59,579 nt of DNA. It comes from an uncultured virus (IMG/VR IMGVR_UViG_3300022602_000041). Lineage: Duplodnaviria; Heunggongvirae; Uroviricota; Caudoviricetes. Under the pieces are notes generated by a model that saw nothing but the letters and a program-made list of their open reading frames with translations, did not search any database and had not been told where the DNA came from. Position 1 is the stretch's first letter, and each line of letters begins with the position of its first letter. Positions 1 to 59,579 of this stretch are shown in pieces. The DNA is taken from the IMG/VR virus record IMGVR_UViG_3300022602_000041; one strand, 5' to 3'. The position numbers and the translations under genes were made by a program.

Positions 1-2229
1 TTTTTTCAGGGCAGTTTGTACAGCTAATATTTTATCATCTGATGATTTTTGTTGAGTAGTTAAGAAAGAAGCATTCATAGCTTCTAATTGATCCATAGCT
101 GCCTTAGCTCCTCTAGATGCTCTAGAAGTTGTACTAGCTTCTTGAGTCGTAGCTATGTTAGCAAGAGAATCTCCTTGCTTCTTAATTTCTGTAGTTCTAC
201 TTTCCGCAGTATTTTTATCAGCGGCTTTTAATGCATCAGCTTGTTTGATTAATTCTGCAATGCGTTCTCTAGCACTGGTATCACCGAGTGATTGCATTTT
301 ATCGCTGTGTTCATCAAATGTTTCTCTTAATCGTATATTACCTGAGTCAGATATTTTAATCTGTGTATCAAAAGATCCTTCGCCGTGCTCTTTTATAATT
401 TGAAGAGCTTCTTTTGCTTTAGCAACCAATGCCGAAGTATCTGTAGCTTCTCCGCCAGATGCTCCACCTTTATTACCAATCATACTGTTTAATCGATCTA
501 AAGGAATAACTGCTTCTGCTTGCCCTGCTTCACCTATTGTAGCATCAGTGCCACCAGGTTTAGGTTCAACAACACCTCCTTCAGCTAAGTTTTGTCTTCC
601 GCCACGAGTAACAGGAGATCCACTTGACTCTGGTTCAGCACTTTCTCCACGTCCGCCATGCGTAATAATTGGTGCTTGTGGTGTAGGACTCGATCCTGTA
701 GCTGTTTGTGTATCTTTTACAGCTTTGCTTACTATATCAACTACCTTAGATATCTGGTCTCCAAAATCTTTTGTTGCCGTATCAAATGGTTTTTGTTTAC
801 CTATTACTGTATCTAATAGTTTATTAAGCGGATCTAATACTGCTGGCATTTTGGCAATACGTGTGTCTAGCCCGTTAAGTGCGGCAGCCATTGCTGAAGC
901 CGATTGTGATAATCGTTGTTGAGCTTCAGTTACTGCTCGTTGGGAACTTTGTCCGGCATCTTTACCAATATCTCCAGTTGTTTCGTCTCTTTTTAATCCT
1001 TGTAATCTTAAATCACTTTCTTTTTTCTGAGCTTCTTGTACTGCACCTGGTTCTCTGGTTCCTAATTGTCGTTCCCCTGCACGTATTCTACTACTTTCAG
1101 TATCTTCACTACGTACTTGTCTAAACTTTGCCGCAATCTCAGGTGTGGCATTTTGCATTACATTAGTATATTGTTTACTACCTTGGTATTCAGCAGCCTT
1201 AGCTTCGGCTAGTTTTAATGCTTGAGCCGCTTGTGCTTTTTGATCATCTGTCTGTGCCATTGCGGTCATTCGCATAGCACGTTGCATATCACCAGCGGCC
1301 GGCCCTAATGTCATCATAGTTTTGATATCATCTGGATTTAATTTTGCACCAGTTGCTAATTTTGCACTAAGATCTGCCATAGTTGAACCATGAGCGGCCA
1401 TTTTTGCTTGACCTTCAATGAATGATTCTCGTTGTTTTTCACTCATCTGCTCCATAGCGCCCATGATTTCAGGTTGTTTTAATCTTTCTGCTAACTCAGC
1501 TTCAATAGCATCTCTTGATCTACCTGTTGCTTGCGATACATCATATATTGTTTTTGCTAATTTTTTACTAGATTCAGCCGCTTCAGACTGTGCCGCTTGA
1601 CTTTCTAACTCTTTAGTGCGACCATACTGAGCTAAAATAGCTACTTTAGCTAGTTCATCTGACGCCATCATGCCTGATTTAACTAAACTTTTGTTACCAT
1701 CGGCAGCATCAGATGCTTGAACATTTTTTCCTAAAGTCAGTAATGCTTCTGATCCGCCTTGGGCAGTCATATTAAAACCACTTAATGCATTACCTGACTC
1801 TTTTAATTTGTTTCTATAATCTTCGGTTGTCATTTCTAACAATCGAGTTTTAGCATTCAAATCAAACATGCTATTGCCACCGATACCTGCGGCATTATTT
1901 TTTATAGTATCACGCTGTGCATCACCTAAAGTGGTTATAAAACTGGAAAGTTTATCTCCTACTAGCGGAATCATTCCTGCTAGTCTTCCCAAAGATCCAG
2001 ATACTTCGTTTCCCGGTTTAGGAATACCTAATAAGGCAGTTGATGCATTTAAAACATTTCCAGCAAATGTTTTTAAATCTGCTTCATTAAAAGGAAGTTT
2101 ACTGGATCCGCCACTAGATCCACCGCCGATAGTTCCACCGCCTAACGCTTCTTTAATACCATCGCGAACGGCGGCTTTCATCCCGTCTAGTGCGTCTTTA
2201 CCTAAACTATCAAGTACATTATCAGCCAT
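1..2229 (-). CDS. Tail tape-measure-like protein (3' end runs off the window)
   Basis: Not in the ORF track. ATG at 2229 opens a frame that stays open to base 1 (MADNVLDSLGKDALDGMKAAVRDG...). Ala/Gln/Lys-rich helical composition and the tape-measure motif LAEGGVVEPKPGGTDATIGEAGQAEAVIPL (~500-590). ATAAATA promoter upstream. Confidence 0.8.
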   Translation of the reverse strand, partial: MADNVLDSLGKDALDGMKAAVRDGIKEALGGGTIGGGSSGGSSKLPFNEADLKTFAGNVLNASTALLGIPKPGNEVSGSLGRLAGMIPLVGDKLSSFITTLGDAQRDTIKNNAAGIGGNSMFDLNAKTRLLEMTTEDYRNKLKESGNALSGFNMTAQGGSEALLTLGKNVQASDAADGNKSLVKSGMMASDELAKVAILAQYGRTKELESQAAQSEAAESSKKLAKTIYDVSQATGRSRDAIEAELAERLKQPEIMGAMEQMSEKQRESFIEGQAKMAAHGSTMADLSAKLATGAKLNPDDIKTMMTLGPAAGDMQRAMRMTAMAQTDDQKAQAAQALKLAEAKAAEYQGSKQYTNVMQNATPEIAAKFRQVRSEDTESSRIRAGERQLGTREPGAVQEAQKKESDLRLQGLKRDETTGDIGKDAGQSSQRAVTEAQQRLSQSASAMAAALNGLDTRIAKMPAVLDPLNKLLDTVIGKQKPFDTATKDFGDQISKVVDIVSKAVKDTQTATGSSPTPQAPIITHGGRGESAEPESSGSPVTRGGRQNLAEGGVVEPKPGGTDATIGEAGQAEAVIPLDRLNSMIGNKGGASGGEATDTSALVAKAKEALQIIKEHGEGSFDTQIKISDSGNIRLRETFDEHSDKMQSLGDTSARERIAELIKQADALKAADKNTAESRTTEIKKQGDSLANIATTQEASTTSRASRGAKAAMDQLEAMNASFLTTQQKSSDDKILAVQTALKK

Positions 2230-2255
2230 GAACAAAAATCCTTAAAATATGCGTA

Positions 2256-2263
2256 TATAAATA
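2256..2263 (+). promoter_or_regulatory. T4-type late promoter TATAAATA for the gp26-like gene
   Basis: Exact T4 late consensus 30 nt upstream of ATG 2294; a gp55 homologue is encoded in the window. Confidence 0.75.
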
Positions 2264-2275
2264 CTACACATACAA

Positions 2276-2282
2276 TATTTAT
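2276..2282 (-). promoter_or_regulatory. Late promoter ATAAATA for the tape-measure gene
   Basis: GATAAATA on the minus strand ~47 nt upstream of ATG 2229. Confidence 0.65.
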
Positions 2283-2293
2283 CAGGAAAAAAT

Positions 2294-3121
2294 ATGGCTA
2301 TTAATCCTTTACAGCAGTACTTTAGACAACCAAAAATCTACATCAGTTTACCTAGTCAAGGTGTTTATAATGCTCCCGGGACTATTCAAGGCGATGTTAA
2401 CAAAATACCAGTATACGGTATGACTGGTATGGATGAAATTATGGCAAGAACTCCAGATGCATTATTAACTGGAGAAAGTACCGTTAAGATTATCGAAAGT
2501 TGTTGCCCGGCTATTAAAAATGCATGGGATTTAAGCACATTAGACACTGAAGTAATTTTTAGCTCTATACGTATTGCTACGTATGGTAATAAAATGGGAG
2601 TATCTGCTACTTGTAAACATTGTAATACTGAAAATAGCTATGATATTGATTTAGGTTTCATTATAGAGCATTTTAGTAAATGTAAATTCGATAATCAAGT
2701 AATCTTAGATAATTTAATAGTTAAAATACAACCATTAAACTATAAACGTAAATCTGAATTCGCTATGAAGAATTTCCAACTACAGCAAAAATTAGCTCAA
2801 GTAGATTTTTTGGAAAACGAAGATGATAAACGCATTAAAATTGTAGAGCTTTTTAAAGAAATGGGTGAGATTCAAAATGAAATCTATATACAATGCGTTG
2901 AAAGTGTTGAAGCAGATAATAAAGTAGTAACAGAACGCCCATTTATTACCGAATGGTTGTTAAACTGTGACAGAGAAGTGTTTGAAAAAATTAAACAACA
3001 GATTGAAAAAAATCAAAAACAATGGACTGTTCCTGAATTTCCTGCGGTATGTGAAGAATGTAAGAAAGAAATTAGTCTTCGTTTAGATTTAGATCAATCT
3101 AATTTTTTCGAATCAGCCTAA
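2294..3121 (+). CDS. Baseplate hub assembly protein, T4 gp26-like
   Basis: NPLQQYFRQPKIYISLPS start, MTGMDEI, IRIATYG, two CxxC pairs (CKHC, CEEC), C-terminal NFF; adjacent to the tape-measure gene. Confidence 0.7.
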   Translation: MAINPLQQYFRQPKIYISLPSQGVYNAPGTIQGDVNKIPVYGMTGMDEIMARTPDALLTGESTVKIIESCCPAIKNAWDLSTLDTEVIFSSIRIATYGNKMGVSATCKHCNTENSYDIDLGFIIEHFSKCKFDNQVILDNLIVKIQPLNYKRKSEFAMKNFQLQQKLAQVDFLENEDDKRIKIVELFKEMGEIQNEIYIQCVESVEADNKVVTERPFITEWLLNCDREVFEKIKQQIEKNQKQWTVPEFPAVCEECKKEISLRLDLDQSNFFESA

Positions 3122-3342
3122 TTGGGTTAAGCCCTGTTGAAATCCAAGAGGCTCTAATTAGGCTAGACGAAGAAGTAAAACAATTTAAATTGGAATTATA
3201 TAGAATTAGCTGGTATATGCGTGGTGGTGTAACTATTAATGATTTGTTAGATCGCTACAGTTATGAAGATAGAGAAATCTTTTATAAAATAATTTCAGAT
3301 AATATCGAAGCTACTAAAAATTCTCAAATGCCGCTTATTTAA
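3103..3342 (+). CDS. Unannotated ORF in the -1 frame of the gp26-like gene; probable frameshift extension (tentatively gp51-like)
   Basis: Frame opens right after TAA 3100-3102 at the slippery heptamer T_TTT_TTC and reads FFRISLIGLSPVEIQEALIRLDEEVKQFKLELYRISWYMRGGVTINDLLDRYSYEDREIFYKIISDNIEATKNSQMPLI*. It fills the gap exactly and has no good start or RBS near its 5' end. Confidence 0.65.
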   Translation, partial: FFRISLIGLSPVEIQEALIRLDEEVKQFKLELYRISWYMRGGVTINDLLDRYSYEDREIFYKIISDNIEATKNSQMPLI

Positions 3343-3698
3343 AATATCTTTTGTTTTCTAAATATTTGTTGATTTGTCACATCATTAATCCAAAGATCAT
3401 AACCAGGATTATCTGACTGCTCGCCCCAATTAACCCAATTACCGCTAGAAGAAGTTATCGGGCCATTTACTGTTTGAATTTTTCCAGCATTATCTTTATG
3501 CTCGGGTGGAGTTTTATCAGGTGCAATATTTGTAGATGTATTGTCTTTATCTTTTTTAGGTACATCAGGAGTAGATTGTTTTTTATCTTGTTGTGCTTTT
3601 AATTCGGCCTCGCGACGTTTCTTAAACTTTTCCTGCCATTCAGGAGAGTCATAATCTGTGCCTTCTAATAGTTTTAATTTGTCTAGTAAATCTCTCAT
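3339..3698 (-). CDS. Hypothetical protein, possible internal head protein
   Basis: 119 aa; N-terminus MRDLLDKLKLLE ends in an L-x-E motif; tightly coupled to the upstream ORF. Confidence 0.6.
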   Translation of the reverse strand: MRDLLDKLKLLEGTDYDSPEWQEKFKKRREAELKAQQDKKQSTPDVPKKDKDNTSTNIAPDKTPPEHKDNAGKIQTVNGPITSSSGNWVNWGEQSDNPGYDLWINDVTNQQIFRKQKIF

Positions 3699-3701
3699 AT
3701 T

Positions 3702-4880
3702 TTAACCATTAGGATAACGTCGACGGTATTCTGCTTCATCTTCTGGAGTCCACCCTTGTCCAGTATTTGGATCTTTATATGGTTCGTTTCCAGAAGCGGC
3801 TGGTGCGGGTGGATTAGCAGTAGGTTCTGCTTGAGGAGATCCACCGGGTTGACTCGCTGTATTAGTGTTTGGTGTTGCAGTACTTGACGATCTTGTAAAT
3901 TCTTGATAATATCTATCAACTATTTTGCCAGCCCACTCAGTAGCTACACCTAACTTTTCTGCTATGGTGATTATAATATTAGCAGGTAGTTTTAATGCTT
4001 GCATGGTACCTATTAAACCAGTTAGTGTTTCGCCTAAACCTAGTGTCTTTATAAGAAAAGCCACCATCCACTTAGGCACTTCAGCCTGAGGCTCTTCAGT
4101 AAGTAACCTTTTATAAAATAGTCTCACTGCTGGATCAAATGCACCTCCAGCAAGTTGTGTAGGACGAAGCCATTTAAATATTCCACCTAGTAACGGAAAT
4201 CCATCTACAGAAGCTAACTCAAGTGTTTTAACTATTGAGTTGGCTAATATTGTTGCACTATTCTTAGCAAAAGTTTCGTCATCAAGATTTTGTTTAGCTA
4301 AAGAATCCATGTTTTCATAGTATCCTTGCCATACATGTGCATATGCTTCTAATTGTTGTGATGCTAATAACCATTTAAGTCCAGTTGTTATGGTTTTTTT
4401 TCTCAAAAGCCATGTGGCGGCAGTTATAGTAGTACCAACTGCTGTAGTAGTTTTTACGGGATTATTTTTAACTGCATCTACTGTTTTTTGCCCAGGACTT
4501 TTAGCGGCCTCCGCGGCGGCTGCATCTGCTTCTGCTTGTTTTATAGCTTGTTGCTCGCATAAACCAATTCTAGCGTTGTCTTGCACACGTACTCCCTTTT
4601 TAATACCAATACCATTTACAGGATCTTTATGATACCACTCACCTTTAGACTTCCAATAACTTTCGCCAGTAAACCTGCCCAAACCGTCTGGGATATTTAA
4701 TATTGACCCATCTGGCGCTTTACGAACTTCTGGTGGTGTTTTCTTCCACTTGAACCAATCAATTTTTTCACCCCATTTAACAACAGAGTTTTTAATACCT
4801 ACAGCAAAATCTTTAATAGCATCTATCTTACCAGCTTCATTTAGATTAGAACTTTGCTTAATAATTTCGTACACTTTCAT
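3702..4880 (-). CDS. Hypothetical late protein, possible internal/ejected virion protein
   Basis: 392 aa; MKVYEII...LNEA N-terminus; GAGGA RBS and ATAAATA promoter upstream; Pro/Ala-rich tail. Confidence 0.7.
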   Translation of the reverse strand: MKVYEIIKQSSNLNEAGKIDAIKDFAVGIKNSVVKWGEKIDWFKWKKTPPEVRKAPDGSILNIPDGLGRFTGESYWKSKGEWYHKDPVNGIGIKKGVRVQDNARIGLCEQQAIKQAEADAAAAEAAKSPGQKTVDAVKNNPVKTTTAVGTTITAATWLLRKKTITTGLKWLLASQQLEAYAHVWQGYYENMDSLAKQNLDDETFAKNSATILANSIVKTLELASVDGFPLLGGIFKWLRPTQLAGGAFDPAVRLFYKRLLTEEPQAEVPKWMVAFLIKTLGLGETLTGLIGTMQALKLPANIIITIAEKLGVATEWAGKIVDRYYQEFTRSSSTATPNTNTASQPGGSPQAEPTANPPAPAASGNEPYKDPNTGQGWTPEDEAEYRRRYPNG

Positions 4881-4899
4881 ACTTGTATCCTCGATAAGA

Positions 4900-4906
4900 T
4901 ATTTAT
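4900..4906 (-). promoter_or_regulatory. Late promoter ATAAATA
   Basis: GATAAATA about 20 nt upstream of ATG 4880. Confidence 0.65.
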
Positions 4907-4914
4907 CTAGTACT

Positions 4915-5392
4915 AGAAGAAGAACTTACGTTCTTCTGTTCTTCGCTTTCAGCTCGAACTTATTGTTTTCTTTTATTATAAACTGCGAAAGCAGTATTAA
5001 TATTATCCAGATCGTTCAGTCACACTTTGCCCTGGCGGGCAAAGTTTAACAACATTATCCGAGTCGAACAATATCACTTAGCGTTAGCATTACAAGTATT
5101 TCTACTAGCTTAGGCGGTCATCCTGTACCTAATCATGCTGTCTTTATATGACGGCGGGCTTAATACATACGCTAACACATATTAAACCGTGGGGCTACAA
5201 CCCCTCTTTTAGCCTTGAAATTCCCCTTATAGTTCAAACGGATTATAGGCATATTCCATCATCGTCCTGTTAAGGATAGTGAACTACAACTCTGACACCA
5301 AGCAGAACTACCTTACCGTCACACATCAGAACGGATTACGGGCACTAGATCAACGCCTGTGCGGGCTTATTTGGTGTTTTAACGGCCTGATT
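4915..5392 (-). ncRNA. Candidate large structured non-coding RNA (~480 nt), family not identified
   Basis: Only long gene-free interval in the window, GC-richer than its flanks. Contains about 10 hairpins, two long-range helices and a potential 8-bp pseudoknot. G-U pairs and GAAA/GUAA tetraloops favour the minus strand. Confidence 0.6.
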
Positions 5393-5394
5393 TA

Positions 5395-5820
5395 TTAGCT
5401 TTTGAGTATATGTGAACCATGTACACGCACTTGAATATGGCCATTATAATAGTCATTTGATTCTAAAACCTTGCGTGAAAACTGCTCACGAGCCTCTATA
5501 TAACTGCATTCTGCCTTAGATTTACAGTAATAAAGTATTTCTCTAGTAAAGTTTTCTGTACCTAACTGCGTAATATCCTTGGTCAATTCCGGCGATGAAC
5601 CATAATAGTCACGCCAGTCTGAATCAATTTTACTACGGATTTTCTTCTTTTTCTTAGTGCCGTTTTTAAGTTTTACTGTTTTGTAAGTAGTTTTGGAGAA
5701 TTTCGCTAATTTTTTGCCTATGTATTTGCGCCCTGTGATAGTATTTGTTATAAGATAAACAAACCCAACACAATCTTCGGGCAATTCTTCTACGATTTGA
5801 TTTTCATAATACCAGGACAT
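5395..5820 (-). CDS. GIY-YIG endonuclease, T4 endonuclease II (DenA)-like
   Basis: GFVYLITN...KYIGKK, SDWRDYYGSS, NFTREIL, E...YYN; 141 aa with no C-terminal DNA-binding repeats. Confidence 0.8.
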   Translation of the reverse strand: MSWYYENQIVEELPEDCVGFVYLITNTITGRKYIGKKLAKFSKTTYKTVKLKNGTKKKKKIRSKIDSDWRDYYGSSPELTKDITQLGTENFTREILYYCKSKAECSYIEAREQFSRKVLESNDYYNGHIQVRVHGSHILKS

Positions 5821-5832
5821 TAACTATGTATA

Positions 5833-6102
5833 TTATTCGTCCCCGGTACTACCTGCCTTTTGGTTTGCTTTGCGTTCTGCTTTGTTACGATCCAGCCACA
5901 CACGGTATTGCTGTACATGCACTCTACGCTCTTTGGCTATTATTCGTATTTGTGCTAACCAGTAACGCATGTTTTCGCCTGCGATCCTTGTGCCTTTTGC
6001 TTGCCAATCTTGATTTGCCTTAAAATATTCACGAAACGCCGCCATAAGTCGGTCATGCGACTCTTCATTTTGATATGGCGACGGTTCTACATGCTTACTC
6101 AT
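5833..6102 (-). CDS. Small basic helical protein, possibly Hc1/histone-H1-like
   Basis: Pattern F..N..W..KGTRIAG...R..L..IR..AKERR..VQ resembles the Hc1-like helical family; basic. Confidence 0.45.
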   Translation of the reverse strand: MSKHVEPSPYQNEESHDRLMAAFREYFKANQDWQAKGTRIAGENMRYWLAQIRIIAKERRVHVQQYRVWLDRNKAERKANQKAGSTGDE

Positions 6103-7880
6103 TATTCTATAATTTCTAAATCGTTTGCATAAGAAGTATATCCATTTTCCTTAACAACTTTAAGCACATTATTCACACGTCCGATTAGTTCGTCTTTGTG
6201 ACTAATAAGGAAAATATTCTTCTTGCGTTCCCGTCCCATCTTTTTAAGAACAGCTAACGCACCTTCGACTCCTGCAGAATCTAAACCATTGTCAATTAAC
6301 TCGTCAATAAACAATAAATTAATTTGTTGATATAAACTTTCCCATACATCTCTAAATGCCCAAGATAAACTTAAAATAAGTCTGTTACGCTCACCTCGAC
6401 TTAGATTGTCAAAATCTAAATCTTGCCCTAATTGAGTAATGATAACACTTAAATCATTTTGAAAAAGTACAGTATGGGGCAATCCCATCTTATCTAAATA
6501 ATAAGTTAATCGATTATTCAAATATGCTAAGTTTTGATCAATAATCTTTTTACGAATAAAAGAATCTTTGCTAGTTAATAGCTTTAATAAAAACTCTTGA
6601 TGATCTTTTAATGCAGTCAGCTCATTTATATAATCCCAAGAGATTTCTTGCATAGCAGTATCCATTAATTCATCGATCTGCTCTTGATATGGATCACTTT
6701 CATTTACTTTGATAGTCAACTGATTTTCTAAAGTTTTTAAATTATTCTGGTGCTTGAGCGCTTGCTCTAAACTATCATAATAAGTCTTAGGTCGGCCGTT
6801 AATATCACCAATAGCATCAACTTCCTTGATAATTTTTGCTAGATCTTTAGTAACTTTATCAAAATATTTCTTCGCCTCGGCCAAGTGACCTTGAGCAGTA
6901 GCAGTCATTTCTTCATGCTTGTGATCGTGTAGTTCTTGTTCACATGCGTGACAGGTCTTGTTAGCCAGTTTAGCAAGCTCGCCTTCGTATTTTTTGACAC
7001 TTCTCTCTGCTTGAGCAATCGCACTTTCTAGTGTAGCTTTCTCTTTATTCAGGCTTTTCAGCTTGGCTGCCTTTTCATCATACTCTTTTAGATCTGCATG
7101 CTTTGCCAGCTCTGCATCAATATCTACACTTTCTAATTCTACAATAGCTTTACCTATCTTTTCAAGATCAACTTGATGTTGCGTATTCCAAGCCGCTTGT
7201 CTTGTTAGTAAACTATCAATACTAATTTGTATTCTTTCGTTACTTTTCTTAGTAGCTTCGATATTAGCAGTCTCTTGTGTTATTTCATCTTTAGTAATGC
7301 GAATCATTTCTTTTAAAGATTCTGCTTTCTCAGACAATAATGTAATACCCAATAGCTGTTCAATGATAACTCGCTGATCATTAGCCCTCATACTTAAAAA
7401 AGGCTCGGTATAAGTGTTAAGAGCTACAATATGCTTAAACATATCGTGGCTCATTTCTAGTAATTCGTCTAAGTCTTTTTGTGTTTCACGCATCTCACCT
7501 TGAGCTTCATCAGTCTCTTCGGATTCCTGTGCATGATCATTAATATAAAACTGTAGTATGTTAGGTTTACGTCCACGTTCAATACGATAATCATTGCCAT
7601 CTTTTTCAAATGCTAGAGTGACTAACATATTATTTTTATTAATCTTGTTAATAAGATTATCTTTTTTAATATTAGTTAATGCATTTCCAAACAAAGCAAA
7701 ACTTAGTGCATTAGCAATAGTAGTTTTACCTGTACCATTTCTACTGCCGTTATCATCACCGCCTTGATCTAAGTTTTCACCTAGTACAAGTGTTAAGTTT
7801 TCCTGTGCAAAGTTTACAGCTTGGGTTTGATTACCTACACTCATAAAGTTTTTAACTGTTAATTCTTTTAATTTTATCAT
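6102..7880 (-). CDS. gp46: Recombination endonuclease ATPase subunit, gp46/Rad50/SbcC-like
   Basis: KNFMSVGN, Walker A NGTGKTT, coiled coil with zinc hook CHAC, signature LSRGE, Walker B LFIDE, ISH. Confidence 0.93.
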   Translation of the reverse strand: MIKLKELTVKNFMSVGNQTQAVNFAQENLTLVLGENLDQGGDDNGSRNGTGKTTIANALSFALFGNALTNIKKDNLINKINKNNMLVTLAFEKDGNDYRIERGRKPNILQFYINDHAQESEETDEAQGEMRETQKDLDELLEMSHDMFKHIVALNTYTEPFLSMRANDQRVIIEQLLGITLLSEKAESLKEMIRITKDEITQETANIEATKKSNERIQISIDSLLTRQAAWNTQHQVDLEKIGKAIVELESVDIDAELAKHADLKEYDEKAAKLKSLNKEKATLESAIAQAERSVKKYEGELAKLANKTCHACEQELHDHKHEEMTATAQGHLAEAKKYFDKVTKDLAKIIKEVDAIGDINGRPKTYYDSLEQALKHQNNLKTLENQLTIKVNESDPYQEQIDELMDTAMQEISWDYINELTALKDHQEFLLKLLTSKDSFIRKKIIDQNLAYLNNRLTYYLDKMGLPHTVLFQNDLSVIITQLGQDLDFDNLSRGERNRLILSLSWAFRDVWESLYQQINLLFIDELIDNGLDSAGVEGALAVLKKMGRERKKNIFLISHKDELIGRVNNVLKVVKENGYTSYANDLEIIE

Positions 7881-8890
7881 AGGTTATTATAAATTGACAA
7901 CAAAATATTTTTGTCGTAAGTATCGCTTTCGATATTAATAATTTGACTTGAAACAATTTGATCTACACTTTCAAAAGATTGTATATCGATATTTGTATTA
8001 ATTTCAAGATCTTTCTTTTCAGCAATTAGTGTAAGTTCACGAATATTGTATCTATTCATAAAGTCTTCTTTAACAAAACTTGCTTCTTCAAAACTAATAT
8101 CAATATCTAATGTAACACGTAAATGTTGTTTAGGTTTGATAATAGTATCTTGATCATCAATAAGCTGACTTAATTTAACTGTACGGAATGTAGGTTGATC
8201 AGGCCAAATGTGATATTCGGGCTTGCCTCCCCACTCTAATATCATCATGCCTCTATCGTCATCCCACGCATCTGCATAGTTGTGAGGGAAAGCGTTACCG
8301 ATATAAATCATGTTTTTTTGTTGTTGACGTTTATGGAAATGTCCGCTAAATCCTAGCTCGTAGTTCTTGAAATTATCTAATTTCATTTCTCCATGATCGG
8401 GCATTTGTACCATAGCGTTCATGAAAAAGTTAGGCAATTCAAAGTGACCAAAAATGTATTTGCCACCTTTTTTACCTACAGTTTTCCATTCTTCTCCAAC
8501 CAACCACGGACATAAGGTAACATCGCCAATAGTAGTAGGCTCATGTACAACAGTGATACCAGGAATGTATTTTCCAAACTCGACACTATGGATATCTCGC
8601 TTATCTTTGTAGTAAAGGTCGTGATTTCCAGGAAAAAAATAAAAGTTATCAAAAGCCTTTCCAAGTTTTTCCAAGGCCCGGAGGCTATAATCCATAGTAG
8701 TAATGTTGAGACTATTACGATTGTGATGCCAATCGCCCATAAAGATACCTGTATCACAGCCTTCCTCCTTTGCTTTTGCAATATACCAGTCTACAAAATC
8801 TTCGCAATCCTGGTTATGAGCACTACTATTAGATTTTAAACCAAAGTGTATATCTGTAAAGCAGGCTACTTTTTTAAATAAATTACTCAC
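7877..8890 (-). CDS. gp47: Recombination endonuclease nuclease subunit, gp47/Mre11/SbcD-like
   Basis: Metallophosphoesterase motifs DIHFG, GDWHH, GNHD, GHFE, SGHFH. Likely GTG start at 8890 overlapping the gp55 end (the track starts it at 8905). Confidence 0.92.
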   Translation of the reverse strand: MSNLFKKVACFTDIHFGLKSNSSAHNQDCEDFVDWYIAKAKEEGCDTGIFMGDWHHNRNSLNITTMDYSLRALEKLGKAFDNFYFFPGNHDLYYKDKRDIHSVEFGKYIPGITVVHEPTTIGDVTLCPWLVGEEWKTVGKKGGKYIFGHFELPNFFMNAMVQMPDHGEMKLDNFKNYELGFSGHFHKRQQQKNMIYIGNAFPHNYADAWDDDRGMMILEWGGKPEYHIWPDQPTFRTVKLSQLIDDQDTIIKPKQHLRVTLDIDISFEEASFVKEDFMNRYNIRELTLIAEKKDLEINTNIDIQSFESVDQIVSSQIINIESDTYDKNILLSIYNNL

Positions 8891-9722
8891 TAGATGATTC
8901 CTCATTACGTTTTACGGCGGCAGCATGCTCTCCAGCACCAGTTCTACTATAGCTAGGATTCATGCCATTGATTTCTAAAATATCATCGCGAATATTTTGA
9001 TTACGTTTTTCAATATTAATAACTCTGACGAATGAATTAGTAACTGCGGCAGTGAAATAAGCAAACGGATTATCTGATTTGCTTTCATCAAACTGCAATC
9101 CAATTTGGGTTAGTTGCAAAATTGCTTGACCTTTCATTTCGTCATTGTAAGTATAGCCACGCACGTTACCGCGAGTAGCATATCTCTCACATAATTTTAA
9201 CATCATTCGTGCTAAAGTGTTAGTTATTTGGCCGGCATCTTTATCAAACTTGCCCTTAACTAAATCGCCTTTCCAATGACTTTTACCAACACATACTAAT
9301 TGATCTTCCTCATTAAACTTCCAATGTTGGAATGGCGGAAAGTTCACTTTATCTCTATGGTCAGCAAGACTTTTAGGATTCTTTTTACGGGTATTGTTCA
9401 ATGGAATATGATCAAATGTCATAATTCTAAAGACTAAATCAGTCTTTAGAATCTTTTTATAATCAACTTCGCAATCTGCTTGTTTGACTTTTTCACCAGC
9501 CTTTTTGCGAGTTGCATAGTCTGCATCTCCTATCCGCTTTGCACGGTTACGTTTAGCTTCTGCAATAGTTCGAATATTAATTTTTTCGACACTGGGCAGT
9601 ATTATATCATATTGGTGATATTCAGGCTTTTCAAATACACAGTACGAACTTTTCGAACGGTGTATTTCTAATAACATATCTTTGTTGTTTAAATAATTTA
9701 CTTTTGGTGTTGATGGTAGCAT
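8883..9722 (-). CDS. gp55: Late-transcription sigma factor, T4 gp55-like
   Basis: N-terminal NYLNNKDML and core RGYTYNDEM...FDESKSDNPFAYFT...F.R.I.IEK; conserved 55-47-46 order. Confidence 0.88.
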   Translation of the reverse strand: MLPSTPKVNYLNNKDMLLEIHRSKSSYCVFEKPEYHQYDIILPSVEKINIRTIAEAKRNRAKRIGDADYATRKKAGEKVKQADCEVDYKKILKTDLVFRIMTFDHIPLNNTRKKNPKSLADHRDKVNFPPFQHWKFNEEDQLVCVGKSHWKGDLVKGKFDKDAGQITNTLARMMLKLCERYATRGNVRGYTYNDEMKGQAILQLTQIGLQFDESKSDNPFAYFTAAVTNSFVRVINIEKRNQNIRDDILEINGMNPSYSRTGAGEHAAAVKRNEESSSE

Positions 9723-9745
9723 CCTTAAGAGTCCTCTAATGATTA

Positions 9746-9774
9746 ATTATAAACTACGCACTTAATAAAGTCAA
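9746..9774 (-). promoter_or_regulatory. Sigma70-type promoter for the gp55-47-46 operon
   Basis: TTGACT-N17-TATAAT upstream of the gp55 start. Confidence 0.75.
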
Positions 9775-9781
9775 CTAAATA
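9755..9781 (+). promoter_or_regulatory. Late promoter TAAATA with upstream TACGCA element
   Basis: TACGCA-N15-TAAATA ahead of ATG 9805. Confidence 0.55.
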
Positions 9782-9804
9782 TTATATCAAAACAGGATTT
9801 TAAT

Positions 9805-10806
9805 ATGAGTTTTCTCGATTCATTAAATGCATCAACTAATGCGATAGGCGCTGGCGCAAGCGCAGGCAATGCCTTATCAAGTATAAGTAGTGCTGTTAGT
9901 ACAGCGTATAATGCAGGTGATGGTGGTAATTTCATGTCTGCTGTCCGTGCCATTGATTTACCTGCTGCCGGGGAAGCAGTGGGTGATATTGTAAGTGCAG
10001 TTTCGGCATTTGGTGGTGATGCCAATGCCAATGATTGGCGTGTAAGACTAAGTTTAGCCAATTGGTCCAGTTTTAAAACAAGTCCAGTTTTATCACCTTT
10101 AAAAAACGCCGGCGGATTAATATTTCCTTACACTCCTAAAATTGGTATACATAGTACCAGTACATATCAAGGTATAACAACCGTTCACACAAACTATACT
10201 TTTAGGGCTTTTCAAAACAGTGATCCTGGAGAAATAAGTATTACTGCTCCAATGTATGTTTCAGATCCTACAGAAGGTTTGTATTGGATCGCTATGGTTC
10301 ATTATTTACGTAGCCTTACCAAAATGTTCACGGGATCTGATCCAAAAGCTGGTAATCCTCCTCCTATTGTATTTTTAAATGGTTACGGAAACTATGTTTT
10401 TAAAAATGTTCCTGTAGTTGTTCAATCTATGACAGTGGATTTACCTCAAGATTGTGATTACATTGGATGTAACGTAGTAGGTAGTGCGGCAGGTGATGTA
10501 CAAGGAATTGCAGATAGTATCGGTGGATTAGCCGGCGCGGCTAGTGGATTATTTGGCGGCGATAGTGCGGTAGGTGGAATATTAAGTGGTGTGCAAAGTA
10601 TCGCTGGCGGTGTTGGCGCCATAGCAGGACTTGCTGGAACATTTGGATTAGGTGGTACAACAAGCGGAGGTGTAGCTCATGTACCAACTAAGAGTACTTT
10701 CACTGTAAAATTATTGCCAATGTATAGTAGAAATAGTACACGTAACTTCAGTCTTGATAGATTTGTTACTGGCGGTTATCTTAATAACGCATTTGGATAT
10801 ATTTAA
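9805..10806 (+). CDS. Baseplate tail-tube initiator/cap, gp48/gp54-like
   Basis: DWRVRLS, GLIFPYTP, HYLRSLTKMF, GNPPPIVFLNGYG...VPVVV; first gene of the baseplate cluster. Confidence 0.6.
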   Translation: MSFLDSLNASTNAIGAGASAGNALSSISSAVSTAYNAGDGGNFMSAVRAIDLPAAGEAVGDIVSAVSAFGGDANANDWRVRLSLANWSSFKTSPVLSPLKNAGGLIFPYTPKIGIHSTSTYQGITTVHTNYTFRAFQNSDPGEISITAPMYVSDPTEGLYWIAMVHYLRSLTKMFTGSDPKAGNPPPIVFLNGYGNYVFKNVPVVVQSMTVDLPQDCDYIGCNVVGSAAGDVQGIADSIGGLAGAASGLFGGDSAVGGILSGVQSIAGGVGAIAGLAGTFGLGGTTSGGVAHVPTKSTFTVKLLPMYSRNSTRNFSLDRFVTGGYLNNAFGYI

Positions 10807-10807
10807 T

Positions 10808-11110
10808 ATGTCAGCAAATTACGCAAATACAAGTCCTTGGTTTAAAACAAACATAACTAATAATTATTTAGATGTACTGTCAATACGACCAGTAGCTGCC
10901 GATGCCGATGATTTTTTGTACACCATACAACCACAATATACTTACAGACCAGATTTATTAGCATTTGACTTGTATGGAACAGAACGTTTATGGTGGGTAT
11001 TCATGCAACGAAATCTTAATATAATTCAAGATCCAATATTAGATTTTGTTCCAGGAACACAGATTTATATTTGTAAACTTAGTAGTTTAACCACTGCGTT
11101 AGGATTGTAA
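10808..11110 (+). CDS. Baseplate wedge protein, gp53-like (LysM-like)
   Basis: YTYRPDLLAFDLYGTERLWWVF..RN...DP..DF..G..IYI; probable start is ATG 10808. Confidence 0.8.
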   Translation: MSANYANTSPWFKTNITNNYLDVLSIRPVAADADDFLYTIQPQYTYRPDLLAFDLYGTERLWWVFMQRNLNIIQDPILDFVPGTQIYICKLSSLTTALGL

Positions 11111-11111
11111 T

Positions 11112-13460
11112 ATGGGGTTGTTTGACGACAATAGTGGCGGTACTAGCCTTGACAATATTGGTAGTTCTATAGATTCTGCTACAACATCTGTATCAGATTC
11201 TATTAGTTCTGGTATTGATACACTCAGTGCCGGGGCTGCCAGTGCATTAGATTCGGTTAGTGATGCAGTATCTGGAGCTATTGGAGCAGTTAAAGATGTA
11301 CTCGGATCACTTGGTGCAGGCATTACAAAACTAGGCGGTGTACAACTTCCGTTAAAAAATCCTTTATTTGATTATGCAAGCTACAATTATATTATAGGTT
11401 TAGGATGTTTAACAGATGATCAAATGCATCATCCTGATAAAACTTATATTAAAAATCTTAGTTCTATTGCGTTAATTTGCAAAGATGCAAATATAGATCC
11501 TAACAATAGAGTACAAACTCCTTATGGAAAGTTTGATTTTTTTATTAACAATCTAAAATTAGAAAGCATGATTGGCTATGAAAAAGGTAGCGGTAATACT
11601 AATGTTCATGGAATGAGTTTCACAGTTACTGAACCTTATAGCATGGGACAATTTATTTTAGCATGCCAAACTTTGGCACAAAAATTAGGACATAATAATT
11701 TTAGAGAAGCTCCATTTATTATAACAATAGAATTTAGAGGTAATAAAGAAACTGGAGCGATGTCATTAATTCCAGGAACAACAAGAACTATCCCTTTTAC
11801 ATTCCAAGATTTGGATATGACGGTAACTCAAAATGGTTCAGAATATCACTGTACTTGTATGCCTTTTGGTATGTGGCCTCTAACAGATGATGCCGCACTA
11901 TTTAAAACTGAAGCATCTGCACAGGGCAAAACAGTTCAAGAAATGCTACAATCTGGAACAAATAGTTTACAGGCAATGTTAAATGCTCGAGAAAAAGAAC
12001 AAGCTAAAATGTTGCCTAAAGCTAAAGACGGATCAGAGCATGTTCCGAATCAATATTTAATTATGTTTCCAGTAGATTCCAGTAGTTCCTCTAGCCCTGC
12101 ACAAGGAAGCCAATCCTACGAAGATGATACTACCGCAACAACTTCGGATACTAGCCCAGACGGTAGCGGAAGTTCTAGTGCAATATATCAGCAATTAGGC
12201 GTGTCTGTCAGCCCTGCAAACTCTCAATTAGTACAGAACACTACTGCCTGTAACGAAATAGGTAAAGCAATAATGGGGTTTGATGAGAAAAGAAAAGGAG
12301 ATCAGCCTAGTGCAAAGGATAATATTGTGTACAATCCTAAAACTGGTATATTTGCAGGAAGTAAATTAACTGCTAGTAATGATCCTAAAAATTCTGAATT
12401 TAGATTTCCGCAAAATACTAGTATCATGAATGCAATAAGCCAAGTAATTTTACAAAGCAATTATGTAAATGAAGCGCTGGCTAAAGATAGTGTTTCAAAA
12501 GAAGGATATAGAAAATGGTTCAGAATTCAACCCAGATTATATAATATTACAGATGATGTACAGCCTAATACTGGAGTAAAAGCAAAATTAATTGTCTATC
12601 AAATTGTGCCAGCCAATGTACATTCTAGTCGAGCATCACCTCCTAATACACCTGCTCCAGGATTCGGAGAATTAAAAAATCAAGTTGTAAAAGAATACAA
12701 TTATATCTATACTGGTAAAAACGTAGACGTATTAAAGTTTGAAATAAAAATACAAAACGGATTTACAGTTATTATGGGAGCAGATGCTCTTACTAGAACA
12801 CAAGACGAAGTTACAAAGAAACAAACAGGCGGTGCAGAAGGTAGCAACGCACTAGAGCAACCGCAACCAGCAGGAAATAAACCGCCAACAGGGAATAAAG
12901 GTATTGGAATTATGCCTACTATACAAAAGTGGATAGGTACGGTTACTGGTACAGATAAACAAGGCGGCGGCGGTCAAGAAGGTCAAGCTCAACGTGCGGC
13001 AAAACTTTTCAATGATTGTTTCAATACTCCATTTGATATGTATAATTTAGATTTGCAAATTATTGGAGATCCTTATTGGATTATGCAAAGCGGTTTAGGA
13101 AATTATACTAGTAAACAAAGTCAGTTTAGTAATTTAAATGCCGATGGTAGCGCAAATTACGAAAACGGTGAAATAGATATTCAAATTAATTTTAAAACAC
13201 CTATCGATATTAATCAAACTACTGGATTATATGATTTTGGAAAAAGTGCTAAAAGTGTACCTGTGACACAATTTAGTGGATTATATTGTGTACAAAATCT
13301 TGTAAGTGAATTTTCAGGCGGTGAATTTAAACAAACGTTAACAGGCTTCCGCAGACCGCAACAAGAAAACTTATTTACACCACCAGATCCAGGATTAAGT
13401 ACCAAAGGCAGTAAGGTTGTAAAAGAATCAGATGATTCAAATTCTCCACCAACACAATAA
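11112..13460 (+). CDS. Baseplate hub protein, gp27-like
   Basis: Lies between gp53- and gp5-like genes; C-terminal L.IIGDPYW...FSGLY.V....SEFSGGEFKQTL typical of hub/VgrG-N proteins. Confidence 0.6.
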   Translation: MGLFDDNSGGTSLDNIGSSIDSATTSVSDSISSGIDTLSAGAASALDSVSDAVSGAIGAVKDVLGSLGAGITKLGGVQLPLKNPLFDYASYNYIIGLGCLTDDQMHHPDKTYIKNLSSIALICKDANIDPNNRVQTPYGKFDFFINNLKLESMIGYEKGSGNTNVHGMSFTVTEPYSMGQFILACQTLAQKLGHNNFREAPFIITIEFRGNKETGAMSLIPGTTRTIPFTFQDLDMTVTQNGSEYHCTCMPFGMWPLTDDAALFKTEASAQGKTVQEMLQSGTNSLQAMLNAREKEQAKMLPKAKDGSEHVPNQYLIMFPVDSSSSSSPAQGSQSYEDDTTATTSDTSPDGSGSSSAIYQQLGVSVSPANSQLVQNTTACNEIGKAIMGFDEKRKGDQPSAKDNIVYNPKTGIFAGSKLTASNDPKNSEFRFPQNTSIMNAISQVILQSNYVNEALAKDSVSKEGYRKWFRIQPRLYNITDDVQPNTGVKAKLIVYQIVPANVHSSRASPPNTPAPGFGELKNQVVKEYNYIYTGKNVDVLKFEIKIQNGFTVIMGADALTRTQDEVTKKQTGGAEGSNALEQPQPAGNKPPTGNKGIGIMPTIQKWIGTVTGTDKQGGGGQEGQAQRAAKLFNDCFNTPFDMYNLDLQIIGDPYWIMQSGLGNYTSKQSQFSNLNADGSANYENGEIDIQINFKTPIDINQTTGLYDFGKSAKSVPVTQFSGLYCVQNLVSEFSGGEFKQTLTGFRRPQQENLFTPPDPGLSTKGSKVVKESDDSNSPPTQ

Positions 13461-13471
13461 AAGGTTAATAA

Positions 13472-15289
13472 ATGGCATCTAATGACATAAATCAAATGAC
13501 TCCTAGTGCTCCTAGTAAGAGCTCGGGACCATTTTTAGCCAGGGTAGTAAGTCACATGGACAGTACCTATATGGGTATTCTTCAAGTTGAATTGTTAAGA
13601 GCATCTGGCGGAACAGGCACTAGCGGACAGTTAGTACAAGCAAAATATATGAGTCCTTTTTATGGTGTAACTGGTGCCGATTATGTTAAACAAGATCCTG
13701 ACAATTATAATAATACACAAAAAAGTTATGGTATGTGGATGGTTCCGCCTGATGTAGGAACTACGGTAGTAGTTTTTTTCATTGATGGCGACTCTAGAAA
13801 AGCATATTGGATGGGTTGTGTGCCTGATGAAAATATGGATTTCATGGTACCAGGGCTTGCCGCTACAGAAAACAATACTGGTAAAGATCCTTCAGACGAT
13901 TCATTACCAAGCGGCCCGGATGGATCTACACTAAGAATCCCAGTAGCAGAGTATAATAAAAAATTAAATAATTCTTCATCTGATCCTACCAAATTCAAAA
14001 AACCTACTCAACCTTCATTATATAATTCTTTAACCGCTCAAGGGTTAATAATAGACGATGTTAGAGGTATTACTACTAGTAGTGCTAGACGAGAAGCTCC
14101 TAGCATGGTATTTGGTATATCAACCCCAGGGCCGGTAGATAAGCAAGATGGTGCTCAACGAGGTGCAATTGGAAAAGCAGATTCACAAATACCTAATGCT
14201 TTTGTTAGTAGATTAGGCGGTGCAACATTTGTCATGGATGACGGTGACGATAAGTTTTTGCGTAAAACAAAAGCTGGAGAAGGTCCACCAACGTATTCAG
14301 CAGTAGAGCAAGGCGAAACTGATGGCGATGTAACACTTCCGCATAATGAATTGGTTCGTATTAGAACACGTACTGGACATCAAATCTTATTGCACAACAG
14401 CGAGGATTTAATTTATATTACTAATAGCCGCGGCACAGCGTGGATAGAACTGACTAGTAATGGCAAGATTGATATCTATGCACAGGATAGTATTAGTATT
14501 CATACTGAACAAGATTTTAATTTTTATGCTGGCCGTGATTTTAACTTTGAAGCAGGAAGGAACTTTAATCTTAAAGTTGCTAACCGACATCAAACAGAAG
14601 TTGGTGGCGACCAAATCTTAATAGTTGACCAAAATCAACAAATACAAATTAAACAAGATGTCGACATAACTTATGAACAGAATTATAAACACCATGTTGT
14701 AGAACAAGTTGATTGGAATTTTGATGCCAATATTAATTGGAATGTGGGCGGCGGAAGCGGTGGAGGAAATGTTAACTCGACTGTAGGAGGAAATGTTACT
14801 AGTAAAGTTACTGGAACAATAAATGAAACTATAACCGGTAGTGTAATACAAACAATACAAGGTAGTTTAGATCTTAACACTACTGGACATAACAATTTTA
14901 CAGCTGGCGGAGATACAAACATTCTTAGTAGTGGAAATCACGTTGAAACAGCCGCAAATATCCATATGAATGGTCCTACAGCAGCCACCGCAGCCACAGC
15001 AAGTGCTCCGGGCAGTGCTGAAGAAGCAGTAGTTCCAGACCCGTTACCTACATTTGATAATCCAACTCCAGATAATAGTTCAGTTCCAGCAGTTGAAGGA
15101 ACTCCGATTACTAGTATTTTAGCAAGAATACCAACAACAGAACCTTATCCTCTGCACGAGAATTTAGATCCTACTAATCTTACTCCAGATTTAACTGACA
15201 GAGAAAATACTGGAAGTACAGTATCTGTTCCTGATGCCTGGCAAAAATATTCAACTTCTACAGATCCTTTTAACAAGGTTTATACATAA
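13472..15289 (+). CDS. Baseplate central spike, gp5/VgrG-C-like
   Basis: OB-fold region (SYGMWMVPPDVGTTVVVFF...YWMGCV), RTRTGHQILL, then V.GN-type beta-helix repeats ending IHMNG. Confidence 0.8.
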   Translation: MASNDINQMTPSAPSKSSGPFLARVVSHMDSTYMGILQVELLRASGGTGTSGQLVQAKYMSPFYGVTGADYVKQDPDNYNNTQKSYGMWMVPPDVGTTVVVFFIDGDSRKAYWMGCVPDENMDFMVPGLAATENNTGKDPSDDSLPSGPDGSTLRIPVAEYNKKLNNSSSDPTKFKKPTQPSLYNSLTAQGLIIDDVRGITTSSARREAPSMVFGISTPGPVDKQDGAQRGAIGKADSQIPNAFVSRLGGATFVMDDGDDKFLRKTKAGEGPPTYSAVEQGETDGDVTLPHNELVRIRTRTGHQILLHNSEDLIYITNSRGTAWIELTSNGKIDIYAQDSISIHTEQDFNFYAGRDFNFEAGRNFNLKVANRHQTEVGGDQILIVDQNQQIQIKQDVDITYEQNYKHHVVEQVDWNFDANINWNVGGGSGGGNVNSTVGGNVTSKVTGTINETITGSVIQTIQGSLDLNTTGHNNFTAGGDTNILSSGNHVETAANIHMNGPTAATAATASAPGSAEEAVVPDPLPTFDNPTPDNSSVPAVEGTPITSILARIPTTEPYPLHENLDPTNLTPDLTDRENTGSTVSVPDAWQKYSTSTDPFNKVYT

Positions 15290-15298
15290 GGAACACAA

Positions 15299-15757
15299 AT
15301 GGCGTCATTACATAATACTTTAACCATACCAGCAGTTAATACACCAACAATTAACGGCCCAACTGCCAAAACTCCAGTTAGTCCTCAGATGTACAAAGGA
15401 TTCAGTACCGTAAATAATATTAACGGTAATTACGTTTTATATGATTTTGAATTAATTAAACAAGATTTATTAAATGCGTTTAATGTTAAACAAGGCGAAC
15501 GTTTAATGAACGCAAACTATGGATGCATCATATGGGCGTTGATATTTGAACCGTTAACTCCTGAAGTTCAAGATCTTATACAGCAAAATGTAAACGTAAT
15601 CCTTAATGCCGATCCTAGAGTACAAGCTGGCAATATACTAATAACACCATATGATACCGGGCTGTCAATACAATGCACATTAAAATATTTGCCCTACAAT
15701 ATACAACAAGACTTACAATTTCAGTTTGATCAAAATAATGGCCTGCTCACGCAATAA
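15299..15757 (+). CDS. gp25: Baseplate wedge subunit, gp25-like
   Basis: YKGFST, D.ELIKQDLLN.F....GERLMN..YG..IW..IFEP, DPRV. Confidence 0.88.
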   Translation: MASLHNTLTIPAVNTPTINGPTAKTPVSPQMYKGFSTVNNINGNYVLYDFELIKQDLLNAFNVKQGERLMNANYGCIIWALIFEPLTPEVQDLIQQNVNVILNADPRVQAGNILITPYDTGLSIQCTLKYLPYNIQQDLQFQFDQNNGLLTQ

Positions 15758-15759
15758 AG

Positions 15760-15786
15760 TACGCATAGAATTTTATTCAATAAATA
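15760..15786 (+). promoter_or_regulatory. Late promoter ATAAATA with upstream TACGCA element
   Basis: TACGCA-N15-TAAATA ahead of ATG 15805. Confidence 0.6.
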
Positions 15787-15804
15787 CTGATAATAGGAAA
15801 CATT

Positions 15805-18800
15805 ATGAGCTCAACAGATAGACAAAATAACCTGTTAATAAGTGAAAACTGGCAAAAAATATATCAATCTTTCAAGAACGCTGATTTTCAAAGCTACGAC
15901 TTTGATAATTTACGTCGTACAATGATTGATTATATACGAACTAATTTTCCAGAAGATTTTAATGATTATATAGAAAGCAGTGAATACCTAGCTTTAATTG
16001 ATTTAATAGCATTTATTGGTCAGAGTATTGCCTTTCGTGTTGATTTAAATGCTCGAGAAAACTTTTTAGAATTAGCTGAACGTCGTGAAAGTGTACTACG
16101 TTTAGCTCGCATGATTAGTTATAATGCCACAAGAAGTGTCCCAGCCAGCGGTTTATTAAAATTCAACACAGTACAGACAACAGATACCGTTTTAGATAGT
16201 AACGGTATTAATTTAGCAGGGCAAGTAATTACATGGAATGATTCTAGCAATAGTAATTGGTATGACCAATTTATTAGAATTTTAAATGCGGCATTCCCAT
16301 CTACCCAACAATTTGGAACACCTATAGATCAAGCAACTATATATGGAATTCCTACAAGCCAGTATAGATTTAATGCTTCTAACACAAATATTCCAACTTA
16401 CAGTTTTTCTAGTTCTATTTCTGGTTACAGCATGAATTTTGAAGTAACTAGCACAACGTTTAGTGGAAAAGATTATATTTACGAAGAACCTCCTAAGTTA
16501 GGAAATCATATTGCCTGTGTATATAGAGATGACGGATACGGTGCAGGAAGTCCTACTACAGGATTCTTTTTTAACTTTACACAAGGTACACTAAACCAGT
16601 CGACTTTTAATATAACTCAGCCATCTAGTAACCAAACAATTAATATTAATTCTCAAAATATTAATAATAACGATGTATGGTTATGGCAACTAGACCAAAG
16701 TACTAATCTAGAAAATACATTATGGATTAAAGTTCCGTCATTAACTGGAAATAATGTAATTTATAATAGTTTGAATTTAAACACTCAAACAATTTATAAT
16801 GTAATTACAAGAGCCGGTGATACAATTGCTTTAGGATTTGCTGACGGAACATTTGGAAAATTGCCCCTAGGTAATTTTAGAGTATATTATCGATTAAGCA
16901 ACGGGTTGGCATATTCAATTAACCCTACAGATATTATTAATGTCAGTATTGATATTCCTTACGTTAACAGTCAAGGTCAAAATCAAGTATTAACTGTAAC
17001 ATTAAACTTAGCTACAAGCGTAACAAATGCAACAGCATCCGAGTCTAATGCTAGTATTCAACAAAACGCACCTCAAAATTATTATACACAAAATAGAATG
17101 ATTACTGGGGAAGATTATAATATTAGCCCCTTAACAACTACACAAAGTGTTGCTAAAGTAAAAGCTATTAATAGAACTAGTAGTGGTATAAGTCGTTATT
17201 TTGATTTAATTGATCCAACAGGAAAATACAGTAAAACTAATTTGTTTGGTGATGATGGTATAATTTATCAAGAACCTTATGTCTTAACAACTACGTTTAC
17301 CTATGTGACACAGACTGATATTGAAGCTGTGATTTACAATACAATTTTTGAAATATTAGAAAATCCTAATTTACGTAATTTTTATTATGCAAATTATATT
17401 AATAACATAGCTGAAAGTTTAAATGTATCTTGGACTGCTGTAACTATTGATAGCAATAGTAGTACAGGATTTATTAAAAATATAAATGACAGCGTAGTTG
17501 TTAAATTAGGATCATTTACTAGCACAGATTTAGTTTATTTTGCATCAGGATCTTTAGTTAAATTCTCTGCACCAACCGGACAATATTTTAATACTAAGAA
17601 AAATAATGCGTTGGCAACAATTCCTGCAAGCGGAATTCCAAACGGAGGAACAAATTATTTGTGGGCTCAAGTAGTATCTGTATCAGGTGATGGTACATCA
17701 GGCGGAACAGGTATACTTTCTACAGGGTATGGCACGGTTACATTAAATCAAGTTATACCTACAGGAGCTATATTAACTCATTCATTGCCACAATTAATTA
17801 CAATTATTCAGCCTTCCGTTATTACTACAATGATTGATTTGATTTTTAGTAATACTCCTTTTGGATTGAGCTACAATGATATTACACAAAACTGGCAAAT
17901 TATTTTTGAAACAAATCTTAACACAATAAATTCTTTTAGTTTAAGTAATCAAGGAAATATATCAGGTTCACAACAAGACTCTAGTTGGATGTTATTATTC
18001 ACTACAAATAATGTAAATTATACAGTTACTACACGATTATTAAGATATGTCTTCGAAAGCGATAAGGAAGTTACATTTTATTTTGATAGTACAACGCCAG
18101 TATATGATACAGTATCTGGCACAACTATTTTAGATAATTTAAAAATATTAAGTATAAACACACAACCTAATTCTTCATATCCATTCACGTTAGATCTTGA
18201 TTGGCAAATTATTTCAGATTACGTTGGACTTGATGGTTACACTGATCCAACTAAAATCGTAGTGGCATTTGCTAGTAGTACAAATAATGGTATAGTTGAT
18301 AATCCGCAATTATTTTTAGATATAGTTAATCCTGATAATTTAACAACATTTATTGTCTTGCAAAAATATTTAATTAGTGCTGGCCAAGAAGATTATCAAT
18401 ATGTAAACAACGATGATGATTTAGTAATAATTGTTCCAACTCAAAGTGCTATTGGTGCCTTAACACAATATACTGATGGACAGTATTTTTACTGTATAGA
18501 TACACAAACATCTTTGCAATATAATGCATCTACTAGTAGACTAAATCCTACATTAGATGTATTAGTATATGTCGGTAGAGATAAACTAAAATTCCAATAT
18601 ACACATAATGCAGATTATGATAGCAGAATTGATCCAGGCGCAAGCAACATTATGGATGTGTATGTTTTAACTAACAGTTATGATACAGCATTTAGACAGT
18701 GGGTTTTAGCAGGTGCACCTAGCGATGGAAGTGAACCATTACCTCCAAGCAGTGCAGAGTTAAACAGTTTATTAAGTTCTAGTCTTAACCCAATAAAAGC

Positions 18801-19275
18801 AATGAGTGATGAAATTATATACCATCCTGTGAATTATTTGTTATTATTTGGAGCTCAAGCAGATCAAAATCTACAAGCTACATTTAATGTAGTAAAAAAC
18901 CCTAGTAGTACAGCTAGCACAAATGAAATTGTTGCCGGAGTATTACAAGCAATAAACACATTCTTCGAACTTCAAAATTGGAATTTCGGAGATACATTTT
19001 ATTTTGCAGAATTAGCAACATACGTAATAACAACCATGAGTCCTGATATTAGCAATTTTGTTATTGTTCCAGTACAACAAGATTTGTATTTTGGAAGTTT
19101 ATTTGAAATACAATGCCCAAGCGACCAAATATTAATCAGTTGTGCAACTGCTGAAAATATTAATGTAGTATCGGGTTTAACTTCGGATAATCTAAAAACT
19201 GTAACAGGACAAGGGTTAACCTCAACAATAACAAGTCAAAACATAACTAGCGCAACATACGGAGCAAGTACATAA
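15805..19275 (+). CDS. gp6: Baseplate wedge subunit, gp6-like
   Basis: DFDNLR..MIDY.....PEDFNDY.ESS, ARENFL..A.RRESVLRLA..ISY, FADGTFG..P, ES...I..NAP..Y.TQNRMIT..DY. Confidence 0.85.
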   Translation: MSSTDRQNNLLISENWQKIYQSFKNADFQSYDFDNLRRTMIDYIRTNFPEDFNDYIESSEYLALIDLIAFIGQSIAFRVDLNARENFLELAERRESVLRLARMISYNATRSVPASGLLKFNTVQTTDTVLDSNGINLAGQVITWNDSSNSNWYDQFIRILNAAFPSTQQFGTPIDQATIYGIPTSQYRFNASNTNIPTYSFSSSISGYSMNFEVTSTTFSGKDYIYEEPPKLGNHIACVYRDDGYGAGSPTTGFFFNFTQGTLNQSTFNITQPSSNQTININSQNINNNDVWLWQLDQSTNLENTLWIKVPSLTGNNVIYNSLNLNTQTIYNVITRAGDTIALGFADGTFGKLPLGNFRVYYRLSNGLAYSINPTDIINVSIDIPYVNSQGQNQVLTVTLNLATSVTNATASESNASIQQNAPQNYYTQNRMITGEDYNISPLTTTQSVAKVKAINRTSSGISRYFDLIDPTGKYSKTNLFGDDGIIYQEPYVLTTTFTYVTQTDIEAVIYNTIFEILENPNLRNFYYANYINNIAESLNVSWTAVTIDSNSSTGFIKNINDSVVVKLGSFTSTDLVYFASGSLVKFSAPTGQYFNTKKNNALATIPASGIPNGGTNYLWAQVVSVSGDGTSGGTGILSTGYGTVTLNQVIPTGAILTHSLPQLITIIQPSVITTMIDLIFSNTPFGLSYNDITQNWQIIFETNLNTINSFSLSNQGNISGSQQDSSWMLLFTTNNVNYTVTTRLLRYVFESDKEVTFYFDSTTPVYDTVSGTTILDNLKILSINTQPNSSYPFTLDLDWQIISDYVGLDGYTDPTKIVVAFASSTNNGIVDNPQLFLDIVNPDNLTTFIVLQKYLISAGQEDYQYVNNDDDLVIIVPTQSAIGALTQYTDGQYFYCIDTQTSLQYNASTSRLNPTLDVLVYVGRDKLKFQYTHNADYDSRIDPGASNIMDVYVLTNSYDTAFRQWVLAGAPSDGSEPLPPSSAELNSLLSSSLNPIKAMSDEIIYHPVNYLLLFGAQADQNLQATFNVVKNPSSTASTNEIVAGVLQAINTFFELQNWNFGDTFYFAELATYVITTMSPDISNFVIVPVQQDLYFGSLFEIQCPSDQILISCATAENINVVSGLTSDNLKTVTGQGLTSTITSQNITSATYGAST

Positions 19276-22200
19276 TGGCCAATGGAAAAAATCCAATTAG
19301 TAATAATGGTCTTGGAATAAATCTCCTTCCTACATATTATCAAACTGACACTAATAAAAAGTTTATTCAAGCAACCGTTGATCAGTTGTTTCAACAAGGC
19401 GGTGTTAACAAAACTAGCGGCTATATCGGAAGACAACACGCTAAATCTGCTACAGGCAAAGACATATATGTATCTTCAAGAAATTCTGTACGTCGACACT
19501 ATCAGTTAGAACCTGGAATTTCAATCGAAGATACTTTAGGAAATAATACATTTTTTAAAGATTATATCGATTATGTAAATCAAATTGGTACATTAGGTGG
19601 AAACACTGCTAACCATGCTCGATTAAACAAGCAAGAATTTTATTCTTGGGATCCCCATATTGATTGGGACAAGTTTGTTAACTTTCAAAACTATTATTGG
19701 TTACCATACGGTCCTGAAACTATTACAATTTATGGACAGAAAGCCGCAATCACTAGCACATATACTGTTACGGTTGAATCTGAATTAAGCAATAACGAAT
19801 ATTTGTTTACTCCTAATGGATTCACTAGAAATCCTGTATTAAAATTATATATTGGACAAACATATATTTTTGAAATTAACAGTCCTGGAAATCCTTTCAG
19901 TATTAAAACTGCACGTAGCGCAGGCAATGCAGATCGTTATGAAATTCCAGAGATTGATAACTATGCAGTTGAAAATGGTACTATTACATTTACAGTACCT
20001 TATGATGCTCCTAATTTGTTATATTATCAAAGTGAATCAGATTTACAATTAGGTGGAGTATTTGAAATACTTCCTATTACTGATGATACTTATATTGACG
20101 TTGAAAATGATTTATTAGGTAAAAAGTCGTATACACTTCCAGACGGTACTGCGTTAAGTAACGGAATGAAACTTGCATTTGGCGGAAATGTTACTCCTGC
20201 AAAATATGCTAGCGGAGAATTTTATGTAGAAGGTGTGGGTGTTGCAATTACACTAATTTCTACTAAAATATTACAAATTGTAAACACCTATACAGTTGAG
20301 AAAACTGTTCCTTTCGATAGCGATAAATTCGACTCTCAACCTTTTAGTGATGAAACTGGATTTGCAGGCGCGCTTGATTATATTACCATTAGCCGATCTA
20401 GTAATGATTATAATAATTGGTCTAGATATAATAGATGGTTTCATAAAGATGTAATTACAGCTAGTGCATCTTATAATGGAAATGTTGCAGATATTGATCA
20501 ATCAACAAGAGCGGTAAGACCAATTATCGAGTTTAATTCGAATTTAAAGTTGTTTAATTTTGGTACAAATGCAATTCAAGATATTAATTTAATAGATAGT
20601 TTTACTACAGATGCATTTTCTACCATCGAAGGCTCTGCCGGATATAATGTCGACGGTATTGCATTAACACAGAATCAATTAATTGTTTTTACAGCAGACA
20701 CTGATCCTTTAGTACAAAATAAAATATATCAAGTTGATTTTGTTGATGTAATACATTTAGATTCAGGAAAAAAGCAAATACATTTAATAGAAGTAGCATC
20801 ACCATCATTGAATGATGTGATATTAATAACTTCTGGAATTAACAATCAAGGAAAATCTTATTGGTTCGATGGTAATTCTTGGATATTAGGACAGCAAAAG
20901 ACCGGTGTAAACCAAGCACCATTATTTGATATAGTTGATGAAAATGGTATCAGTTACGGGGATAATAGTGTTTATACTGGTTCAACATTTGTTGGAACAA
21001 AGTTATTTTCATACGCAATCGGTACAGGTGCCGACGATAACATTTTAGGATTTCCGTTATCTTATTTGAATATTAATAATATCGGAGATATACTATTCAA
21101 TTTTAATTTAGCTACAGATACGTTTAATTATAAACAATCTACAGCAATTATAACAAAAAATATTAGTTCAGGCTATTTGTCTAGTTTAACTTATTCAGGT
21201 AATACTTTATATGTTAATGGTTGGCAAACTTGCACAAGTGCTACAGTACAAGCCGCAGTTAGAGTATATAATAATTCTGGAAAAACAAATAATTTTCCTG
21301 TTGATATTTTTGATAACATATCAGAGCTAAGTGATCTTGTAATTAAAGTTTACGTAAATGGTTATAGATTAGATCCAAATCTCTGGCAATTAGTTGCAGG
21401 ACCCATTTATTATAATGTTGTTTTAACTAATGCAATTCAGTCAACTGATATTTTAACAATTAGAGCTTTCACTTCTCAGCCAGTTAACAATAATGGCTAT
21501 TACGAAGTTCCAGTAAATCTTCAAAATAATCCTTTAAATGATGTTATGGGTTCATTCTCGTTAGGAGAAGTAACAGATCATTTAACCAGTATTGTTGATA
21601 ATATTCCTAAAGGGTTTGTTGGATCAATGCCAGGCGATAATAATTTAAGAGATCTGGGAAATATAACACAGTACGGTACTAAGTTTGTACAGCACAGTGG
21701 TCCATTAAGTCTTAGTTTATATCATATAACATCTGAATCAAATAATATTGTTCGAGCAATACAAGAAGCAAGAAACGATTATGGTAAATTCAAAAGAAAC
21801 TTTATAACAACAGCAAGTTCTCTTGGTGTCGATGGCGATCCAATTACTATAACAAATCTAGTATTACAAAAATTAAACGCAAATATACCGAATACTGCTC
21901 CTTATTATTTTAGTGATATGGTTCCCTATGGTGCGGCAATTGTTACGCCTTTAACTGTAGTAGATTACAGAATCAAGCAATACCCATTAACAAACGAATT
22001 TAATTTATCTACATTATCTAACAAAGCAGTTGGAATTTATCAGACAACGAGCGGAGTCACTACTCAACTTGTGTATGGAAGAGACTATACATTCAGTAGC
22101 ACATTTTTTATTATAACTGATAATGTAAAATTAACCAATGGTGATATATTAACAACATATGAGTATGATAGTACTGATGGTTGTTTTATTCCAGAAACTC

Positions 22201-25200
22201 CGACAAAAATGGGAATGTGGCCTGCATATATTCCCCAGATCTATATGGATACTACATTAGTTGCACCTCAATTAATGATTCAAGGTCATGATGGCAGCCA
22301 AGTATTAGCATATGGTGATTATAGAGATGATTTAATTTTAGAATTAGAAAAGAGAATTTTTAATAATATTAAAGTACAATATGATCCTGATATTTTTGAT
22401 ATCAATGATATTATTCCAAGTTATAATAGAACAACTGATTACAGTTTAGCAGAATTTAATGAAGTACTTGCTCCTAATTTTTATACATGGGCGCCATTGA
22501 CAGGAAAAGATTTTTCAACTCCGTTAAATTACGATATTAATAATACGTTTACTTACAATTATTCAACATCAGTCGCACCTAACGGCACCAGCGTTCCAGG
22601 CTATTGGAGAGGAATTTATCGTTATTTGTTAGATACGGACCGTCCTAACATATGTCCTTGGGAAATGTTAGGTTTCAGTATAATGCCAAGTTGGTGGATT
22701 TCATTGTATGGTCCAGCTCCATATACTGGAGATAATTTGCCTATGTGGCAAGATATTGCTAATGGTACTATAAGGGTGCCAGGACAACCTATAACCTATC
22801 TAAGTAAATATGCCAAACCTTTCTTAATGGAACATATTCCAGTTGATAGCGATGGTAATTTGTTAAGTCCGTTACAGTGCGGTTTAACTAAAGGTCCTAA
22901 TTCTCCTAGTTTTGACAATAATTTTGTATTTGGCGATGTTAGCCCAGTGGAATCTGCATGGCGCCGAGGTAGTTATTATCCATATAGTGTAATAATTGCA
23001 AGTATGTTATTGGCACCAGCAAAAACATTTGGATTGCTATTAGATAAAAGTCGTATTCAACGTAATTTAGCAGGACAGTTAATTTATACCGATACGGAAT
23101 TAAGAATAACGCCATCAGACATTATTGTTCCAAGCATATATTCTAGTAATAGTAGAATACAGACTTCCGGTCTTATTAATTTTATTGTAGATTATATTTT
23201 AAACTTTATTTTTAGTAATAATATTAAATCGTATGACGGTTATATCTATGATTTAAAAAATATGGATATAACTTTATCTTATAGATTAGGAGCATTTACT
23301 AGTAAAGAACAGTTTAATTTACTTTTAGATTCTCGTTCACCTACAAGTACTGGTAGTATATTTGTTCCTCAAGAAAATTATAATATAATTTTAAACAAAT
23401 CTAGTCCTGTGAAAAAAATAACTTATAGTGGAGTTATTGTTACAAGATTAAATTCAGGATATGAAGTTAAAGGATATAGTAAAACAGAACCTTATTTTTA
23501 TTATTTTCCTTATACCCAGACTGGACAAATTATAAACATTGGTGGAATTAGCGAAAGTTATAGCCAATGGACTCCTAATCAACAATATATTGCAGGTTCT
23601 ATAGTACAATATCAAGGATCATATTATAGATCTACTGCTACAACTACTGCTGGTACAACATTTGATACAACGTTATTTGCGGCATTAAATGGGTTACCAA
23701 TAACTGGAGGAGTTCAAGCAAATCTCAGAACATCTTGGGATACTTCTTCTCCTATTTTAGTTCCTTATTCTACACAATTTACTACCATACAGGCAGTTGT
23801 TGACTTTTTATTAGGCTACGGAAAATATTTAGAAACTCAAGGATTTATATTTGACGATTTTAATAATAATTTAGGATCTGTGGCAAACTGGACTACTAGT
23901 GTAAATGAATTTTTATTTTGGACAACTCAAAACTGGTCAGCCGGACAAAACAAATGGAGTGATTGGATTCCTAATCAACCTGTTACCTACGGAAGTATTG
24001 TAAGATACAACGGAGATTATTACAGCGCATTGTTTAATCTTGCGGCCAGTGATATATTTGATCCATTAAAATATTCTAAGTTAGACGGACTAAGTGAAAT
24101 TGGCAGTAGCGTTATTAGTTTGAGCCCAGGTGCTAATCGATTAATATTTGGTACAAATCTTACAGTAGTAGATGATATTTCTAATCCATTTTATGATTAT
24201 GAGATTGTAAAAGTTGATGGTACACCGATTCAACCAACATTTTTAAATTCTTATAGAAATGGAAATGTCGTAAGTTATACTACTACAAATCATGATGGTA
24301 TCTATGGTGCAAGTTTTTACTTGATACAAAATGAACATGTTGTTTTGTTGAACAACACAACAATTTTTAATGATATAATTTATAATCCTACTAGTGGATA
24401 TAGACAAGAAAGATTAAAAATATCTGCGTATGTTAGCGAAGGGTGGTATGGCGGTTTTGATATTCCTGGATTTATATACGACAGAGCTATAATACAAGCA
24501 TGGGAACCATTCCAAGATTATAATCTTGGAGATATTGTATTAAATCAAGGAAATTACTATAGTGCAAATTCCTTCCTTCCAGGTGTACCGTTGTTTGATT
24601 CTTATAATTGGACAAAATTAGATAGTAAACCTGTTCCTAAGATATTGCCCAATTGGACAAATAGTGCTACACAATTTTTAGATTTTTATAGTACAGATGT
24701 TGACGGATTTAATTCCGATCAACAAACTCAGGCTCATCATTTAATTGGATACCAGAAACGTCAATATCTAGATAATATTATACAAGATTCTGTTAGTGAA
24801 TTTAAATTCTATCAAGGAATGATTAGAGATAAAGGTACACAAAATGCATTAAATCATTTATTTGGTGTACTCACAGAAGATAATTCTGAAAGTTTAACAT
24901 TCTATGAAGAATGGGCAGTTCGTGTTGGACAATATGGCGCCGCAAGCGCATTTCGAGAAATTGAATTTATATTAGATGAACAACAGTTTATTTCTAATCC
25001 TCAAGGTTTTAGTTTATCGACAGTAGTTGATCCTTCCTTTAAGGGCACGTTTATTATTCAACAAACTCCTAATGATGTATATTTAAAACCAGTCGGATAT
25101 AATAGTAAGCCTTGGCCGTTATTAACAAACTATAATCCATTTTTGAGAGACGCAGGATATGTAAATTCTGCAGATATTTTTATTTCGCTAGGATCATTAT

Positions 25201-28200
25201 CGCAAATTACTAGCCAGGATATTACAACTTTTTATGAAGGTGCATACGTTTGGATAACATTTGATAGTGCTCCTGCTTTTTGGAATATATATCGCTATAC
25301 AGATTTACATTTACAAATTAATAGTGTTACATATTCAAGCGGATCATTAAAAATTACAGCAACTAATATAGTTAAAAATATTACTAAAGGATCTTATGTT
25401 GGACTTACACAAGTTTCTGCCTTGCAAGGATTCTTTTTAGTTACTGATATAGAATTAAATGTAATAACATTATCGGCAACTATTAATAATTTTCCACAGC
25501 CATTTACTCCAGCATTATGCGAAAAATTAGTAGTATTTGGAATGACTCCTCAACGTGTGTCTTCTATCGATGCCCTTGATTCTGTAATTACAAAAACTAC
25601 CCTTCCTAATGAATTAGTATGGGCAGATAGCACTTTACCAACCGACGATAGTTGGGCCGTATGGAAATATTCTTCAGTATATCAAATAAGTAATATACCT
25701 AACAATGCTCCACAATCAGAATTAAAATTCGGCTCGTCTATTGCAGTTAATAATCAAGGAACATTGGCAGCCGTAACTACTTCATTCGGGCAAGTAATTA
25801 TATACGATAAAATTGGAATTTCAGTAGCCTGGACACAACGTCAGGTACTAACTCCACCGTTTATTGCTACAAATTCGTTAGTAACAACTACATTAAACAC
25901 AACAGTAAACAGTAATATAGTTGCATGTGCCGCCGCACAATCGAGTTGGGTTGGCGGTATTATATCTGGCCCAGGAATTCCTTATAATACTATTATAACA
26001 ACGGTAACACCAGGTGTCAGCATGGTACTTGGCCAAGAAGCAACAACTACTCTTTCTGGTAACACTTATCTTATTGTACTACAAAACAATATTAATCCTC
26101 TTAACACTATTGCATCTACAGTAGCAATTAGTTATGACGGTGAATGGATGGCATCAGGAAGTCCTCTAGCTGGATCTGCTGTAACTTCTTATTTAGGTAC
26201 ATATAATTCTTCTAATGTTTATGGTCCAGGCACAATTGTTTCGGTCATTTCTGGAAGTATTACAAAATATTACGAAGCGTTATCTGTAGTTCCGACAAAT
26301 ACTACACCTACTTCTAATCCAAATTATTGGGGAAATCTATATTATCTTCCAGTTAATGATTACGGTACTTGGGATAATAATACAGATTATCCATTACATA
26401 CTCTTGTAGTGTTTAAAAATAATGTATATAAAGCAAACAAACAGATTTATAGATCAATTAATTTATTAATAACCAGCACTTTATCGACTTATGTTTCTTC
26501 TGGAACTACATATCAATACGCACTAACAACAACTGATACCAGTGAATTAGGGGCAGGATATGAAATTATCTTTTCTGGAGATGTATTTGGAGATCTACAA
26601 GTTACTGGTGCAAACGGTTCCGGCGCAATAGCAAAAATTAATTTTCCAACACAGTTAGTTCCTCCATTCTTAACAGGACAAACAATTACTGTATCAGAAG
26701 TAATTCCTACAGCTTATAATGGAACTTATACAGTAATTAGTTGTACGACTAGCTCTGTTAGTTTTGCAAGTAACGCTACAGGAGTTTTATTATATCCAGG
26801 AAAGATAACAACTTCAAATGTAGGATCAATAAGTGGATTGATAGCAGGAAATACTTATTATATTGCTAATATTATAGATTCAAATCATTTTCAAATAAGT
26901 GCTACCGCAGGAAGTTCATCGTATGTTCCGTTAGTTACTGCTTACGGAACAATGGTAGCCACCCAACAAGCTCAACTAACTCCAGATGTTGCAGTAGACC
27001 CGCTTACTGGAACTCCGTTGTGGACTTATGTTACAAATTATTTCTCAACGATAACTGGCCCATCAGGTCAAGGTGTAGTAAGTCTTTATAAGAAAGATTA
27101 CAACAATATATATTCTTTAGTAGATACTATTCTTAGCCCATTGCCGAGCGCAAACGAAAACTTTGGTTCAAGTTTAATATTTGGTGGCGATAATAATTTG
27201 TATATTTCTGCTCCAGGTTATAGTAATAATGCTGGAAGAGTTTATAATATTACCTATAGTACTGTTGTACAAGAAACTTATGCTTATAATCCTTCTGGTA
27301 GTGAAGAATCTACACTTGTATTGTCTAGCACTTCTGGAATACGTGCAGGAATGGTTGTAATAGGAAATGGGTTCACAAGTGGTCAAACTGTTGTAGAAGT
27401 TGTTAATTCAACTACATTGACATTAAGTGGTACACCAGATTCAACTCCATCGGGCGTATTAAGTTTTGCTATAGCCGGATGGGGATATAATTGGTCACAA
27501 ATCTTTACTGGAACTATTAATCAAGGATTTGGATATAGTATAGCGCTAAGTGCAGATCAAACTACATTAGCTATTAGTGCAACTAACGGGTTATCAAATG
27601 CAACAGTTAACATTTATACTAACACCGGAAATGGATTTGAAACTCCACAAATAATTACAACAGTTGATAGTAATATTCAACTAGCATTATCGGGTACTGG
27701 TACATATATTGCTATCGCTGATGATACTGCAAGTACCTCACAAATAAAAGGACAAGGTTCTGTTACAATTTATTCTTTAAATTCTGTAGGGCAATATGTA
27801 CAGTATCAAACTTTAGCATTACATCAGCCTGAAATTAATGGACATTTTGGCCGTAAGATTTCTTTCATGAATGATTACAACACACTTGTAGTGTATAGTG
27901 AATACGGTGATACAAATGTAACTACAACATTTGATAGTAATAAAACAACTTTTGACAAAAATTCAACAGTATTTTCAGTAACTCAAACAAATAGTGGACG
28001 CATTGATGTATACGATCGATATGCAACTCAGTGGGTATATAGTGAAAGTTTAACAAAAGTGAACCCAGTAGTATCGTCTGCTCTTCTTATTCCAGGTAAT
28101 ACGTATGATATCCTTACATTAGGAACTACAGATTTTACTACGATTGGCGCTTCAGCAAATAAAGTAGGTGTACAATTTGTTGCCACTGGCGGTGCTATTG

Positions 28201-31200
28201 GTACTGGAACTGCGGCACTTGTTACTAGCGAATCTGGCGTATTAGATGGTTATGGAACAGGTTTTGCAGTAGGAGCTAACCATATTTTAGTAGGAGCTCC
28301 TAATGGTGTAGATAGAGGATTACAATCTGGTCTTATATTTGATTATGAAAAATCTCCAGGATCATATTCTTGGACAAAGATGCGATCAAAATCGACTATT
28401 CCTGATGTAACTAAGATTAAAAAAGCATTTTTATACAATAGAATTGATGGCGAACTAATTCAATATATTGATTTTATTGATCCTGCCCAAGGAAAAATAC
28501 CAGGCCCAGCAGATGAGGAAATAACTTATAAAGCGTTCTATGATCCAGCGGTATATACTTATATTGCCCCGGACGCTACTATTACAGTTAATGTAAATGC
28601 TAATGCATCTTGGACTACTGCACAGTTAGGACAACTATGGTGGGATTTAAGAACAGCAAAATTCTTAAATGTTTATGTTGATGATGTAATATATCGTAAT
28701 TCAAATTGGAATACATTAGCTACAGGAGCTAGTATTGACATTTACGAATGGGTATCGTATAGTGGACTTCCTTCCGCGTGGGATTTATTAGCAGATACTC
28801 CTACAGGATTAGCTCAAGGTATAAGTGGAACTAGTATATACGGTAATAATGCGTATAGTGTTAGCCAAGTTTTTAATAGTGTAACAAATAAATTCACTAA
28901 AACATATTATTTCTGGGTTAAAAACAAAAAATATATTCCAAATGTTCCAGGAAGACATATGGATGCGTTAGATGTTTCTAATCTTATTGCAAATCCAAGA
29001 GGTCAAAATTATACATATCTTGCATTGACTAGTGAAAGCACATTTAGTTTAGTTAATGCAAAACAATTTTTACAAGATACGCAGTTAGTACTAAGTGTAA
29101 ATTATTGGTTAATCGATAATGTGGACCAAAATGTTCATAGACATTGGAAAATTATAAGTGATGATCCTACAACAATTATACCAAAAAATATTTTACAAAA
29201 ATGGATTGATAGTCTTTGCGGAGTCGATGAACAAGGCCGCGTAGTACCTGATCCTGCACTGCCTCTTAAACTGCGTTACGGTATTGAAAATCGCCCACGT
29301 CAAGGAATGTTTATAAACAGATTTGAAGCATTGAAAGAATTTGTAGATATTGCTAATCAAACTCTATTACAAAATCAAATAGTTGAAAATAGTAATTTAT
29401 CGTCCTTAGAAAGTTACGATCCTATTCCAAATGCAGTATTAGGCATGTACGATAGCACAATTTCTACGGATGCAGAATTACCTTATTCAAATATTGCAAA
29501 TTATTCAATACCTGTTATAACTCCAGTAATCGGCAGCGGTCGAATTATAGGAGCCACTATCTCTTCTTCAGGTAAAGGATACTTAGTTGCTCCTTATATA
29601 GAAGTTCATGGATCGGGCACCGGAGCAATATTACGAGCAATTATTAATTCTAAAGGTCAAATCACAGGAGTTGATGTTATATCATCTGGTATCGGATATG
29701 ATGTTGATACAACATTTACAGTTAGAAATTATAGTGTATTAGTAACTAGCGATAGTGGTGCAGATGGCAATTGGAGTATATATTCTTATGATCCTGTATA
29801 CAAGATATGGAGTAGAACACTAACCCAAAGTTATGATGTTAGAAAATTCTGGAATTATGCAGATTGGTATGGATCTTACACAGATCCGACTTCGAATAAA
29901 GTATTATTTATAGCCACGCAGTTTACCGCACCAGATTTTTCTGTTGCAACACTTTCAGATTTAAACAATATATCTGTTTCAATTGGTGAAACTGTTAAAA
30001 TAAGAACAACAGGATCCGGTGGATGGTCATTATTATACAAATATTCTAATACAGTATCGGTGGATTGGACACAATCTTATGCTACAGTAGGGTTGCAAAA
30101 TGGAACTATCCAATTAAGTAGTAATTTGTATAAAATGGCCGGAACAAATCTAGGCTATGATAATATCATATATGATGCAGATGGCTTTGATTTGTACGCC
30201 GCAGTTGAATTAAGAATTATACTTAATGCATTACAAAATAATATTTTTATAAACACTTTAACAGGTTCATATTTAGATTTATTCTTTGATAGTGTAAGAT
30301 ATGTTCATAAAGAACAACCTTATGTTGATTGGATCTTTAAAACTAGTTTTGTTAAAGCAGAACATAGCGTTGGTTCTTTAAATCAACCAGTGACATATCA
30401 GCCTGATAATCTCAGCAATTTCCAAGATTATGTTAACGAAGTTAAACCTTATAGAACTAAAGTTAGAGAATATGTAGACAACTACACTAATTTAGATGTA
30501 TCTCAACTACCGATTACAGATTTTGATTTGCAACCAATATATGAAAATGGTAGCATGACAGTATTGCATGCTTACGTTGTGAATGATAAAATAGTTACTT
30601 CAGATCCAAATATAAATGTTGCTCCTTGGAAAAATTGGTTCAAAGATGTAGGTTTTGAAATAACAGAAATTATATTAACTAGTAATGGGTTTAATTATGC
30701 AACTATTCCTACTGTTGTAATATCAGGAGGTGGCGGAACTGGAGCTACTGCTAAAGCATTTATTACTAATGGTTCAGTAAATAGAATTATTTTATTAACA
30801 CCAGGCAGCGGATATCTTTCAGCACCTACAGTTACAATACAAGGTGGATTAGCTGAAGGTGGTGTTGCCGCAACAGCAGTTGCAATTATTGGTGATAGCG
30901 TTGTTAGATCGACACTAGTAGGTATGAAGTTTGATAGAATCAATCAAACATATTATATTACCCAGTTACAAAAAACGGAAACATTTACCGGAACGTCAAA
31001 TCGTGTGCAGTTTCCACTAACATGGGCACCTGATGTACGTATAGGACAAAGTACTGTTACTATTAATAATACTTTAGCTTTGAGAGATAGTTATGTATTA
31101 AATATCACCAGTTCAAAACTAAATGGGTATACGCAATATGCTGGAAATATAACATTTATAAGCCCACCAGGAATAAATGCAGCCATTTCTGTTACATATA

Positions 31201-34200
31201 ACATCGATCAAACTCTTTTAAATGCGACAGATAGAATACAATACTATTATAATCCTACAGCAGGTATGTTAGGAAAAGATATTTCACAATTACTAACTGG
31301 TATCGATTATGGCGGAGTAATAGTCAGCGGAATGAATTTTGTCGAATCTAACGGTTGGGATAGTGTTCCTTATTATTCTTCAGGCTGGGATTCTTATGAT
31401 TCAAACTATACAGACTATTCTGTAGTAGTAGCGGCAAATACACATTCGTTTACATTGCCATATACTCCTTTGGCAGGCACTCAACTAACAATTTACAAAA
31501 ATCAAACGTACACAAATAGCTATACAGTGGAAAGTTTGTCGACAACAAAATTCCAATTTAATGTTTCTGATGTATCGCCAGTTGTTAGTGCATCTTGGAG
31601 TACAACAACTACAGGATCATCTAATGTTGTCGGTAGTTCAACATTACATCTTACTAGTACAGCTGGAATTAAAGAAGGAGATAGTGTTTCTCAAACTGGT
31701 ACCAGTTTATTTGTAGAAGGAACAACTGTATTAAGTATTGTAAATGCTACAACAATCACGCTAAATTATATTTTATATAATGCAATTACAGCTGGTAGTA
31801 GTGTAACATTTACTAGAACTTTAACTCAATTTGTAGATTATGTAATTCCTAATACAAGTGATATTAATTTAATTAGTTTTACTAATTCAAATATTATTGT
31901 AGGTACAAATATTACTATTACAGGAAAATTAAATCCTATAAGATTAGATGATCCTAATTATAATATCTATCAACAATTTATTTCTTTAATAATTTCATCA
32001 GTGACGTATGATTCTTTGTTTGGAAGCAATTATCAAAGTATCCAAACAGGTAATTCAATTTTAATATATTCTACTGTACGCAATTATCGTTCAGCTGAAA
32101 CTATTTTAGCAATTAATAATCTTGTTAGCAATATTACAGAGTTATCTTTAGTATCTTCAAACGCATCTGCTGTATCATTGATTAATAATTATGCAAATAT
32201 TATAACAACAATTGTTAGCGGTGGAGTTGTGCCAACGCCAATATATCCTTCGCCATACGGTACACCTGTAGTAATTACATATACTGCACCAGATGTTACT
32301 ATTGGAACATTAGGCTATTATGTATATTTGCCAGTAGCAAATGTTAACGCTACACAAGTGACAACAAACTGGACAGTAACTGGCCCAGGCATATCAGGAA
32401 TAGCTACAGTATTAAATGTAACCCTACATAATGGATATGTTGCGGCTCAAATTAATATAGAAGTCGTAGAATATTATGAAAATGGAACATATACATTCCA
32501 ATCTCCTAATGGAGGAATTACTAATGCCGCAATTTTATTGAATGACAATATACCTTTTATTCAAGCAGAAATGGTTGCGTATATTAAAGCAAATTATTCC
32601 GGATACAGTACTAGTATCAGCGCTTTCCAAACACAAATTCAATATACAGTTGAATCTTTAATTTATAATTTGTTATATGGTGGAAATAGTCAATCATTAT
32701 TAACAGCCGAAGTATACGGAAATACTTATTTGATAGATCTGGATACAGCGGATTTGAATACATTCGATACTAATATATACAACCATATTAATACATTAGT
32801 ACAAGATATTATTTCTAATATTACAGTTACGCCTTTACAGACACAATTTTTACAATATGAAAATAGTTCTTTAATAAATGGTTCGTTAGCAGGTACAGCA
32901 CTTTCTAACAATATCTCTACGGTAATAAATTATTTGACAGGCGGCTCAGTAACAACAATTAATCCAACAATTACATTGGGCTCAATGTCGTTACAGCCAA
33001 TTGCTGAAAATATATTATCTTCAGAAACTTTGTTAATTCCTGTTTATAATTCTAATTCTATTGTGAATACATTCTTAGCTGACGGTGTTAATACTACATT
33101 TACCATTCCAAACACATATACTGTAAATAAAGGCGATGAATTTGTTATAAGACAAATTACTAGCGATGGTTCTATCTTGCCTGCAGATTCTGATTATGAT
33201 ACTTCTTTAAGTGGTGGCAATACTAGTCAATTAAATGGAGTTTATGCTACCGCTACAGGGTTATTAGCAGATGATATTATTGTTGACGGTGATGATTTTG
33301 TAACACCGGATACAAGTGGAGCGCCAGAAGAAGTAGTACCAGGGCAAGTAGTTGATACTGTGGCTATTAAAGTGTTTGACACTCCTCATACTGGATCTGC
33401 AAATATTAAAGTTGACAACTACATTACTAATGGAGTTTCTGCATCGTATTCTTTGAGTCAAATTCTTAATAGTTCTGGTGCAGTCATTGTTAAACTTAAC
33501 GGTAATATTAAAACTTTAAACACAGATTATACTATAAATTATAATACGCAATCTGTAATTTTAAATTCAATACCTCCTGCTAATGAGCAACTTAGTTTGT
33601 TTAGTATAGGGTACAACGGAAAAAATATCTTAGGTATTGATTACTTTATAGGTGATGGATTAACAACTGAATTTGTAACAAACATAGAATGGACAACTCC
33701 TGTTACTAGTTTAGTTTATTTAAATGGAGAAGTTGTAAATCCTATACTGTTTAAAACTGATAGCACTTATTCTATCATAGATACTATTGGGTTGCGTTTT
33801 TCAATTGCTCCAGCAGATGGTCAGATTATTAATTATATTATTGTCAGCGGTACAGAAAAAACATTCTCTATTGCTACAGTAGAGACTGTATCAACTAATG
33901 GCGGGCTAACATATACATTGCAAAATCAAATTGGTAACAATTTACCAAACGAATCAAACATGCTAGTTAGAGTTGACCAATCAATATTGCAACCACCTAA
34001 CAATGTATATTTTACTATTGGAAGCAATCGTTTAAACTATATCATAGATCCTATTAAGTTTGTTCCATATTCTGTTGATATAAAAGATATTGTTGTAATA
34101 ATAGGAACAACACCATTAAAATTAGGAACTGATTATGTAGTAGATTTAGGCGGAATCTCGATAAAAATTACTAAAAAGATTTATTCAGCATATACAGGAC

Positions 34201-35639
34201 AAACATTAGTTGTCAGTGTGATAACAGGAGAATCCTATACTTATAACTCTGCAACAAAACAGATAACCTTTACAACGGCATATGATAATACTCACTTAGT
34301 ACAAGTAATTGGTTTCTATCAGCACGATATTCTAGATATTCAAAGAACTGAAATTAGTATTAGTTCAACTGCTAATCTTGTAATTAACACTCCTTCATAT
34401 TTTGAATATAAAAATCTAACAGGTAATATTGTACCTTTAGATAGATATGTTATCGATCAAGGGTATGTTTGGTTAACACTTAACGGTACTTTACTATCTC
34501 CGAACATTGATTATAAATTAAATTCGGATCATTTAAGTTTAACTTTATATAAAGACGTTGTGATAAATTCTAGTAGTGTATTATCTATTATTACATTTAG
34601 TAGTGACGTATTACTTCCTGGTGTTTCTTATATGCAATTTAAAGATATGTTAAACAGAACTACATATAAGAGATTAAGTACCGATAAACAAACTACCTTA
34701 GCACAAGATTTAACATGGAGCGATACTGAAATCCATGTAACAGATGCTAGTAATTTTGATTTGCCAAATCCAAACAATGCTAAACCTGGAATAATCGAAA
34801 TCTGCGGAGAAAGGATTGAATATTATCAAGTATCCGGAAATATTTTAAGTCAATTGAGACGAGCTACACTAGGTACAGGACTACGTCCATTGTATCTTGC
34901 TGGTACTTTTGTACAAGATATCGGTACTAGTTCAACTATTCCATATATTGATAATCAAATTATAACACAAGTTATTAGTGATGGAACTAATATTGTTAAC
35001 TTACCGTTTATTCCTGGACAATATGTCACAGGATCGAAATATAAACAATCTACATTGACACAACAAGAATCGGCAGCTATTGCTAAAAATACTATAGAAG
35101 TATTTGTTGGTGGATACAATGATGGAGCAGTTTGGTCAAGCGGTGTAACATATAATGTTGGAACTATAGTAAATGTTGGCCCATATACTTATAGATGCAC
35201 ATCAACACACACTAGCGGTTCTACATTCTATGCAGATAGCAGTAATTGGAAATTCTTTATAGGTAATATTAGATTAAAGAAAAATAGTTATAGTGTATTC
35301 AATATAAACAATGGCCCTTATAGTCCAGCAGGAGATGTTGAATTTCCTGCAGATTTCACTGTTAATGGTACAACTGCACAAATTACTTTAGCAAATGTAT
35401 TAGATAATGGAACACAAATAACTGTTATTCAAAATACAGGCACTACATGGGACAGTTCTATTGATATACTTTATGATACAGGAGTTGTCGCTGACTTTTT
35501 ACGCGGAGCTCCGGGAATCTTGTATAGTGAATATAACAAAGTAGGTAATAATATAATAAAATCAAGTAATCCACCATCTACATTCGATAGTGATCTTGGT
35601 ACGTTTGACAACGGAAATATAACATTTGATAGAGGATAA
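19275..35639 (+). CDS. Giant 5454-aa multidomain baseplate/tail structural protein (gp7 position)
   Basis: Uninterrupted 16.4-kb ORF coupled (TAATG) to gp6. T/S/N/G-rich beta composition, several W....Y..G.IV.Y.G modules, FG.S.A propeller-like repeats, G.GY..APTVTI.GG repeats. Confidence 0.8.
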   Translation: MANGKNPISNNGLGINLLPTYYQTDTNKKFIQATVDQLFQQGGVNKTSGYIGRQHAKSATGKDIYVSSRNSVRRHYQLEPGISIEDTLGNNTFFKDYIDYVNQIGTLGGNTANHARLNKQEFYSWDPHIDWDKFVNFQNYYWLPYGPETITIYGQKAAITSTYTVTVESELSNNEYLFTPNGFTRNPVLKLYIGQTYIFEINSPGNPFSIKTARSAGNADRYEIPEIDNYAVENGTITFTVPYDAPNLLYYQSESDLQLGGVFEILPITDDTYIDVENDLLGKKSYTLPDGTALSNGMKLAFGGNVTPAKYASGEFYVEGVGVAITLISTKILQIVNTYTVEKTVPFDSDKFDSQPFSDETGFAGALDYITISRSSNDYNNWSRYNRWFHKDVITASASYNGNVADIDQSTRAVRPIIEFNSNLKLFNFGTNAIQDINLIDSFTTDAFSTIEGSAGYNVDGIALTQNQLIVFTADTDPLVQNKIYQVDFVDVIHLDSGKKQIHLIEVASPSLNDVILITSGINNQGKSYWFDGNSWILGQQKTGVNQAPLFDIVDENGISYGDNSVYTGSTFVGTKLFSYAIGTGADDNILGFPLSYLNINNIGDILFNFNLATDTFNYKQSTAIITKNISSGYLSSLTYSGNTLYVNGWQTCTSATVQAAVRVYNNSGKTNNFPVDIFDNISELSDLVIKVYVNGYRLDPNLWQLVAGPIYYNVVLTNAIQSTDILTIRAFTSQPVNNNGYYEVPVNLQNNPLNDVMGSFSLGEVTDHLTSIVDNIPKGFVGSMPGDNNLRDLGNITQYGTKFVQHSGPLSLSLYHITSESNNIVRAIQEARNDYGKFKRNFITTASSLGVDGDPITITNLVLQKLNANIPNTAPYYFSDMVPYGAAIVTPLTVVDYRIKQYPLTNEFNLSTLSNKAVGIYQTTSGVTTQLVYGRDYTFSSTFFIITDNVKLTNGDILTTYEYDSTDGCFIPETPTKMGMWPAYIPQIYMDTTLVAPQLMIQGHDGSQVLAYGDYRDDLILELEKRIFNNIKVQYDPDIFDINDIIPSYNRTTDYSLAEFNEVLAPNFYTWAPLTGKDFSTPLNYDINNTFTYNYSTSVAPNGTSVPGYWRGIYRYLLDTDRPNICPWEMLGFSIMPSWWISLYGPAPYTGDNLPMWQDIANGTIRVPGQPITYLSKYAKPFLMEHIPVDSDGNLLSPLQCGLTKGPNSPSFDNNFVFGDVSPVESAWRRGSYYPYSVIIASMLLAPAKTFGLLLDKSRIQRNLAGQLIYTDTELRITPSDIIVPSIYSSNSRIQTSGLINFIVDYILNFIFSNNIKSYDGYIYDLKNMDITLSYRLGAFTSKEQFNLLLDSRSPTSTGSIFVPQENYNIILNKSSPVKKITYSGVIVTRLNSGYEVKGYSKTEPYFYYFPYTQTGQIINIGGISESYSQWTPNQQYIAGSIVQYQGSYYRSTATTTAGTTFDTTLFAALNGLPITGGVQANLRTSWDTSSPILVPYSTQFTTIQAVVDFLLGYGKYLETQGFIFDDFNNNLGSVANWTTSVNEFLFWTTQNWSAGQNKWSDWIPNQPVTYGSIVRYNGDYYSALFNLAASDIFDPLKYSKLDGLSEIGSSVISLSPGANRLIFGTNLTVVDDISNPFYDYEIVKVDGTPIQPTFLNSYRNGNVVSYTTTNHDGIYGASFYLIQNEHVVLLNNTTIFNDIIYNPTSGYRQERLKISAYVSEGWYGGFDIPGFIYDRAIIQAWEPFQDYNLGDIVLNQGNYYSANSFLPGVPLFDSYNWTKLDSKPVPKILPNWTNSATQFLDFYSTDVDGFNSDQQTQAHHLIGYQKRQYLDNIIQDSVSEFKFYQGMIRDKGTQNALNHLFGVLTEDNSESLTFYEEWAVRVGQYGAASAFREIEFILDEQQFISNPQGFSLSTVVDPSFKGTFIIQQTPNDVYLKPVGYNSKPWPLLTNYNPFLRDAGYVNSADIFISLGSLSQITSQDITTFYEGAYVWITFDSAPAFWNIYRYTDLHLQINSVTYSSGSLKITATNIVKNITKGSYVGLTQVSALQGFFLVTDIELNVITLSATINNFPQPFTPALCEKLVVFGMTPQRVSSIDALDSVITKTTLPNELVWADSTLPTDDSWAVWKYSSVYQISNIPNNAPQSELKFGSSIAVNNQGTLAAVTTSFGQVIIYDKIGISVAWTQRQVLTPPFIATNSLVTTTLNTTVNSNIVACAAAQSSWVGGIISGPGIPYNTIITTVTPGVSMVLGQEATTTLSGNTYLIVLQNNINPLNTIASTVAISYDGEWMASGSPLAGSAVTSYLGTYNSSNVYGPGTIVSVISGSITKYYEALSVVPTNTTPTSNPNYWGNLYYLPVNDYGTWDNNTDYPLHTLVVFKNNVYKANKQIYRSINLLITSTLSTYVSSGTTYQYALTTTDTSELGAGYEIIFSGDVFGDLQVTGANGSGAIAKINFPTQLVPPFLTGQTITVSEVIPTAYNGTYTVISCTTSSVSFASNATGVLLYPGKITTSNVGSISGLIAGNTYYIANIIDSNHFQISATAGSSSYVPLVTAYGTMVATQQAQLTPDVAVDPLTGTPLWTYVTNYFSTITGPSGQGVVSLYKKDYNNIYSLVDTILSPLPSANENFGSSLIFGGDNNLYISAPGYSNNAGRVYNITYSTVVQETYAYNPSGSEESTLVLSSTSGIRAGMVVIGNGFTSGQTVVEVVNSTTLTLSGTPDSTPSGVLSFAIAGWGYNWSQIFTGTINQGFGYSIALSADQTTLAISATNGLSNATVNIYTNTGNGFETPQIITTVDSNIQLALSGTGTYIAIADDTASTSQIKGQGSVTIYSLNSVGQYVQYQTLALHQPEINGHFGRKISFMNDYNTLVVYSEYGDTNVTTTFDSNKTTFDKNSTVFSVTQTNSGRIDVYDRYATQWVYSESLTKVNPVVSSALLIPGNTYDILTLGTTDFTTIGASANKVGVQFVATGGAIGTGTAALVTSESGVLDGYGTGFAVGANHILVGAPNGVDRGLQSGLIFDYEKSPGSYSWTKMRSKSTIPDVTKIKKAFLYNRIDGELIQYIDFIDPAQGKIPGPADEEITYKAFYDPAVYTYIAPDATITVNVNANASWTTAQLGQLWWDLRTAKFLNVYVDDVIYRNSNWNTLATGASIDIYEWVSYSGLPSAWDLLADTPTGLAQGISGTSIYGNNAYSVSQVFNSVTNKFTKTYYFWVKNKKYIPNVPGRHMDALDVSNLIANPRGQNYTYLALTSESTFSLVNAKQFLQDTQLVLSVNYWLIDNVDQNVHRHWKIISDDPTTIIPKNILQKWIDSLCGVDEQGRVVPDPALPLKLRYGIENRPRQGMFINRFEALKEFVDIANQTLLQNQIVENSNLSSLESYDPIPNAVLGMYDSTISTDAELPYSNIANYSIPVITPVIGSGRIIGATISSSGKGYLVAPYIEVHGSGTGAILRAIINSKGQITGVDVISSGIGYDVDTTFTVRNYSVLVTSDSGADGNWSIYSYDPVYKIWSRTLTQSYDVRKFWNYADWYGSYTDPTSNKVLFIATQFTAPDFSVATLSDLNNISVSIGETVKIRTTGSGGWSLLYKYSNTVSVDWTQSYATVGLQNGTIQLSSNLYKMAGTNLGYDNIIYDADGFDLYAAVELRIILNALQNNIFINTLTGSYLDLFFDSVRYVHKEQPYVDWIFKTSFVKAEHSVGSLNQPVTYQPDNLSNFQDYVNEVKPYRTKVREYVDNYTNLDVSQLPITDFDLQPIYENGSMTVLHAYVVNDKIVTSDPNINVAPWKNWFKDVGFEITEIILTSNGFNYATIPTVVISGGGGTGATAKAFITNGSVNRIILLTPGSGYLSAPTVTIQGGLAEGGVAATAVAIIGDSVVRSTLVGMKFDRINQTYYITQLQKTETFTGTSNRVQFPLTWAPDVRIGQSTVTINNTLALRDSYVLNITSSKLNGYTQYAGNITFISPPGINAAISVTYNIDQTLLNATDRIQYYYNPTAGMLGKDISQLLTGIDYGGVIVSGMNFVESNGWDSVPYYSSGWDSYDSNYTDYSVVVAANTHSFTLPYTPLAGTQLTIYKNQTYTNSYTVESLSTTKFQFNVSDVSPVVSASWSTTTTGSSNVVGSSTLHLTSTAGIKEGDSVSQTGTSLFVEGTTVLSIVNATTITLNYILYNAITAGSSVTFTRTLTQFVDYVIPNTSDINLISFTNSNIIVGTNITITGKLNPIRLDDPNYNIYQQFISLIISSVTYDSLFGSNYQSIQTGNSILIYSTVRNYRSAETILAINNLVSNITELSLVSSNASAVSLINNYANIITTIVSGGVVPTPIYPSPYGTPVVITYTAPDVTIGTLGYYVYLPVANVNATQVTTNWTVTGPGISGIATVLNVTLHNGYVAAQINIEVVEYYENGTYTFQSPNGGITNAAILLNDNIPFIQAEMVAYIKANYSGYSTSISAFQTQIQYTVESLIYNLLYGGNSQSLLTAEVYGNTYLIDLDTADLNTFDTNIYNHINTLVQDIISNITVTPLQTQFLQYENSSLINGSLAGTALSNNISTVINYLTGGSVTTINPTITLGSMSLQPIAENILSSETLLIPVYNSNSIVNTFLADGVNTTFTIPNTYTVNKGDEFVIRQITSDGSILPADSDYDTSLSGGNTSQLNGVYATATGLLADDIIVDGDDFVTPDTSGAPEEVVPGQVVDTVAIKVFDTPHTGSANIKVDNYITNGVSASYSLSQILNSSGAVIVKLNGNIKTLNTDYTINYNTQSVILNSIPPANEQLSLFSIGYNGKNILGIDYFIGDGLTTEFVTNIEWTTPVTSLVYLNGEVVNPILFKTDSTYSIIDTIGLRFSIAPADGQIINYIIVSGTEKTFSIATVETVSTNGGLTYTLQNQIGNNLPNESNMLVRVDQSILQPPNNVYFTIGSNRLNYIIDPIKFVPYSVDIKDIVVIIGTTPLKLGTDYVVDLGGISIKITKKIYSAYTGQTLVVSVITGESYTYNSATKQITFTTAYDNTHLVQVIGFYQHDILDIQRTEISISSTANLVINTPSYFEYKNLTGNIVPLDRYVIDQGYVWLTLNGTLLSPNIDYKLNSDHLSLTLYKDVVINSSSVLSIITFSSDVLLPGVSYMQFKDMLNRTTYKRLSTDKQTTLAQDLTWSDTEIHVTDASNFDLPNPNNAKPGIIEICGERIEYYQVSGNILSQLRRATLGTGLRPLYLAGTFVQDIGTSSTIPYIDNQIITQVISDGTNIVNLPFIPGQYVTGSKYKQSTLTQQESAAIAKNTIEVFVGGYNDGAVWSSGVTYNVGTIVNVGPYTYRCTSTHTSGSTFYADSSNWKFFIGNIRLKKNSYSVFNINNGPYSPAGDVEFPADFTVNGTTAQITLANVLDNGTQITVIQNTGTTWDSSIDILYDTGVVADFLRGAPGILYSEYNKVGNNIIKSSNPPSTFDSDLGTFDNGNITFDRG

Positions 35640-35645
35640 TCAAAA

Positions 35646-37283
35646 ATGGCACAACAATTATTGAATTTAGGTACAGCAACAGATGATGGTACCGGGGATA
35701 CTTTAAGAACTGGTGGAACAAAAATAAATGCAAACTTTTCTGAATTGTATTCTTCTATTGTGCCATCACAAGCTGGTAATAATGGATATATTTTATCTAC
35801 AAATGGATCATCATTAATTTGGCAACCAGCATCGGCAATACTTAACTATTCTATACCTTTAGCATCAACAACGGTGTTAGGAGGAGTTAAAATTGATGGA
35901 GTTACTATTACTACTAATTCAGGTGTAATAAGTGCTACACCTTATTCATTACCAACTGCAAGTACTAGCGTACTCGGCGGAGTTAAAGTAGACGGCTCAA
36001 CAATTAATATTAATGGAGGAGTAATTAGTGCAACTCCAGGGTCTTATAGTTTACCTATCGCTACTTCAAGCTCATTAGGCGGAGTTAAAGTAGATGGATC
36101 TAGTATTGTTATTAATCCTTCAACTGGAGTTATTAGTAGTACAACTCCTTATACATTACCAACTGCAAGTACTAGTGTACTCGGCGGAGTTAAAATTGAC
36201 GGAACTACAATCACTCTAAATGGAAGTAATCAACTTCAATATATTTTACCATCTGCAACTGCAATTGTATTAGGTGGAGTTAAAGTTGATGGTACTACAA
36301 TTACTTCAACCGGCGGAGTAATTAGTTCAGTGGTACCTACTGCAACTACTAGTGTACTTGGTGGAGTTAAAGTTGATGGATCGAGTATTGTTATTAATAA
36401 TGGAACAATTAGTTCTGTATTACCGATAGCATCTACAACAATCATCGGAGGAGTTAAAGTAGACGGAACTTCAATTACTTCAACTAGCGGTTTAATCAGT
36501 GTTTCTCCCGCAACTACTAACACACTAGGAGGAGTCAAAGTAGATGGAACAACTATTACAATTAATGGTAGTGGTGTTATTAGTAGCGCAAGTGCTTATT
36601 CTCTTCCAACAGCGACTACTAGTATTCTTGGAGGAGTAAGAATTGATGGGTCATCTATTACAATTAACGGAAGCGGAGTAATAAGTGCTACATCATATTC
36701 ATTACCTACAGCAAGCACTGGAACATTAGGCGGAGTCAAAGTAGATGGTACCACTATTACAATTAACGGTAGTGGTGTTATCAGCGGTGCAAATACATAT
36801 TCATTGCCAACAGCAAGTACAACAGTTTTAGGCGGAGTTAAAATAGATGGCTCAACAATTATATTAAACGGCAGTAATCAATTAGTAGCAAGCCCTGGTT
36901 CGTTAAGTAGTCGTACTACAGTAGCAACTACGACAGCAAGTTTATCCAATACCGCTAGTGCTACTGCAACTGTTACGGCTGCTAAAGGATATCTATTGTA
37001 CAGTATACAAACTAGTGTTGGTGCCTGGGTAACAGTTTATACAAGTTCCACAGCTCAATCTAATGATAGTAGTAGAAACATTAGCACAGATCCAACTCCT
37101 GGTAGCGGAGTAGTTGCTGAATCAATTACAACAACTGCAACTACTACTTATTTTACTCCAGCAGTATTTGGATTTAATGCCGATGGAACACCTAGTACAA
37201 ATATGTATTTGAAGATTTATAACAATAGCGGTTCGACAAACCCAATTACAGTAACAATTACATATTTAAAATTGGAAGTATAA
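35646..37283 (+). CDS. Tail/baseplate fibre with gp9/gp10-like N-terminus and tandem repeats
   Basis: LNLGTATDDGTGDTLRTGGTKINANFSELY (gp9/gp10-type anchor) followed by 11 LP.AST.VLGGVKVDG repeats. Confidence 0.75.
   Translation: MAQQLLNLGTATDDGTGDTLRTGGTKINANFSELYSSIVPSQAGNNGYILSTNGSSLIWQPASAILNYSIPLASTTVLGGVKIDGVTITTNSGVISATPYSLPTASTSVLGGVKVDGSTININGGVISATPGSYSLPIATSSSLGGVKVDGSSIVINPSTGVISSTTPYTLPTASTSVLGGVKIDGTTITLNGSNQLQYILPSATAIVLGGVKVDGTTITSTGGVISSVVPTATTSVLGGVKVDGSSIVINNGTISSVLPIASTTIIGGVKVDGTSITSTSGLISVSPATTNTLGGVKVDGTTITINGSGVISSASAYSLPTATTSILGGVRIDGSSITINGSGVISATSYSLPTASTGTLGGVKVDGTTITINGSGVISGANTYSLPTASTTVLGGVKIDGSTIILNGSNQLVASPGSLSSRTTVATTTASLSNTASATATVTAAKGYLLYSIQTSVGAWVTVYTSSTAQSNDSSRNISTDPTPGSGVVAESITTTATTTYFTPAVFGFNADGTPSTNMYLKIYNNSGSTNPITVTITYLKLEV
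35856..36895 (+). repeat. Coding tandem repeat, 11 units of about 28-35 aa
   Basis: Recurring GG(A/C/T)GGAGT(T/C)AAA(G/A)T(A/T)GA core encoding GGVK(V/I)DG; unit lengths keep frame. Confidence 0.9.
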
Positions 37284-37284
37284 T

Positions 37285-38514
37285 ATGGACTTTAAACCAT
37301 CAAATCTTATTCCGGTAGATTTAGTAATGCCCGAAGGAGCAAGTCCTGAAGGCATAAATTCTTATTTGCCAACCTATTTAACTCCTCCTTCCATAGCAGC
37401 CGCATACGGAATTCCTAATAGTACAGGGTATGGTGTAAAAATTGCAATTTTTAGTTTTGGTGGTGGCTTTCAACAAAGTGATCTTAATAAATCTTTTTCA
37501 GATTTACAAACGGCAGGATTGATATCATCTAATTTAACGGCTCCTACAATTAGAACAGTACTATTAGATGGTCAAACAGGAACATACACTGGTACTGGCT
37601 CAGATGGAGAAAATACTGTAGATATATATTGTACAGCTTGTATGGCACCTCTTGCTAATATTAGTATCTATATTGGAAATTATCTTTCAAGTATGGTTGC
37701 TCAAGCAATTTCAGATCAAGTACATATATGTACTATGAGTTGGGGTGGTGCTGAATATACAGCAGATGAAACAAATCTAGCTTTATTAGCCTCTAACAAA
37801 ATTGTTTTCTGTGCATCATCGGGGGACTACGGAAGTGTAGTTAGTGAAGGAAGCTCCTCTGAAGCGGTAGTTTACCCGGCATCGAGCCCTAATGCAATCG
37901 GAGTAGGCGGTACACATTTGTATGTTACAGCTCAAAACGTGAGATCTTTAGAAACAGATGATAATGGAGATTCCAATTTTCCTTCAGGTTGGGGCGGCGG
38001 CGGCGGAATAAGTACAACATTTAGCTTGCCTAGCTGGCAAACTGGACTACATTATACTCCTGTTACTAGCGGAGTAACGGGCAGTCCAACATCGTTGACT
38101 ATGAGAGGAGTACCAGATATTTCTGCTCCTATGAGTGCATATATCTATTATCAAAGCGGAACATTAGCGGCTGCTGGAGGAACAAGCCTTGCTTGCCCAA
38201 CATTAGCTGGTATGTTTGCTAGAATCCTGCAATTAACTGGAGTTAAAAGATCAAGTGTTGATTGGAATACCTTGGCTTATGCACATCAAAGTGTATTTTA
38301 TGATATAACTGTGGGTAAAGACACTGGATCAATTAGTAATGGGTATGCAGGTACCTCGGGCTGGGATCCTGTAACCGGATTGGGTCCACCTATAGGCGCA
38401 TCTTTATATGCTTTAGTACGTACTGGATCGATATATCCTAAACTAAATTATGGTTTTAGAAATTCAACCGGCGCAGTTTATCCAAGAAAAAATAATGGTG
38501 CAAGAGCATATTAA
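37285..38514 (+). CDS. Sedolisin/kumamolisin (S53) serine-carboxyl protease, catalytic domain only
   Basis: GENTVD (Glu/Asp pair), SWGG.E, ASSGDYG (oxyanion Asp), YPASSP...GVGGT, RGVPDISA, GGTSLACP (Ser), GWDPVTGLG (Ca site). Confidence 0.9.
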   Translation: MDFKPSNLIPVDLVMPEGASPEGINSYLPTYLTPPSIAAAYGIPNSTGYGVKIAIFSFGGGFQQSDLNKSFSDLQTAGLISSNLTAPTIRTVLLDGQTGTYTGTGSDGENTVDIYCTACMAPLANISIYIGNYLSSMVAQAISDQVHICTMSWGGAEYTADETNLALLASNKIVFCASSGDYGSVVSEGSSSEAVVYPASSPNAIGVGGTHLYVTAQNVRSLETDDNGDSNFPSGWGGGGGISTTFSLPSWQTGLHYTPVTSGVTGSPTSLTMRGVPDISAPMSAYIYYQSGTLAAAGGTSLACPTLAGMFARILQLTGVKRSSVDWNTLAYAHQSVFYDITVGKDTGSISNGYAGTSGWDPVTGLGPPIGASLYALVRTGSIYPKLNYGFRNSTGAVYPRKNNGARAY

Positions 38515-38535
38515 ACTATCAGATAATGAACACTG

Positions 38536-38542
38536 ATAAATA
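38536..38542 (+). promoter_or_regulatory. Late promoter ATAAATA
   Basis: GATAAATA about 20 nt upstream of ATG 38562. Confidence 0.65.
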
Positions 38543-38561
38543 ATAGATAAAGAGAGATATT

Positions 38562-39170
38562 ATGCAGACTAAAGACTCAACAGGAATCCATATTGAAGGT
38601 CATATTAAGATTTATGACCCTATTTCTAAAGAAATCTTCATCAATAAACGTAATGCTATTCATTACGAAAATATGAGTATTGCTATTGCACAAAGTCTAG
38701 CAGACAGCGGTAATGGTTTTGTTTACCAAATGGCATTTGGCAACGGTGGAACCAGTATTGATCCAACCGGAATTATTACCTATCTAACCCCAAACACAAG
38801 CGGAACTAACGCTAGTTTATATAATCAAACCTACGTTAAAGTTGTAAATCAAGAATCAAGCAATAATTTAGATCCTACTAGGAATTTTATAGAAACACGT
38901 CATACAACTGGTACAAACTATACTGATGTATTTGTAACTTGTTTGTTAGATTATGGTGAACCTAGCGGGCAAAGTGCTTATGATATAGAATCAAATGGTC
39001 AAAGTGCATACGTATTTGACGAATTAGGGTTGCAGAGTTATAATACAGATGGGTCTACATCTTTATTGACACATGTTATTTTTCACCCTGTATTAAAAAG
39101 TCTTAATAGGTTAATTCAAATAGATTATACTGTTCGAATTCAAAGTTTAACTGGTTTGGTAGGAGTATAA
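38562..39170 (+). CDS. Virion structural protein (baseplate/fibre attachment)
   Basis: IEGHIKIYD...NAIH, MAFGNGG, FDELGL, LLTHVIFHPV.KS.NR.IQIDYT; late promoter; precedes the fibre genes. Confidence 0.6.
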   Translation: MQTKDSTGIHIEGHIKIYDPISKEIFINKRNAIHYENMSIAIAQSLADSGNGFVYQMAFGNGGTSIDPTGIITYLTPNTSGTNASLYNQTYVKVVNQESSNNLDPTRNFIETRHTTGTNYTDVFVTCLLDYGEPSGQSAYDIESNGQSAYVFDELGLQSYNTDGSTSLLTHVIFHPVLKSLNRLIQIDYTVRIQSLTGLVGV

Positions 39171-39173
39171 TAA

Positions 39174-41576
39174 ATGTCTTATACTATTACATTTACTGAA
39201 TCTAATAATCCAGATAAACAACCTATTACTATTCAAGATGGTGCAGTTGATAACACCACTAGTTTGCAGTATGTAGGAAAAAATTATTCAGGATATGCTC
39301 CTATTATAGCGGGAGATTTTTTACATTTATTAGAAAACTTTGCTAATAGTTCTGCACCAGCTAATCCTGTGCAAGGTCAATTATGGTTTGATAATACATC
39401 TGGTATTGATTTGTTATATGTATATGATGGTAGTACCTGGAACGCTGTAGGTAGTGTTAAAAAATCAGGTACAGCACCTACTAATTCAAATACTGGTGAT
39501 TTGTGGGTTGACACTATTAATAGTCAATTATACTTGTACTCCGGATCTGCATTTGTATTAGTCGGGCCTCAATATAGTTCAGGATTACAATCTGGGCCAA
39601 TATTAGAAACTATTATAGATACTAATAATATTAGCCATACTGTAACAACAGTATATGCAACTAGTGTTATCACTACAACTACTAGTTACAGAATGATGAT
39701 TATTAGTAAAGATGCTTTTACTCCTAAATCTGCCATACTTGGATTCACTACAATTAATGAAGGTATTAATTTAACTACAGTTGATTCAACTAATGCAAGT
39801 AGTTTAACTAGATTCTGGGGTACTGCACAACAAGCTGATGCATTATTAGTAGGTACTACTACGGTTCCCGCGGCAAACTTTTTAAGAAATGATATAACAT
39901 CTGTAGCAAATTATCCTATCAACGTAAGAAACGATGGTGGTATTACTTTAGGAGCTGGTTTAGGATTCAACATTGGTGTCAATGGTTCGACTACTGTTTT
40001 TTATTCTAAAAATAATGGTAATGCAGTTGAATTTGCAACAAACAATATGGGTATTATTGTTACAGGGTTGCATTTAAATGCTAATGCACGGTTAGGTGTT
40101 GGCGCTAATAATACTAATCCGTTATCTACATTAGATGTCATTGGCGGAACAACTATTAAAGATGATCCTAGCACACAAGCAATTGCATGGACAAGTAATA
40201 CAAGTGTTACATTAAATTCTTATATTACATCAAATAATTATTATTATCAAGTTATAACAGCAGGTACAACTGGGACATCGGCTCCTAGTTTTTCTAGTGG
40301 CACTGCTACCGATGGTACTGCTGTTTTACAATTTATAGGAAGTATTCCTTCAGCTCCTGTTCCAGGAAGATTGATAGTACAAGGTACTAGCGACATAGGA
40401 ACAACTAGCGGTAGCCCATTTGATCCAGGTGGTGCTAGTATCCAGACAAGCGGTGGCATATCAATTCAATTAAATGCTACAATAGGAAATACTTTAACAG
40501 TAGGCGGAACAACTACAGGCACATCTGGTGCAATTAATGTCGGCGCAGATATGAATTCTGTAGCTATACTTCCTAATTCGAATTTAGCATATGATATTGG
40601 AAGTAGTTCATTCCAATTTAGAAATGTATATGCACAATCTTTTAATGGCAATTTTACAGGAACGTTTTCTGGAACAGTAACTGGTAATGTGTCAGGATCT
40701 GCTACAAAATTAACTTCTCCTACAACATTTTCTTTATCTGGAGATGTAACTAGTGACGATTTAGTCTTTAATGGACAAACACAAACAGGTTCTGCAATAT
40801 TCAATACTTCTATTAGTTCAAGTATCATTACTCAAAAAACAGTAGCAATAGATTCTTCACTAAACGATCAATTGTTGGTATATCAAGCAAGCTCGAATCA
40901 GCTAGTAAGTATGTCTAAACAAGTTTTGTTTAATCATACTGCAACAGTTCCAGTAGGCTCTATATTTCCATATGCAGGTCTTGCTACTAATTTACCAACT
41001 GGATATTTGTTATGCGATGGTAGTGAAGTACAGATTAGTAAGTATCCTGCGTTATTTGCAGTATTACAGTATACTTATAAAGCATCTGCTTTATTAAATG
41101 GATTAAGTACATTTGCGTTACCTGATTTACGTGGAAGATTTGCGCTAGGTGCAGATAACATGAATAACGGATTAACTGTACCTTCAGCTTCTTCGTCTAC
41201 TACTTTAATTTCTGCAGGCGGTGGATCTGCAAATCGTGTATCTACAGTTACAGCAGATACAGTAGGTGCCGGAGACGGAAGTCAAAATATTACGTTATCG
41301 GCATCGAATTTACCAGACCATAAACATAGTCTTAGCGATGGATATCAACAATTTTATGCTGTAGGAACTCCAGGCTGGGTTCCAGGAACTGCTGAAAGTC
41401 AACTTACTAATATTACTCCAGGGCTCGGATTAGCTACATCGAGCCAAACAGGCCAAGGTTATGGTTTATCCGATAGTGGTAGTGTTAGTGTTCCGGCTCC
41501 AGCGGCATCGTTACCAGTTACAATAATGAATCCTTTCTTAACTATAAATTACATAATTTTCACTGGTGTTATATAA
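39174..41576 (+). CDS. Tail fibre with tail-collar domain
   Basis: Shared fibre N-terminus (LLENFAN..P..P..GQLW.D). C-terminal collar VPVGSIFPYAG...GYLLCDGS...YPALF...FALPDLRGRF...NLPDHKH...P.LTINYII. Confidence 0.85.
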   Translation: MSYTITFTESNNPDKQPITIQDGAVDNTTSLQYVGKNYSGYAPIIAGDFLHLLENFANSSAPANPVQGQLWFDNTSGIDLLYVYDGSTWNAVGSVKKSGTAPTNSNTGDLWVDTINSQLYLYSGSAFVLVGPQYSSGLQSGPILETIIDTNNISHTVTTVYATSVITTTTSYRMMIISKDAFTPKSAILGFTTINEGINLTTVDSTNASSLTRFWGTAQQADALLVGTTTVPAANFLRNDITSVANYPINVRNDGGITLGAGLGFNIGVNGSTTVFYSKNNGNAVEFATNNMGIIVTGLHLNANARLGVGANNTNPLSTLDVIGGTTIKDDPSTQAIAWTSNTSVTLNSYITSNNYYYQVITAGTTGTSAPSFSSGTATDGTAVLQFIGSIPSAPVPGRLIVQGTSDIGTTSGSPFDPGGASIQTSGGISIQLNATIGNTLTVGGTTTGTSGAINVGADMNSVAILPNSNLAYDIGSSSFQFRNVYAQSFNGNFTGTFSGTVTGNVSGSATKLTSPTTFSLSGDVTSDDLVFNGQTQTGSAIFNTSISSSIITQKTVAIDSSLNDQLLVYQASSNQLVSMSKQVLFNHTATVPVGSIFPYAGLATNLPTGYLLCDGSEVQISKYPALFAVLQYTYKASALLNGLSTFALPDLRGRFALGADNMNNGLTVPSASSSTTLISAGGGSANRVSTVTADTVGAGDGSQNITLSASNLPDHKHSLSDGYQQFYAVGTPGWVPGTAESQLTNITPGLGLATSSQTGQGYGLSDSGSVSVPAPAASLPVTIMNPFLTINYIIFTGVI

Positions 41577-42640
41577 TGAGCTATACAATAAACTTAACTG
41601 ACGGTACACTATTAACTCAAATTGTTGATGGTCAAGTTGATCAAACTACAACGGATTTAACACTTATAGGAAAAAATTCTACTAGTTATGGATTATATCT
41701 CAATGATAATTTTGTATATCTATTAGAAAACTTTGCAAATACATCTCAACCACCGAATCCGTTAACCGGGCAAGTGTGGTACGACACAACTCAAAATGTT
41801 TTAAAAGTTTATAACGGATCTAGTTTTGCAAATATCGGAGGAGCGCAAGTATCTTCAACAGTGCCTAGCAATATAACTACTGGTGATTTTTGGATCGATA
41901 GTGTAAATGCACAATTATATTTTAATGATGGCATTTCTAATGTATTAGCAGGCCCGATATATACAAAAAGCCAAGGCTTAAATGGATTTCAAGTTGAATC
42001 TATTCTTGATTCGAATAGTATATCTCGCACAATTGTTTATCTATATGTGGGAGGAACATTATTAGGAATTTTCAGTGATACTTCGTTCACCCCAGGATCA
42101 GCTATCAGCGGATTTACAGGCAATATTTCAGTTGGATTTAATGCTAGTAACATTCAAGGACTAATTTTTGATGCTCCAGTATTAACTGCTAGTCAATTAT
42201 TAGCAGCCGACGGTGTAACTACATACGTTGTAGAAGATTTCGTAACAACTAGCGGTAATTCTTCCATAGATGGCCAGCTAACAATTACAAATAATTCACC
42301 ATTAATTCTTGGACCTAATAGTAATAATGAAATAAATGTTAGTTCTAACATTTTTCAAATATCTTCAAACACAGCAAACCAGAATTTTGTAATTAGTACA
42401 TTAGCAGGATCAACTCTTTCTTCTGCATTTTTTATTAACGCTAGTGGTAATACAGTAGGAATTTTTAATAGTATACCTCAAGCTACTTTAGATGTAAACG
42501 GTACTTTTAGAATATCTAGTTCAGCACCGGCATCATCATCTAGCCCAGGAGTTACTGGTCAAATTGCATGGGATTCGGGATATGTTTATGTATGCGTGGC
42601 AACAAATACCTGGAAACGTGCTGGTTTAAGCACCTGGTAA
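41576..42640 (+). CDS. Tail-fibre-like protein
   Basis: Paralogous N-terminus to 39174 and 42687; C-terminal PASSSSPGVTGQIAWDSGYVYVCVATNTWKR module. Confidence 0.75.
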   Translation: MSYTINLTDGTLLTQIVDGQVDQTTTDLTLIGKNSTSYGLYLNDNFVYLLENFANTSQPPNPLTGQVWYDTTQNVLKVYNGSSFANIGGAQVSSTVPSNITTGDFWIDSVNAQLYFNDGISNVLAGPIYTKSQGLNGFQVESILDSNSISRTIVYLYVGGTLLGIFSDTSFTPGSAISGFTGNISVGFNASNIQGLIFDAPVLTASQLLAADGVTTYVVEDFVTTSGNSSIDGQLTITNNSPLILGPNSNNEINVSSNIFQISSNTANQNFVISTLAGSTLSSAFFINASGNTVGIFNSIPQATLDVNGTFRISSSAPASSSSPGVTGQIAWDSGYVYVCVATNTWKRAGLSTW

Positions 42641-42655
42641 AGAGCCAAAATAATG

Positions 42656-42662
42656 ATAAATA
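42656..42662 (+). promoter_or_regulatory. Late promoter ATAAATA
   Basis: GATAAATA upstream of the AGGAG RBS and ATG 42687. Confidence 0.65.
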
Positions 42663-42686
42663 CTCAAGAATAAGGAAACAGGAGCA

Positions 42687-44168
42687 ATGGCATATACAAT
42701 TAATCACTATAATGGATCCTCGCTAGTAACAGTTGCGGACGGAACCGTTAATACTACCACTGATTTAACGTTGGTCGGTAAAAATTATGCAGGATATGGA
42801 CAAATTCAAAATGAGAATTTTGTTTATTTGTTAGAAAACTTTGCAAATTCCACATCTCCTTCAAGTCCTTTAACCGGGCAAATATGGTTTGATAGCGGTA
42901 CAAGTAAGTTAAAATTCTGGGACGGCACCCAATTCCGTACTACAGGTGGTGCTGAAATCGGTACTACTGCTCCTACTGGGTTAACACAAGGCGATTTCTG
43001 GTTTGATACTAGTACAAATCAGTTATTTGCATGGACAGGTAGTTCTTATGTACTAGTTGGTCCACAGGCAGTTGCAGGTTCTGGTACTACAGAAATGTTA
43101 AGTACTAGTGTTAAAGATACAAACGGATCTAGCCATACTATTATTGAAGCTATCGATAACGGTAATGTAATTTTTATAATTAGCGCGGATAGTCCTTTCG
43201 TATTGAATAACACGATAAATCCAATTACTGGATTTACTACAATACAGCAAGGTGTGACATTATGTTATACTAATAATAATAGTCAGCCTGGAGTTACACA
43301 AACTGCACATAGATTTTATGGTACAGCATCTAACGCTGATCAATTAGGCGGTTTTCCTGCAAGCAATTATATCACAGCAGGAAGTGCATCATTTAGTACA
43401 GTTGTTAATTTTGCTGACGTTGGATATACAGTTGGTAATCCTGTTGCTCGTCTGAGAGTGTTTAACAATAATGCAACTACTCCAACTATACAAAATGAAA
43501 GTAATAATACTATTGTTTTCCAGACAACAGTTGGATCTTCGTTAGTTACTCCATTACAGTTAGTAGGATCAGATGTTTTACCAGGAGTTACTACAACTAG
43601 TAATTTAGGTAATTCAAATTATCAATGGGCGAATGTTTGGGCTACTACATTTAATGGTAATGCTACAACAGCATCAGGATTATTATATAATAGTACCACT
43701 ACTACACCAAGTGCTACTGCTACACCTAATACAATTGCAGTTAGAGATAGTAATGGTAATTTAAATGCTACAATATTTAACGGTGCAAGTACAACAAGTT
43801 ATTACGCTGACTTGGCAGAAAAATATTTGCCCGATGCAGTCTATGAGCCAGGAACAGTAATGGCAGTTGGCGGCGACAAAGAAGTAAGAGCTTGTGGTGC
43901 AAATGATATGGCTGTTGGTGTTATAAGTACTCAACCAGCATACATGATGAACAGCGAGTTAGTAGGCGGTGTTTATGTTGCACTAAAAGGTCGTGTACCA
44001 GTTAAAATCTTTGGCGGATGTACTAAAGGTGATAGGATTGTACCGTACGGTGCCGGATGGGGACAATCAGACAATAATGCACCAGGTAACGGTAACCCTA
44101 TTTTTGCCATTGCTTTAGAAGATTGCGATAATACTGATGTTGCACTAGTAGAATGTATAATACTTTAA
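42687..44168 (+). CDS. Tail-fibre-like protein with probable C-terminal intramolecular chaperone/autocleavage (peptidase G2-like) domain
   Basis: Paralogous N-terminus; C-terminal YADLAEKY....YEPGTV..VGG...GVIST.PA..MN...VALKGRVPVK. Confidence 0.75.
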   Translation: MAYTINHYNGSSLVTVADGTVNTTTDLTLVGKNYAGYGQIQNENFVYLLENFANSTSPSSPLTGQIWFDSGTSKLKFWDGTQFRTTGGAEIGTTAPTGLTQGDFWFDTSTNQLFAWTGSSYVLVGPQAVAGSGTTEMLSTSVKDTNGSSHTIIEAIDNGNVIFIISADSPFVLNNTINPITGFTTIQQGVTLCYTNNNSQPGVTQTAHRFYGTASNADQLGGFPASNYITAGSASFSTVVNFADVGYTVGNPVARLRVFNNNATTPTIQNESNNTIVFQTTVGSSLVTPLQLVGSDVLPGVTTTSNLGNSNYQWANVWATTFNGNATTASGLLYNSTTTTPSATATPNTIAVRDSNGNLNATIFNGASTTSYYADLAEKYLPDAVYEPGTVMAVGGDKEVRACGANDMAVGVISTQPAYMMNSELVGGVYVALKGRVPVKIFGGCTKGDRIVPYGAGWGQSDNNAPGNGNPIFAIALEDCDNTDVALVECIIL

Positions 44169-44185
44169 GAAGTAAAGGATAAAAA

Positions 44186-45145
44186 ATGGCTGGACAAGGT
44201 ACGCGGATTACTGCTAGTGACTTTAACGCGATTCAATCACTTATTGGCAATGTATTAGGTACAGGATCTGGTACTTATGGATACGGTCAAACCGTGACAA
44301 GCGCACAAGTTTCTGTTGGCGATAAAATTACAGCCGCAGGTTGGAACGCATTGTATAATGATATGATAGCGGCCCGACAACATCAAACAAACCAAAATGA
44401 AAGTGGAAATATACCAACAGTAACAACTAGTTCACTAGTGACAGAAGCTATTAGATTGGCTTACTTTAACTATGCTACTACAATACATACATCTGCTTTG
44501 ACAATTGCTCCATCGGGGCAATCAACAGTATATCCTTATAATGTATCTACTAGATATACACCTTGGAGTAATACTACAATTATTCACAATGTGACACTTA
44601 GTTTTGCTAATTCTAATTATGCAAGATATTATTTTAATTCAGGCGGTACTATTCAATTTCTTGCATCATTAACTGGATTTTCAGGTAGTGATAACAGTAC
44701 AGCTTTAGATACAGATTGGTCTAGATTACTTGCGGCAATGGGAACTATTTCGATGAATTACAATAGTACTTCGCAAGTTGCAGGATCGGCAACTTATCCT
44801 TCACCTGGGTCTAATCCTACTGGATCACCTGCACTTAGTGTTGGATTTTATCAACTTACTACTAGCCCTCAAGTAATTTTTACAAAAACAGCTAGTTCTT
44901 ATTCAGGTAATCAATATCAAATATTTGCTAACGTTAATGCAAATTCTAATCCAAACATTATTACATTCCAAATTAAGTTTGAAGATCTTTCAGCAGGCCC
45001 TGGCGGCTACATTTATGAACCAGTTGAAGGCACATTAGCTAGTACTGTTCAAGGTACTTATGCTTCGGGGCCAAATGTATCAGTAAGTAGCTCAAATTCA
45101 GCAGGTTTAAGTTACATTCCTTCAGTAACTAGTTCAGGACCTTAA
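44186..45145 (+). CDS. Virion structural protein
   Basis: ITASDFN.IQ..I..VLG.G....GYGQ, G.KITA..WN.L..D, ARYYFNSGG.I; S/T-rich; end of the fibre cluster. Confidence 0.6.
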   Translation: MAGQGTRITASDFNAIQSLIGNVLGTGSGTYGYGQTVTSAQVSVGDKITAAGWNALYNDMIAARQHQTNQNESGNIPTVTTSSLVTEAIRLAYFNYATTIHTSALTIAPSGQSTVYPYNVSTRYTPWSNTTIIHNVTLSFANSNYARYYFNSGGTIQFLASLTGFSGSDNSTALDTDWSRLLAAMGTISMNYNSTSQVAGSATYPSPGSNPTGSPALSVGFYQLTTSPQVIFTKTASSYSGNQYQIFANVNANSNPNIITFQIKFEDLSAGPGGYIYEPVEGTLASTVQGTYASGPNVSVSSSNSAGLSYIPSVTSSGP

Positions 45146-45206
45146 TCTCTTAATCCCTTAACAAGATAATTAAAGTAGTGTATTATATACATTACGGAGA
45201 TTATCT

Positions 45207-45551
45207 ATGGATGAAAGAATCGAAAAAGCCTTTGCCACAGCCAATTTTATGGCAACGCTATCTAATCAGCGTCGTATAATATTAGAAGAATATAATCAAA
45301 AATTAATTTATTATGTTGCCGGTGCCACATTTAAAATTACTCCCGCATTAATCAGTTTTGTAAAAACAATGTTAGAAAAATCAGATGATTTAATTTTAAT
45401 TGATTCAAATAATCTTCCTGTTAAAATTGATAATACTGCAAAGTTTTTAAATGATATTATATCAATATATGATACTGCTTCCGCAGAATATTTTGAAAAA
45501 TACGCTAATATAAAAAATAAAAGAAAAATTATTGATATAGTAGAATTATGA
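45207..45551 (+). CDS. Hypothetical protein
   Basis: 114 aa with GGAG RBS; coupled to the following genes. Confidence 0.7.
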   Translation: MDERIEKAFATANFMATLSNQRRIILEEYNQKLIYYVAGATFKITPALISFVKTMLEKSDDLILIDSNNLPVKIDNTAKFLNDIISIYDTASAEYFEKYANIKNKRKIIDIVEL

Positions 45552-46393
45552 CAACTGGAGCAATAATTTTTGCACAAAACAATTCAGGAATTGATTATGT
45601 AAAGCTGGCTGTATTTGCGGCTAAACGTATTAAACAATATTTAAATATTCCTGTTTCTATCATAACTGATAGTAAAGGATGGCTTGAAACTAGCAATCCT
45701 GATCATCCTTTTGATCAAATCATCGATCATTTTTCGGATACTACTCAATTAAAAAAGTTTTATGATGGTTCAATTTTTAACAAGAATCTAGAATGGAAAA
45801 ATGAATCTCGTACCAATGTATATAAATTAACTCCTTACGATACGACCCTTGTTATTGACAGTGATTATATTTTAAATTCCGATATTTTAAGTATGGCGCT
45901 AACTAGAGATTATGATTTTCAAATATATCAAAACAGTATAGATTTGGCGGGCTGGAGAGACAACAGAGAATTTATGAGAATTAATCAATATAGTATTCCT
46001 TTTTATTGGGCAACTGTATTTGTGTTTAAAAAGAATAATGTAGTAGAAAGTTTTTTTAATCTATTAGATCATATCAAAATTAATTGGAGTTATTTTAGAT
46101 CATTGTATAGTATAAATCTTGATACATATCGAAATGATATCGCATTTAGCATTGCAATACATATAATGAATGGAAATACTGCTGGAGATTTTGCTACGGA
46201 ACTTCCAGGTAAAATGTCTTATATATTAGATAAAGACATTTTAGTTGAAGCAACTGATAATAAAATGAAATTCCTAATAGAAAAAGAAAAATATTTAGGA
46301 GAATATACACTAATAAAAACTACAGGTATAGATGTTCATGTTATGAATAAATCTAGTCTTAGCCGATATATCGACGGAGGTTCGGGTGTCTAA
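45548..46393 (+). CDS. GT-A fold glycosyltransferase-like protein (GT8-like)
   Basis: Y..LA...A..IK, VSIITD, FDQII, LTPYDTTLVIDSD (DxD), RND.AFSIA. Confidence 0.6.
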   Translation: MTTGAIIFAQNNSGIDYVKLAVFAAKRIKQYLNIPVSIITDSKGWLETSNPDHPFDQIIDHFSDTTQLKKFYDGSIFNKNLEWKNESRTNVYKLTPYDTTLVIDSDYILNSDILSMALTRDYDFQIYQNSIDLAGWRDNREFMRINQYSIPFYWATVFVFKKNNVVESFFNLLDHIKINWSYFRSLYSINLDTYRNDIAFSIAIHIMNGNTAGDFATELPGKMSYILDKDILVEATDNKMKFLIEKEKYLGEYTLIKTTGIDVHVMNKSSLSRYIDGGSGV

Positions 46394-47228
46394 AGGATTC
46401 TTAGTTTTTGCACAAAATTCGGATACTGTTGATTATATTCAACAAGCCTATGCCTTGGCATTAAGTATAAAATATACTCAAGTTGATATTAAAAACATTT
46501 CAATTGTTACTAACGATGTAGTGCCAGACACTTACAAACATGTATTTGATCAAATAATTCCAATTCCATTTTTTAATGCAGAAGTAAATAGTGAATTAAA
46601 AACTGAGCATAGATATCAATTATATAATGCAACACCTTACTATGAAACTATTGTTTTAGATAGTGATATGTTAATATTAGAAGATTTATCAAATTGGTGG
46701 AACTATTGTAATAGTAAAGATGTTGTTTTTTGTGATAAAATACTAAATTATAAATTGGAATACATAATTAAAGATACAGTACATCGACAAACATTTATCA
46801 CTAATAAATTATCTAACCCATACTATGCATTGCATTATTTTAAAAAATCTGAATTTGCACAAGACTTTTATAAAGTATTAGAGTTTGTTTGTAACAATTG
46901 GGAAAAATGTTGGTCTATATTTGCTCCAGAAAAGTATCAGAATTGGTCTAGTATGGATTTAGCAACTGCTATAACAATTGAAATTACAGGAGCACATGAA
47001 CAAGTTTTGGATATTAATAACCCAATGGAATTTATACATATGAAATCTCCAATACAAGGTTGGAATGTTTCTCCAGAAAAATGGTCTAATGATGTTTTTA
47101 TTGATTTTAATTCTAAAGGTAAATTACTAATAAACAACATTAAACAAACTAAAGTATTTCATTATGTAGAAAAAGATTTTCTAACAGAATCGATATTATT
47201 AAAAATGGAGGAGTTGATAAATGGATGA
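46386..47228 (+). CDS. GT-A fold glycosyltransferase-like protein (GT8-like), paralogue of the preceding gene
   Basis: Y..QAYALALSIK, FDQII, ATPYYETIVLDSDML (DxD), FIHMK, FHYVEK. Confidence 0.6.
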   Translation: MSKGFLVFAQNSDTVDYIQQAYALALSIKYTQVDIKNISIVTNDVVPDTYKHVFDQIIPIPFFNAEVNSELKTEHRYQLYNATPYYETIVLDSDMLILEDLSNWWNYCNSKDVVFCDKILNYKLEYIIKDTVHRQTFITNKLSNPYYALHYFKKSEFAQDFYKVLEFVCNNWEKCWSIFAPEKYQNWSSMDLATAITIEITGAHEQVLDINNPMEFIHMKSPIQGWNVSPEKWSNDVFIDFNSKGKLLINNIKQTKVFHYVEKDFLTESILLKMEELING

Positions 47229-47775
47229 AGAAGAATTTTTTCCACCTCCACCACCGGTATGGGCGCCTAAGTTTTATGCTCATTATAATGCAGACACTGG
47301 CAATATTGTTTCTATTTCTAATGAAAAATTAAAAGAACATACACATTCCATAGAAATTACTTATACTGAATATGAAAACTTTACATTAGGAATTAGTAAG
47401 ATTTTAGACTTTAAGGTTGAAAACGACCAATTAATTTGTATTAATGTCAAAAAACCTAAATTAAAAAATAAAAAATTAAAAGAGATTTCTTCGAATAAAC
47501 TTGCCGATATAGAAGTTTATTATACACATGAGTGGACTTTTTTATTAAACGATCATGCAAGACAAAATTATTATGATAAAAAAATTATCGGAGATTCTGT
47601 ACAATTATATCTTACATTAAAAGATAACAGAGATTATATAATTAGAACTTTTAATTTACCATTCAAAGATTTAATATTGGATAAAATTATTATTCCGTTT
47701 GAAAGTAACATCGAGGAACAAGATAATCTTTCTTTGCTAACTAATTCAGATTTAGCATATAATTTAATAAGGTGA
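47221..47775 (+). CDS. Hypothetical protein
   Basis: 184 aa, overlaps the previous stop, GGAGG RBS. Confidence 0.65.
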   Translation: MDEEEFFPPPPPVWAPKFYAHYNADTGNIVSISNEKLKEHTHSIEITYTEYENFTLGISKILDFKVENDQLICINVKKPKLKNKKLKEISSNKLADIEVYYTHEWTFLLNDHARQNYYDKKIIGDSVQLYLTLKDNRDYIIRTFNLPFKDLILDKIIIPFESNIEEQDNLSLLTNSDLAYNLIR

Positions 47776-47778
47776 CAA

Positions 47779-48672
47779 ATGATAAAAGTAATTGAACAAG
47801 ATATAATTTTTCTCAGCTATAACGAATCTAATGCTGAAAAAAATTATGCAGACTTATTAACTAAAGTGCCGTGGGCAAAACGTGTGCATGGAGTTAAAGG
47901 TAGTGATGCCGCACACAAAGCCTGCGCCGCACAATGTGAAACAGAATACTTTGTTACTGTGGATGGTGATAACATTATCGATCCGCGTTTTTTAGAAGTA
48001 GAAATTGATTTAGATAAATTAGGATTAACATCTAAACATGTGTTTAGTTGGTGCGGAAAAGTACATGTTAACGGATTGATGTACGGTAATGGCGGCCTTA
48101 AAATGTGGACTCCAGAATTTGTTAATAATATGAAAACACATGAAAATTCAGATCCTAATGATACTAAGGGTTTAGTTGAATTTTGTTTTGATGACTTGTA
48201 TTATCAGTTTACAGAAAACTACAGTGAAAGTTTTACTAATGCTACACCTGAACAAGCGTGGAGAGCAGGATTTCGCGAAGGCGTAAAAATGTCATTAGAT
48301 CAGGGTGCCAAAGTTTCTGATCTTAAACAAATACATTGGCAAAATTACAACAGACTTCTTATTTGGTGTAGTGTAGGAGCTGATGTCGAACACGGTATGT
48401 GGAGCATTTTAGGTGCAAGGGAAGGTGCATATTTAACTAATTGTACTGATTGGGATTACAGTAATGTTAGAGATTTTGACTATCTAGCTGAAAGATGGAA
48501 AGATCAACATGAATGGTTAACACCAGAAGGTGCAACTACTTTAATTAATCAATTAGGTAAGGATCTTATGCAAAAATGTAATTTAGAAATTGCTAATTTA
48601 GATCCAGCGGGAAGCAGATTTCATAAAACTGTTTATACTAATGCACCGAGAAGGATCAAATCAAATGTATGA
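47779..48672 (+). CDS. Glycosyltransferase-like protein (GT-A, DxD)
   Basis: DIIFLSYNE, RVHGVKGSDAAHKACA, FVTVDGDN, YGNGGLK.W, AWRAGFREGVK. Confidence 0.55.
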   Translation: MIKVIEQDIIFLSYNESNAEKNYADLLTKVPWAKRVHGVKGSDAAHKACAAQCETEYFVTVDGDNIIDPRFLEVEIDLDKLGLTSKHVFSWCGKVHVNGLMYGNGGLKMWTPEFVNNMKTHENSDPNDTKGLVEFCFDDLYYQFTENYSESFTNATPEQAWRAGFREGVKMSLDQGAKVSDLKQIHWQNYNRLLIWCSVGADVEHGMWSILGAREGAYLTNCTDWDYSNVRDFDYLAERWKDQHEWLTPEGATTLINQLGKDLMQKCNLEIANLDPAGSRFHKTVYTNAPRRIKSNV

Positions 48673-49381
48673 TATTGTGTTTATTTCTTTTGATGAAAAA
48701 ATAGCTAATAATAGATATTTTGAATTTGTGACGAGTTTTAATGGCCCAAATAAAATATATCGTGTACATGGAGTCAAAGGTATACACGCCGCACATATTG
48801 AAGCTGCCAAAAAAGTCACTACTAACATGTTTTATGCAGTCGATGCTGATGCAAAAATATTGCCGAGATTTAAGTTTAATTTAAAATTAGATCCAAGCGA
48901 AGAGGATATTGTTCACGTATGGCGCAGTATTAACCCTATTAATATGTTAGAATACGGCCATGGCGGAATTAAATTACTACCTACTCAATTGGTATTGGAT
49001 ATGGATATTTCTAATCCTGATATGACCACTAGTATAAGTAGTCGTTTTAAATTAATGAATGAAACAAGTAATATAAATGATTTTAATGTAGATCCATTAA
49101 GCACATGGCGTACTGCTTTTAGAGAATGTGTAAAGTTAAGCAGTAAAATAATACCCGGGCAAGTGGATACTGATACAGAAAGTCGATTAACTACTTGGTT
49201 AACTGTAGGCGGAGATATGAAATTCGGAGAATATTCTAAAGGCGGTGCAAGTGCAGGAAAGTGGTTCGGCGAAACATATAAAGATTCACCTGATATGTTA
49301 TCGCAGATTAATGATTATGATTGGTTAGCAGAACAGTTCAAAGTGCATATCGAACTGTTTCCACCCGAGACTTTTAAATGA
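48665..49381 (+). CDS. Glycosyltransferase-like protein, paralogue of the preceding gene
   Basis: MYDIVFISFDE, RVHGVKGIHAAH..AA, FYAVDADA, YGHGGIKL, TWRTAFRECVK; probable start ATG 48665. Confidence 0.55.
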   Translation: MYDIVFISFDEKIANNRYFEFVTSFNGPNKIYRVHGVKGIHAAHIEAAKKVTTNMFYAVDADAKILPRFKFNLKLDPSEEDIVHVWRSINPINMLEYGHGGIKLLPTQLVLDMDISNPDMTTSISSRFKLMNETSNINDFNVDPLSTWRTAFRECVKLSSKIIPGQVDTDTESRLTTWLTVGGDMKFGEYSKGGASAGKWFGETYKDSPDMLSQINDYDWLAEQFKVHIELFPPETFK

Positions 49382-50054
49382 GATCTGTAGTCATTGGGAA
49401 GATACTAGCAATGACTTTTGCACAAGCAATTGCAACTTCCTGATGCTCTTTTTGTGTACCGTTTGAACTACGTAGTTCGATAAAATGAATCCAGCTACGT
49501 AGTGTGCCATTCATATATAAACGACTTTCAATAAGCCCTTCTGGTAGTACAGCACGGGCTTGCTCTTTAGCAATGCCTTTTTCGATTGCCCATTCGTATG
49601 CATCACGGCTTTGTTTAATAACTAACTCTTGCATACGTTCCCATTGATAAGCAAGAAAACGATCTTCGTCGTTATTATGAATATCAAGCTCTATACTGTT
49701 TTGTCTATTTTTGGTATCTTGCTTGCGAGCATCTCTAAGTACAAAGTTGAGATCCTTTGTTGGGTCAGCATAACGTTGGCTGAACTCTTGAAAGCTGAAG
49801 CTTCGATGTCTAAGGATTTGTCTTGCGATATCTCTTGTAGTAGTAATCTCGATGCAGGCGGACACCATTTCGAGAGGACTCCAATGTTGGTGCTTAATAA
49901 GATATCTAATGAGCTTTTCTGAGGTTTCTGTATTAAGCTGATTGCTCGGGTTACTGACTCTTGCACAGTAGGCAATGAGCTCTTGTGCATCTGCAATTCC
50001 CATGCTTGCAAATTCTTCAGTTGGCTGGCTGTAACTAAGTAATCTAACATTCAT
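49374..50054 (-). CDS. thyX: Flavin-dependent thymidylate synthase
   Basis: IAYCARVSNP, HWSPLE, ThyX motif QILRHRSFSFQEFSQRY, KEQAR.VLP, TQKEH. Confidence 0.95.
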   Translation of the reverse strand: MNVRLLSYSQPTEEFASMGIADAQELIAYCARVSNPSNQLNTETSEKLIRYLIKHQHWSPLEMVSACIEITTTRDIARQILRHRSFSFQEFSQRYADPTKDLNFVLRDARKQDTKNRQNSIELDIHNNDEDRFLAYQWERMQELVIKQSRDAYEWAIEKGIAKEQARAVLPEGLIESRLYMNGTLRSWIHFIELRSSNGTQKEHQEVAIACAKVIASIFPMTTDLI

Positions 50055-50057
50055 TAT

Positions 50058-50378
50058 TTATAACTTCTTTTTCTTAAGGAATTTTTGAGTGCTACGCTCG
50101 ATATCTTTTTTAACACGGGTAGTATCAAGTTTAAAATCAATATTATCGATAGTGGCTTCGTAATTTTTAACAAGCTCTGCTAAATTCTTTTCAAAGGCTT
50201 CCCAACCGCCTTTTTTGGTTTGCTGTGTTATACGTATTTCCCAAGTTTTGCCATCTTTAAAATTGACCAGTACGGTATGCAGGTATCCAAGTGGTACCAC
50301 ATTAAGTCTTACATCCTCGAATACCTCCGGCCAATCTTTTATAACATCCTTGGGAAGATTTCTTCCCGTTCGTGTCAT
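50058..50378 (-). CDS. Hypothetical protein
   Basis: 106 aa, ATGA-coupled in the operon. Confidence 0.7.
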   Translation of the reverse strand: MTRTGRNLPKDVIKDWPEVFEDVRLNVVPLGYLHTVLVNFKDGKTWEIRITQQTKKGGWEAFEKNLAELVKNYEATIDNIDFKLDTTRVKKDIERSTQKFLKKKKL

Positions 50379-51013
50379 TTTACTGTTTTTTTCTTGGTCG
50401 GAGCCAATTCCTCTGCTTTTCGACGATAAATGGCAGCTTCTTTTGCTAATTTATCTGCTTGACTACGATAATGTTTTGCTTCTTCTTCCGGGCTATCGAA
50501 ACTAATCGGGTCATTAGTTTGTACAACTGCTTGTGGAGTTGAAGTTACTTTACCAACTTTCATATCAGACGGCTGTTCATCTTTAACATCTTCAAGACGA
50601 CGAGCTTCAGATTTTTCTGGAGTATCTGATTTAATCGATAAATCGTCCACTGCTACACCACGTTGTTCGGCAATAATTTGATTTAACTCTGATAATAAGA
50701 TTGAAAATCCAGTAGTTGGAGTCATCTCAATATCGCTCGTCGGTGCTTTGATTAATCGTCCATTTCCGTGTAAGTTTCTTAACATATTGCTACCGTCAGG
50801 GAAACTAGCACGAGCCATAGCATCTGCAAACTCGTATGCATCTTGTCCTGCACCACTTTCTACTAAGTTAATAAGACTATCGTGATAGATGTCAGGCATG
50901 TTTTCTGTCGGAACAATTAAGCAATGGTGTGCGTCACCGGGCAATGTACGATAAGCCACTACACATTTTTTATTAGTGGCTTTTACACGGCCGACGTGTT
51001 TAATTTCGGCCAT
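50375..51013 (-). CDS. Hypothetical protein
   Basis: 212 aa; C-terminal coiled coil and basic tail. Confidence 0.75.
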   Translation of the reverse strand: MAEIKHVGRVKATNKKCVVAYRTLPGDAHHCLIVPTENMPDIYHDSLINLVESGAGQDAYEFADAMARASFPDGSNMLRNLHGNGRLIKAPTSDIEMTPTTGFSILLSELNQIIAEQRGVAVDDLSIKSDTPEKSEARRLEDVKDEQPSDMKVGKVTSTPQAVVQTNDPISFDSPEEEAKHYRSQADKLAKEAAIYRRKAEELAPTKKKTVK

Positions 51014-51014
51014 A

Positions 51015-51281
51015 TTATGCTCCTGTTGCTACAGCAGTAGTAACATCTGGTGCTGGTGGTTGTGGTTGTTGTGCAGCCGCTGGTGCTGGTTGTTGTGCTG
51101 GTTGTTGTGCGGCAACTGTATCTAAAAATGTTGATAATTTAGTGTAAGTTTGTCCTACTGCAACCATTTCGGTTGGCTTAAAAGCACCACGTGAACTAGC
51201 AAGGTCAATGATTACTTTTAGTGATTGTAAATCGTTGATTGTTAAATCTGTAGTTTGTGCTTGTTGTGTTTGATCTGGCAT
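51015..51281 (-). CDS. Hypothetical protein with Gln/Pro/Ala-rich tail
   Basis: LTINDL..LK.IIDLASSRGAFK..EM..VG..Y.KL; AAGGAG RBS favours ATG 51281. Confidence 0.7.
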   Translation of the reverse strand: MPDQTQQAQTTDLTINDLQSLKVIIDLASSRGAFKPTEMVAVGQTYTKLSTFLDTVAAQQPAQQPAPAAAQQPQPPAPDVTTAVATGA

Positions 51282-51311
51282 TTGTGTCTCCTTAAAGTAC
51301 ATATATAATAA

Positions 51312-51599
51312 TTATCTACTTTGTAAGACAGGACATGCAATTGTGAAAAAGCTAAGTTCTTTTTCACTTTCGAAGCCAACACGTATGTTATAAACAATAG
51401 TGTTAGTCGAATCTAATGTAATGCCCTGCCCTACATAGTATCTGTTATTTAAATTCTTGCGTATCCAATAGTCGATGGATTTGACTAAGTTAGGGTTGTA
51501 TCTGTCTACAGTTGTGTATTTGAAATGAGGGCAAGCAAACTCGACCCTCCTTAAATCGAAATATGTCAGAGCGTTAGGTTTGCCGTTTTTTAAACTCAT
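51312..51599 (-). CDS. Hypothetical protein
   Basis: 95 aa, ATGA overlap with the upstream gene. Confidence 0.7.
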   Translation of the reverse strand: MSLKNGKPNALTYFDLRRVEFACPHFKYTTVDRYNPNLVKSIDYWIRKNLNNRYYVGQGITLDSTNTIVYNIRVGFESEKELSFFTIACPVLQSR

Positions 51600-52780
51600 G
51601 CCGTTTCTTTTGCAAATTCGTAATAAGCATACTCACCGAATGGTGGTACAATCTTATCATTGCCATGAATGATGAATACTGTATCACAGTAATCTTCATC
51701 TCCCCAACTACCCCAAGGGTAACCGTCAGTAAACATGATAAACTTCTTAGGCTGAATATCATGGGCCTTCATGTATTCCCAATTGGCATCAAATTCGGTA
51801 CCACCACCTCCCATAGGTTCGTAGTAGTCGAACTCGTCGATGCTATATCCGTCATATTCGGCTTCATTATAAACTTTAGTATCAAAACACCATAGTTTAA
51901 TTTTGAAATCTTTATACTCTTGCATAATACCTTTAATCTCAGTCAAAAAGTCTTTTGCTTGATCATCGCCGATAGAACCTGACATGTCAATTGCTACACA
52001 AATATCGATAGTCTCTTGAAATTGTTGTCCTGGAAGAATAGCATTCATATGCCAGCCTTTACGATTAGGACGCATAAAACTAAAATCATTCTTGATAGTG
52101 CTTTGAATTTGTTGACGTAGAATTTCACGCCAATTCATTTTAGGCTCTGTCAATTCTTTAATCATGCGTTGTACGCTAGCAGGAGTGTTACCAGCACCTG
52201 CGGCTTGTGCGGCCTGCATTGTAGCTTCGCGAATCTCGTCTCGAATTTGTTTTAATTCTTCTTTAGAATATTTTGGCTGACCATCTTTACCATTCTCGCC
52301 CCAGTCGATGTGATCATCTAACAATTGACCTAACGCATTAAGTTCTTCTTCATCATGTTCGTCAAAAATCTTGTCGTATACTTCTTCTGCGCCCATACCG
52401 TAGTATTTGGCGTCATGGAAAATAGTAATACCATCAATTTTATGTTCGCCGATACGATCACGCACTAATTGACCGTTAACGCAATAGTCTGCGGCAATAT
52501 TAAAAATGCGTGGATTACGTCCTTCTCTACGACCCATATGGTCAAATACATTATGCAGAATTTCGTGTGCAATAACAAACTCAACTTGTTTTACACTTAA
52601 AGGTTCGAAAAACTTACGATTAAAGTAAATGGTGCGTCCATCTGTAGCCGCGGTACCTATCCATTCCGAGCCTTCTTCGATTTTTAGGCGTGTAGCCATA
52701 TTACCAAAAAATGGATGACGGAGCAATAAGCCTACCCGTGCTACAATAATTTTATCAATAATTGGATCTGTATGTGACAT
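51596..52780 (-). CDS. HExxH metallopeptidase plus vWA domain protein (DUF2201-like)
   Basis: HPFFG, TAATDG, AHEILH, NIAADY.VN; vWA MIDAS AIDMSGS, GGGGTEF, FTDGY. Confidence 0.88.
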   Translation of the reverse strand: MSHTDPIIDKIIVARVGLLLRHPFFGNMATRLKIEEGSEWIGTAATDGRTIYFNRKFFEPLSVKQVEFVIAHEILHNVFDHMGRREGRNPRIFNIAADYCVNGQLVRDRIGEHKIDGITIFHDAKYYGMGAEEVYDKIFDEHDEEELNALGQLLDDHIDWGENGKDGQPKYSKEELKQIRDEIREATMQAAQAAGAGNTPASVQRMIKELTEPKMNWREILRQQIQSTIKNDFSFMRPNRKGWHMNAILPGQQFQETIDICVAIDMSGSIGDDQAKDFLTEIKGIMQEYKDFKIKLWCFDTKVYNEAEYDGYSIDEFDYYEPMGGGGTEFDANWEYMKAHDIQPKKFIMFTDGYPWGSWGDEDYCDTVFIIHGNDKIVPPFGEYAYYEFAKETA

Positions 52781-52809
52781 TTATGCTCCTGAATGTTTAC
52801 TATGTATAT

Positions 52810-52838
52810 AGTATAACACCTCCCGAAGGAGGTGTCAA
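52810..52838 (-). promoter_or_regulatory. Sigma70-type promoter with a hairpin in its spacer
   Basis: TTGACA-N17-TATACT; AGGAG RBS downstream. Confidence 0.8.
52816..52835 (-). terminator. UUCG-capped 8-bp hairpin after the AAA gene (terminator or processing site)
   Basis: ACACCTCC-TTCG-GGAGGTGT followed by TATACTATAT (weak U tract). Confidence 0.5.
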
Positions 52839-52854
52839 ATAGTGCTAAACCGAT

Positions 52855-53943
52855 TTATTTTTCTGTAGCTTGGGCAATGTATTTGCCAAACTTAGCATGG
52901 AAATCATCAAAACACTTGATCTCGTCTGGATCCAACGGCAATTTATAAGTACTCAAAGCCAACTTAGTACCCATAATAACCAATTCTGTTTCGAAATTAT
53001 TCATCATAAATTCGAAGAAGTTGTTAACTTGATCATTCCAGTTTTTAGCGTTCTTATCGCAAGAATCCTTCAACTCGTAGCACAAACTAACAGTTAAAGA
53101 ATACATGGCACTAATTTCTTTTGAGTCCATTTTCTTAACTTTGCCACTCAAAATATCACTTGGATTTGGCATTTTGCTAGCATGTTTACGATGCGCCATA
53201 AACTTAATAGCAAGTCCTTCACCTACTGAACCTGACACCAAATCAGTTAGTGTTTCTGCATCCGTGTCATCATCATGCAACAATTCGCTAACAAATGACC
53301 AGCTACGTGGTGTAGCAAACGCACGTGAGCTAGATTTTGGATCAAAATCGTACAAGTCTTTCTTGCTAAAGCTCAAGAAACCAACAACATCTTGATGAAC
53401 TTTATTCTCAACAGCCCATTCAAAGTAGTCATCCCAGTTAACAGTCATTTCCAAGTGAACAAAACGATTAGCCAATGGAGCCGGCATACGGAATGTAACA
53501 CCTTTATCTGTCTCTCGATTACCGGCCGCAACCAATACAACATTGTCTGGCAACTGATATGTTCCTACACGACGATTCAAAATCAATTGATAAGCCGCCG
53601 CTTGTACAGCAGGAGCCGCACTATTCATTTCGTCCAAAAACAAAATAACATTCTTATGCTTGCTCGCAAGTTCTGTGCTTGGCAACTCTGATGGAGGAGC
53701 CCAACGCATAGTACCATCGTTAGAATCGAAATATGGAATACCTTTAATATCTGTAGGTTCCCACAAACTCAAACGCACATCGATGACGTGAGCATCTAGC
53801 TCAGTACCGAGTTGTTTAATAATATCTGATTTGCCAATACCTGGAGGACCCCAAAGGAAAATTGGACGCTGATTTTTGAAAGCCTTACGAAGTGACTTTT
53901 TAGCACCGCTAGGGCCAACTGTACGACTGGAGATCTCTGCCAT
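52855..53943 (-). CDS. MoxR-like AAA+ ATPase
   Basis: Walker A GPPGIGKS, DVRLS..EPTD..GIP, Walker B LFLDE, AAGNR, PLANRF, TPRSW. Confidence 0.9.
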   Translation of the reverse strand: MAEISSRTVGPSGAKKSLRKAFKNQRPIFLWGPPGIGKSDIIKQLGTELDAHVIDVRLSLWEPTDIKGIPYFDSNDGTMRWAPPSELPSTELASKHKNVILFLDEMNSAAPAVQAAAYQLILNRRVGTYQLPDNVVLVAAGNRETDKGVTFRMPAPLANRFVHLEMTVNWDDYFEWAVENKVHQDVVGFLSFSKKDLYDFDPKSSSRAFATPRSWSFVSELLHDDDTDAETLTDLVSGSVGEGLAIKFMAHRKHASKMPNPSDILSGKVKKMDSKEISAMYSLTVSLCYELKDSCDKNAKNWNDQVNNFFEFMMNNFETELVIMGTKLALSTYKLPLDPDEIKCFDDFHAKFGKYIAQATEK

Positions 53944-53999
53944 TTTAGTTCCTATACTAAGTTAAAAAAATTGTTGCGATTAACGCTGTGTAAGTATGT

Positions 54000-54028
54000 A
54001 TTGTATAGGAATTAGTAGATCATGTCAA
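54000..54028 (-). promoter_or_regulatory. Sigma70-type promoter for the AAA ATPase
   Basis: TTGACA-N17-TACAAT. Confidence 0.8.
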
Positions 54029-54037
54029 CTGTTTTTT

Positions 54038-54433
54038 TTAATTTGTTAGATCTTTTTCACGCTCATTTATTGCTTTTATTATGCCAAACTTTCTGATGTC
54101 GTCTGAAAACAACATTAGTTCAAAACTTTTTTTTTCTGAAAAGACAGTGATTGACATTAGAGTAAGATAATATGGACAATCTACATATCTTTCCAAAAAG
54201 ATGATAGTTTGAGGACTAAGTTCAATTGGTTCGGTAAATGGAATTTCGTACTCTTTCAAATCCAATTCTTTTACCAAAAATTCGTAACCTTCTTCACTCA
54301 ACCTGAAATTATTTTTTTTACTTGCTCTAGTACTTTGCCACCATTTTCGGCTAAACAATTTAACATTTGCTTCGTCTATACTCTTGCCCCATTGCTGTAA
54401 AAATATTTTAGTCAGGGCATCTTGTGTAATCAT
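54038..54433 (-). CDS. Hypothetical protein
   Basis: 131 aa, coupled ORF; FRLSEEGYEFL could be part of a winged helix. Confidence 0.7.
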   Translation of the reverse strand: MITQDALTKIFLQQWGKSIDEANVKLFSRKWWQSTRASKKNNFRLSEEGYEFLVKELDLKEYEIPFTEPIELSPQTIIFLERYVDCPYYLTLMSITVFSEKKSFELMLFSDDIRKFGIIKAINEREKDLTN

Positions 54434-54714
54434 TTTAATATAGTACCTTGTGTCAAAACTACTACTTGAAAATCATCACACCCAAATGTTTGATTTAATT
54501 TTTTAGCCAAATTAATAGCATGCCCGGGATTACTAAAAGATACTTTTTTATATTTAGGCCCGGGGTAAGAAGTTAAGCTATTAAAGCTCTTTAAATTGAA
54601 AGGCTCGTTCTTATAAAATACAGCCCAGATCGCATCGGCTTCTAATATTTGCTCTGCTTTATATGTACGCTTGTTAATATTTTCTAACAAGACTTTCGGT
54701 TTAGGTCTAGACAT
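54430..54714 (-). CDS. Hypothetical basic protein
   Basis: 94 aa, MSRPKPKVLL; ATAAATA upstream. Confidence 0.75.
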   Translation of the reverse strand: MSRPKPKVLLENINKRTYKAEQILEADAIWAVFYKNEPFNLKSFNSLTSYPGPKYKKVSFSNPGHAINLAKKLNQTFGCDDFQVVVLTQGTILK

Positions 54715-54741
54715 GATATGCGTTCCAATAATATACGCATA

Positions 54742-54748
54742 TATTTAT
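54742..54748 (-). promoter_or_regulatory. Late promoter ATAAATA
   Basis: GATAAATA about 28 nt upstream of ATG 54714. Confidence 0.55.
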
Positions 54749-54750
54749 CC

Positions 54751-55005
54751 TTATTTGGTATCTTCGAACCCACCGCCGTCCATAGTTACAGTAACAATCT
54801 CAGTATCTGCCCTATTACGCAGTTCATTAAACAAACTTTCGTAATCTTGTAGCAGTTTATCCTGTATTTCATTTAAAGCTAACACAAGCAATCGAGCTTG
54901 TTGAATAGGCAATTTAACTTCTTTTTGTTGTGCTAGCTCGGCCGCTCGTAAACTTTGTGTAAACTGCGTAATAGGAGTCAAATTAATCTGATTTTGCATT
55001 AGCAA
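54751..55005 (-). CDS. Hypothetical protein
   Basis: Short helical ORF ending MDGGGFEDTK; start may be a few codons downstream. Confidence 0.65.
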   Translation of the reverse strand: MLMQNQINLTPITQFTQSLRAAELAQQKEVKLPIQQARLLVLALNEIQDKLLQDYESLFNELRNRADTEIVTVTMDGGGFEDTK

Positions 55006-55462
55006 GTACCTGTTTCATTTCGAATTCAGTTTTAAAAGGACCTTTGTATGGATTACGTTCTAATGTAATCACTTTAGGGCAAAATGATTTAACCCACCCT
55101 TTATTAAACTTAATTATATAATAACCCGCACAATACAAACTCTTACTCTGTAAGCTCTTTGTAAACAATGGTAGTTTACGTCTTACATCGTACATACTGT
55201 TATATGGGGGTACACTTGTAGCAAAACCATGGCATTCATTTGGTTCTGCTTGTGTAACTTTAACTTTAGGGCTTGTTAAAAAGAACTCTTCTCCAAATTG
55301 TTTGGTTAGGTCCTGTTTTTTATTAAACATTAATTCGCCTGTAGTACTACTTAGTACGAATTTATTATTTTCTTTTTTGTGAAGTGTTGCAATTTTAGAA
55401 CCATCTTGTTCTACTATCCAAAACTTACCATCCACAATAGGCTTGGCGTATATAACTGTCAT
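54983..55462 (-). CDS. Hypothetical protein
   Basis: 159 aa, AAGGAG RBS. Confidence 0.75.
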   Translation of the reverse strand: MTVIYAKPIVDGKFWIVEQDGSKIATLHKKENNKFVLSSTTGELMFNKKQDLTKQFGEEFFLTSPKVKVTQAEPNECHGFATSVPPYNSMYDVRRKLPLFTKSLQSKSLYCAGYYIIKFNKGWVKSFCPKVITLERNPYKGPFKTEFEMKQVLANAKSD

Positions 55463-55477
55463 ATTTTTCTCCTTAAT

Positions 55478-55520
55478 ATTACAAGGGCCCTGACGGCACC
55501 CGAGTAATGTATGTATTTAT
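55478..55520 (-). promoter_or_regulatory. Late promoter ATAAATA followed by a GC-rich leader hairpin
   Basis: ATAAATA (55520-55514), then ATTAC-TC-GGGT-G-CC-GTCA-GG-GCCC-TT-GTAAT, then AAGGAG. Confidence 0.55.
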
Positions 55521-55523
55521 CTC

Positions 55524-56027
55524 TTATTCTTCGACGAAATCTACTACGTTGCCGTCTGCATCTGCGCATATAATACGCACAGTTTCACCGTCTTCGTTTT
55601 TAATTTCAATCGGTCCCCAAATCCACCATTCAGTATCGCCTTGTGACCATGGATCATCCTCACGTTCTTCTAAATCGTATGGACTATTATCATCAAGGAA
55701 CTCGCGGATTTCTTCTTCCTCTTCCTCTTCTAGCCCTTCTATTTCAACATCATACCAACAACCACCGTCGAACATTTCAACAAGTTCGCAATTTTCGATA
55801 TTGTTAACTTCGCACTCTAGCATATTGATGCTGTCTTTTTTGCCATCGCCTCCGGGCACTTCTACAAACTCAAATTCTGGAGGATTGTCGTCTGTAGTTT
55901 CTACAGTCCATTCGCCATAACGGAAACCGTTAGTGGCTGTAACTTTACCTTCACCTTCTCGCTGATGATATGTTTCAACTTCTTGACAAGATTTTTTATA
56001 ATATGTACTAACGGTCCAAATTGCCAT
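55524..56027 (-). CDS. Highly acidic hypothetical protein
   Basis: 167 aa, roughly 29% D+E by hand count; AAGGAG RBS. Confidence 0.75.
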   Translation of the reverse strand: MAIWTVSTYYKKSCQEVETYHQREGEGKVTATNGFRYGEWTVETTDDNPPEFEFVEVPGGDGKKDSINMLECEVNNIENCELVEMFDGGCWYDVEIEGLEEEEEEEIREFLDDNSPYDLEEREDDPWSQGDTEWWIWGPIEIKNEDGETVRIICADADGNVVDFVEE

Positions 56028-56037
56028 GATTATCTCC

Positions 56038-56229
56038 TTATTGATCTAGTGGAAAAGTATTCCACTCTTTGATTAGGGCAATAACTTCTTCTTCTGTATT
56101 GCAGATACTTTTTGTAGTAGCCCAATCGTCTTTTTTATTACGGCCACCAATTTCAACCATCCAGCCGTTATCATAACGATTGATAGTGATGTTTTCATTT
56201 ACTTTTGCTAGTTTTGCTAATTTACTCAT
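56038..56229 (-). CDS. Small hypothetical protein
   Basis: Probable start MSKLAKL at 56229 (AAGGA RBS, overlaps the halogenase stop). Confidence 0.7.
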   Translation of the reverse strand: MSKLAKLAKVNENITINRYDNGWMVEIGGRNKKDDWATTKSICNTEEEVIALIKEWNTFPLDQ

Positions 56230-57739
56230 TTGATTTTCCTTTAGGTCGATGTTCTGGCAGAACAAAAAACTGTTCTGTTCCATTTTTTAATGCTTCGATG
56301 TATTCTGTTTGCAAAACAGCATCGGGTTTATTTAATTCAGAATTTTTATGTCTAGTTAACAGTATATTAATTTGTTGTATTGTTAATGGATCAAGATTTT
56401 TACTTTCTACAGGGTAACCTAATTGTATTAAAAGACAAAACCAATTATATCCTGAAAATATAGATCCTCTTCCTTGAAAAGGTAATAGCCAAAAATCTTT
56501 TAATTTATCTTCATATATTTTTTGAGTATCAGATTTAAATCTAGTTTCTTTAACCCAATTCCAAAACGGAGTATTTTTTTCAGTAGCCATGTAATGCATA
56601 CTTACAAAATCGATAGATTCTTCAAAAGATACTGCTAATCTTGCATTAAATAATTCAATATCATGTGCTGTATAGAAATCTTGTTCTAATTTATCTAACA
56701 TTTCGTAAATACCTTTTGTAATCAAAGCAATTCCAGTACTTTCTAATGGTTCTATAAATCCTGCGCTTAATCCTATGCTGACAACATTGTCATGCCACAT
56801 ATTTTTATTATAAAACGGAGTCCAATCGATAACTCGGAGTTGGTCCGGAGTAATTCTATTGTTCCAATATTTGCATAGATATTCTTTTGCTTCATCCACA
56901 GATGTGATAGATCTATTAAACACTAAGCCAGATCCGATACGAGATTGAACAGGAATCTTCCATAACCATCCATGATCGACTGCTTCGTTTACTACATATG
57001 GATGCATTTCTTTATCTTTATCGATATATTGTACAGGTCCTGCAACAGCAGTATCGCACCACAATCTATTTTCGAGTGTTACCCGATCAGGTGAATCATT
57101 CAATAGACCTTTAAATCCGGTACAGTCTATAAACAAATCTCCGGTTATTTCTTGACCGTTTTTTAATATAAGTTTATGTATATTATTGTTTTCTCTTTGA
57201 ATGTCTACAACTTCGGAATTTATACTTTTTACATTTCGTATACCAACAATTCTTTCTTGTAAAAACAATACTAATTTTCCGCAATTTACATGATATGCAT
57301 AAAAAAGTAAATTATCTTTATCTATTTTGTTGTGATTAACTGATACGTCATACAATGCTAGTCCATGATCTTTAAAATCTAAATCCTGATTTTTTGACCA
57401 TAAATCAAAATATGAAAAAGGTGCGCCCGGATATTGCGGATGTAAAAACGGATGCCAAATATTTGGGTTGTCATCTGTCCATCCAGGAAATAAAATTCCG
57501 GATTTGTACACTGATTCTAATTCAAAAAACCAATCCTGTATATCAAACCCACAATCAAACATTGTATTCGCAAAACCTAAGATTGTACCTTCTCCTACTC
57601 CAATAGGAGTACCGACTTCTTTGTCAACTACGATTATTTCGTATTGTGGTTTTTTGTATGATAACATTGCGGCAGTTAACCAAGCACTTGTGCCACCGCC
57701 TACAATTACTACCTTTTGTACTCTAGATGCTTTACTCAT
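56222..57739 (-). CDS. Flavin-dependent (tryptophan-type) halogenase, PrnA/RebH family
   Basis: VIVGGGTS, IGVGEGT, catalytic-Lys region YKSGILF.GW, YAYH, DLFIDCTGF, WxWxIP (GWLWKIP), GFIEPLESTG. Confidence 0.88.
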   Translation of the reverse strand: MSKASRVQKVVIVGGGTSAWLTAAMLSYKKPQYEIIVVDKEVGTPIGVGEGTILGFANTMFDCGFDIQDWFFELESVYKSGILFPGWTDDNPNIWHPFLHPQYPGAPFSYFDLWSKNQDLDFKDHGLALYDVSVNHNKIDKDNLLFYAYHVNCGKLVLFLQERIVGIRNVKSINSEVVDIQRENNNIHKLILKNGQEITGDLFIDCTGFKGLLNDSPDRVTLENRLWCDTAVAGPVQYIDKDKEMHPYVVNEAVDHGWLWKIPVQSRIGSGLVFNRSITSVDEAKEYLCKYWNNRITPDQLRVIDWTPFYNKNMWHDNVVSIGLSAGFIEPLESTGIALITKGIYEMLDKLEQDFYTAHDIELFNARLAVSFEESIDFVSMHYMATEKNTPFWNWVKETRFKSDTQKIYEDKLKDFWLLPFQGRGSIFSGYNWFCLLIQLGYPVESKNLDPLTIQQINILLTRHKNSELNKPDAVLQTEYIEALKNGTEQFFVLPEHRPKGKSNE

Positions 57740-58728
57740 ATTTTATCACTCTTATATTTTGCTTGAAAAGGTTCTGCGTATGATTGAATATTATCTGCAA
57801 TTTTCTTCATATCCCATGCATTACAGAATTTTAACATACGGATGCCAACTTGGTCTACTGATTTAGGTACAGCATTAGTCTTAATTGTTTCTTTAATCTT
57901 TTCTTTAATATCTGCTGGTTGTGCTGTCAAATCACATAGTTGTACATTGCGTTGATAATCTTCTAAGACTCTGTGTTCGACTCCATTGTGGTCGACCCAC
58001 CTCTGAAGCATAAGATTGTTCCACGCAAATCCGCGGCTTTTACGGTCTTCGAACGCTTCAGTAAGACCAACTTTGTTTTTAGAACCTTTAGTACGCACAC
58101 CTGGATACGCCGAGAAGACATTATCACTAGTATCACCACGCATACATTTCTCGAATAGCATCCACTCTGGGTCTTGTGCTGGCTTTGGCTCGCCTGTTTT
58201 CTTGTCTTTAACGGGTTTACCTTTGGCATCAAAGATTCCTTCGTGTGTAATATGCAAGTCACCTACACCATTATATTGACTAACTGTCGGACTTACTAAC
58301 TGTGCAAAATCTCCATCTGTTGAAATAATAACGTGTTTTGCATCTGGATGTGCCTGTACCCACCCTGCAATCAAATCATCTGCTTCTAAGTTTTCATGAC
58401 GCATTACAGTACAATTGGTCTTTTCTGTAATAAAGTTTTTAAACTCATCAAATGCTTCCCAGAACAATTTATCCTCGTCTTGTTCTTTTTGGGTCATAGC
58501 CGCACGAGTTTCTTGCCTATTTGCTTTATAAGGCTTGTAATAGTCTTTGCGCCAGCTACGACCTTCGAGGCAGAATACTACATGAGTGCCGCCAAAATCT
58601 TGCCATGCCTTTTTAATACTATTAAACGTGATGTGAAAAGCCATGCCGAGTTTAATATCGGCACTACCTTGTACCACATGACGGGCACGAAAAAATGTAT
58701 TTGCTGTGTCAACGATAATATAAGTCAT
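57736..58728 (-). CDS. rnh: T4 RNase H-like 5'-3' exonuclease (flap endonuclease family)
   Basis: IVDTAN.F.RA, SWRK..Y.PYKANR, EADD.IA, IISTDGDF.QL, GD.SDNV...PGV. Confidence 0.9.
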   Translation of the reverse strand: MTYIIVDTANTFFRARHVVQGSADIKLGMAFHITFNSIKKAWQDFGGTHVVFCLEGRSWRKDYYKPYKANRQETRAAMTQKEQDEDKLFWEAFDEFKNFITEKTNCTVMRHENLEADDLIAGWVQAHPDAKHVIISTDGDFAQLVSPTVSQYNGVGDLHITHEGIFDAKGKPVKDKKTGEPKPAQDPEWMLFEKCMRGDTSDNVFSAYPGVRTKGSKNKVGLTEAFEDRKSRGFAWNNLMLQRWVDHNGVEHRVLEDYQRNVQLCDLTAQPADIKEKIKETIKTNAVPKSVDQVGIRMLKFCNAWDMKKIADNIQSYAEPFQAKYKSDKI

Positions 58729-59156
58729 TCTACTTGAGCTCTGCCGTTAGGCAATTTACTAATGTTAATAAACCCTGCACTAGATCTTTGGGGATCTTGT
58801 CCAGCCTCGATAAGCATGTTTGCGGCCAGTTCTCTAAACCAACGATCTACAATTTCTTCTTCTGGATCGCCATCAAAACCGTAACCTGCTTGTTTCAATT
58901 GTACTATAAACTCAGCGTTCCAGTCAAGCTCAAAAAAGCCATTTCTGACATTATCTTTGTTCACATGTGTATCTAGAACAGTAACATATGGTTCACCTCT
59001 TTCGGTAGCACGTTCTTTTGGAGACATTTGTGCTAATTTGGCCGCTTGTTCGGCTTCTCTAGCTGTATTCATAGCTACTTCCGTGGCAGCCAATGCTTCT
59101 TCTTTTTGTTTCTCGATTTTATCGATACCGAACAGACGTTTAATTAAGTTTTTCAT
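58725..59156 (-). CDS. Hypothetical protein
   Basis: 143 aa, GFFELDWN.EF, IVDRWF; coupled to rnh. Confidence 0.75.
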   Translation of the reverse strand: MKNLIKRLFGIDKIEKQKEEALAATEVAMNTAREAEQAAKLAQMSPKERATERGEPYVTVLDTHVNKDNVRNGFFELDWNAEFIVQLKQAGYGFDGDPEEEIVDRWFRELAANMLIEAGQDPQRSSAGFINISKLPNGRAQVE

Positions 59157-59292
59157 TTTTATCCTTACATGTACAATTACGTCCTTGATTACAATTGCCT
59201 GTGCAACTGCTTGGCGGAATACCTTTTATAAATTGATACACCAACAATATTATAATTGCCCACCCAATTGTAAAACAAAGCATAAAGAACAT
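59140..59292 (-). CDS. Small membrane protein with a Cys-rich tail
   Basis: Hydrophobic N-terminal helix then CTGNCNQGRNCTC; ATG 59292 overlaps the queE stop (TAATG). Confidence 0.55.
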   Translation of the reverse strand: MFFMLCFTIGWAIIILLVYQFIKGIPPSSCTGNCNQGRNCTCKDKNEKLN

Positions 59293-59579
59293 TATGTACC
59301 CCATTCGTTCTTGAACAATGGCACTTGTAGTCGATCGCTGTAACGCCAACCTCGTTTCATTGCGGCAAGGGCAACAGACCTAGCATTGAGAGTGTACACA
59401 GACTCAACACCACCGACAGGCATAAGGTATACGTGACCTGTAAAGCCCGCTTTTCTAAATTCGTCAACTGCTCGTTCTGCATCTTTAATGTCCTCTTCTG
59501 TTGCTACTACTAATTTCAAATATGCTGTTCCGACTTCTTCGTATGTACAAACAATCTCGGGCTTAATTGCATCTTCCCA
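59292..59579 (-). CDS. queE: QueE-like radical SAM enzyme (7-carboxy-7-deazaguanine synthase), C-terminal fragment
   Basis: Frame is open to the window edge: ...AYLKLVV.TEED...VYLMPVGG...GWRYSDRLQVPLFKNEWGT, matching the QueE C-terminal LKxVV / YLMP / RL pattern. The CxxxCxxC motif lies outside the window. Confidence 0.7.
   Translation of the reverse strand, partial: WEDAIKPEIVCTYEEVGTAYLKLVVATEEDIKDAERAVDEFRKAGFTGHVYLMPVGGVESVYTLNARSVALAAMKRGWRYSDRLQVPLFKNEWGT

Follow-up and report, generated by a model that had tools for sequence, protein, structure and literature searches.

The window analysed here (the whole 59,579-nt stretch of DNA from an uncultured virus of the Caudoviricetes, IMG/VR record IMGVR_UViG_3300022602_000041) comes from a T4-related giant phage, and its minus strand carries a run of genes for a gp55-like sigma factor, gp47, gp46 and a small ORF, with a GIY-YIG nuclease gene (5395-5820) as the last member. 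Between this gene and a variable 392-aa ORF (3702-4880) that has no family match lies what an initial annotation had singled out as the only long gene-free stretch and as the seat of a structured RNA. With 514 nt (4881-5394), it is indeed the window's longest ORF-free stretch, two longer listed gaps being discounted since both are covered by ORFs that use another start or have an open end. A scan of the minus strand from 4800 to 6200 found no sigma-70 promoter and, as the RNA lies on the same strand as the gp55-47-46-nuclease genes, its co-transcription with them is plausible. Elsewhere, the window holds a gene for a baseplate hub with a short ORF after it (2294-3342), an ORF of 5454 aa (19275-35639), what we take from its motifs to be a sedolisin-like protease (37285-38514) and, presumably and again by motifs, a vWA and MoxR-type ATPase pair, a tryptophan-halogenase-like gene and a T4 RNase H-like gene, listed alongside at 51596-53943, 56222-57739 and 57736-58728. 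The following features were distinguished in and around the gap:

5395-5820, minus strand: stand-alone GIY-YIG endonuclease of 141 aa (PF19835, SegE_GIY-YIG, 116 bits; phrog_447)
5371-5377, minus strand: 5' leader, pairing with hairpin loop 5295-5301 (edge columns, 73-83% paired)
5227-5367, minus strand: 5' domain, the Polynucleobacter-1 motif RF01718 (full model, 75.2 bits)
5157-5215, minus strand: linker with hairpin 5191-5204, a 12-bp hairpin (5157-5188) and a GGC strand (covariation)
5078-5175, minus strand: conserved core with pseudoknots 5169-5175:5078-5084 and 5148-5152:5117-5121 (covariation) and, within it, helices 5136-5139:5086-5089 and 5128-5131:5111-5114
5054-5066, minus strand: direct repeat 1, heptamer 5060-5054 (covariation, repeat identity)
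5024-5045, minus strand: perfect 9-bp hairpin with a U-rich linker before it, between the direct repeats
5002-5014, minus strand: direct repeat 2, heptamer 5008-5002, the same as repeat 1 wherever positions vary (covariation, repeat identity)
4915-4997, no strand assigned: A+T-rich tail (66%) with mini-hairpins of DNA type (hairpin counts over tails)
4982-4995, plus strand: mini-hairpin with a C-GAAA-G loop, in the tail
4938-4960 and 4918-4937, minus strand: mini-hairpins with G..A loops, in the tail
4898-4908, minus strand: late-promoter-like AT box ahead of ORF 3702-4880, with a conserved ATAAAT column, a likeness that we assume from the T4-type consensus

The minus strand of the gap is densely paired, as had been proposed: its fold reaches a z-score of -3.59 against shuffles, none of 100 shuffles being as good, with -2.46 for the plus strand, and each stem quoted in the initial annotation is present in the sequence where it had been placed. 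Since the minimum free energy fold of the head alone (5070-5380) reaches a z-score of only -1.39, support for the head comes from covariation, for which an alignment of 120 distinct class-A sequences (the relatives that match from the 5' end, see below; mean identity 66%) was used. The top covarying pairs in this alignment are mostly Watson-Crick helices. At 34 selected, well-aligned helix pairs, 3686 of 4060 cells are Watson-Crick, and G-U combinations outnumber A-C combinations by 235 to 23, which indicates that the head acts as a minus-sense single strand, most likely RNA, rather than as a DNA cruciform. Covariation and the G-U bias bear out a large, pseudoknotted RNA read from the minus strand (5377-5000, about 380 nt) with at least four pseudoknots, of which the leader 5371-5377 is the probable 5' end. 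In a 31-row alignment, where relatedness inflates the count, double-sided changes in the core structure number 75, compared with 25.6 for shuffles, and 0 of 500 shuffles are as high.

Several of the pairings had to be redrawn. The loop 5169-5175 does form the predicted pseudoknot, but with 5078-5084 (99% paired) rather than with 5083-5090 (88%); its three central pairs are Watson-Crick in 120/120 sequences with two pair types each, and bases of 5083-5090 pair instead with 5136-5139. The GCCGUC/GACAGC stem is merely 68% paired and gives way to a second pseudoknot, between 5148-5152 and 5117-5121. The long-range pairing of 5371-5377 with 5295-5301 is present but, as read from the alignment, its partner is a hairpin loop, which makes it a pseudoknot too, and the AGUA-GAAA-UACU stem (5095-5106) is there in the sequence but is an optional insert among relatives. 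The GGC strand of the linker pairs with loop 5247-5250 (76% paired). In the 5' domain, columns 5264/5276 covary strongly as non-canonical U-C and C-U pairs (81 and 38 of 120).

The RNA had also been described as unrecognised. This holds for tRNA, tmRNA, RNase P and introns (Rfam, ARAGORN) but not for the 5' third, which is Polynucleobacter-1 (RF01718): model positions 1-141 match 5227-5367 at 75.2 bits against a gathering threshold of 37 (E 3.8e-14), the window's one Rfam match at gathering level. The remaining two thirds of the RNA have no family-level Rfam match; GOLLD, ROOL, OLE, group I/II introns, RNase P, tmRNA and tRNA gave no match in Rfam or ARAGORN, ribozyme families none in Rfam at gathering level, and HEARO or IscB/TnpB-associated RNAs none in Rfam either at gathering level or at E<=10. 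At 5090-5190, a likeness to cow-rumen-2 (RF02947) stays below threshold (20.9 bits, gathering 66, E 0.29); the two have in common a UUAGC-loop hairpin, GCCG.CAU and ACAGGAUGACC, and cow-rumen-2 may be a remote version of this core, although by score it is no member. Polynucleobacter-1 was published as a candidate RNA, possibly cis-regulatory, from 16 representatives (Weinberg et al. 2010, PMC2864571). Its family model spans 141 nt, whereas in the window it is the 5' domain of an RNA of about 380 nt that is followed by an 80-nt DNA-like tail. Beyond the known 5' third, the whole length of the element, its identity-locked repeats and its DNA-type tail would be new; none of the three had a literature match by title or start of abstract, in a search outside which most subscription papers lie.

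Among the strongest covarying pairs, four link identical rather than complementary bases (5065=5013, 5060=5008, 5056=5004 and 5054=5002) and delineate two direct repeats either side of the U-rich linker and the 9-bp hairpin. Identity is 0.99-1.00 at the last three of these pairs and 0.86 at 5065=5013. Both heptamers are identical in 138 of 140 distinct elements, against a mean of 31.5 and a maximum of 49 in 10,000 shuffles, counts in which the search pattern itself fixed 3 of 7 heptamer positions and which, the sequences being related, overstate the independent events; the heptamers are also identical in 9/9 loci that the pattern missed. No third strand complementary to the repeats appears among the top 110 covarying pairs. 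Two other readings of the repeats were rejected: a codon followed by TAA/TGA, as in a gene-60-like bypass (the island and RaK2-like repeats hold no stop), and a CsrA sponge (GGA is not conserved).

The tail that follows carries hairpins of another kind. In 138 tails (16.6 kb), C-GNA-G loops number 69 on the sense and 78 on the antisense strand, and 61 of these tails have them on both; the 116 heads compared (38 kb) hold 0 and 3. The broader class of C-GN(N)A-G hairpins is found in 106/138 tails in the sense and 83/138 in the antisense orientation, with 6.2 and 4.7 in doublet shuffles; cUUCGg loops are absent. Mini-hairpins of the C-GNA-G type are described at the G4, RSF1010 ssiA and N4 initiation sites and have a far higher stability in DNA than in RNA (PMC13037366). 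Stems 4982-4995 and 4918-4937, which had been counted as RNA, resemble such DNA mini-hairpins instead, and the 3' 80 nt are better read as DNA. DNA stability of the mini-hairpins and their enrichment in tails together suggest a bipartite element, with an RNA head and a DNA tail.

The protein encoded next door is, by its modelled structure, a bare GIY-YIG catalytic domain. Profile, fold and catalytic motifs all agree on a GIY-YIG nuclease: the model matches the I-TevI catalytic domain (Z 8.0, rmsd 2.8, 82 aligned) and Slx1 at just Z 3.1, while G19-Y22, Y33-G35, E109 and N126 are invariant in 32 rows. The protein also has a basic beta-hairpin. Foldseek gave no match at E<=0.001 and a PDB sequence search a chance match alone. 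phrog_447 carries the label 'NAD synthetase' in PHROGs and in many GenBank records; the protein is a GIY-YIG nuclease. The gene is single-copy in three near-complete genomes. Homologues occur in 478 cultured phage records, and the element or a long gap lies beside the homologue in 0/5 of those inspected. In the cultured phages closest by gp55, a resolvase or endonuclease VII gene comes after gp46, with a long gap next in 3/4 inspected, and the slot beside gp46/47 holds a resolvase, endonuclease VII or GIY-YIG gene in many phages; by analogy, we infer that the GIY-YIG protein may fill the resolvase role. PF24608 and PF02945 matched 0/5 records, but control searches were likewise silent.

Relatives of the element were collected in viral contigs by two routes. 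With the GIY-YIG protein as query, 588 relatives were found, and an element profile trained on 44 nuclease-found loci plus the window matches 75 of the best 80 of these 588, the five others being loci where the contig ends within 166 nt of the gene. In 51 of the 75 the match begins at the 5' end (class A), and in 24 it is confined to the 3' part; 22 of these 24 were aligned and form class B (another head, same core) and class C (another head and core). A covariance model of the core (R1) reaches class B and misses class C, the island copies (class D) and the RaK2-like RNA (E), with a best E of 0.9. One 3' module stands behind three different heads in phage contigs and behind a fourth on the islands described below. 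The near-complete genomes G002-G004 and the window each hold one element (four profiles), which in G002-G004 has a fixed single position. The second route, a gene-independent pattern search, gave at least 120 loci, 80 of them with flanks, in a set that overlaps the nuclease-found one. A pattern scan of the genome collection was too loose (real matches 6/120); one real match, L321, resembles phage sequence and carries gp47, gp46 and GIY-YIG genes. By blastn, the window element has no match in cultured phages or plasmids, and an island copy has a lone 36-nt chance match in plasmids.

Five of the 80 flanked loci are too short upstream, and in 68 of the remaining 75 the directly upstream gene is GIY-YIG, among the matches listed. 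Within the same listed matches, another gene intervenes between GIY-YIG and RNA in 3/75, a PD-(D/E)XK 'RusA-like resolvase' replaces GIY-YIG in 3/75 (once followed by RNase H) and an amidoligase-like gene stands in its place in 1/75. The flanks of the element are an insertion hot spot. At L099, a near-consensus sigma-70 promoter and then about ten tandem 14-bp repeats, either iteron-like or an assembly artefact, precede the element, with an RNase H gene beyond. L162 has an RNA without the first ~90 model positions, into which the GIY-YIG frame continues, through either a deletion or a misassembly. Unrelated cargo genes sit between nuclease and RNA in L005, L010, L046, L049, L055, L057, L058, L063, L107 and L117.

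Outside phages, 13 of 121 Polynucleobacter genomes (the genus of G012) hold an RF01718 match that exceeds the cut-off. Class D comprises 16 aligned island copies in which the 5' domain is kept, the middle is different and the same module closes the element, its heptamers being new and wholly different from the phage ones; among 14 complete copies, these heptamers are identical in 10, differ by one mismatch in 3 and by two in 1. The islands have no adjacent GIY-YIG gene. All 11 island regions listed have a divergent DUF6641-like gene upstream and a 188-212-aa recombinase downstream, and 10 of the 11 an AAA ATPase (by N-terminus likeness), nearest to the phage clamp loader (phrog_168), these families being confirmed on 1 (DUF6641-like), 1 (recombinase) and 3 (AAA ATPase) proteins in a scan that covers 22 of 201 ORFs. 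tRNA-Phe or -Met genes are present in 5/12 island stretches. L398-L409 are small integrative islands with an integrase, a clamp-loader-like ATPase, two unknown ORFs, a catalytic-domain-only recombinase and DUF6641. The island family is apparently unstudied; we found no literature on DUF6641, and a DUF6641 search in viral contigs gave no match.

A similar layout is seen in cultured jumbo phages. Records that conserve the 121Q gap number 73 (~490 nt, 67-75% identity in distant ones), and ten aligned RaK2-like units share a promoter-like box, a structured body, a repeat-U-tract-hairpin-repeat order, an A+T tract and mini-hairpins. In 10/10 units the two repeats agree at 6-7 of 7 positions, and in K64-1 they change together. 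There are four copies in 121Q and five in BF, all on one strand and spaced by 55-105 kb. The repeat word is largely common to the paralogs of one phage, but both repeats of the 121Q 193-kb and BF 93-kb copies share a variant without counterpart in paralogs, and such copy-specific variants inside one genome indicate a requirement in cis. One RaK2-like copy occupies the same syntenic slot as the window element and the repeat-hairpin-repeat-AT-minihairpin order is common to both, whereas the head is different, the promoter is its own and the copies number four to five. The 121Q 90-kb copy holds the window's core words (CCGTCAT..ACAGGATGACC). Homology between the RaK2-like RNA and the window element is likely, a link that rests on these short core words and on layout since the core covariance model misses it. 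Class-A profiles have no match in the PA5oct, Phosso, 121Q and Vibrio gaps. Syntenic gaps of about 1 kb in PA5oct (L410:12860-14380) and Phosso (L411:16560-17570) hold promoter-like boxes, a CCCC/GGGG hairpin and mini-hairpins, and have no Rfam or profile match; the Phosso gap is followed by an RNase HI gene, and no cultured phage holds a relative of it. The four PA5oct ncRNAs described in PMC7318152 sit outside the syntenic gap.

Our preferred, if tentative, reading is that the element may be a bipartite, transcript-primed R-loop replication origin. RNA polymerase would make an RNA of about 380 nt that folds, as covariation shows, into the multi-pseudoknot head. The repeats, observed to be identical, would be kept so because a strand carrying one copy hybridises with the complement of its twin: two copies have to be the same where a single strand needs to pair with the complement of one or the other. 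RNA repeat 1, brought near by the hairpin, would then invade the template at repeat 2 and give a persistent RNA-DNA hybrid; the hybrid would open the A+T-rich tail, where C-GNA-G mini-hairpins on both single strands may load a helicase or primase, and the RNA 3' end would prime leading-strand synthesis, either as it stands or after trimming by RNase H. The GIY-YIG protein would be the operon's branch-processing nuclease, a neighbour of the element, and the Polynucleobacter islands may keep the module as satellites exploiting the replisome of a helper phage. A transcript-primed origin would be the simplest account of the locked repeats, the DNA-type tail, the constant module behind changing heads, the islands and the RNase H genes, which adjoin the slot in L099 and in phage Phosso. 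The tail (66% A+T) comes right after the RNA, a layout that fits a predicted transcript entering an unwinding tract, with no minus-strand promoter of its own found, and hairpins of the single-strand-initiation type lie downstream of the RNA, as expected of RNA-primed origins. GC skew switches at the element in 0 of 3 near-complete genomes and tracks gene direction; such a switch would not be expected of replication that runs one way or is driven mainly by recombination. Several points weigh against an origin: a primer calls for neither the conservation nor the number of pseudoknots seen in the head, features that suit a catalytic or scaffold RNA; seven matching nucleotides are few for strand invasion; a repeat word common to paralogs agrees with a phage protein that binds both copies; and, with 22 of 201 island ORFs scanned, the islands may encode a Rep that escaped notice.

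The main rival, which we consider rather unlikely, is an ornate RNA acting in trans, as a GOLLD/ROOL-like scaffold or sponge, with the repeats as twin sites of a dimeric phage protein or as 3'-end processing marks and the tail as a terminator or promoter spacer. Deep conservation, the four or more pseudoknots, the 4-5 promoter-led copies of RaK2-like phages and a repeat word that is mostly phage-specific across paralogs would all suit such an RNA; C-GNA-G triloops on both strands are instead DNA features, and neither the exchange of heads over a kept 3' module nor copy-specific repeat identity within one genome is what it predicts. HEARO and omega RNAs, which go with HNH or IscB nucleases, and GOLLD and ROOL resemble the window RNA in being large ornate RNAs found beside a nuclease gene or in phages. 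The initial annotation had hinted at a HEARO/OMEGA-like nuclease partner; in such a ribonucleoprotein the GIY-YIG protein would be scaffolded or guided by the RNA, and the element's presence at 75 of the best 80 of 588 nuclease-found loci, the nuclease directly upstream in 68/75 RNA-found loci among the matches listed, and the basic beta-hairpin speak for it. This partnership is nevertheless very improbable and largely refuted, since the GIY-YIG gene is exchangeable or absent: the upstream gene is replaced or missing in 4/75 loci among the matches listed and on islands, the same head occurring with a PD-(D/E)XK resolvase (3 loci) or without nuclease (1 locus and islands). Moreover, nucleases 73-85% identical precede unrelated heads, the RNA has no variable guide segment, the cultured homologues inspected lack the element, the protein is merely a 141-aa catalytic domain, and the element adjoins GIY-YIG only and no cognate HNH/RuvC nuclease. 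The GIY-YIG gene is therefore a neighbour of the RNA and an unlikely partner.

Two further explanations carry less weight than the trans-acting RNA. A cis-acting DNA site for recombination-dependent replication or packaging, where slipped-strand or branched repeats are cut by the adjacent nuclease and transcription just opens the site, is improbable; it would explain why the slot adjoins gp46/47 and a resolvase, endonuclease VII or GIY-YIG gene in many phages, and islands too would benefit from a packaging or recombination site, but no nuclease is adjacent in L132, on the islands or at the copies in BF, Yen9-04, XbC2, XaC1 and K64-1, and a 300-nt strand-specific RNA fold would be left unexplained. 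We regard as more improbable still a self-mobile or catalytic RNA, either a ribozyme or a template on which a reverse transcriptase switches from one repeat to the other. An invariant pseudoknotted core, the identical repeats that a template jump needs and occurrence across phages and islands agree with it; on the other side, RVT_1 matched 0 of 5 records, 3 of them near-complete (the control matched 3/14, and divergent reverse transcriptases could escape), no ribozyme family matches at gathering level, and the position in G002-G004 is single and fixed.

Returning to the transcript-primed origin, two known systems come close. At the T4 R-loop origins oriF and oriG, of which there are several per genome, a transcript enters an A+T-rich unwinding tract. 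The window resembles them in its T4-like replication genes and in the A+T-rich tract downstream of the predicted transcript; to our knowledge, no T4 origin transcript is an ornate RNA, and none has a mini-hairpin or twin-repeat module. Nucleation of the hybrid at the ColE1 origin was reportedly treated by Masukata and Tomizawa in 1990. ColE1 uses a long folded RNA of 555 nt as primer, and the likeness to its RNA II extends to a long folded transcript, a predicted hybrid near the 3' end, the RNase H link and no need for a Rep protein (PMC11012335). The window element differs in having no sequence likeness to ColE1 (plasmid matches 0) and in its co-changing 7-13-nt repeats and many pseudoknots. 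No antisense RNA I was seen, and Rfam gave no RNAI match.

It is possible, although we hold this broader reading with less confidence than the origin itself, that the element represents an undescribed, widespread class of origins in which an exchangeable ornate RNA primes DNA synthesis through re-annealing between identity-locked repeats, in T4-related jumbo phages and in tRNA-integrated satellites that hijack their replisome; the heads of this class would be several, unrelated or distantly related, with Polynucleobacter-1 and cow-rumen-2 as pieces of it. If so, an RNA motif orphaned since 2010 would have a job and would turn out to be one piece of something considerably larger, and a replication origin would be named for a large group of jumbo phages and for a family of satellite-like islands. 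The concerted change of two direct repeats is an unusual and testable signature of strand re-alignment and, as the same layout occurs in cultured coliphages, the question may be answered in E. coli.
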